Shown here piece by piece: positions 1 through 32,000 of a DNA stretch of 32,000 bases. The notes below the pieces were generated by a model. That model worked only from the letters and a program-made list of their open reading frames with translations. It was not told the DNA's origin and made no database searches. Within the stretch, counting starts at the first letter, position 1. Each line of letters begins with the position of its first letter. Source of the stretch: Candidatus Saccharimonadota bacterium (GTDB taxonomy: Bacteria > Patescibacteriota > Saccharimonadia > Saccharimonadales > Saccharimonadaceae); NCBI RefSeq assembly GCF_025273655.1, contig NZ_CP045921.1:1020001-1052000 (forward strand), written 5' to 3'. The position numbers were made by a program, and so were the translations under genes.

Positions 1-2315
1 CGGAATGACTTGAGTAGTACGATTCCGCTAGCTTCTTTATCACCAAAGAGCGACAGAGAATCATTGGTGGCCTTCTCTAGGTTACGGAAAGTAACAATGT
101 TGCCAAATGTCTTAATTGAATTTAGAATTCGGTTGGTTCGTGAATAGGCCTGGAGTAGCCCATGCATTCGCAAGTTCTTGTCTATCCAGAGTGTATTTAA
201 AGTTGTGGCATCAAAGCCTGTCAGGAACATGTTCACTACAATGAGCAGATCAATCTCGCGGTTCTTCATACGCAAACTGACATCTTTGTAGTAATTCTGG
301 AACTTATCGGATGATGTATCGTAGTTTGTACCGAACATTTGGTTGTAATCTTTTATCGCAGCTTCGAGGAAGTCGCGTGAGTTTTTGTCTAGACCATCTG
401 TATTGTCGGAGTTTTCGTCCTCGAGCCCATCCATTTCATCATCGACTTCATTAGCACCGTAACTGAATATCGTGGCTATCTTTAATTTCTTTAACTCTGG
501 TACATCTGCTTGTTGCTTGTTGAACTCTGTATAGTACAGCTTTGCAACATCGATAGAGCTGACGGCAAATATGGAGTTAAACCCGCTTAGTCGAATCTTT
601 TGCTTGATTTCTTCAACGGCCGAACGGTCTTTTGCCGATGCGGCTTCATGGACGCTTGCTAAAGCGGTGAATGCGTACGGCTTACTGTTGCGCTTAGTCT
701 TTTGATCAAAGTGATCACGAATATATTGTGTGACATTTGAGATGCGTTCCGGCGCAGCCAAGGCTTTTTCGCGGTCAATGTCACGTACCTGTGAGTCATC
801 GACATCGTCAGCCTCTTTTATGGTTCGGATGTAGTCAATGCGAAAAGGCAGTACGTTTTTGTCAGTGATAGCATCGACTATCGTGTACGTATGTAGCTTT
901 TCGCCAAAGGCCTGTTCGGTCGTTTTTAGATCAACACGACCACCACTAGAAGAGTTTTTAGCGAAGATAGGGGTACCCGTAAAACCAAAGAGGTGGTAGT
1001 TTTTGAAGCTGGTTGTGACTGCGTGGTGCATATCTCCGAACTGTGATCGGTGACACTCATCAAAGATGATTATGACGTGACCATCAAATACTTTGTGTCC
1101 TTCGTTCTTCTTTATGAACTTATCTAGTTTTTGAATGGTTGTGATTATGATTCTAGCATTGTCGTTTTCAAGTTGTTTGGTAAGTTTGGCAGTGCTCGTA
1201 TTGCTATTAGCCGCGCCTTTCTCAAACTTGTCATACTCCTTCATGGTTTGATAGTCGAGGTCTTTACGGTCGACAACGAATAGTACTTTATCTACGGATG
1301 ATAATTTACTGGCAAGTTGAGCTGTCTTGAAGCTAGTCAACGTTTTGCCCGATCCAGTGGTATGCCAAATGTATCCGCCAGCTTCGATGGTGCCTAGTTT
1401 TTTATAGTTCGTTGAAACTTCAACCCGATTCAATATTCGCTCAGTTGCAACGATCTGGTAGGGTCGCATTGCAAGCAGTAATCGGTCGCTGGTAAACACG
1501 CAGTATTTTGTTAGGACGTTTAAGATCGCATGTTTAGCAAAGAACGTCTGACCAAAGTCCATAAGATCAAAAATAGGCTTGTTATTTGCATCTGCCCACC
1601 AGCTCGTAAACTCAAAACTGTTGCTGGTTTTCTTTGTTCGTTTAGCACGAGTCTCACTAGCCTCTTTGATGTGCTGGAACCGTGTAGTGTTGCTGTAGTA
1701 TTTTGTGTACGTTCCGTTGCTGATAACAAATAGCTGTACATATTCGTATAGTCCACTATCCGCCCAGAAGCTATCACGCTGATAACGGTTAATCTGATTG
1801 AAGGCTTCTTGCAGAGCCACACCTCGACGCTTCAGCTCAACATGCACGAGTGGCAAGCCATTTACGAGAATCGTGACATCATAGCGGTTAGCCCGTGCAC
1901 CGTCCACTTCGTATTGGTTAATTACTTGGAGGCTATTATTGTGAATGTTTTTCTTATCTATAAGATATATATTGCGCTTGAATTGACCGTGTTCGTCGTA
2001 CAGATTCTTGACATGGTCTTCCTGAATGGTCGCCGTTTTGGTTTCAATGGTGCTGTTCGGGTTAGCAATATGTTCATAAAAAAACTGCTTCCATTCACTA
2101 TCACTAAACTGGTAGCTGTTAAGCTTCTCTAGCTGAGTACGTAGATTGTCTGTGAGGTCTGTCGAGCTGGTGATGGGTAAGTAATCATAGGCTTGAGCCT
2201 GTAATAACTCTACAAATGCTTTTTCTAAATCCGCTTCACTCTGGTAATTAGTGGCACGGGTTTTTGCAGGAGTAAATTCACCTACAACAGTGCTGTTGGA
2301 ATTTTCTGCCACCAT
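1..2315 (-). CDS. hsdR: Type I restriction endonuclease R subunit (HsdR), N-terminal ~771 codons; the 3' end lies beyond the left window edge
   Basis: Absent from the ORF track because there is no stop codon in the window. Hand translation of the reverse strand from ATG 2315-2313 stays open to base 1 (MVAENSNSTVVGEF...). Nuclease-like motif RYDVTILVNGLPLVHVELKRRG; helicase motif I GYIWHTTGSGKTLTSF; motif II IIFDECHRSQFG; motif VI LLQAYSRTNRI. It begins 11 nt after the hsdS stop on the same strand. Confidence 0.9.
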   Translation of the reverse strand, partial: MVAENSNSTVVGEFTPAKTRATNYQSEADLEKAFVELLQAQAYDYLPITSSTDLTDNLRTQLEKLNSYQFSDSEWKQFFYEHIANPNSTIETKTATIQEDHVKNLYDEHGQFKRNIYLIDKKNIHNNSLQVINQYEVDGARANRYDVTILVNGLPLVHVELKRRGVALQEAFNQINRYQRDSFWADSGLYEYVQLFVISNGTYTKYYSNTTRFQHIKEASETRAKRTKKTSNSFEFTSWWADANNKPIFDLMDFGQTFFAKHAILNVLTKYCVFTSDRLLLAMRPYQIVATERILNRVEVSTNYKKLGTIEAGGYIWHTTGSGKTLTSFKTAQLASKLSSVDKVLFVVDRKDLDYQTMKEYDKFEKGAANSNTSTAKLTKQLENDNARIIITTIQKLDKFIKKNEGHKVFDGHVIIIFDECHRSQFGDMHHAVTTSFKNYHLFGFTGTPIFAKNSSSGGRVDLKTTEQAFGEKLHTYTIVDAITDKNVLPFRIDYIRTIKEADDVDDSQVRDIDREKALAAPERISNVTQYIRDHFDQKTKRNSKPYAFTALASVHEAASAKDRSAVEEIKQKIRLSGFNSIFAVSSIDVAKLYYTEFNKQQADVPELKKLKIATIFSYGANEVDDEMDGLEDENSDNTDGLDKNSRDFLEAAIKDYNQMFGTNYDTSSDKFQNYYKDVSLRMKNREIDLLIVVNMFLTGFDATTLNTLWIDKNLRMHGLLQAYSRTNRILNSIKTFGNIVTFRNLEKATNDSLSLFGDKEASGIVLLKSF

Positions 2316-2326
2316 ACTGTACTTAT

Positions 2327-3520
2327 TCACGCTGTAGCCTCCTGAAATGTGAGTAGTTTGGTTCGGTAATAGTCGTATTGCTGACGACGTGCTTTGATTT
2401 CGGCAGGTAGGCCTTCGGTCATTCCATTAACAAGAGAATCAAAATTATCTAGAATATTCACTATCTTATCTTGCTCCTCAATAGAAGGTATAGGCACTTT
2501 TATTTTTGCCATAACATTACTCATTAGCTTCGGGTTTCCCATACCTGCGCTTACATGAGGCTTGGTCAATAACTGAAGTGCGTAAAAAAGAAAGCGCGTA
2601 CTTAAATTATCGGCTTTAACTTGGAGTAAACCGCAAACATTCGTGATACTAAACTTCTCGTTATTATGATAGAAAACGGAACCTGCGTTAGCACCGTCGG
2701 TCGTCCATGTTATAGACTCGAGGTCATAATCGTATGTTTTTATTTTTCCAAAGACTCCGTTATTGGCAGTCTGAGAAGAATACACAGGATAGTCCCCTGA
2801 ATTTTCCGTCAAATAATCCTTAGACATGACACGCCCCCGTGAAATATTGCAAACCTCTCCCAAAGTTAGCCATCTGACTCTCTCTCTCTGCTCGTCAAAC
2901 GTCAGTAGCTGATTTCGGTAGTATTCGTACTGCTTCCGTCTAGCTTCCAGCTCCGCTTCCAGCTCCGCTTCCAATTGTGTAAACTTATCCAGAATTTGTA
3001 CAATCTCTTTTTGCACTTCAATAGGGGGAATTGGAATCTTCATATCAAGCACTTTTGCCATGCTTGGATGCTGTATGCCTGATCCACGATAGAACGATTG
3101 AATTGTTCGTAGATTACTCAACATAAAGTAATAAAGATATTTATTGTCCAAATAGTTTTTGTCGAGTGATGTAGCAATACGATTATCCGCTGTAACGAAT
3201 TTTCCGTTGTAATACTGGACTGTAGCACGACCACCCCATGGAATTGATATTATCTCTCCTTCAGAGATGTTTTTGCCCGCCAATTCTTCGGTCGTATACC
3301 CATAAACTTCACCGCCCGTAGACAGTAACTTAACGTCACCACCTTCAACTGCTAGTTTTCTTAAAGCACTTGCTAGAAGATAGGAATACTTGTAAGTTTT
3401 GGGCTGTTTTTTATTATCAACGGCGTTGAATTTTTTATCCCAAGCAGTGACTTCCCAAATGTGCTTAAACTGCACTCCGTTTGGGCAAAGCTCAGCAATT
3501 AATTGATCGATTTTACCCAT
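2327..3520 (-). CDS. hsdS: Type I R-M specificity subunit (HsdS) with two target-recognition domains
   Basis: ORF 2327..3586. I place the start at the internal ATG 3520 (MGKIDQLIAELCPNGV...), which overlaps the hsdM stop as ATGGGTAA. The two variable halves are each followed by a conserved helix: ...EIVQILDKFTQLEAELEAELEARRKQYEYYRNQLLTF and ...QDKIVNILDNFDSLV...AEIKARRQQYDYYRTKLLTF. Confidence 0.9.
   Translation of the reverse strand: MGKIDQLIAELCPNGVQFKHIWEVTAWDKKFNAVDNKKQPKTYKYSYLLASALRKLAVEGGDVKLLSTGGEVYGYTTEELAGKNISEGEIISIPWGGRATVQYYNGKFVTADNRIATSLDKNYLDNKYLYYFMLSNLRTIQSFYRGSGIQHPSMAKVLDMKIPIPPIEVQKEIVQILDKFTQLEAELEAELEARRKQYEYYRNQLLTFDEQRERVRWLTLGEVCNISRGRVMSKDYLTENSGDYPVYSSQTANNGVFGKIKTYDYDLESITWTTDGANAGSVFYHNNEKFSITNVCGLLQVKADNLSTRFLFYALQLLTKPHVSAGMGNPKLMSNVMAKIKVPIPSIEEQDKIVNILDNFDSLVNGMTEGLPAEIKARRQQYDYYRTKLLTFQEATA
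2878..2889 (-). repeat. (CT)6/(AG)6 dinucleotide tract inside hsdS, just after the central helix
   Basis: The plus strand reads ctctctctctct at 2878-2889. The coding strand reads GAG CAG AGA GAG AGA GTC (EQRERV). Confidence 0.85.
2943..2973 (-). repeat. In-frame 12-bp tandem repeat (2.6 copies) in the central conserved helix of hsdS, encoding (LEAE)n
   Basis: The plus strand reads gcttccagctcc gcttccagctcc gcttcca. On the coding strand this is CAATTG GAAGCGGAGCTG GAAGCGGAGCTG GAAGCT = QLEAELEAELEA. Confidence 0.9.
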
Positions 3521-5096
3521 TCTTAGAACCCTCGATACTAGATACGATTTCATCAATCTGAGTACGTAGTATTGACTGCTTAGCAACTATCTCTTTGATA
3601 TTCGTATTGAGTTCAGCGATATTGACGAACTCCGTCATGTCCTTACCTTCAACGTAGCTGCTGACCGCAAGGTTGTAGTCATTCTCGGAAATCTCGCTAT
3701 TTGGGACAAGTCTTCCAAAATGTTCAACATCTTCGCGATTAGTGAATGCTTCAAGAATTTTATCTTGGTTAGTTTGACCGAGCTTGTTTTTGTTACCACC
3801 TCGCACAAATTCGGCCGAGGCATCGATGAATAAAGTGGAGTTATCTTTCTTGCTCTTCTTGAGAACCACAATACATGTCGAGATAGTTGTACCAAAAAAT
3901 AGATCAGGAGGTAACTGAATGACTGCATCTACAAAGTTGTTATCAACAAGATATTTACGGATCTTTGCTTCAGCACCGCCTCGGTACAACACTCCAGGGA
4001 ATTCAACAATCGCAGCCGTACCACTAGTCGAAAGCCAGTTAAGAATATGAAGCGTGAACGCTAGGTCGGCTTTGCTCTTCGGGGCAAGAACTCCTGCTGG
4101 AGAAAAACGAGGATCATTGATTAGTAATGGATTTGCATCACCCTCCCAGTTAATAGAGTAAGGTGGATTCGAGACGATGGCATCGAAGGGTTCGTCATCC
4201 CAGTGGGCTGGATCGGTCAGTGTATCTCCATGAGCTATGCTGAACTTTTCATAATTAATGTCGTGTAGATACATGTTGATACGGCAAAGGTTGTAGGTGG
4301 TGAGGTTGATCTCTTGTCCATAAAATCCTTGTCGAACATTCTCCTTACCCAATACCTTTGCGAACTTTAGCAGTAGTGAACCTGAGCCGCAGGCTGGGTC
4401 ATATACCTTGTTCACTTCTTTCTTGCCAACCACAGTGATACGAGCTAACAACTCACTGACTTCCTGAGGCGTGAAGAACTCACCACCAGACTTACCCGCC
4501 GATGACGCGTACATGGTCATGAGGTATTCATAAGCATCACCGAATGCGTCGATTGTATTGTCTTCGTAACGACCAACTTCAAGGCTTCCTATAGCATCAA
4601 GTAGTTTAACGAGGCGCTCGTTGCGCTTAGCAACTGTCTGGCCGAGCTTGCTGCTATTTACATCGAGATCATCGAAAAGACCCTTTATATCGTCTTCGCT
4701 ATCAGCACCTTTGGCAGAGTTCTCGATATTGCGGAAGATTCCCGAAAGAATTTCGTTAAGGTTATCCTCTTCTTTTGCTCTCTTGCGGACATTTTCAAAC
4801 AGCTCGCTTGGCAGTATGTAGAAGCCTTTTTCAGCTACCGTGTCCTTGCGACCAAACTCGGCGGCATCATCGCTTAGGCTGGCATAGTCAAAGTCGGCAG
4901 CACCTGTTCTGCGCTCTTCGGCATTAATGTAATTTGACAAGTTTTCGGATATAAAACGATAAAACAGTATGCCTAAAACATACTGTTTGAAGTCCCATCC
5001 ATCTACTGATCCCCTCAAGTCGTTCGCAATCTTCCAAATCGTGCTGTGTAGCCGGGCTCGTTCTTGCTCTTTTTTAGTGTCTGTTGTGGTTGTCAT
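3513..5096 (-). CDS. hsdM: Type I R-M N6-adenine DNA methyltransferase subunit (HsdM)
   Basis: ORF 3513..5108. HsdM N-terminal domain RLHSTIWKIANDLRGSVDGWDFKQYVLGILFYRFISENL; AdoMet motif VYDPACGSGSLL; catalytic motif IVSNPPYS. The start is ambiguous: ATG 5108 has GAGG 4 nt upstream, and ATG 5096 (MTTTTDTKKEQ) has TATAAT 10 nt upstream. I chose 5096. Confidence 0.9.
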   Translation of the reverse strand: MTTTTDTKKEQERARLHSTIWKIANDLRGSVDGWDFKQYVLGILFYRFISENLSNYINAEERRTGAADFDYASLSDDAAEFGRKDTVAEKGFYILPSELFENVRKRAKEEDNLNEILSGIFRNIENSAKGADSEDDIKGLFDDLDVNSSKLGQTVAKRNERLVKLLDAIGSLEVGRYEDNTIDAFGDAYEYLMTMYASSAGKSGGEFFTPQEVSELLARITVVGKKEVNKVYDPACGSGSLLLKFAKVLGKENVRQGFYGQEINLTTYNLCRINMYLHDINYEKFSIAHGDTLTDPAHWDDEPFDAIVSNPPYSINWEGDANPLLINDPRFSPAGVLAPKSKADLAFTLHILNWLSTSGTAAIVEFPGVLYRGGAEAKIRKYLVDNNFVDAVIQLPPDLFFGTTISTCIVVLKKSKKDNSTLFIDASAEFVRGGNKNKLGQTNQDKILEAFTNREDVEHFGRLVPNSEISENDYNLAVSSYVEGKDMTEFVNIAELNTNIKEIVAKQSILRTQIDEIVSSIEGSKNG

Positions 5097-5145
5097 ATTA
5101 CACAACATTATACCTCAAAAACAGATGTAATAACACTGTTAGCAG

Positions 5146-5151
5146 TATAAT
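5146..5151 (+). promoter_or_regulatory. -10-like TATAAT hexamer abutting ATG 5152 and lying 6 nt before the second ATG (5158)
   Basis: The sequence is gcagTATAATatggctATGgca with no Shine-Dalgarno. The geometry fits a leaderless start at 5158. Confidence 0.4.
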
Positions 5152-5892
5152 ATGGCTATGGCAAAAACTAAGTCAGATAATTATTGGGAACCACATGCAA
5201 GAATCCTTGAATCTATGCCTCGTTTCCAAGCTGCTGTATCTGATGTTCGTAAGCGGCTAGGTATTCCTGAAACGGGCATTCCTTATGACGAACGGGCTGA
5301 GTGGTTTGCCGATTTCTACCGCAATGCCGATGAAGATACCGCAAAGCGATACGGAGGTGCATATGGATATGAGTTGCTGCCTCCGAATAAGGAATTGCTT
5401 GACGAGCTTGATAACCTAAGGCTTGAGTTCAATCTCGATCCACGCTGGCTTCATCCGCTTTTCAATTACATATTTTCTGCCGATAAATCATTAGAACCGC
5501 CATCACAAAAAAGTGCTTGGCCGTCGCCAAGAATGAATGATGTGCGTTTACCGAAAGAGCAACAGCGAGTCACTAGCTTGAGTATTCGTATCGAAAAGGA
5601 TACCACGATCCATGATATCGAAGATATTTGGGATGATATTCGGAAGTATCAAGCGTATATGGATGCAGACATTCCATCTCGGCGTGACCCAATCCAATTA
5701 GAGACTGTTGATCGTTATCGCAACATTATTAAGCTACGTGCAGATGGACTGAAATACCAAGAGATAGCAGAAAAGTACCCAGATAAATTCAACTCGGCAG
5801 AAGATGTCAGGAGTTTTAAGAATAAGCAGGAAGCCCGATTCAAAAAGCGTACCTCGTTACGTCACCTACCGAGCCTATGGTGGCATAAATAG
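5152..5892 (+). CDS. Hypothetical protein (246 aa); the C-terminal third is helix-turn-helix-like, so it may be a phage late-operon regulator
   Basis: ORF track. I recognise no family. The C-terminus DRYRNIIKLRADGLKYQEIAEKYPDKFNSAEDVRSF looks like a sigma-region-4/HTH segment. It is the first gene of the plus-strand operon preceding the methylase and terminase. The start may be 5158. Confidence 0.5.
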   Translation: MAMAKTKSDNYWEPHARILESMPRFQAAVSDVRKRLGIPETGIPYDERAEWFADFYRNADEDTAKRYGGAYGYELLPPNKELLDELDNLRLEFNLDPRWLHPLFNYIFSADKSLEPPSQKSAWPSPRMNDVRLPKEQQRVTSLSIRIEKDTTIHDIEDIWDDIRKYQAYMDADIPSRRDPIQLETVDRYRNIIKLRADGLKYQEIAEKYPDKFNSAEDVRSFKNKQEARFKKRTSLRHLPSLWWHK

Positions 5893-5929
5893 CTTAGGGT
5901 CATGATATTTCCAGAATAAGGAGATAATC

Positions 5930-7252
5930 ATGACAAATAACAACTTAGAGGTTACATATCAAAAAGTAAAAGAATTAAACCCTGCGCCATACAATCCACG
6001 CAAGTGGAGCGAGGAAGCAATTGCCCAACTTACTAATAGCATAAAAAGCTTCGGTATAGTTGACCCGATTTTAGTGAACAGCTCAGCAAGTCGCAAGAAC
6101 GTAGTTATAGGTGGGCACTTCAGGCTCAAGGTTGCGAAAGATCTTGGCATTAAAGAAGTACCCGTTGTATATGTAGATATCCCCGATATTGAACGAGAAA
6201 AAGAACTAAACGTACGGCTTAATAAAAATCTTGGTGACTGGGATTATGAACTGTTAGTAGAGTTCGATGAATCATTACTTAGCACTATCGGCTTTGATAG
6301 TGAGGAGATTGATGCAATTTTTGACCTTGTTGTTGATGAACCTGAAACATTCGATCTCGAAAAAGAGCTGAAGAAACTGGATATCAGTAAAATCACTGTG
6401 CAAAAAGGCGATGTCTATCAGCTTGGTGATTCTCGGCTTATGTGTGGCGATTCTACAGTGGAGGCGGACTTCGACAAGCTTATGAACGGCGAACAAGCCG
6501 ATATGTGCATGACAGATCCGCCTTACATTCTCGATTACTTACATGCCAAGCGTGGCGGTAAGTCCGTTACTGGGTTCGGGGCTAAACGCAATCGTCGTTA
6601 TCTTGAAACAGACGTCCTGCCCGATAACTTTACCGAGCTTTGGATGGCAAATGTCGCCAAGTACGCCAAGCCAGACTACTCCATTATTGTGTATGAAAAT
6701 TGGAAAAATCTGCGTGTGATTTGGGCAGAGATGGAAAAATACTGGAAAGTAAAAAATATGATCGTGTGGCATTTACCCAATCGACATCAAGGCTTCGCTG
6801 CTAAATACAAGTTCTTTAGTAAACATGATATTGCGATGGTTGGAGCTTCTGGCGACGTGGAGTATAACCACGACGAAGAACCTGATGGCCTGCAAGAAGA
6901 ATATGAAACAGCATTGTATGCAATTCGTGGAAAGCCTCAGTGGGAGGGCTATGAGGGCGGTAAAAAGTACCAACCAACTGACTTTATAAGCTACATGGCT
7001 AGTGACGAAAAGCATTCTGGTCAAGGTGTCATCTTTGGCACAAAACCAATTGAGATACTCGTACCATACATCAAAGTTCTTACTAAACGTGGCGACTTGG
7101 TAGTAGAACCGTTCTGCGGCAGTGGCTCGACGCTCATTGCTAGTACAAAGTTAAAACGCCGATGCAACATCATGGAGAAAAGCCCTACCTATGCCGAAGT
7201 GGCTCTGTATCGTTGGGAGAAGCTGACTGGCCAAAAGCGAGTAAAGCTATGA
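5930..7252 (+). CDS. ParB-like nuclease (ParB/Srx) domain fused to a beta-class N6-adenine/N4-cytosine DNA methyltransferase
   Basis: AAGGAG ribosome-binding site 8 nt upstream. N-terminus NPAPYNPRKWSEEAIAQLTNSIKSFGIVDPILVN...IGGHFRLKVAKDLGIKEVPVVYV (ParBc). Motif IV MCMTDPPYILDY precedes motif I VVEPFCGSGSTLIAS, which is the beta-class order. Confidence 0.85.
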   Translation: MTNNNLEVTYQKVKELNPAPYNPRKWSEEAIAQLTNSIKSFGIVDPILVNSSASRKNVVIGGHFRLKVAKDLGIKEVPVVYVDIPDIEREKELNVRLNKNLGDWDYELLVEFDESLLSTIGFDSEEIDAIFDLVVDEPETFDLEKELKKLDISKITVQKGDVYQLGDSRLMCGDSTVEADFDKLMNGEQADMCMTDPPYILDYLHAKRGGKSVTGFGAKRNRRYLETDVLPDNFTELWMANVAKYAKPDYSIIVYENWKNLRVIWAEMEKYWKVKNMIVWHLPNRHQGFAAKYKFFSKHDIAMVGASGDVEYNHDEEPDGLQEEYETALYAIRGKPQWEGYEGGKKYQPTDFISYMASDEKHSGQGVIFGTKPIEILVPYIKVLTKRGDLVVEPFCGSGSTLIASTKLKRRCNIMEKSPTYAEVALYRWEKLTGQKRVKL

Positions 7253-7659
7253 GCCGAAACCTTGCTGTCGATAAAAAGAAGCTACTTGAGAAGCTTCGAA
7301 AAACACCAATTGTTGAAGTTGCGTGTAAGCAAACGGGCGTACCTCGCAGTACCTATTACCGCTGGCGTAAAGACGATGAAGATTTTGCAAGCGAATGCGA
7401 TGAAGCTATCGAACATAGTGCAGGCCTTATAAATGATATGGCAGAAAGCCAGTTGATATCTGCCATTAAAGACAAGAATATGTCGGCCATTTTCTTTTGG
7501 TTAAAGCACCACCACAAGTCTTATAAAACTCGCATCGAGGTAAACGCCAAGCTACAAACCATTCAACAGGAATTAACACCTGAGCAAACCGAAGTTGTAT
7601 CACGCGCGCTTCAACTTGCAGGATTAACAACCGAAGATGAAACTGATGAAACAAGATAA
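7249..7659 (+). CDS. HTH protein resembling a small terminase subunit (phBC6A51-type HTH)
   Basis: The true start is ATG 7249, overlapping the methylase stop (ATGA). MSRNLAVDKKKLLEKLRKTPIVEVACKQTGVPRSTYYRWRKDDEDFASECDEAIE. It sits immediately upstream of, and overlaps, the large terminase gene. Confidence 0.65.
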   Translation: MSRNLAVDKKKLLEKLRKTPIVEVACKQTGVPRSTYYRWRKDDEDFASECDEAIEHSAGLINDMAESQLISAIKDKNMSAIFFWLKHHHKSYKTRIEVNAKLQTIQQELTPEQTEVVSRALQLAGLTTEDETDETR

Positions 7660-9154
7660 CCTACAGAAAAAACTTTTTGCCGACCATAAGGTTCGTGCGG
7701 AAGTCACATCACAAAGCCATCAGTGGTTCTTTTCTACTTATTTTTCGAATTACTTAACTCATGCCACTGCTGACCTGCACCGTGACCTATTTTCAATCAC
7801 TGAAGACGAGTCACTGCCGCTGGCCGTCATTGTGGCATTTCGAGGTTCGGCAAAATCCACGATATTAACAATGAGCTACCCAATATGGGCAGTGGTCGGA
7901 CGACAACAAAAGAAATTCGTGCTGATAGCCAGTCAGACGCAGTACCAAGCACGAGTACATCTCACTAACATTAAGCGCGAGCTTGAAAGCAATGAGCTAC
8001 TGGCCAATGATATGGGCCCGTTCATAGAGCAACGTGAAGAATGGGGTTCGACATCACTTTACATACCAAAGTATAACGCTAGAATCACGGCAATTAGTAC
8101 CGAACAAAGTGTGCGAGGTATTCGACATGGTGCTTTTCGGCCTGATTTAATCATCGCCGATGATGTCGAAGATATGGCGTCGGTAAAAACTCGTGAAGGG
8201 CGCAATAAAACTTTTGATTGGTATACGAGTGAGATCATTCCAGCTGGCGATACCTACACGAAACGTATTGCGGTCGGCAATCTCCTTCACGAAGATTCAT
8301 TGCTTATGAGGCTTAAAGAGCGTATCGAAAACAATGAAATTGATGGCATATACCGCGAATGGCCTATTGTACGATCGGGTACAAGTTTATGGCCGGGTAA
8401 ATACCCTGACAAGGTAGCGATTAACAATCTAAGGCGCAATGTCGGCAACAAGATTGCCTGGGAACGTGAATACATGCTCCGCATAATTCCTGACGAAGAT
8501 CAGGTTATCGATGCCAAATGGATGCAGTACTATGATGAGCTACCAGAAAAGACTGAAAGCAACGAATATATCAATTCGTTCTTGTCGGTTGATCTTGCAA
8601 TATCTCAGAGCGCAACCGCTGACTATACAGCGATAATCATTATTCATGTATTTGGATTCAAGCCCGAGAATCGTCGCTACTACATTGATAAGAAGTTTAT
8701 TAATAAAAAGATAACTCACCTAGCAACGCTCGATACCATTGCTTCGTTGTATCAAGCCGTTAATGCAGATTCAAAGCAAGTACCGATAGTGCTAGTGGAG
8801 CAAGTTCAGTACCAAGCAGCAGTAATTGAACAGCTCAACGACCGTGAGATTAAGTCGAAAGGTATCAAAATCCATAATGACAAACGCGCACGGCTCCAGT
8901 TGGTGAGTTCGCTGTTTGAGCAAGGTATGGTGTATTTCCCAAAGGATCGTGCGATTGCACCAATCATACAGCAGCTCGTCGGTTTTGGCGTGGAAAAGCA
9001 TGATGATCTAGCCGATGCGGCATCGATGGGGCTGAACTATGTACAAACCAATGTGAAATGGGAAGTTGTTTTTGGATTCGGCTTTTTAGGGGGCGATGAC
9101 GACGAGATTCATCACTTCTACGGAATTAAATATTTAGACGAGAAAAAGAACTAG
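7637..9154 (+). CDS. terL: Phage terminase large subunit (ATPase + RNase H-like nuclease)
   Basis: Walker A-like VAFRGSAKSTILT; Walker B/catalytic PDLIIADDVEDM; nuclease-domain acidic motifs FLSVDLAIS and EKHDDLADAASMG. 505 aa. The start overlaps the upstream gene by 23 nt. Confidence 0.85.
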   Translation: MKLMKQDNLQKKLFADHKVRAEVTSQSHQWFFSTYFSNYLTHATADLHRDLFSITEDESLPLAVIVAFRGSAKSTILTMSYPIWAVVGRQQKKFVLIASQTQYQARVHLTNIKRELESNELLANDMGPFIEQREEWGSTSLYIPKYNARITAISTEQSVRGIRHGAFRPDLIIADDVEDMASVKTREGRNKTFDWYTSEIIPAGDTYTKRIAVGNLLHEDSLLMRLKERIENNEIDGIYREWPIVRSGTSLWPGKYPDKVAINNLRRNVGNKIAWEREYMLRIIPDEDQVIDAKWMQYYDELPEKTESNEYINSFLSVDLAISQSATADYTAIIIIHVFGFKPENRRYYIDKKFINKKITHLATLDTIASLYQAVNADSKQVPIVLVEQVQYQAAVIEQLNDREIKSKGIKIHNDKRARLQLVSSLFEQGMVYFPKDRAIAPIIQQLVGFGVEKHDDLADAASMGLNYVQTNVKWEVVFGFGFLGGDDDEIHHFYGIKYLDEKKN

Positions 9155-9194
9155 CTTTAATAAACCATTGCGGTACCTTTGCTTTGAAAGGAAT

Positions 9195-9512
9195 ATGATG
9201 AACGAATTAGATAAGAAACGAACAGGAACAAGCTTCAAAGGGTATCTGTATGCACGGTATGACCAGTTACTGCCGACATTCGGAGAGCCAAGGCAACCAA
9301 TTCATGCAGATAATAAAATTGATGTTGAATGGATTATTGATACACCACATGGTGTGGCCACTATATATAATTACAAGGATGGTAAAGCATATCTTGGTGA
9401 TTCAGGGCTTAACCCAGAAGAGATTTACGAGTGGCATGTTGGTGGTAAGACCAGTGAAGTGTATGGCTGGATTAAGGAGCGACTGCAAAGGAACATTATC
9501 GCTGGTTTTTAG
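9195..9512 (+). CDS. Hypothetical protein (105 aa)
   Basis: ORF 9168..9512 begins at a TTG. I prefer ATG 9195, preceded by AAAGGA. I recognise no family. Its stop (TAG 9510-9512) overlaps the stop of the convergent GIY-YIG gene. Confidence 0.5.
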   Translation: MMNELDKKRTGTSFKGYLYARYDQLLPTFGEPRQPIHADNKIDVEWIIDTPHGVATIYNYKDGKAYLGDSGLNPEEIYEWHVGGKTSEVYGWIKERLQRNIIAGF

Positions 9513-10339
9513 CCCTTACGCATGACCTCGTCCATTGTTTGACCAGATTCATCTTTCCATGTCACCCACGCATTTATATTGTGTCCCGTTGCAAAACCAC
9601 CTGCATGATTAGGGCTCTTGAATGCCACATTTTCTGTCAGCTCGACTGTATCACCAAGATCACGGCCATACTTTTCGAAGATCTCTTCTCTCTCGGCAAG
9701 TGATTTAGACCATTTAGTCGCCCAGCTTGGTGAGTGAGATTTATCAATGATTGAACCTTGTAATACGACAAATTTATCGCCTCTAAATTGTGCACGTGCT
9801 TCTGTTTTCTTTGATTTGCAATACCAAACGTCTTCTTTAATGTCTGGACTCGACAGAATATCATAACCAAGTGAAGTAAGGATGAGTTGGGTGTCGTCTA
9901 AAATTTTCTGAAGAATATGTAACTTAAATTCATGAACATTGTTACGAATTGGAACTGTCTTATTCTCAATTGTCATACTTCCCGATTGAGCACGCTCTAC
10001 GGCTAGTGATTCTAAATACTTAACGTCGCTCTTCTCAAGGCTATTGGTTGTAGAAACAATTGCGATGGCAACATCCCAAAACTGCTTGTTTTGATCATGA
10101 TTCTTAACACGATGAAAGAAGTTTTCACTTTCGCCAATGTATCCAAGAGAGTCACTGCTGCTTACCAAGAAGTATATCGATGGTCGCAGTAGTTCTTCTC
10201 TCACTTTCGCGTTTTTCAACTGTAGCCGTGGAATGACAAATGCTTTGATTGAACTATCGCTCAGTTCTATTACACGTATTCCTTCGAGTGTGCCATCGGG
10301 TAAATATGTCTGTATTAGTCTAGGTTGAGGGTTGTTCAT
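9509..10339 (-). CDS. GIY-YIG nuclease family protein with a C-terminal DUF4357-like domain
   Basis: N-terminal half SIYFLVSS...LGYIGESENFFHRVKNHDQNKQFWD...DVKYLESLAVERA (GIY...YIG...R...H...E pattern). C-terminal half RGDKFVVLQGS...VAFKSPNHAGGFATGHNINAWVTWKDESGQT matches the DUF4357 pattern as I recall it. Confidence 0.75.
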   Translation of the reverse strand: MNNPQPRLIQTYLPDGTLEGIRVIELSDSSIKAFVIPRLQLKNAKVREELLRPSIYFLVSSSDSLGYIGESENFFHRVKNHDQNKQFWDVAIAIVSTTNSLEKSDVKYLESLAVERAQSGSMTIENKTVPIRNNVHEFKLHILQKILDDTQLILTSLGYDILSSPDIKEDVWYCKSKKTEARAQFRGDKFVVLQGSIIDKSHSPSWATKWSKSLAEREEIFEKYGRDLGDTVELTENVAFKSPNHAGGFATGHNINAWVTWKDESGQTMDEVMRKG

Positions 10340-10346
10340 TATCTCT

Positions 10347-10352
10347 ATTATA
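10347..10352 (-). promoter_or_regulatory. -10 TATAAT hexamer 7 nt upstream of the GIY-YIG ATG (leaderless geometry)
   Basis: The minus strand reads gcaTATAATagagataATGaac with no Shine-Dalgarno. Confidence 0.4.
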
Positions 10353-10395
10353 TGCCTAGACTTAATCTAATAACAGCGGTACCTTGTACCTTGCA

Positions 10396-11667
10396 ATGGA
10401 AAGCAAACCTAGCCTTAAATACTGCTTATACGCTCGCAAATCGAGTGAATCTGACGAGCGACAGGCCATGTCGATTGATTCGCAGTTGAATGAGATGCGA
10501 GCATTGGCAGAAAATGAGGGATTACAGATAGTCTGCGAGCTTCAGGAGAGTCACTCTGCTAAAGATTCTGGCAAAAGACCCGTATACAACAAATTACTTA
10601 AGGGCTTAGCAAGCGAAGAATATAATGCCGTCCTCACATGGGCACCCGATCGACTAAGTAGGAATGCTGGCGACCTTGGATCGGTTGTTGACCTCATGGA
10701 TCAAGGCAAGCTACTGCATATCCGTACTTACTCGCAGACGTTCACAAATAACCCGAACGAGAAGTTCTTACTAATGATTCTATGTTCGCAAGCCAAACTT
10801 GAGAACGATAACAAAAGTATTAACGTCAAACGAGGCATTAGAAACAAATGCGAGATGGGTTGGCGACCAGGCGTTGCACCGCTTGGGTACATGAATCGAG
10901 CATTCGCAGGTGTTAACGACATAATCCTCGATCCTGATAGATCGGAACTAATTATCGAAGCTTTTCAAAAAGCTGGGTACGAGCGTTGGAGCGGTCGTAG
11001 GATAAAAGCATGGCTTGATGAGCAAGGCTTTACTAATCGTTCAGGAAAACCGATTAGTGTGAGTCAAATATTAGTAATACTCAGTACGCCATTCTACTAT
11101 GGCAAATTCCAATACCCTGAAGCACCAGATGCACCATGGTACACAGGTGCCCATAAGCCACTTATATCTAAAGAGTTGTTCGATCTCGTGCAAGAAACGA
11201 GAGGTGTCAACAAGGGTGTGTGGGGATCAAAAACATTTGCCTTCAGGGGTATGCTCAAATGTGGGCAGTGCGATGCGGACATCACCGCACAAGATAAGTT
11301 TAAGCTGCTAAAAAGTGGTGATACAAAGCGATTCGTCTACTACAACTGTACTCGTCGTAAAGATCCTGATTGCAAAGAGAAATACGTCAATGAGGAGAAG
11401 CTTTGTGAGCTATTGCAGGCCTTCATCGAGCAACATCACCAAAAAATGGATATTGAAGAAAAGCTACGTGCAAAAGTAGATAAACATTTTTATGTCACCA
11501 AAACTCTGCTAAACCATTACAAGATCGAGCGAGATCTTGATAACCCATTCGTTGAGTATTCAAGATACATACTTGCGAGCGGTACGGAGGGCGATAGGAT
11601 TAGATTCGCCTCTGGGATTAAAACAAAGCTCCAAATACGGCACGGTGAACTTGAGTTCTACGCATAA
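10396..11667 (+). CDS. Large serine recombinase (resolvase/invertase catalytic domain + recombinase domain + zinc ribbon)
   Basis: YCLYARKSSESDERQAMSIDSQ (catalytic Ser region); VLTWAPDRLSRNAGD; recombinase domain GWRPGVAPLGY; zinc ribbon CGQCDADITAQ...YYNCTRRKDPDC. The start is taken at ATG 10396 rather than TTG 10384. Confidence 0.9.
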   Translation: MESKPSLKYCLYARKSSESDERQAMSIDSQLNEMRALAENEGLQIVCELQESHSAKDSGKRPVYNKLLKGLASEEYNAVLTWAPDRLSRNAGDLGSVVDLMDQGKLLHIRTYSQTFTNNPNEKFLLMILCSQAKLENDNKSINVKRGIRNKCEMGWRPGVAPLGYMNRAFAGVNDIILDPDRSELIIEAFQKAGYERWSGRRIKAWLDEQGFTNRSGKPISVSQILVILSTPFYYGKFQYPEAPDAPWYTGAHKPLISKELFDLVQETRGVNKGVWGSKTFAFRGMLKCGQCDADITAQDKFKLLKSGDTKRFVYYNCTRRKDPDCKEKYVNEEKLCELLQAFIEQHHQKMDIEEKLRAKVDKHFYVTKTLLNHYKIERDLDNPFVEYSRYILASGTEGDRIRFASGIKTKLQIRHGELEFYA

Positions 11668-11722
11668 GCGCGTATACTTTTGTATTTTGTTCTATTTAGG
11701 TAGTTAGCGCACCTTGACTTAC

Positions 11723-12010
11723 TTAGAAATCGAACAAATCTCCTAAGAATGATTCTTTGCGCTTTTTGCGTGGATAACTTTGATTAGAGCCGCTCTGATT
11801 ACCGTGCTTGTCATATTGCTGCGATGGATAGTTTGGTTCCTGGTAAGGTTGCTGTGCCTGAGCTGCTGGAGCCTGAGCAGTACCTCGTTCAATGATTTTG
11901 TCTAATTCACCACGATCAAGCCATACGCCCCGACACTTTGGGCAATAATCGATTTCGACACCTTGTCGGTCAGTCATAACTAAATCTGCTTTATCTATTG
12001 GACATTGCAT
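11723..12010 (-). CDS. TFIIB-type zinc-ribbon protein with a Q/P-rich tail
   Basis: MQCPIDKADLVMTDRQGVEIDYCPKCRGVWLDRGELDKII (CPx...CPxC ribbon), then a low-complexity tail ending in LGDLFDF. AAGGGAGAA ribosome-binding site and a TATAAT upstream. Confidence 0.7.
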   Translation of the reverse strand: MQCPIDKADLVMTDRQGVEIDYCPKCRGVWLDRGELDKIIERGTAQAPAAQAQQPYQEPNYPSQQYDKHGNQSGSNQSYPRKKRKESFLGDLFDF

Positions 12011-12022
12011 ATTCTTTCTCCC

Positions 12023-13930
12023 TTACTTTTTAATTATAGCAACTTCGCTACCGCCAGCATTGAATAGCCTTAGGCCGTTGAGCACTACTAGGATAGCCAT
12101 AATTGCGTCAACTGCCACGGCTACGCTCAGCCCGATGACTCCTGCGATACCGAGTACCAAGATGATTCCCTTTACAATGAGTGACCCATAGACATTTTGG
12201 CGCACAACCCTGAAGGTTTGCTGACCAACCCCTAGCAGGTATGGGATAGTGCCGATAGCATCGTTCATCAGCGTCACGTCGGCCGTTTCAATGGCTAAAT
12301 CTGATCCTCCACCCCCCATAGCAATACCAACGTCAGCCCGGGCTAGTGAAGGTGCATCATTGACGCCGTCACCTACCATGGCGACCCGTCCATAACGAGA
12401 TTGTAGCTTGATGATTAGCTCAGACTTTTGCTCGGGTAGCAAAGCTCCATAGGCTTCGCTGATACCAACCTTTTCTGCGATATAATTTGCCGCCCTTTGA
12501 TTATCACCTGTTAGCATCACTGGCGTGACTTTCAGCTTCTTTAGGGCATCAATGACGCGTTTTGAATCACTCCGAAGCTCGTCTGTAATACCGATAATAC
12601 CAATCACTTTTTTATCTTCGCTAACCAGCACGGCGGTCATACCCATTCCTTCAAGACGCTCAACCTCGGGTAGTACATGGTCGCAGGTATCAGCGCTGGC
12701 ACCAATATGTTGCAAGTTACCTATTGCATGTTCTTTTGAATCGCACACCAAGCAGTTAGCATTACCGCCACGTCCAGCGACATTCTTGAATTTATCCATC
12801 TTGTGCGGCATGATGCCTTTTTGTTTTGCATAATCCTCAATAGCCTTAGCTAGTGGATGCGACGAGAACTTTTCAATACCGGCGGCATCACCTATAACAT
12901 CTTCTTCTGTGGCGCCGTGCAGAAGTATCACCTCCGCAACTACTGGCGTACCAACAGTCAACGTTTTTGTTTTATCGAATGCTATCGCCCTAGCCTTACT
13001 TAATACTTCCAGGAAGCGGCCACCTTTAATGAGTACACCCCTCTTTGAAGCGCCGCCGATAGCTGCCGCCACCGCAACTGGAGCAGATACAACCAGTGCG
13101 TCTGGACACGCTAATACCAATAAAATGAGTGCCCTGGTAAACCAATCGCTAAACGGCTCGCCGAAAAAGACGGGCGGAATAATAGCCACCAAAATAGCGA
13201 GGCCTATCGCAGCTGGAATATAGTATCCAGCAAACTTGTCCAAGAATTCCTGAACTTCTGGACGGGATCTTTGGGCTTCTTCAATTAACGTGACTATTTT
13301 CTGCAGCGTACTGTCGGCGGCTATTTTAGTAACTTTGACCTCCAGATAACCACTTTGGTTCATCGTTCCGGCGTAAACCATCTCACCCTTGTACTTTTCT
13401 TTGGGTACGCTTTCGCCGGTAATTGTCGCCTCGTCGATTGACGATTCGCCGTCAATAACTACTCCGTCGAGCGGCACCATGTCGCCAGGTCTGACTTTAA
13501 ATATTTCGCCCTCTTTGACTTCTTCGACTGGAACTTCGCGCCCGTCTTGCATCCTGGCGATCTTTGGAGACTTTTCAAGTAAGGCGGCCACGGCCTTTTG
13601 TGACCTCGCCTCGCCGAACTCCTCAAAAGCCTCAGCAAGCGCGAAAAAGAACATGACGGCGGCGGCCTCTGCGAACTGCCCAAGATATAATGCCCCGAGG
13701 GCGGCAATGGTGACCAGCAAACTAATGGAAATTTTTCGCTTCAGGACTTTACGAACAGCCGATACTGCAACTGGTATTCCACCAGCTGCCAATGAGACGA
13801 GATATAGTGCTTCGGCTCCGGGTAGTTTGAGTAGACTGAAAGCCAACCCTCCAATAAAACTGACGGCTGCCACCGCAGTTAAAACTTTATTCAAGCGTTC
13901 TTGCTTGGAATCTTTATGTTCAGCACTCAT
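12023..13930 (-). CDS. P1B-type (heavy-metal) P-type ATPase that lacks an N-terminal metal-binding domain and has non-canonical motifs
   Basis: TGES actuator (TITGESVP), SSHPLA, hinge MVGDGVNDAPSLA and ~8 hydrophobic segments. The phosphorylation motif reads FDKTKTLT instead of DKTGT, and the TM CPx motif reads ACPDAL. No CxxC HMA domain. Confidence 0.8.
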   Translation of the reverse strand: MSAEHKDSKQERLNKVLTAVAAVSFIGGLAFSLLKLPGAEALYLVSLAAGGIPVAVSAVRKVLKRKISISLLVTIAALGALYLGQFAEAAAVMFFFALAEAFEEFGEARSQKAVAALLEKSPKIARMQDGREVPVEEVKEGEIFKVRPGDMVPLDGVVIDGESSIDEATITGESVPKEKYKGEMVYAGTMNQSGYLEVKVTKIAADSTLQKIVTLIEEAQRSRPEVQEFLDKFAGYYIPAAIGLAILVAIIPPVFFGEPFSDWFTRALILLVLACPDALVVSAPVAVAAAIGGASKRGVLIKGGRFLEVLSKARAIAFDKTKTLTVGTPVVAEVILLHGATEEDVIGDAAGIEKFSSHPLAKAIEDYAKQKGIMPHKMDKFKNVAGRGGNANCLVCDSKEHAIGNLQHIGASADTCDHVLPEVERLEGMGMTAVLVSEDKKVIGIIGITDELRSDSKRVIDALKKLKVTPVMLTGDNQRAANYIAEKVGISEAYGALLPEQKSELIIKLQSRYGRVAMVGDGVNDAPSLARADVGIAMGGGGSDLAIETADVTLMNDAIGTIPYLLGVGQQTFRVVRQNVYGSLIVKGIILVLGIAGVIGLSVAVAVDAIMAILVVLNGLRLFNAGGSEVAIIKK

Positions 13931-14215
13931 CTAACTATTTCCGCCTGTTATAAATTGTAGTGGGTTAGCAATAACCTGCTTCCACAAAGCATTAATAAAA
14001 TCGAGAGCATAGTTCCACAGCGATGTGATGATATTTCCGATATTTTGCCCAATGTTAGTATCGGCTTGGCCAAGCAGTGCATTAATAATAGCTACGAAGA
14101 TAACTCCTACAATTACTAATATCACAAGCAATATAATACCGACGAGCAGTAAGGCAATGAATAATTTCCTTTTATTCTTGCCTCTAAACATATCTAACTT
14201 ATATCCGTGGCCCAT
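13931..14215 (-). CDS. Small membrane protein (94 aa), hypothetical
   Basis: A long hydrophobic stretch (LFIALLLVGIILLVILVIVGVIFVAIINALL). AAAGGGGA ribosome-binding site. Its stop abuts the ATPase start (TAGATG), so the two are co-transcribed between arsR and the ATPase. Confidence 0.5.
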   Translation of the reverse strand: MGHGYKLDMFRGKNKRKLFIALLLVGIILLVILVIVGVIFVAIINALLGQADTNIGQNIGNIITSLWNYALDFINALWKQVIANPLQFITGGNS

Positions 14216-14233
14216 TACTGTCCCCTTTTGATT

Positions 14234-14560
14234 TTATTCATGTTCGCCACCCCTAATGTGATCGGCTTGGGTAAAAGCATGTTCGATCAGGTGTAATACG
14301 TGTTCGTTTTCTGCCTTATAGAATATTTTTGTACCCTCGCGCCGCATGCTTACCATATGCGATATCCGTAGTTTGGCAAGATGCTGCGAAACAACGGATG
14401 GTTGCATACCCACTTCATCCGCAAGCTCTCCAACTGAATGTTCGCCGTGCAGTAATGACCACAGTATTTTAAGTCGTGTCGGGTCGCTAACTAGCTTAAA
14501 CATAGCAGTAGCTACAACGATTTGTTCATTAGAAATTTCTTTGCGTATATGCGCAGACAT
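14234..14560 (-). CDS. ArsR/SmtB-family metalloregulatory transcriptional repressor
   Basis: Winged HTH: DPTRLKILWSLLHGEHSVGELADEVGMQPSVVSQHLAKLRISHMVSMRREGTKIFY. It is the first gene of the metal ATPase operon. Confidence 0.85.
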   Translation of the reverse strand: MSAHIRKEISNEQIVVATAMFKLVSDPTRLKILWSLLHGEHSVGELADEVGMQPSVVSQHLAKLRISHMVSMRREGTKIFYKAENEHVLHLIEHAFTQADHIRGGEHE

Positions 14561-14566
14561 GCATAT

Positions 14567-14575
14567 ATTATATCA
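14567..14575 (-). promoter_or_regulatory. Extended -10 (TGaTATAAT) 6 nt upstream of the arsR ATG (leaderless geometry)
   Basis: The minus strand reads cTGaTATAATatatgcATGtct with no Shine-Dalgarno. Confidence 0.45.
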
Positions 14576-14626
14576 GATTAGCATCGTGTTATTTTATAAA
14601 GTTGTTTATGAAGCTTTAAAACAGGG

Positions 14627-14705
14627 GCAGGTCTAGGGAACGGGTCAGCTTTTTGACTGCTTGCTCCCTCCAGGGGGGACGGGCTGGGCTAGAACTAAGT
14701 AACAG
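14627..14705 (-). repeat. Decayed partial copy of the tRNA-Asn 3' half plus its downstream flank (possible att/integration scar)
   Basis: The 11-mer gcaggtctagg occurs exactly at 14627 and 14802. It is followed in both copies by the same order of blocks: aac, ggtc, gc, tttt, ctgcttg, gac, tgggct, gaac, taacag. In the second copy (14802-14886) those blocks run into the T-arm and anticodon loop of the tRNA. Alignment was done by eye, at roughly 60% identity with gaps. Confidence 0.4.
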
Positions 14706-14707
14706 AG

Positions 14708-14741
14708 GTGAAATGAAAGAACCGCCATTTCTGACGGTTCC
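14708..14741 (-). terminator. Candidate intrinsic terminator downstream of tRNA-Asn
   Basis: The minus-strand RNA would read GGAACCG-UCAGAAAUGG-CGGUUC followed by UUUCAUUUCA. That is a 6-7 bp GC-containing stem (14719-14724 / 14735-14740) plus a U-rich tail. Confidence 0.4.
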
Positions 14742-14781
14742 AACATTTCGTACTTTGTAATCAGCACTTTTTTTCTTGGCG

Positions 14782-14842
14782 GACCAAGGAGAGAAGTTGA
14801 CGCAGGTCTAGGAACTAGGTCTGCACTTTTCTCTGCTTGGTC
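14782..14842. other. 61-nt imperfect hairpin directly abutting the 3' CCA of tRNA-Asn
   Basis: gaccaag/cttggtc (7 bp), agagaa/ttctct (6 bp) and gcaggtctag/ctaggtctgc (10 positions; two are G.U in plus sense but A.C in minus sense), with a 3-nt loop. Preceded on the plus strand by a T8 run. Confidence 0.5.
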
Positions 14843-14917
14843 TGGCTCCCGCGACTGGGCTCGAACCAGTGACCTATTGGTTAACAGCCAACCGCTCTAC
14901 CACTGAGCTACGCGGGA
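14843..14917 (-). tRNA. tRNA-Asn: tRNA-Asn (anticodon GTT), 75 nt with encoded CCA
   Basis: Cloverleaf folded by hand: acceptor TCCCGCG/CGCGGGA; D arm GCTC-AGTGGTA-GAGC; anticodon arm GTTGG-CTGTTAA-CCAAT; variable AGGTC; T arm ACTGG-TTCGAGC-CCAGT; discriminator G; CCA. Confidence 0.95.
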
Positions 14918-14958
14918 ATACTCGTCGTAGTATACCTTTTCCTCCAGGGGTAGTCAAG

Positions 14959-17034
14959 CTAACTGCGCAGGTCTTGTTTTTGCTTGCGAATCGCATCGAT
15001 AGCCTTGATCAGCTTGCTTGTCGTCTTGGCACCATCCGAGCCCTCGGTCATGATCGCTACAACGTATTGGCCAGTACCCGTCACGACAGCCATCTCGTTA
15101 TAGTTGGTATCTGTCGCGCCACCAGAAACCTTGGCATTCTGGGCAGCAGATTTAATGCCATCGCGCAAGCTAATATCACTCAGAGGGGTCATGAGGCTCT
15201 CACGTTTTTTGATTCCGGCAAGTGTACCGTCGTTGAGCTTTTCCATGAACAGTACCATATCATGCGCCGTCGTGACATTGACATCACCACTAAATGACGT
15301 ACCTGTGAGGCCAATCTCGGCAAGTCGGGCATTGACAGTAGCGTTACTCAACTTACCAAGCAGCGCACCGATACAATCCGCGTCTTGGCTCGAGATAGCT
15401 GCCTCCATGCACTCCGTATATGACAGACTTCCAAACACACGGTCGGTCGGCTGAACACTGCCGTCTTCGATGCCGCGCTGTGCTACATATGCGAGGTATA
15501 TACCCTCAACTCCCGCCGCTGGCAGCTGCATCGTATCGTTAGCAGTACCTCCTAAATACGGACGTTTACCTGAGAACTCGTGGAACGAAATGCCGATTTT
15601 GCCAGGGTTGTCTTGGGCGAACTGCTGAATCAACGCCCGATACCCCGCATCGCTCGGCGTGTATTTGCGTGTATATTGCTCGGTCGCTGGCACTGGACCA
15701 ACCGCTACAGTCGCACCACTTGCCCTAGCATTGATAAACGGATCTATGCTCGCTATCGTCTTGTTGATATCGATCAGGACACCAGGGGCACCATTGGTGC
15801 GAGATGTCTCTGTGAAATCAGTTGTTGAAATCTTTGTGACGCCCGGCTTCTTCTCTACTTTGGCAGCAATACCACTTGTCTCCAGGTAGCGTTTGACGCG
15901 CTCCGGCTCGATAACATACAAAAGACGCGGAGGCGGGAGTGGCGTACCGTCGTTTTTATCCTCGGGGATGAACGGCTGGAACGAAAGCCAGCCTTTAGCG
16001 ACAGATGATTTAACCTGTGTTGTTTCGCCAGCTGCCTGTAATGGCAGGTCGTTTTTGAGATTGTTGTTAAGCTCGTCGCCCAACTGCTGCGCGACATCAT
16101 TTGTCAATGGCGCTTCAACTTTTGCGACTGGTGTTTTCACATTGTAGCCGCCTGCATAGGTTACTTTTCCTACCGCATCTTTAAACTCTGTGAGATTGCA
16201 CTTACCGCCCGCTTCGGCAGGCACAACAGCAAAGCGATCATCATCAAGTTTGAGCGATGCATTTTTGGGCGGAATAACACAGTCTTCGCCGAGGTTTTTG
16301 AGCGCATAGGTATCAAGCGTAGCCTTGTCGTAGTTATATACCGGGTCGCCCACTTTCGCGAGACCGGCAGCCCACCAGTACGACGTCGGTACAAATCGTA
16401 AGGCAAACGGATATGACACACTCGCAAGCCTGGATGTATTGTCAGCCCGGATACCAAGCTGACTTGCCGCAGGAGTCTTATATGGTACACTTGCATCTCC
16501 AAAGAAAAGTTTGACCTGAACCTTATCGTAGGCGGCGTTGAGTTTGGCAACCGCTGCATCGCGGTCCATACCACCCACTTTCGCGCCATCTACTACCAAA
16601 CCGGCAGGTAGCGCATTGAGAGGATAGAGCAGCTGAGAGATGATATTACCAACAACCAGCAACACGACCAGTACACCGGCAGGAATATACCAGTGACCCT
16701 TGAACCATTCGACAATGCGAACAGGCAGAGGGACTTTGCCGTACACGCGTGGCCTGGGTGGTGGTGTGATTGCCGTTCCATAGTTCGACATATCGTGTGG
16801 CTGTGGCATCTGAGGCGACTGAGGGTAGCCTGTCTGTGAAGGCGAGGCCCATGTGTTTTGCGGCTGAGTATACGGTTGTGGTGCTGGCATCTGGGGAGCT
16901 GGAGGTACCGTCTGTACATACGGAGCTGTAGGATTACCATAGGGCACCGGAGCCTCGGGCACAGGTGTCTGTGGTGGTATGCCAGCTGGTGATTGATATG
17001 GTGAATTTGGATCCATGATAGTTATGCTTATCAT
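14959..17034 (-). CDS. Membrane-anchored protein: Pro/Gln-rich N-terminus, one TM helix, a PG_binding_4/VanW-N-like region and a C-terminal class-A beta-lactamase-like (serine hydrolase fold) domain
   Basis: N-terminal ~100 aa are P/Q-rich. TM helix WYIPAGVLVVLLVVGNIISQLL. GLVVDGAKVGGMDRDAAVAKLNAAY resembles PG_binding_4. The C-terminus (TTAHDMVLFMEKLNDGTL...AKVSGGATDTNYNEMAVV...YVVAIMT) resembles a beta-lactamase-like fold. Domain calls come from pattern memory only. Confidence 0.45.
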   Translation of the reverse strand: MISITIMDPNSPYQSPAGIPPQTPVPEAPVPYGNPTAPYVQTVPPAPQMPAPQPYTQPQNTWASPSQTGYPQSPQMPQPHDMSNYGTAITPPPRPRVYGKVPLPVRIVEWFKGHWYIPAGVLVVLLVVGNIISQLLYPLNALPAGLVVDGAKVGGMDRDAAVAKLNAAYDKVQVKLFFGDASVPYKTPAASQLGIRADNTSRLASVSYPFALRFVPTSYWWAAGLAKVGDPVYNYDKATLDTYALKNLGEDCVIPPKNASLKLDDDRFAVVPAEAGGKCNLTEFKDAVGKVTYAGGYNVKTPVAKVEAPLTNDVAQQLGDELNNNLKNDLPLQAAGETTQVKSSVAKGWLSFQPFIPEDKNDGTPLPPPRLLYVIEPERVKRYLETSGIAAKVEKKPGVTKISTTDFTETSRTNGAPGVLIDINKTIASIDPFINARASGATVAVGPVPATEQYTRKYTPSDAGYRALIQQFAQDNPGKIGISFHEFSGKRPYLGGTANDTMQLPAAGVEGIYLAYVAQRGIEDGSVQPTDRVFGSLSYTECMEAAISSQDADCIGALLGKLSNATVNARLAEIGLTGTSFSGDVNVTTAHDMVLFMEKLNDGTLAGIKKRESLMTPLSDISLRDGIKSAAQNAKVSGGATDTNYNEMAVVTGTGQYVVAIMTEGSDGAKTTSKLIKAIDAIRKQKQDLRS

Positions 17035-17063
17035 AGCAGTAAATCCCTTGGTTTCAAAGAGGA

Positions 17064-17438
17064 TTACAGAGAGATATTGAAGAGTTGTGCTACACGATCA
17101 ATCGCGGCAGCTGTCTCTTGGGACTCCGACGTGTCAGAATCTAGACATGCGGTGCGCCTGGTCGCCAATTCACGCGCTAGCCACTCTTGCTGCGACGAAC
17201 CTGGGCGTGCAGATTGTACTACTACCAGCGAACGAGCCGAGGTACCAGTTTTGGCCAAATACCCTTTGGCGATGAGACCATTGACATGCGTAGCGACCGT
17301 GGAGACGGATTTGTACTCGAGCGCCCGCATCACCTCGCGGTAACTCGGCCCGTAGCCGTTACCTTTTATAAACCCATCGATAAAACTAAGTAGTTCTTTT
17401 TGCTTTTTGGTGGCGCGTTCGTTTTTTGTGCTGTCCAT
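17064..17438 (-). CDS. LexA-type winged-helix DNA-binding protein without an S24 peptidase domain
   Basis: KKQKELLSFIDGFIKGNGYGPSYREVMRALEYKSVSTVATHVNGLIAKGYLAK matches the LexA DNA-binding domain. The 124-aa protein has no Ser/Lys peptidase domain. Its start lies 53 nt inside the upstream gene. Confidence 0.7.
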   Translation of the reverse strand: MDSTKNERATKKQKELLSFIDGFIKGNGYGPSYREVMRALEYKSVSTVATHVNGLIAKGYLAKTGTSARSLVVVQSARPGSSQQEWLARELATRRTACLDSDTSESQETAAAIDRVAQLFNISL

Positions 17439-18732
17439 ATGGCTTGATCATAGCAGATGAGCCAAGTGCGAGTCCAGCTAGTCCCCACCAATATAGGCTC
17501 ACTGTATCATCCACCCACACCGGCAGCAGCAGACCAATCAGCGCAAGTCCTACGCCCCCCGCAAACAGCCCCAATAGTAGCCAGTCACGTCGTCCACACC
17601 ACAGTCCAATTAGTACCAATCCAAATAGTAGAAGCTGCAGCACAACCCCTAGCCAGCCCGATTCATGTGCCATGAATAAATACTGGTTTTCGATAATCAC
17701 AGGACTATGCGATAGGAGCGATGCCGAGCCAGTACTGCCAATCCCCTCGCCGGCCGGCGCATTCGCCGCAGCTTCTACCCCATGCTGCAATGATGTCCAG
17801 TGGCCTTGATCCGACTTCTCTGGGCTTCCTCCGGCTGGATTACTATGAAAGAAGAGATGAGAGATTGTCGGGTTGTCGCGCAGCGCAAACAGCCCGCCCA
17901 CGAGCAGCGCACCTACGACAGCCAGACCAGCTACCGAGTACAGCGCCGTCCGCTTCGGCAATATACCCACGAGCAGCGCACCCGCTGCCGCCACAAGCGC
18001 CAGCCATGCACTTCGCGATTGACTTGCGTAGAGCACAATGACCGAACCCAAAGCTCCACCTGCCCAGACAATTCTCTGCCACATACCACGCAGTGCAATC
18101 CGCCGCGCAGCAGTCCATGCCAGCAGAAGCGAGAGTGTCAGCACAGCAAATGCTCCTACAGGATTTGGCCCACGAAGCGTACTGTTGATGCGAATATAAT
18201 GATCGTTGAGATCGACCGTCAGATAGGGTTTGATTGTCTCGTTCGAGTAGCCGAGTGGGCTCAGAATATCTTTTGGCAATATCGTCGCCTGCAGCACCCC
18301 AAATCCAATCACCACCGCACAACCGACGGCCGCCGCCATGAGCATCGGTCGCCGAAGACCCGGCATGAGCCTTGCAGCTACGTAGAGTTCGACAAAGAGC
18401 AGATAGTAGCGCAGATCTATCAGTAGCCCGGCCAGCTCGCTCACATACGAGTTGTCAAACGCCAACAGCAGGACGACATGCAGCGCCGCAATTAGTGCTG
18501 TGACGATGACAAATTTGTCGCGCAGTAGCTCACTCAGTTTGCCTGCACGCCACGCCTGCCATACAAGCAGCAGGAGCACGCCACCCAGCACAATCTCTTT
18601 CCATGATTTTGCCAGTAACTCGTAGTCAGGCCAGCGTGATTCTACAAACACTGTCACAGGCGTATGAATCGCCATACCTACTAAGACTACGATAAATGCC
18701 CACTTGATGACCCGCCACGCTAGAGTATTCAT
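17386..18732 (-). CDS. O-antigen ligase / Wzy-like polytopic membrane protein
   Basis: 448 aa with ~10-12 hydrophobic segments. The central YASQSRSAWLALVAAAGALL region is typical of O-antigen ligase (Wzy_C) domains. It lies in a polysaccharide gene neighbourhood. Confidence 0.6.
   Translation of the reverse strand: MNTLAWRVIKWAFIVVLVGMAIHTPVTVFVESRWPDYELLAKSWKEIVLGGVLLLLVWQAWRAGKLSELLRDKFVIVTALIAALHVVLLLAFDNSYVSELAGLLIDLRYYLLFVELYVAARLMPGLRRPMLMAAAVGCAVVIGFGVLQATILPKDILSPLGYSNETIKPYLTVDLNDHYIRINSTLRGPNPVGAFAVLTLSLLLAWTAARRIALRGMWQRIVWAGGALGSVIVLYASQSRSAWLALVAAAGALLVGILPKRTALYSVAGLAVVGALLVGGLFALRDNPTISHLFFHSNPAGGSPEKSDQGHWTSLQHGVEAAANAPAGEGIGSTGSASLLSHSPVIIENQYLFMAHESGWLGVVLQLLLFGLVLIGLWCGRRDWLLLGLFAGGVGLALIGLLLPVWVDDTVSLYWWGLAGLALGSSAMIKPYGQHKKRTRHQKAKRTT
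17447..17452 (-). promoter_or_regulatory. -10-like TATGAT 8 nt upstream of the LexA-DBD gene ATG, embedded in the 3' end of the upstream gene
   Basis: The minus strand reads ctgcTATGATcaagccatATGgac with no Shine-Dalgarno. Confidence 0.3.
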
Positions 18733-18740
18733 GTATCACC

Positions 18741-18746
18741 AGTATA
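18741..18746 (-). promoter_or_regulatory. -10-like TATACT 8 nt upstream of the O-antigen-ligase-like ATG
   Basis: The minus strand reads cgTATACTggtgatacATGaat with no Shine-Dalgarno. It is part of a 38-bp divergent intergenic region. Confidence 0.4.
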
Positions 18747-18753
18747 CGACAAG

Positions 18754-18762
18754 TGGTACAAT
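18754..18762 (+). promoter_or_regulatory. Extended -10 (TGgTACAAT) 8 nt upstream of the sugar-transferase ATG
   Basis: The plus strand reads agTGgTACAATagctgtacATGctt with no Shine-Dalgarno. Confidence 0.45.
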
Positions 18763-18770
18763 AGCTGTAC

Positions 18771-20207
18771 ATGCTTGGACGTAATTCTCAGTATTACAGT
18801 TTATTTCTGCTTATCGTCGACACGTTTGTGCTGGTGCTTGCCCTCACGCTTGCCTATGTCCTGCGCGTCCAGTACGACAACCGCCCACTCGTAGCCGATG
18901 TCTATGCATTTGAATATATCAGCGGCCTACTAATTATTTTGCCATTTTGGATTGCCACGTTTGCACTGCTCGGCCTCTACTCACCGTCGATTTACAATCG
19001 ACGCCTATCAGAATGGGGAAGGATTGGTGCGGGATCGTTCATTGGCATCTTGCTCATTTTGGGCTGGGAATTTGTGTCAGGTGAGACACTCTTTCCAGCA
19101 CGACTCGTGGCACTCTACGCACTCATCGGCTCGTTTGCGCTTATCGTAGTGGAGCGTGAACTGCTCCGCTGGCTCAGGTCTACGCTGTTTCGCTATGGTG
19201 TCGGCACAAGCCGAGTCCTCCTCATCGGCTCCAGTGCCGCACTGACAGATCTCGCCACAAACCTCGCCGACACACGCAAAAGCGGCTACGAAATCATCGC
19301 CATTGCCGGACCCAAAAAACTCGTGCCCGCGCAGCTCCCTGTCCTCCACTATCCTCAAGTAGAATCGGCGCTCAAATTCATCGATAGCAACCGTATCACT
19401 ACCATCATCCAGACCGACATGTACGAAGATGAGGCGCGCAACCAAGCTGTCCTCTCGGCAGCCCAGACTCGCCACATCAGCTACAACTTTATCCCCGGAG
19501 AACCTGAGTTTTATACCGGCAAAAACACTGTCGACGTGTTCATGGGCTACCCAATGATCTCCGTCAGTCAGACACCGCTCATCGGATGGGGCGCTATTGC
19601 CAAAGCAATCTTTGATGCTATCGCCTCGCTCCTGCTCGTGATTATTCTGTCTCCAGTCTATCTACTACTCATCGTGTTGCAGCTTATTTTCAATCCCGGA
19701 CCTATTTTCTATGTCAGTAATCGTCTTAGTCAATTCTCTAAGCCAGTTCGTCTCGTTAAATTTCGTAGCATGAGCAGCAAATACGGCAAAAAAGATGCCG
19801 CCGAAGAGTTTCGCGCCATGGGTAGAGAAGATCTGGCCCGAGAGTATGAAACCCACCGCAAGGTTGCCGATGATCCACGCATCACCCGCTTCGGCAATTT
19901 TCTGCGCAAAACATCACTGGACGAACTACCGCAGTTGTTCAATGTACTGCGCGGCGATCTCAGTCTCGTAGGCCCGCGCCCTATCCTGCCCCAAGAAGCC
20001 AAGTTTTCGCGAAGTCGCACAGCCCTGCTCCATAGTGTTAAATCTGGTGTGACAGGACTGTGGCAGGTGAGTGGCCGTAGCAACCTAAACTTCGAAGAGC
20101 GTATCGAACTCGAAATGTTTTATGCACAAAACTGGTCATTCTGGCTGGATATCAAGATCCTGTTCAAGACCGTTGGAGTTGTATTGTTTCGTCGTGGAGC
20201 AAAATAG
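18771..20207 (+). CDS. Polyprenyl-phosphate hexose-1-phosphate transferase (WbaP-like initiating sugar transferase)
   Basis: N-terminal TM segments plus a C-terminal bacterial sugar transferase domain: PGPIFYVSNRLSQFSKPVRLVKFRSM...SLDELPQLFNVLRGDLSLVGPRP. Confidence 0.85.
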   Translation: MLGRNSQYYSLFLLIVDTFVLVLALTLAYVLRVQYDNRPLVADVYAFEYISGLLIILPFWIATFALLGLYSPSIYNRRLSEWGRIGAGSFIGILLILGWEFVSGETLFPARLVALYALIGSFALIVVERELLRWLRSTLFRYGVGTSRVLLIGSSAALTDLATNLADTRKSGYEIIAIAGPKKLVPAQLPVLHYPQVESALKFIDSNRITTIIQTDMYEDEARNQAVLSAAQTRHISYNFIPGEPEFYTGKNTVDVFMGYPMISVSQTPLIGWGAIAKAIFDAIASLLLVIILSPVYLLLIVLQLIFNPGPIFYVSNRLSQFSKPVRLVKFRSMSSKYGKKDAAEEFRAMGREDLAREYETHRKVADDPRITRFGNFLRKTSLDELPQLFNVLRGDLSLVGPRPILPQEAKFSRSRTALLHSVKSGVTGLWQVSGRSNLNFEERIELEMFYAQNWSFWLDIKILFKTVGVVLFRRGAK

Positions 20208-21341
20208 ATGACAGCTCAAGCACCAAAGATTGCTATTGTCTGCGACTTCCTCACTATGATGGGCGGAGCAGAAAATGTCGTCCTAGCCATGCACGAAGCA
20301 TTTCCCTCGGCACCTATCTACACTGCTATCTATAACAAAGATAAGCTACCGCAATTTCATGAACTCGATGTGCGGCCATCTCGCCTTCAGAAAATCCCGA
20401 AGAAGCTACGAAAGTATTACAAACTCTTCCCAACCATGGCAGTCAAAGCGATGCGAAATCTCGATCTCTCGGAGTTCGATATCATCATTACTAGCAGTTA
20501 TCTCCATGGCCATCAGATCACCAAGTCACGGCCAAATCAACTGGTGATTAATTATTGCCACACGCCGCCACGTTACTACTGGAGCCACTACGACCTCTAC
20601 CGCCAAGATCCTGGCTATGGCAAACTCAACCCGCTCATTCGCCCACTTATGCCTCTTATGATCCCGCATCAGCGCAAGCTTGACTACGACGCTGCTCAAA
20701 ACGTCGATGTGTTTATCGCCAACTCTACCGAAACCCAGGAGCGTATCAAGAAATATTATGATCGAACCAGTACCGTATTGCATCCACCAGTCGACATCAA
20801 GCGCTTCACTCCCGCGCGGGAGCGGGGCAATCACTACGTGACACTCGGTCGCCAGCTACCCAACAAGCGGTTTGATCTAGCAGTAGAAGCCTGTAGCCGC
20901 CTCGGCGTCAAACTCAAAGTCTTCGGTAACGGTCCGCTCCACGACAAACTTGTCGCAAAAGCCGGCCCTACTATCGAATTTTATACCGATCGCTTCGGTG
21001 ATGCATCGGATAGTGAAGTTGAAAAAGCACTTAATACGGCCAGGGGATTTGTGTTTCCATCTGACGAAGATTTCGGCATTGTCGCCGTCGAAGCATTGGC
21101 GGCCGGGGCACCCGTTATCGGCTACGCAGCTGCTGGCACCCGCGACATTGTGCAAGATGGTATCAGTGGTGTGATGTTCGAGCATCAGACGGTTAACGAC
21201 GTGGTGCGGGCAATAGAAAAGTCACAGAAAATGACATTTCTCCCTGGCACCCTCGCCCGCAAGGCCAAGCGCTTCGAGCGACAGATGTTCATCGATAAAC
21301 TACGACGAATTATCGCACAAGAAGCTGCTAAGCAGCGCTAA
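20208..21341 (+). CDS. Glycosyltransferase, GT4 family (GT-B fold)
   Basis: The start abuts the upstream stop (TAGATG). The C-terminal motif FVFPSDEDFGIVAVEALAAGAPVIGYAAAGTRDIV is E-x7-E-like. Confidence 0.8.
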   Translation: MTAQAPKIAIVCDFLTMMGGAENVVLAMHEAFPSAPIYTAIYNKDKLPQFHELDVRPSRLQKIPKKLRKYYKLFPTMAVKAMRNLDLSEFDIIITSSYLHGHQITKSRPNQLVINYCHTPPRYYWSHYDLYRQDPGYGKLNPLIRPLMPLMIPHQRKLDYDAAQNVDVFIANSTETQERIKKYYDRTSTVLHPPVDIKRFTPARERGNHYVTLGRQLPNKRFDLAVEACSRLGVKLKVFGNGPLHDKLVAKAGPTIEFYTDRFGDASDSEVEKALNTARGFVFPSDEDFGIVAVEALAAGAPVIGYAAAGTRDIVQDGISGVMFEHQTVNDVVRAIEKSQKMTFLPGTLARKAKRFERQMFIDKLRRIIAQEAAKQR

Positions 21342-23168
21342 CTACTCCACCGTTACGCTTTTCGCGAGATTCCGCGGTTGATCCACGTCGGTATCGCGCT
21401 GCACAGCCAAATAGTAGGCAAGTAGCTGCGAGATAATATTGAAGACCAATGGACGCAGCAAGTCTAGCTTCGTCGACACACGCAGTACGGTCTCAGCTTC
21501 AACCTTGCGGGCCGTATCCGTCACAACAATCGCATGTGCACCACGAGCATTCATCTCGATCAGATTACTCTGAGATTTCTCGTATAGCCAATTGTCGAGC
21601 AAATAAAACACTTCGAAGAATCTGTCATCGATCAGTGAGATTGGTCCATGCTTGAGCTCGCCTGCCGGATAGCCCTCGGCGTGGATATAACTCACTTCTT
21701 TGAGTTTGAGTGCACCTTCGAGTGCCACCGGCATTAGTGTATCACGTCCCACGTACAATGCATGATCATACTGCATGTAGTTTTTGGCCACCGCTTTGAC
21801 TTCTTTTTCGTGAGCTGCGAGTACTTTCTCTATCTCGCTAGGCAAGAGTTCCAGCTCATCGATCAGTTCCGATCGCCGCTCCGGCGACATGCCGCGTGCA
21901 TCTGCTGCCGTGAGCGCAAACAAAATCATCGCTACCACCTGAGATGTAAATGCTTTGGTACTTGCTACACTTATCTCCGCACCAACATGCACGTACACTC
22001 CGCCGTCCACTTCACGGGCGATCGTACTACCGACCGCATTCACAACGCCAAGTGTCCGGACACCGCGTCGCTTGAGCTCCATCAGACAGGCAAGAGTATC
22101 GGCAGTCTCGCCGCTCTGACTCACGATCAGTGCCACAGTGCCTTCTTGGACCGCAAATGAGCGGTAGCGGAGTTCACTCGCCACCTCTACACTTACCATC
22201 ACGTCACCGAGCAGTTGCTCAATATAGTATTTCGCAAGCATCCCTGCATAGTACGCCGTGCCACAACCCACAATCATGATGTGCCGCACATCACGCAGCT
22301 CTTCGGCCGTCATATTGATACCGCCAAGTCGAGCTGTGTGAACTGTTGGATTAATTCGCCCTCGTAACGTTGCTTCCACCGTATCAGGTTGGTCGTGGAT
22401 TTCTTTGAGCAAGAAATGGTCGTACCCTTTTTTCTGCACCGCCTCAAGATCCATCTCCAGCGTTTCAACAGTAGGCTCAAGTGTGCTACTTGCCATATCC
22501 GACAGCTCCACGCCAGATGTCCTACATATAGCTAATTCCTCGTCCTGCAGATATATAACCTGTTTCGTATAGCCAAGTAGGGCAGAAGCATCACTAGCAA
22601 TAAATACCTCCCCGTTACCGACTCCAAGGACCAGGGGGCTACCTTTTCGTGCTACCACGATCTCATCGGGTGAACGCGTATCAAGCACAGCGATACCATA
22701 CGCCCCCACCACCATCTCGCACGCACTACGCACTGCGTCTATCAGACTATCCGCATCACGTGCAACATAGTCTATGAGCGCTGCCAATACTTCCGTATCT
22801 GTATCGCTTCTGAAATCGTAATCGTGCCGCGCGAGCATCACCTTCAGGTCTTGGTAGTTTTCGATGATGCCATTATGTACAAGATGGATGTTGCCCGCTA
22901 CATGCGGATGAGCATTACGTTTACTTGGTGCTCCGTGCGTTGCCCAGCGCGTATGACCGATACCGATCATATCGCTTTTTTCGTGCGTTGTCACAAGATC
23001 CACTAGCTCTTGCACCTTACCCTTTGTGCGTAGCACGGTTGCCGCACCCCTCGGCCCGAGCGTTGCGATGCCCGCGGAGTCATACCCTCTGTATTCCAAT
23101 CGCTTTAGTCCACTTACTAATACACCTTGGGCTGATTTGTTGCCAATATAACCAACGATGCCGCACAT
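21342..23168 (-). CDS. glmS: Glutamine--fructose-6-phosphate aminotransferase (isomerizing)
   Basis: MCGIVGYIG N-terminal nucleophile, two SIS domains and the C-terminal ...PRNLAKSVTVE. 608 aa. AAAGGA ribosome-binding site 8 nt upstream. Confidence 0.95.
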   Translation of the reverse strand: MCGIVGYIGNKSAQGVLVSGLKRLEYRGYDSAGIATLGPRGAATVLRTKGKVQELVDLVTTHEKSDMIGIGHTRWATHGAPSKRNAHPHVAGNIHLVHNGIIENYQDLKVMLARHDYDFRSDTDTEVLAALIDYVARDADSLIDAVRSACEMVVGAYGIAVLDTRSPDEIVVARKGSPLVLGVGNGEVFIASDASALLGYTKQVIYLQDEELAICRTSGVELSDMASSTLEPTVETLEMDLEAVQKKGYDHFLLKEIHDQPDTVEATLRGRINPTVHTARLGGINMTAEELRDVRHIMIVGCGTAYYAGMLAKYYIEQLLGDVMVSVEVASELRYRSFAVQEGTVALIVSQSGETADTLACLMELKRRGVRTLGVVNAVGSTIAREVDGGVYVHVGAEISVASTKAFTSQVVAMILFALTAADARGMSPERRSELIDELELLPSEIEKVLAAHEKEVKAVAKNYMQYDHALYVGRDTLMPVALEGALKLKEVSYIHAEGYPAGELKHGPISLIDDRFFEVFYLLDNWLYEKSQSNLIEMNARGAHAIVVTDTARKVEAETVLRVSTKLDLLRPLVFNIISQLLAYYLAVQRDTDVDQPRNLAKSVTVE

Positions 23169-23272
23169 ATGAAAATCCTTTCGGTTACGAAACGTGTGTA
23201 CCGTCTAGACTACGCCGTTGTATCTCGAATAGCAAGTTTTATGGATAATTTATTAAAATGTAAGAATTACAA

Positions 23273-23707
23273 CTACTTTTCATGTCCGAGCGCCTGATTG
23301 ATTCGCGTAGAAGAATCCGGCTTGCCTTCTCCCGCATCAAAACGCATCTCTATACCAAACTCGCGACACACGACAGCCTCTGGAATCTCTTTCTCGCTAT
23401 CCCTGTCGCCACCATTTGCAAACACTAGCTCATCGCCTGGGTGCTGACCGGCCACCATTTCTAGAGTTTTGCAGATGGTAGGGTCATCATCTATCGACAA
23501 AACTGATTGGTCAACACCTTTGATCGAACGGAGTACTCTTAGCCTATTTGCCTCATCGAGAATGATCTTACCTTTTTTGAGTAATTGTTGCTTATCATTA
23601 TTAACAATCACGATCAAATGATCACCCATCTTGGCTGCCGCCTCTATCATATCGAGATGTCCACCATGAAGTGGGTTGAAATATCCGCTCACGATTACTA
23701 CTTTCAC
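23273..23707 (-). CDS. Cytidylyl/adenylyltransferase-fold protein (HxGH nucleotidyltransferase; TagD / RfaE-domain-II-like)
   Basis: GTG start with an AGGAGG ribosome-binding site. MKVVIVSGYFNPLHGGHLDMIEAA carries the (T/H)xGH signature. 144 aa. Confidence 0.7.
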   Translation of the reverse strand: MKVVIVSGYFNPLHGGHLDMIEAAAKMGDHLIVIVNNDKQQLLKKGKIILDEANRLRVLRSIKGVDQSVLSIDDDPTICKTLEMVAGQHPGDELVFANGGDRDSEKEIPEAVVCREFGIEMRFDAGEGKPDSSTRINQALGHEK

Positions 23708-23748
23708 TACTAGAGCCTCCTTCTGTCGTATATGACCATTATACCTGC

Positions 23749-23754
23749 TACACT
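23749..23754 (+). promoter_or_regulatory. -10-like TACACT 6 nt upstream of the galE ATG (leaderless geometry)
   Basis: The plus strand reads ctgcTACACTggatatATGaac with no Shine-Dalgarno. Confidence 0.4.
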
Positions 23755-23760
23755 GGATAT

Positions 23761-24771
23761 ATGAACATACTCGTCACCGGAGGCGCCGGGTATATCGGCA
23801 GCCACACAGTCGTCAAACTTATCGAGGCAGGCCACACACCTATCGTGGTAGACAATCTCGCCAATAGTAGCGCCGAATCACTCGCACGCGTGGAGCGGAT
23901 AACTGGCACGCGGCCAAAGTTTTATGAAGCCGATGTGCGCAACCGTGAGACACTGGATCGCATTTTCGAAGAGCAATCTATCGATGCCGTTATCCATTTT
24001 GCCGGCCTCAAAGCCGTAGGGGAGAGTGTCGAGAAACCACTTCACTACTACCAAAACAACCTTGATTCCACACTCGTCTTGCTCGACGCCATGCAAGCTC
24101 ACAGTGTCAAAAAACTTGTCTTCAGCTCTAGTGCGACAGTATATGGTACAGCGCAGCCACCCTATACCGAAGACTCGTCGACCGGACATGGCATCACCAA
24201 CCCCTACGGTCAAACAAAATACATGATCGAATGCATACTTACCGATCTTGCAGCAGCCGACTCTTCACTCGAAATCACCACTCTGCGCTACTTCAACCCC
24301 ATCGGCGCGCATCCAAGCGGACTCATCGGCGAGAACCCAAACGGCAGACCAAACAACCTCATGCCCTACATTACACAAGTCGCAGTAGGCAAGCGCGATA
24401 AGCTCGGCGTATTTGGCAGTGATTATGACACTCCCGACGGCACTGGCGTACGCGATTACATCCATGTCGACGACTTGGCCGAAGGTCACCTTGCAGCCCT
24501 CACTCACGGCAAATCTGGCTACACTGCTTATAATCTTGGCACCGGCCAAGGCACATCCGTGTTTGAGCTAATTCATGCGTTCGAGCGAGCATCTGGCCGC
24601 ACAATTCCCTACGATATACTGCCACGACGCGCCGGAGACCTCGCGGAGTCATATGCAAACGTCGAGCGCGCCCACCAGGACTTGGAATGGGCAGCGACCC
24701 GTAGTATCGACGATGCTTGCCGCGACAGCTGGAACTGGCAGTCAAAAAACCCGGATGGCTACAATAACTAG
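23761..24771 (+). CDS. galE: UDP-glucose 4-epimerase
   Basis: MNILVTGGAGYIGSH Rossmann motif; SSSATVYG; catalytic YGQTKY (YxxxK). 336 aa, typical GalE length. Confidence 0.9.
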   Translation: MNILVTGGAGYIGSHTVVKLIEAGHTPIVVDNLANSSAESLARVERITGTRPKFYEADVRNRETLDRIFEEQSIDAVIHFAGLKAVGESVEKPLHYYQNNLDSTLVLLDAMQAHSVKKLVFSSSATVYGTAQPPYTEDSSTGHGITNPYGQTKYMIECILTDLAAADSSLEITTLRYFNPIGAHPSGLIGENPNGRPNNLMPYITQVAVGKRDKLGVFGSDYDTPDGTGVRDYIHVDDLAEGHLAALTHGKSGYTAYNLGTGQGTSVFELIHAFERASGRTIPYDILPRRAGDLAESYANVERAHQDLEWAATRSIDDACRDSWNWQSKNPDGYNN

Positions 24772-24808
24772 ATTGTTGTAGCATTTACACAAGTCCATAT
24801 TTGCCTTT

Positions 24809-25862
<1,054 letters not shown>

Positions 25863-25863
25863 T

Positions 25864-26412
25864 ATGACAAGCTGGCAGACCAAATCTTCAAAAATCGTCT
25901 ACGAGAATCCATGGATGGTAGTACATGAAGATCAAGTGGTAATGCCAAACGGCAAAGATGGAGTTTACGGCTACGTAGAGTCGAAAAGTGATAGTGTTAT
26001 CGTCGTACCCATCGATGACGATAACAACACATATATCATTCAGCTACAGCGCTACACGAAACCTAATCCGACCTGGGAAACAATTGCTGGACGCACGGAC
26101 AACGAAAGCTACGAAGAGGCAGGAGCCAGAGAGCTCTTTGAAGAAGCCGGTGTCCGCGCCGACACAATCACGCTACTTAGCGAAGTGCACATGTCTTCGG
26201 GTATGACCAAGTTCAAAAGTGGCGTTTGTATCGCCACAGGCCTGGCAAAAGTATCGGAAGACCTCGATCAAGCAGATGGTATCATGACAGCACGCAAGCT
26301 TCCCCTGTTCGAAGTCCGCGACATGATTCTGCGCGGTGAGATTACAAGCGGCTCTACAATTACTGCAATTCTGCTCGTTATCGCACACCTAGAGAAAGAA
26401 GGAAGATTATAA
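25864..26412 (+). CDS. Nudix hydrolase (ADP-ribose/nucleotide-sugar pyrophosphatase-like), paralog 1
   Basis: The true start is ATG 25864, with an AAGGA ribosome-binding site; the track ORF from 25720 overlaps rfbB. Nudix box GRTDNESYEEAGARELFEEAGV. Confidence 0.8.
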   Translation: MTSWQTKSSKIVYENPWMVVHEDQVVMPNGKDGVYGYVESKSDSVIVVPIDDDNNTYIIQLQRYTKPNPTWETIAGRTDNESYEEAGARELFEEAGVRADTITLLSEVHMSSGMTKFKSGVCIATGLAKVSEDLDQADGIMTARKLPLFEVRDMILRGEITSGSTITAILLVIAHLEKEGRL

Positions 26413-26960
26413 TGCGCACCGACAAACCCTGGAAAATCCTCGGTTCGGAGATTAAATACAAAAACCCATGGATGCAGATCCGCGAAGACAAAGTAATTAC
26501 ACCCCTAGGCACTGAGGGTATTTACGGTGTCATGGAGTCAAACGATTCCGTCATGATAGCAGTAGTGAATGACAAGTGTGAATTATATCTCGTACGCACT
26601 TTCGCCTACCCGGCTCAGAGTTGGAACTGGGAACTGCCAGGTGGCGGTGGCGATCAGCAAGAGCCCATAGAAGCGAGTAAGCGAGAACTTGAAGAGGAAA
26701 CAGGCATCCTGGCAAGTTCATGGGAACTTCTCGGTAAGACCCGCGTATGCAACGGCTTCATGACAGAACATATGGCAGTCTATCTGGCGCGAGACTTATC
26801 ATTCACCGGAGAGAAAGAGGTTTCAACCGAGCAGATTGACGAAGCTAAGTTCTTCACTATGCAGCAGATTGATACCATGATTGAGTCAGGGGATATCAAC
26901 GATGCACAAAGTATCACAGGCATACACCTGGTACAGAAATGGATTGCGCGAAATGTTTGA
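26412..26960 (+). CDS. Nudix hydrolase, paralog 2
   Basis: The start overlaps the upstream stop (TAATG). Nudix box GGGGDQQEPIEASKRELEEETGI. The N-terminus (EIKYKNPWMQIREDKVITPLGTEGIYGVMES) is collinear with paralog 1. Confidence 0.8.
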   Translation: MRTDKPWKILGSEIKYKNPWMQIREDKVITPLGTEGIYGVMESNDSVMIAVVNDKCELYLVRTFAYPAQSWNWELPGGGGDQQEPIEASKRELEEETGILASSWELLGKTRVCNGFMTEHMAVYLARDLSFTGEKEVSTEQIDEAKFFTMQQIDTMIESGDINDAQSITGIHLVQKWIARNV

Positions 26961-27486
26961 GCACGAAGAAGCCGAACTATTAGATGTCGTCAACGACCAC
27001 GATGAAGTAATCGATTCGATTCATCGTGGTGACATGATGACCCTGCGCGACACGCCAGGTCGTTACCTGCGTGTTATTGAGCTGTTCCTACAACGCCCAA
27101 ACGATGACATCTACTTGCCGCGTCGCTCCCCGCACAAAAAGATATTCCCTGGCTCACTCGACCATAGTGCTGCCGGCCATATGAACCGCGGTGAGTCGTA
27201 TGAACAAGCGCTGGTACGTGAAGTTCACGAAGAGCTTGGCATCGAAACTACACCAGAGGATTTTGAGTTCATCCACAAATTTTCACCAAGCGAAGAGTTA
27301 TTTTACTTCCGCCAGTTCTACCTATTGCGCACAGATCAAGAGCCTCAACTCAGCCCAGAACACACCGAAGCCGTCTGGCTGCCACCACACGAACTCCAGG
27401 CCTACATCGAACATGACGTACCGGCCAAGCAGACTATTTACGAGGATATACCTATACTGATTGCCTTTCTTGATGAGTTATCTTAA
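26953..27486 (+). CDS. Nudix hydrolase (IDI-like subgroup), third in tandem
   Basis: The start is taken at ATG 26953, overlapping the upstream stop (ATGTTTGA). Nudix box GHMNRGESYEQALVREVHEELGI. Confidence 0.75.
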   Translation: MFEHEEAELLDVVNDHDEVIDSIHRGDMMTLRDTPGRYLRVIELFLQRPNDDIYLPRRSPHKKIFPGSLDHSAAGHMNRGESYEQALVREVHEELGIETTPEDFEFIHKFSPSEELFYFRQFYLLRTDQEPQLSPEHTEAVWLPPHELQAYIEHDVPAKQTIYEDIPILIAFLDELS

Positions 27487-27514
27487 TATCAAGGATAGGT
27501 TTACGGGGGCTAGA

Positions 27515-28057
27515 ATGAATAAAAAAATATTACTAGGCATCGCAGCAGTGCTGGTAACGTGTATGATTTCAATAACAATGCTATTTGTTCTGCCCTATCG
27601 AGATAAGGTATCAAACCAAACAGCGCAGCTCACAACAGAAGACAACAGCAAGGACAAACCCGAGCGTGTCACAACTAATGATGCCGCGGTAGATGGTCAA
27701 AGTACCGTGGGGTACTTGCTGATTCCTGATTTTAATTTGAAAATAAAGATGCGTGACAGTGATAAAATCACATACAGCCATGAAACATTTGACGAGCCGC
27801 GAGCAAATTTCAAAGATGAGTCAATACAGTATAATACTTCCATAGAACCGGTCGTAAAATCAGAATATCTAGTTAAAAAATCATGCTCTGATCAACTGAG
27901 TGTATCGTTAACATTCCTGTTTGATGAGGGTCAAGTAAGTAATCTGGATATTGGTGGGTCACCCTACTATTGCTCAGATGACCCAAACGATATTGCTCTG
28001 TGGAATAGAGTACTGGAGGATTTTCGAATCGAAAATATTTCCAAAATTAAATCCTAA
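27515..28057 (+). CDS. Hypothetical N-terminally membrane-anchored/secreted protein
   Basis: The start is taken at ATG 27515 (MNKKILLGIAAVLVTCMISITMLFVL), preceded by GGGGG. I recognise no family. The gene is AT-rich. Confidence 0.5.
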   Translation: MNKKILLGIAAVLVTCMISITMLFVLPYRDKVSNQTAQLTTEDNSKDKPERVTTNDAAVDGQSTVGYLLIPDFNLKIKMRDSDKITYSHETFDEPRANFKDESIQYNTSIEPVVKSEYLVKKSCSDQLSVSLTFLFDEGQVSNLDIGGSPYYCSDDPNDIALWNRVLEDFRIENISKIKS

Positions 28058-28116
28058 AATTCTATAGTAAAGCGTATATGATTAGATCTAGATACTAATA
28101 CTTCAGAGGATTACAT

Positions 28117-28707
28117 ATGAACAAACACGGGTATATTTACACGATTATCACCTTCACGTGTATAGTCCTAGCGGGCATATCAATATATTTTCAACAACAG
28201 CTTGCAGCGGCGAGGCAGGAAAATAGCAACCTTAAGGGTAAAATCTCCAAGTTTCAAGCAGAGACGGTGGCACCAGATCAAAAAGAGTCACCGTCAGCAG
28301 ATACCGCGTCTCAATATGTAGATATCCCAGTCATACATGCCCGCTATCCAATAACCCCTCAAAACGAATCGCTTCTCTATGCCTACCGAGCTATATCTTC
28401 CGATTCGAGTGCAGGATCCATACTTTTCACCAACACCAAACTTGCTCACGCACAAGATAGCCACAAAGAAGATTATGAATTCCCCTGTGGACTGTTTGGT
28501 AGAGCCAATCCACGTATCATGTATTATCAGACAGACACAGTTACTGTCGTCGGACAAGCAAGTAAGATTGGTAAGAAAGTTGGTGATCACTATTACGTTT
28601 ACTCATACCCTCAAGCAGTCTGTAGCGACCTCTTTGTCAGTGAGCAGAATGAACTGTCGGCTACCGTAAAGGCCGTTTTCGACAGCCTCGAGCCGCTAGA
28701 TCAGTAG
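28117..28707 (+). CDS. Hypothetical N-terminally membrane-anchored protein
   Basis: AGAGGA ribosome-binding site. MNKHGYIYTIITFTCIVLAGISIYF TM helix followed by a short coiled-coil-like QQQLAAARQENSNLKGKISKFQAE. I recognise no family. The gene is AT-rich. Confidence 0.5.
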   Translation: MNKHGYIYTIITFTCIVLAGISIYFQQQLAAARQENSNLKGKISKFQAETVAPDQKESPSADTASQYVDIPVIHARYPITPQNESLLYAYRAISSDSSAGSILFTNTKLAHAQDSHKEDYEFPCGLFGRANPRIMYYQTDTVTVVGQASKIGKKVGDHYYVYSYPQAVCSDLFVSEQNELSATVKAVFDSLEPLDQ

Positions 28708-28761
28708 AAATCTCCCTACGTTTTTGTATAGTATACTTAAATGAGAAATAGGGGAGATTAT

Positions 28762-31428
28762 ATGAAGAAGCGTTACGGATTATTACCGATAGGACTACTT
28801 GTGGGTATTCTATATGGTGCCGCATTATTACCAGTAGCTCACGCCGCCACCTGCACGCAGACCGTTACCAATACTAATAACTCAGGTGCGGGCTCGCTTC
28901 GCCAAGCTATCACCAGCGCCAACTCTGGCTCCAATGCAGACTACATCTGCTTCTCGATAGGTAGTGGTGCACAGACTATCGCCCCTACCACCTCACTCCC
29001 TCCGCTCAATCAGCCTGTCACGATAGATGGCACTACCCAGCCTGGCTGGACGAGTGCGCCAATTATCGAAATCAATGCCGGAGGCACTAGTGATAGTAAT
29101 CCTGGCTTATGGATCAACACGTCGAATAGTACACTTCGTGGGCTCGTAATCAATCGCGCCAAGGGCAACGGTGTCATGATCACTGGCGGTGGTGGTAATA
29201 CAGTTGCTGGCAACTATATCGGCATCGGTCTCGATGGCACCACTAAGCTTGGAAACCAAGTCGACGGCGTCGGTATGATTACCGCCAACAACACCATCGG
29301 TGGCACCACAGTGGCCGATCGCAATGTCATATCCGGCAACGCTGCTAATGGTATCGGCATCACCAACCAGGCTGCCACCGGTAACAAAATCATCGGTAAC
29401 TACGCTGGTACTAACGCTGCCGGCACAGCTGCCATCCCCAACTACGGAGATGCTATCCTACTGAACAACAGCCAACACAACGACATAGGCGGCACGACCG
29501 GCACCACACCCGGTGGCGCATGCACCGGCTCATGTAACCTGTTCTCCGGCAATACCCACAACGGCATAGGATTCTACCTAGCAGACAACAACTCCGTGAA
29601 AGGCAATTTCGTCGGGCTCAACGCAAGCGGCACCAGTGCGGTACCAAACGACGACATCGGCATCGAGTCCCAAGAAGCTGCCGGTATCACCATCGGCAAT
29701 GCAACCGCCGCTGGACGCAATGTGATCTCGGGCAACAAGGGCGCCGGTATCCTGCTCACTGGTAGTGCCACCACTGGTAACGTCGTAGCAGGCAATTTCG
29801 TCGGCACCAACTCCGCTGGTACTGGTGCTGTCGGTAACTACAGTATCGGCATTAGCGTCGGTAACTCACCGGGCCTGGGCAACGGCTACGCACGAAACAA
29901 CACTATTGGCGGCACGGTTGACGCAGCCATACCATGTAGCGCAGCATCAACGCCATGTAATGTCATCTCAGGTAACGGCCAAAACGGTATGATTCTATCT
30001 GGTGGATCAGGGACTGGCAATCTCGTGCTCAGTAACCATATCGGTCTCGACATCAACGGCGCGTCAAACGCCAATGTGCGCAACGGTATGGACGGTATTG
30101 GGATCCTCAATTCGCCCAACAACACTATCGGCAATGACCTGGGCACTGGTCGCAACTACATCGGTGCCAATGGTGGAGCTGGTATCGTAACAGCAGGCGA
30201 CGCTACCGATACCAACACAATCGCTGGCAATTATATCGGCCGTACCCGCGACGGCTACTCGGGCAATGCACAGGGTGGTGTGGTGCTATGGGGCGGCTAC
30301 AATATCGCCATCGTCGGCAACTCGATCGGTGAAAACGGTGGCTATGGTATAGATATCGACGGTAACAAGGTCAGCCAGAATGATGCGGGTGACGGAGATG
30401 CCGGCGTGAATCACCATCAGAACTTCCCCGATGTATACTCGGTACGCAACAACGTCGGTTCGTCGACCACTACCACTGTGAGCGGTATGATGAGTAGTGC
30501 GCCAAACAAACAATACCGCATAGACTTCTTCAACAGCGCAGGCTGCAACGCAGGTAAGCCAGACAACTACGGCGAGGGTAATTCATATGTCGGCTCACAG
30601 ATTGTCGGCACCGACCAGTTTGGCAATATCTCATTCTCATACCAAACCCCCACAACACTGCCGGGCAACACATATCTCACCACTACTGCTACGCTCATGG
30701 ACGGTTCGTCGCCACGAGAAACCTCCGAGTTTTCCAAATGTCGCGTTGTTAACGCCTCCAAGCCTGCCGTGTCAAATGGTGCCAACTGGCTACTCAAAGA
30801 CGATCTCACCGAGGGTGTACAGGATCAGCAGTTTGGCTATGGATTCCCGCCCAACATGCTACTGTGCGCGTGGGATCCCGCCAAACCAGGCACTAAGCTA
30901 CCAGTGGTAGTATCTGGCAACACGTGGTTTTTCCGTGCTAGCTACACTACGGGTGTCGCCGACAAGGTTGTGTCGTACGGCCCCGCCAACGGCAAACCAG
31001 TCTGTGGTGACTGGAATGGCGACGGGATCGACACCATCGGCATGGTCGACCCCGCCATGCGCTGGACACTCCGTAACAGCAACGACGGTGGCCCAGCCAA
31101 TGCCGATTTCCAGTATGGCGGTGCGGGTATCCCTGTCGTCGGTGACTGGAATGGCGACGGCCGTGACACCATCGGCGTGTTCGAAACCGACACTAGCTCT
31201 TGGCGACTGCGCAACGAAAACAACTCCGGCGTACCAGACTATTCGTTCCAGTACGGCGGCCTCGGCACCTACCCGGTCGTCGGCAACTGGAACGGCGGTA
31301 GTTCCGACGGGATCGGCACCTACAACCCGGGCAACGGCGAGTGGTCGCTCCGCAACACGCTCAGTGGCGGCCCCGTCAATACACACTACTACTTCGGCCA
31401 GTCAAACCCCCGACCGATGATCTGGTAG
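28762..31428 (+). CDS. Large secreted protein: signal peptide, CSLREA-like N-terminus, ~450 aa of right-handed parallel beta-helix repeats and C-terminal FG-GAP/VCBS-like repeats
   Basis: GGGGAG ribosome-binding site, start MKKRYGLLPIGLLVGILYGAALLPVAHA|ATC. GAGSLRQAITSAN; many GN.I.GN...GI repeats (NVISGNAANGIGI, NVISGNKGAGILL, NVISGNGQNGMIL). Three ~47-aa C-terminal repeats carry GDWNGDGIDTIG / GDWNGDGRDTIG / GNWNGGSSDGIG. Confidence 0.75.
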   Translation: MKKRYGLLPIGLLVGILYGAALLPVAHAATCTQTVTNTNNSGAGSLRQAITSANSGSNADYICFSIGSGAQTIAPTTSLPPLNQPVTIDGTTQPGWTSAPIIEINAGGTSDSNPGLWINTSNSTLRGLVINRAKGNGVMITGGGGNTVAGNYIGIGLDGTTKLGNQVDGVGMITANNTIGGTTVADRNVISGNAANGIGITNQAATGNKIIGNYAGTNAAGTAAIPNYGDAILLNNSQHNDIGGTTGTTPGGACTGSCNLFSGNTHNGIGFYLADNNSVKGNFVGLNASGTSAVPNDDIGIESQEAAGITIGNATAAGRNVISGNKGAGILLTGSATTGNVVAGNFVGTNSAGTGAVGNYSIGISVGNSPGLGNGYARNNTIGGTVDAAIPCSAASTPCNVISGNGQNGMILSGGSGTGNLVLSNHIGLDINGASNANVRNGMDGIGILNSPNNTIGNDLGTGRNYIGANGGAGIVTAGDATDTNTIAGNYIGRTRDGYSGNAQGGVVLWGGYNIAIVGNSIGENGGYGIDIDGNKVSQNDAGDGDAGVNHHQNFPDVYSVRNNVGSSTTTTVSGMMSSAPNKQYRIDFFNSAGCNAGKPDNYGEGNSYVGSQIVGTDQFGNISFSYQTPTTLPGNTYLTTTATLMDGSSPRETSEFSKCRVVNASKPAVSNGANWLLKDDLTEGVQDQQFGYGFPPNMLLCAWDPAKPGTKLPVVVSGNTWFFRASYTTGVADKVVSYGPANGKPVCGDWNGDGIDTIGMVDPAMRWTLRNSNDGGPANADFQYGGAGIPVVGDWNGDGRDTIGVFETDTSSWRLRNENNSGVPDYSFQYGGLGTYPVVGNWNGGSSDGIGTYNPGNGEWSLRNTLSGGPVNTHYYFGQSNPRPMIW

Positions 31429-31441
31429 TTACGCACAGAGA

Positions 31442-31978
31442 TTAGTTTGCCGCCAAAAACATATCTACGATACGAGGAATCATGATCCTATGATGAGTGA
31501 TAGTGCGCTCCGGAAGCGCGTCAACTGGCCAAAATTTTCCTTCTTGTATCTCGTCGTCGCTGACATCAGTTACGAAATAAAACATGTGATTTAGTTCTTT
31601 TGCACGCCTGGAATCACCAAAACGAAGCCCCGCATACTCAATCTCGTCTATAGGCTTGACGACTCCATGCATTTCATCACGTAGCACTCTTTCCCTACAA
31701 CTTGGGAAGTCCTGTCCTTCGGCATCCGATGCCCGAATTATCGTGCCAGTCATGTGCCATTCGCCCGGCCAGAAAGGATCATCTTTTGGACGCTGAGTCA
31801 GGAGTACTTCAGTGATACCCTGATTTACACGTATAGCCAAGAGCTCGTATGACGGCTGTGTTATCTTGGCGCTCACGGCGATAAACAAGTCGAAAGGAAG
31901 GTATCCTCGCGGCAATCTATTGAGCGTGTCTACCGCTTGACTAATCTCTTCATTGCTAGGTCGGTTTGTAGTGTCCAT
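31442..31978 (-). CDS. Nudix-fold protein with a degenerate Nudix box
   Basis: The ORF runs to TTG 31993. I prefer ATG 31978 (MDTTNRPS). WPGEWHMTGTIIRASDAEGQDFPSCRERVLRDEMHGV resembles G-x5-E-x7-REUxEExGU, but with the EE positions changed to DE and M/H. Confidence 0.55.
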   Translation of the reverse strand: MDTTNRPSNEEISQAVDTLNRLPRGYLPFDLFIAVSAKITQPSYELLAIRVNQGITEVLLTQRPKDDPFWPGEWHMTGTIIRASDAEGQDFPSCRERVLRDEMHGVVKPIDEIEYAGLRFGDSRRAKELNHMFYFVTDVSDDEIQEGKFWPVDALPERTITHHRIMIPRIVDMFLAAN

Positions 31979-31984
31979 AATGAT

Positions 31985-31990
31985 ATAATA
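31985..31990 (-). promoter_or_regulatory. -10-like TATTAT 6 nt upstream of ATG 31978 (leaderless geometry)
   Basis: The minus strand reads ccttgTATTATatcattATGgac. Confidence 0.35.
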
Positions 31991-32000
31991 CAAGGAGCAT

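Follow-up and report, generated by a model that had tools for sequence, protein, structure and literature searches.

What are the enzymes of phage DNA packaging doing in a stretch of bacterial DNA in which no phage head genes are detected? The question is raised by the window, the whole stretch of 32,000 nucleotides of Candidatus Saccharibacteria (TM7) that was analysed. The ten genes listed by an earlier note, made from the sequence alone, are each present where it had placed them (Pfam, PHROG and PADLOC matches), and its claim of a headless arrangement is borne out, since portal, capsid, tail, lysis and replication genes were not detected in window 1-14.8 kb. The unit is not confined to 1-11722, as had been proposed: beyond 11722 it also takes in genes for a Zn-ribbon protein and a P-type ATPase, a 94-aa ORF and ArsR, reaching the 3' end of a tRNA-Asn gene at 14843. 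The greater part of an integrated mobile island occupies window 1-14842, its left end lying beyond the window start, and this island is a member of a large, undescribed family. Its features are the following.

1..2315 (coding 3-2315), minus strand: hsdR, Type IC restriction subunit, left-arm cargo, truncated by the window start
2327..3586, minus strand: hsdS specificity subunit, cargo (Pfam Methylase_S, two TRDs, 1.6e-53)
3513..5108, minus strand: hsdM methyltransferase subunit, cargo (Pfam N6_Mtase 1e-112, HsdM_N)
5109..5151, no strand: divergent intergenic region of 43 bp (sequence read directly)
5152..5892, plus strand: 246-aa protein opening the backbone operon; its C-terminus is a three-helix, HTH-like element
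5930..7252, plus strand: ParB_N::N6/N4 DNA methyltransferase fusion (ParB::MTase), backbone (Pfam 4e-13 and 3e-20; phrog_498 5e-84)
7249..7659, plus strand: TerS-like small terminase subunit, 136 aa, HTH, backbone (phrog_4044 1.3e-10)
7637..9154, plus strand: TerL large terminase subunit, 505 aa, backbone (phrog_38 1.5e-81; Terminase_6C)
9198..9512, plus strand: 104-aa protein, function unassigned, semi-conserved accessory gene
9509..10339, minus strand: GIY-YIG/DUF4357 protein, cargo between TerL and recombinase (PADLOC PDLC04925 3.5e-69)
10396..11667, plus strand: large serine recombinase (integrase), backbone (Resolvase 1e-20, Recombinase 2.5e-12, Zn_ribbon_recom 3e-7)
11723..14560, minus strand: metal-efflux cargo between recombinase and attR (Pfam labels), made up of the next four genes
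11723-12010, minus strand: Zn-ribbon protein (Pfam label)
12023-13930, minus strand: heavy-metal P-type ATPase (Pfam label)
13931-14215, minus strand: 94-aa membrane ORF
14234-14560, minus strand: ArsR/HTH_5 regulator (Pfam label)
14627..14700, no strand: degenerate inner att-arm copy with a tRNA-Asn-like 3' fragment (sequence read)
14700..14842, no strand: right-end arm (P arm of attR), containing a hairpin (14718-14741) and paired AGGTCT repeats (14802-14824)
14843..14917, minus strand: tRNA-Asn(GTT) (ARAGORN)

The ParB::MTase, TerS and TerL genes are translationally coupled: the TerS start overlaps the MTase stop in the ATGA already read at 7249-7252, and the 23-nt TerS/TerL overlap claimed with it follows from the coordinates. 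The ParB::MTase carries a DPPY motif. TerS matches four further terminase-small-subunit PHROGs (phrog_1482, 4102, 24579 and 2538; E <= 1.8e-4) and bears the Pfam labels HTH_Tnp_1_2 / Sf6_terminase. In TerL, both Walker motifs (A, AFRGSAKST; B, DLIIADDVED) are intact, as are the acidic residues of the nuclease, and K73, D175/D176, D319, E388 and D456/D457/D460 are invariant in relatives down to 55% identity; its Walker A/B region aligns with PDB chain 8dgc_E, a deposition named 'Terminase, large subunit' (E 4e-4), and the HDD region does so only by a stretch below threshold. The 246-aa protein gave zero Pfam, PHROG or PADLOC matches, and no PDB fold match for its model (AF2 pLDDT 82.6); its 34 homolog clusters are all hypothetical, and a weak collinear profile match (E 0.001) relates it to family c26, found in the same slot elsewhere. 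Regulator and recombination directionality factor are its candidate roles. Its ATG is immediately preceded by a TATAAT (5146-5151), and the 55-bp gap from hsdM given by the earlier note holds from the second hsdM ATG (5096) but shrinks to 43 bp from the first (5108). Downstream, the recombinase shows the N-terminal YARKSSESDERQ motif and matches the phrog_95 integrase (6e-59). The 104-aa gene directly follows TerL in one sub-family; its product has 85 homolog clusters and a model (AF2 pLDDT 92) whose fold relatives are uncharacterised phage proteins only (BFVD E 1e-9, TM 0.77-0.88), with no significant PDB match.

About 140 related loci, nearly all from Candidatus Saccharibacteria, were found in public data: 37 loci with the backbone in the genome set, 22 in IMG/VR (TerL at least 43% identical) together with two shorter partial matches (L066, L068), and 80 in the metagenome set, drawn from at least 512 matching stretches. 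Each was inspected over only about 10 kb on either side of TerL. It is not the exact ten-gene set that recurs but a backbone of a small first gene, ParB::MTase, TerS and TerL, followed by a large serine recombinase. Of the 110 loci whose upstream sequence is long enough, 107 have the ParB::MTase immediately 5' of TerS/TerL; a serine recombinase on the same strand follows TerL in 86 loci, and the cargo stretch between TerL and recombinase varies from 0 to 9.6 kb. The backbone is under strong purifying selection, with dN/dS of 0.01-0.10 (about 0.05 for the 246-aa gene, 0.01-0.03 for ParB_N::N6_N4_Mtase, 0.02-0.10 for TerS and 0.014-0.066 for TerL), and its headless form is kept while TerL identity drops from 96% to 43%. 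Homologs of the portal and capsid proteins encoded after TerL by the closest true phages (whose TerL is 31-40% identical) were found in none of the ~140 loci. Portal and capsid genes right after terL, or decayed and separated orthologs, were the findings named beforehand as speaking against a satellite or defence island; neither occurred, and that reading, rather than a prophage, is supported. Full-length relatives with head genes appear only when TerL identity has fallen to 31-40%, in phages with the order ParB - TerS-like - TerL - portal (phrog_2662 1e-97) - protease/MCP. A ParB::MTase also precedes terS-terL-portal in Streptococcus phage Javan117, and 276 phage records span at least 80% of the MTase. 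The 'viral' labels of the IMG/VR loci may simply reflect the terminase gene.

Three cargo slots can be distinguished, the left arm, the TerL-to-recombinase interval and the stretch from recombinase to attR, and nearly all of their contents are anti-phage defence (R-M types I, IIG, ISP-like and IV, CBASS, PDC-S14, DUF4238 and others); relatives with both ends delimited measure 9-19 kb and hold backbone and defence-like genes only. The Type IC R-M operon, the PDC-S14 gene and the metal-efflux cassette of the window are such variable cargo, so that the R-M operon and the GIY-YIG nuclease, previously taken as parts of one system, are both interchangeable. The hsdR product, of which the N-terminal 771 aa lie in the window and ~270 aa off its start (orthologs in four loci, L012, L024, L027 and L044, have 1038-1041 aa), contains HSDR_N, SWI2_SNF2, ResIII and T1R_D3 domains, and matches PADLOC REase_I (1.5e-286); the Type IC label of the earlier note stands because it matches the EcoR124I/II HsdR structures (E 1e-216). 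The hsdS ORF reaches 3586, gene callers placing its start near 3520 (397 aa), and its product is only 34-38% identical to that of relatives, though their hsdM and hsdR are 81-94% identical. The gene at 9509-10339 is the PADLOC candidate defence gene PDC-S14, its DUF4357 and GIY-YIG matches each lying below the Pfam cut-off, and it occupies the TerL-recombinase slot only in the window, L038, L043, L044 and L079. The metal-efflux cassette is common to the window and L007 only; a P-type ATPase relative (33% identical) lies between TerL and recombinase in L040. A divergent CI-like S24 repressor stands upstream of the operon in 20 of 82 loci, none of them in the sub-family of the window. The claim that the window has no repressor holds for the CI/S24 type, but it does encode two regulators, ArsR within the island (14234-14560) and, outside it, a LexA_DNA_bind protein (17064-17438). 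An HNH gene adjoins the ParB::MTase-TerS-TerL triad in several loci.

Members of the family integrate at a tRNA gene, whose 3' end is the insertion point and faces the element; for the window's island, the 3' end of tRNA-Asn serves as target and marks the right boundary. GC is 0.44-0.49 in the metal-efflux region and 0.52-0.54 in the 4 kb beyond tRNA-Asn, and the right-end arm, which terminates at the core TGGCTCC, is conserved by alignment beside tRNA-Asn in the window, L007, L009, L013, L021 and L036. The 11-mer GCAGGTCTAGG occurs twice, at 14627 and 14802; the inner att-arm copy is the trace of an earlier or tandem insertion, of which L007 has a clearer counterpart at 18575-18745. The search for att sites and excision that had been suggested was fruitful: attL and attR were mapped, and two attP junctions, right end fused to left end, are present in assemblies. 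The first, at position 12376 of L041/L025, joins the right end (19033) and the left end (3900) of L028 with the shared core TGGCTG of a tRNA-Gln 3' end; the second, at 5404 of the IMG/VR contig L068, fuses the arm found at the tRNA-Asn of L013, the same right-end arm as in the window, to a left-end arm. Circles need not be their source: tandem copies, which do occur in the family as arrays, could give rise to both. The attL motif recurs in 10 loci, with the breaks of three contigs lying less than 50 bp away. Past the recombinase, the first tRNA encountered has minus-strand orientation in 35 of 74 loci and plus-strand orientation in none; five or more tRNA targets are used, and some MAGs hold two copies of the element.

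The model we propose, to which we incline on balance, is that of a phage satellite whose own terminase packs the excised island into helper-phage capsids. Mobile elements normally keep constant the machinery of their own life cycle, and because the constant genes, integrase aside, are packaging genes only, the triad would be just that, captured from the packaging module of a tailed phage and serving for transfer. The operon would be guarded by the CI/LexA-like S24 repressor in about a quarter of the members; upon induction, the recombinase would excise the element, possibly with the first operon gene as directionality factor. TerS would then recognise a site of the element, and TerL would cut the DNA, dock on a foreign portal and pump the DNA into procapsids, which we infer to be supplied by a helper phage, either co-resident or infecting; the island would therefore spread as a satellite, interfering with its helper by capsid competition and by its defence cargo. 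Several points count against this model. The sizes of the elements (~6 to 19 kb) reveal no obvious capsid-size constraint, packaging needs a concatemeric substrate and no replication module was detected in any delimited element, packaging alone does not explain the strict retention of the ParB::MTase, the S24 repressor is missing from the sub-family to which the window belongs, and we know of no satellite with its own TerL yet without a portal.

No account of a headless terminase and defence island was found in the literature, in keeping with the earlier statement that no described system has such a gene set. Like PICIs/SaPIs, the present elements are site-specific islands of ~10-20 kb with an integrase at one end, their own TerS, variable accessory or defence cargo and, in part of the family, a divergent repressor, and they are devoid of virion structural and lysis genes. 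They differ by a full TerL and a ParB::MTase, by a large serine instead of a tyrosine integrase, by their host phylum, Patescibacteria, and by a helper dependence that is here putative; no primase/replicase-ori module was detected in the family, nor any recognisable gene for capsid size or TerS interference (Cpm, Ppi, Rpp). P4-like satellites and PICIs likewise combine a conserved backbone with hotspots that swap unrelated defence systems, but the present backbone genes are entirely different and there are three slots, one beyond the integrase. SCC elements target rlmH and not tRNA 3' ends, probably spread through transduction or conjugation with no packaging enzyme that they encode themselves and, to our knowledge, have no terminase genes. 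One report describes large-serine-recombinase islands such as SCCmec as mobilising defence genes in tandem (PMC11470126), and the present family resembles them as serine-recombinase chromosomal cassettes that carry defence genes and can be arrayed in tandem at a single att site. A TerS and TerL of their own are also found in the cf-PICIs, which have an HNH gene as do some members here, and in the Streptomyces satellites MulchRoom/MiniFlayer, which likewise lack obvious replicases; all of these always have genes for a portal, a protease/scaffold, a major capsid protein and head-tail adaptors as well (PMC10690885), which are absent from all present loci. Temperate tailed phages (Javan117 and the uncultured L064-L067) share the order ParB(-MTase) - TerS - TerL, with phrog_38 and the intact TerL motifs, but continue with portal and capsid where the present family has defence cargo and integrase.

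The triad could instead be an anti-phage or addiction module, which we judge unlikely although it is the strongest competitor of the satellite model. The terminase would act as a decoy, either seizing or cutting the DNA of an invading phage or obstructing phage packaging, or the triad would be R-M-like, the MTase marking self DNA and TerS/TerL cutting unmarked DNA; the island would move only by recombinase excision followed by natural transformation, Saccharibacteria being naturally competent. The MTase is indeed inseparable from TerS/TerL and coupled to them in translation as in an R-M operon, the surroundings are saturated with defence genes, and neither a replication module nor a helper phage was identified. 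However, the triad is never exchangeable cargo but invariant in order and orientation and always with the recombinase, no PADLOC model matches TerS or TerL, ordinary phages have the same three genes before the portal for packaging, and the CI-like repressor and HNH gene adjoin the triad in some members as in phage late operons. It is more doubtful still that the locus belongs to a split, domesticated GTA-like system or to a prophage with head and tail genes elsewhere in the genome, independent of any helper. GTAs with scattered loci exist, the inspection reached only ~10 kb from TerL, and TerL appears clearly functional by its motifs and selection; but the module sits within discrete elements with mapped att sites, at polymorphic positions, in two copies in some MAGs and in tandem, and thus behaves as a selfish mobile element does, not as a fixed host locus. 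That a deletion in this lineage stripped an ordinary temperate phage of its genes for head, tail, lysis and replication is scarcely credible, even with phage-type backbone genes, a GC unlike the flank and integration beside a tRNA, given the constancy of the headless layout across the ~140 loci, the low dN/dS and the remoteness of head-bearing relatives, and the 'clean deletion remnant' of the earlier note is effectively excluded because att pairs bound complete headless elements of 9-19 kb and attP junctions exist.

In conclusion, our observations emphasize an island that keeps the DNA-packaging enzymes of a phage while carrying swappable anti-phage defence genes, and which probably represents a kind of phage satellite not described before.

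The Saccharibacteria stretch carries one copy of a discrete family of elements, bounded by a site-specific recombinase, which combine a selected backbone of packaging enzymes, free of capsid genes, with exchangeable defence cargo. The backbone comprises a ParB::methyltransferase (MTase) fusion, a TerS and a TerL, hereafter the triad, together with a large serine recombinase and a small first operon gene. The stretch belongs to a genome of Candidatus Saccharibacteria (TM7), and the nearest TerL loci are found in Saccharimonas, Microsaccharimonas and other Saccharimonadia MAGs. All the genes named in the earlier note are present, as confirmed by the ORF list, the translations and the Pfam, PHROG and PADLOC profile searches:

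3-2315, minus strand: hsdR, cut at the window start, in a Type I R-M operon with hsdS and hsdM
Start of the plus-strand operon (5152-5892), plus strand: uncharacterised 246-aa protein
Second operon gene, plus strand: ParB_N::N6_N4_Mtase domain fusion
Third operon gene, plus strand: TerS-like HTH protein of 136 aa, its ATG overlapping the MTase stop
After TerS, plus strand: TerL (phrog_38, 1.5e-81; Terminase_6C)
9198-9512, plus strand, after TerL: uncharacterised 104-aa protein
After the 104-aa gene, minus strand, convergent: GIY-YIG/DUF4357 gene (PADLOC PDC-S14)
After the GIY-YIG gene, plus strand: large serine recombinase with all three Pfam domains and the YARKSSESDERQ motif in its translation
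Between recombinase and tRNA: Zn-ribbon gene, heavy-metal P-type ATPase, small membrane ORF, ArsR regulator
14843-14917, minus strand: tRNA-Asn, right of the element

The label 'Type IC' holds for the R-M operon, since HsdR matches the EcoR124I/II HsdR structures (2w00/4be7) with an E value of 1e-216; the HsdM and HsdS domains are present, and LEAE repeats lie in the central region of HsdS. The ATGA shared by the MTase stop and the TerS start is found at 7249-7252 as described, and the 55-bp gap reported between hsdM and the plus-strand operon applies only if hsdM starts at its second ATG, being otherwise 43 bp. The recombinase possesses the Resolvase catalytic, recombinase and zinc-ribbon domains (Pfam), and the GIY-YIG/DUF4357 protein is matched over its full length by the PADLOC profile PDC-S14 (PDLC04925, 3.5e-69), a family whose defence activity is itself only a candidate one. 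The reported absence of portal, capsid and lysis genes is confirmed by the PHROG and Pfam searches, which return no structural, lysis or replication gene in the element, and neither the window nor any of the delimited relatives shows a primase, helicase-primase or Rep domain in profile searches.

The AF2 model of the 246-aa protein is confident (pLDDT 82.6), and the protein has no match in Pfam, PHROGs or PADLOC and no PDB relative by fold. Four protein families occupy the first slot of the operon, namely this protein, c8, c26 and c64; comparison gives no link with c8 and a weak collinear profile match with c26 (E 0.001). Immediately before the first ATG of this gene stands a perfect TATAAT (5146-5151), and one gene call in a public contig starts at 5158, where there is a second ATG in frame; the mRNA may be translated without a leader, to judge from the sequence. 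The model of the 104-aa protein is also confident (pLDDT 92) and shows a compact alpha/beta fold, its relatives, all uncharacterised, being found in uncultured Caudovirales and in Streptomyces phage BRock (26-40% identity).

The unit does not end at 11722, where the earlier note had placed its limit: the metal-cassette genes continue up to the tRNA-Asn at 14843, and the extension follows from a step in GC content, from this tRNA and from the ordinary envelope-polysaccharide genes beyond it. GC is 0.40-0.49 over 1 to ~14.9 kb, 0.52-0.54 in the next 4 kb and 0.44-0.55 in the remainder of the window. The chromosomal polysaccharide cluster contains two neighbouring paralogs of a 336-aa NAD-dependent epimerase/dehydratase (23761-24771 and 24852-25862), and close by, at 17064-17438, a 124-aa protein whose sole domain is a LexA DNA-binding one overlaps a Wzy-like gene at its start. 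To the left, the copy in the window runs on past position 1. Searching for exact matches to the hsdM and TerL proteins retrieved three public contigs with this element, which is present in the samples SRR12142700 and SRR31609102; two of the contigs reach the R-M genes and break inside hsdS or hsdR, the third being a 2-kb fragment with TerS-TerL only. Between elements sharing hsdM/hsdR at 81-94% identity, hsdS (2327-3586) is 34-38% identical, and it is split in two ORFs in the related loci L013 (1105-2368) and L027 (4724-5948). The hsdS divergence and the contig breaks suggest specificity-domain swapping or population heterogeneity.

Relatives were gathered by TerL from GTDB genomes (37 loci), IMG/VR (30 loci) and JGI/ENA metagenomes (at least 512 matching stretches, 80 kept); ~10 kb on each side of TerL was inspected per locus, and the ORFs were called by a simple greedy rule, clustered and compared with the window. 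The exact-pattern extension of one IMG/VR contig (L043) yielded 243 new bases only. All loci whose TerL is 43-96% identical to the window's preserve the order ParB::MTase, TerS, TerL and its overlapping starts and stops, followed by 0-9.6 kb of cargo (median 1.2 kb) and then by the same-strand large serine recombinase. Of the 110 loci that extend far enough upstream, 107 have the ParB::MTase directly upstream of TerS/TerL; the recombinase lies downstream of TerL on the same strand in 86 loci, and homologs of the portal or of the protease/MCP of related phages occur in none of 140 loci, a total in which some loci are redundant between collections. It is the triad and the recombinase that recur without head genes, and not the ten-gene set; a fixed 'system' of R-M, terminase and GIY-YIG genes was rejected because only the triad and the recombinase co-vary. 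Some MAGs contain two copies of the element. One locus is binned in a Zixibacteria MAG (L010) and another in a Burkholderiaceae MAG (L033); as their TerL are 96% and 61% identical to Saccharibacteria copies, these are probably cases of mis-binning and not of cross-phylum spread.

Pairwise dN/dS is 0.01-0.03 for the ParB::MTase, 0.02-0.10 for TerS, 0.014-0.066 for TerL, 0.02-0.075 for the recombinase and about 0.05 for the 246-aa protein, ratios which are rough since dS is close to saturation, and whose direction is unambiguous. In TerL, the Walker A lysine, the Walker B DD(V)E and the nuclease acidic residues D319, E388, D456, D457 and D460 are invariant.

The ends of the elements were mapped in relatives, where attL and attR denote the junctions with the chromosome and attP the right end joined to the left end. 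In the tRNA-Gln sub-family, the loci L041 and L025 are identical over 12,150 bp, and in L041 the recombinase and 100 bp downstream of it run directly into the sequence found at the left end of the integrated copy L028. The core TGGCTG is common to all three junctions, and L028 is thereby delimited as a 15.1-kb element:

attP, tRNA-Gln sub-family: CGCATC-TGGCTG-AGCATACAGG
attR, tRNA-Gln 3' end: CGCATC-TGGCTG-GGGCGGAGGGATTCGAACC
attL, tRNA-Gln sub-family: CTAAAT-TGGCTG-AGCATACAGG

The left-arm motif, TGGCTG AGCATACAGGTCTGGTAC ... ACAGGGGTA, places attL in ten loci (L007, L016, L017, L018, L022, L028, L030, L032, L034 and L042); three contigs terminate 0-50 bp from it, and it was not found in the more distant metagenome loci. 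Direct repeats of the tRNA were dropped as a mark of attL, having given a hit in L007 only (a 13-bp repeat with a degenerate tRNA fragment); sub-families other than that of L007 share a 6-7 bp core only. A search for terminal overlaps, the sign of a circular contig, found none; the joined ends, which exist in some populations, could represent circles or tandem copies, and tandem arrays are seen in L022, L029, L034 and L046/47.

In the tRNA-Asn sub-family, to which the window belongs, 140 bp flanking the 3' end of the tRNA are conserved in six loci and hold a hairpin with paired AGGTCT repeats (window 14802-14824). This arm recurs in the IMG/VR locus L068, fused at 5404 to a left arm, which constitutes a second attP junction. 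L007, the nearest relative sharing the metal cassette, shows its 13-bp repeat and degenerate tRNA-Asn fragment at 4313-4340 and an inner arm with a foreign tRNA fragment at 18575-18745, so that it is read as a 14.4-kb element followed by a 2.5-kb remnant; a clean 105-bp duplication (18575-18745 and 21120-21225) encloses this remnant, which has one 711-aa gene. The window contains a weaker inner remnant at 14627-14700, made of a degenerate att arm and a tRNA-like fragment, this degenerate att copy lying 180 bp inside the real junction. The tRNA-Asn site is a hot spot for insertion. Where the recombinase is complete (74 loci), the first tRNA met in the 6 kb downstream lies on the minus strand 35 times and never on the plus strand, which indicates that the family targets tRNA 3' ends (Asn 11, Ser 10, Gln 8, Tyr 3, and others). 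A site-specific integrase with its att sites is documented by the recombinase, the attL, attR and attP mapped in relatives and the 35:0 orientation. On a single 39-kb IMG/VR contig, L046 and L047 are two elements of a sub-family whose methylase is split in two ORFs, and in L046, L047, L040, L077 and L081 the operon is preceded, on the other strand, by a second serine recombinase, of 529-537 aa and unrelated to the first.

Once delimited, the elements (L028, 15.1 kb; L022, 19.3 kb; L032, 14.9 kb; L007, 14.4 kb; L018, about 9 kb; L017, about 16.6 kb; L034, about 13.6 kb) contain only the backbone and an overwhelmingly defence-like cargo, besides a few unannotated ORFs of ~200 aa; none has a portal, protease, MCP or head-tail connector. 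The cargo, spread over three slots (left of the operon; from TerL to the recombinase; from the recombinase to attR), includes:

Type I R-M
MmeI-type IIG enzyme with a DEAD helicase and a T5orf172 protein
PLD-SNF2 helicase with an Eco57I-type methylase and a PD-(D/E)XK nuclease
GmrSD and PvuRts1I/SRA type IV enzymes
CBASS pair (SMODS and Cap15)
DUF4238, DUF4268, DUF3800 and RhuM
EEP nuclease, DUF4352 surface proteins and PDC-S14

L022 unites three defence systems in one 19-kb element: a CBASS pair of SMODS nucleotidyltransferase and Cap15 receptor/effector in its left arm (144-5087), a PvuRts1I/SRA-type modification-dependent endonuclease between recombinase and attR (18237-19193), and a Type I R-M. 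A CI-like repressor with an S24 peptidase domain is divergent upstream of the operon in 20/82 loci (Pfam 7e-18; phrog_4 6e-22), and an HNH gene (Pfam 5e-7), absent from the window, lies upstream of the triad in at least six.

The gene order of true phages identifies the triad, as far as sequence can tell, as a recognisable phage packaging module split from its head genes. The IMG/VR loci L064-L067, real uncultured phages with a TerL 31-40% identical, possess a ParB-like gene, a small gene, TerL, a 766-aa portal/head-morphogenesis protein (phrog_2662, 1e-97) and then a 651-aa protease/major-capsid fusion; in Streptococcus phage Javan117, a ParB::MTase stands just before two small genes, terL, the portal and a minor capsid gene. 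Matches spanning 80% or more of the window ParB::MTase occur in 276 phage records. L064-L067 are the closest true-phage relatives of the element TerL and could be the ancestral or the helper lineage. A phmmer comparison set the 123 ORFs of L064-L072 (these four related phages, four other phage loci, and L068, itself an element) against 844 ORFs of element loci: from the phage loci only ParB and TerL matched, plus three marginal singletons (E 4.5e-6 to 1.7e-3), and from L068 its own backbone and flank genes. A head module suspected in L019/L020 was rejected, the genes downstream of TerL matching PHROGs of unknown function and not structural ones.

The model towards which we incline, with some reserve, is that of a phage satellite which, after excision, would package itself into helper procapsids by its own TerS/TerL. 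It is the most economical reading because a mobile element normally keeps invariant those genes that ensure its own spread, and because the only invariant genes besides the integrase amount to a complete terminase. Excision would come first, TerS/TerL would then load the element into the procapsids of a helper phage, some members of the family would be controlled by a CI/LexA-type repressor, and the first gene of the operon is a candidate for a directionality factor or an activator. Against this reading, no helper phage is identified, the elements have no replication module and no visible size constraint, and we know of no precedent for a satellite with TerL but without portal; it also leaves unexplained the strict retention of the MTase. 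A rival in which the triad would serve interference, or act in the manner of an R-M system, is in our judgement unlikely. A GTA-like system split over the genome, its capsid genes lying apart from the element, is more improbable still. Within ~10 kb on each side of TerL there are no structural genes, and the element is mobile. The 'clean deletion remnant' of the earlier note, or a defective prophage, is scarcely credible, decay being excluded by the recurrence, the intact ORFs, dN/dS of 0.01-0.10, the invariant TerL residues and a layout conserved down to 43% TerL identity.

Among known systems, the satellite we propose would work most like a PICI, and like a PICI it lacks virion structural and lysis genes (PHROG, Pfam; portal/MCP in 0/140 loci). 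It differs in having no replication module (primase/replicase and ori) and in encoding, besides TerS, its own intact TerL, whereas a PICI relies on that of the helper; PICI integrases are usually tyrosine recombinases. TerS and TerL, present in all element loci with HNH sometimes, are shared with cf-PICIs, and also with MulchRoom/MiniFlayer, but these always carry portal and capsid genes too (PMC10690885), whereas own portal, protease, MCP and connectors are absent from the element in all 140 loci. The behaviour of the cargo resembles the defence hotspots of P4-like satellites and the tandem, serine-recombinase-driven SCC cassettes (PMC11470126). In full-text literature searches, neither this architecture nor any Saccharibacteria satellite was found described; the TM7 prophage survey of Shaiber et al. 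discarded contigs with neither a viral hallmark nor a capsid-related gene.

We put forward more tentatively, as possible though somewhat doubtful, the wider proposal that these elements make up the first family of phage satellites in the Candidate Phyla Radiation (CPR) and a new architecture, a terminase holoenzyme with ParB::MTase and without capsid, portal or replication genes, which would steal whole helper procapsids and be the main shuffler of restriction, CBASS and other defence systems among the ultra-small Saccharibacteria. If the terminase serves transfer, the family fills a gap between the TerS-only PICIs and the capsid-forming ones, as a satellite able to bring its own packaging motor to a foreign capsid; if it serves interference, a packaging enzyme would have given rise to a new type of defence. 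With their att sites mapped at tRNA ends, the serine recombinases may serve as genetic tools in CPR bacteria. Saccharibacteria have genomes of ~1 Mb with few recognised mobile elements or prophages. The family, its ends, integration targets and cargo slots now being defined, gives them a concrete and abundant vehicle for the exchange of defence genes, found in at least 512 metagenome stretches and in several copies in some genomes.
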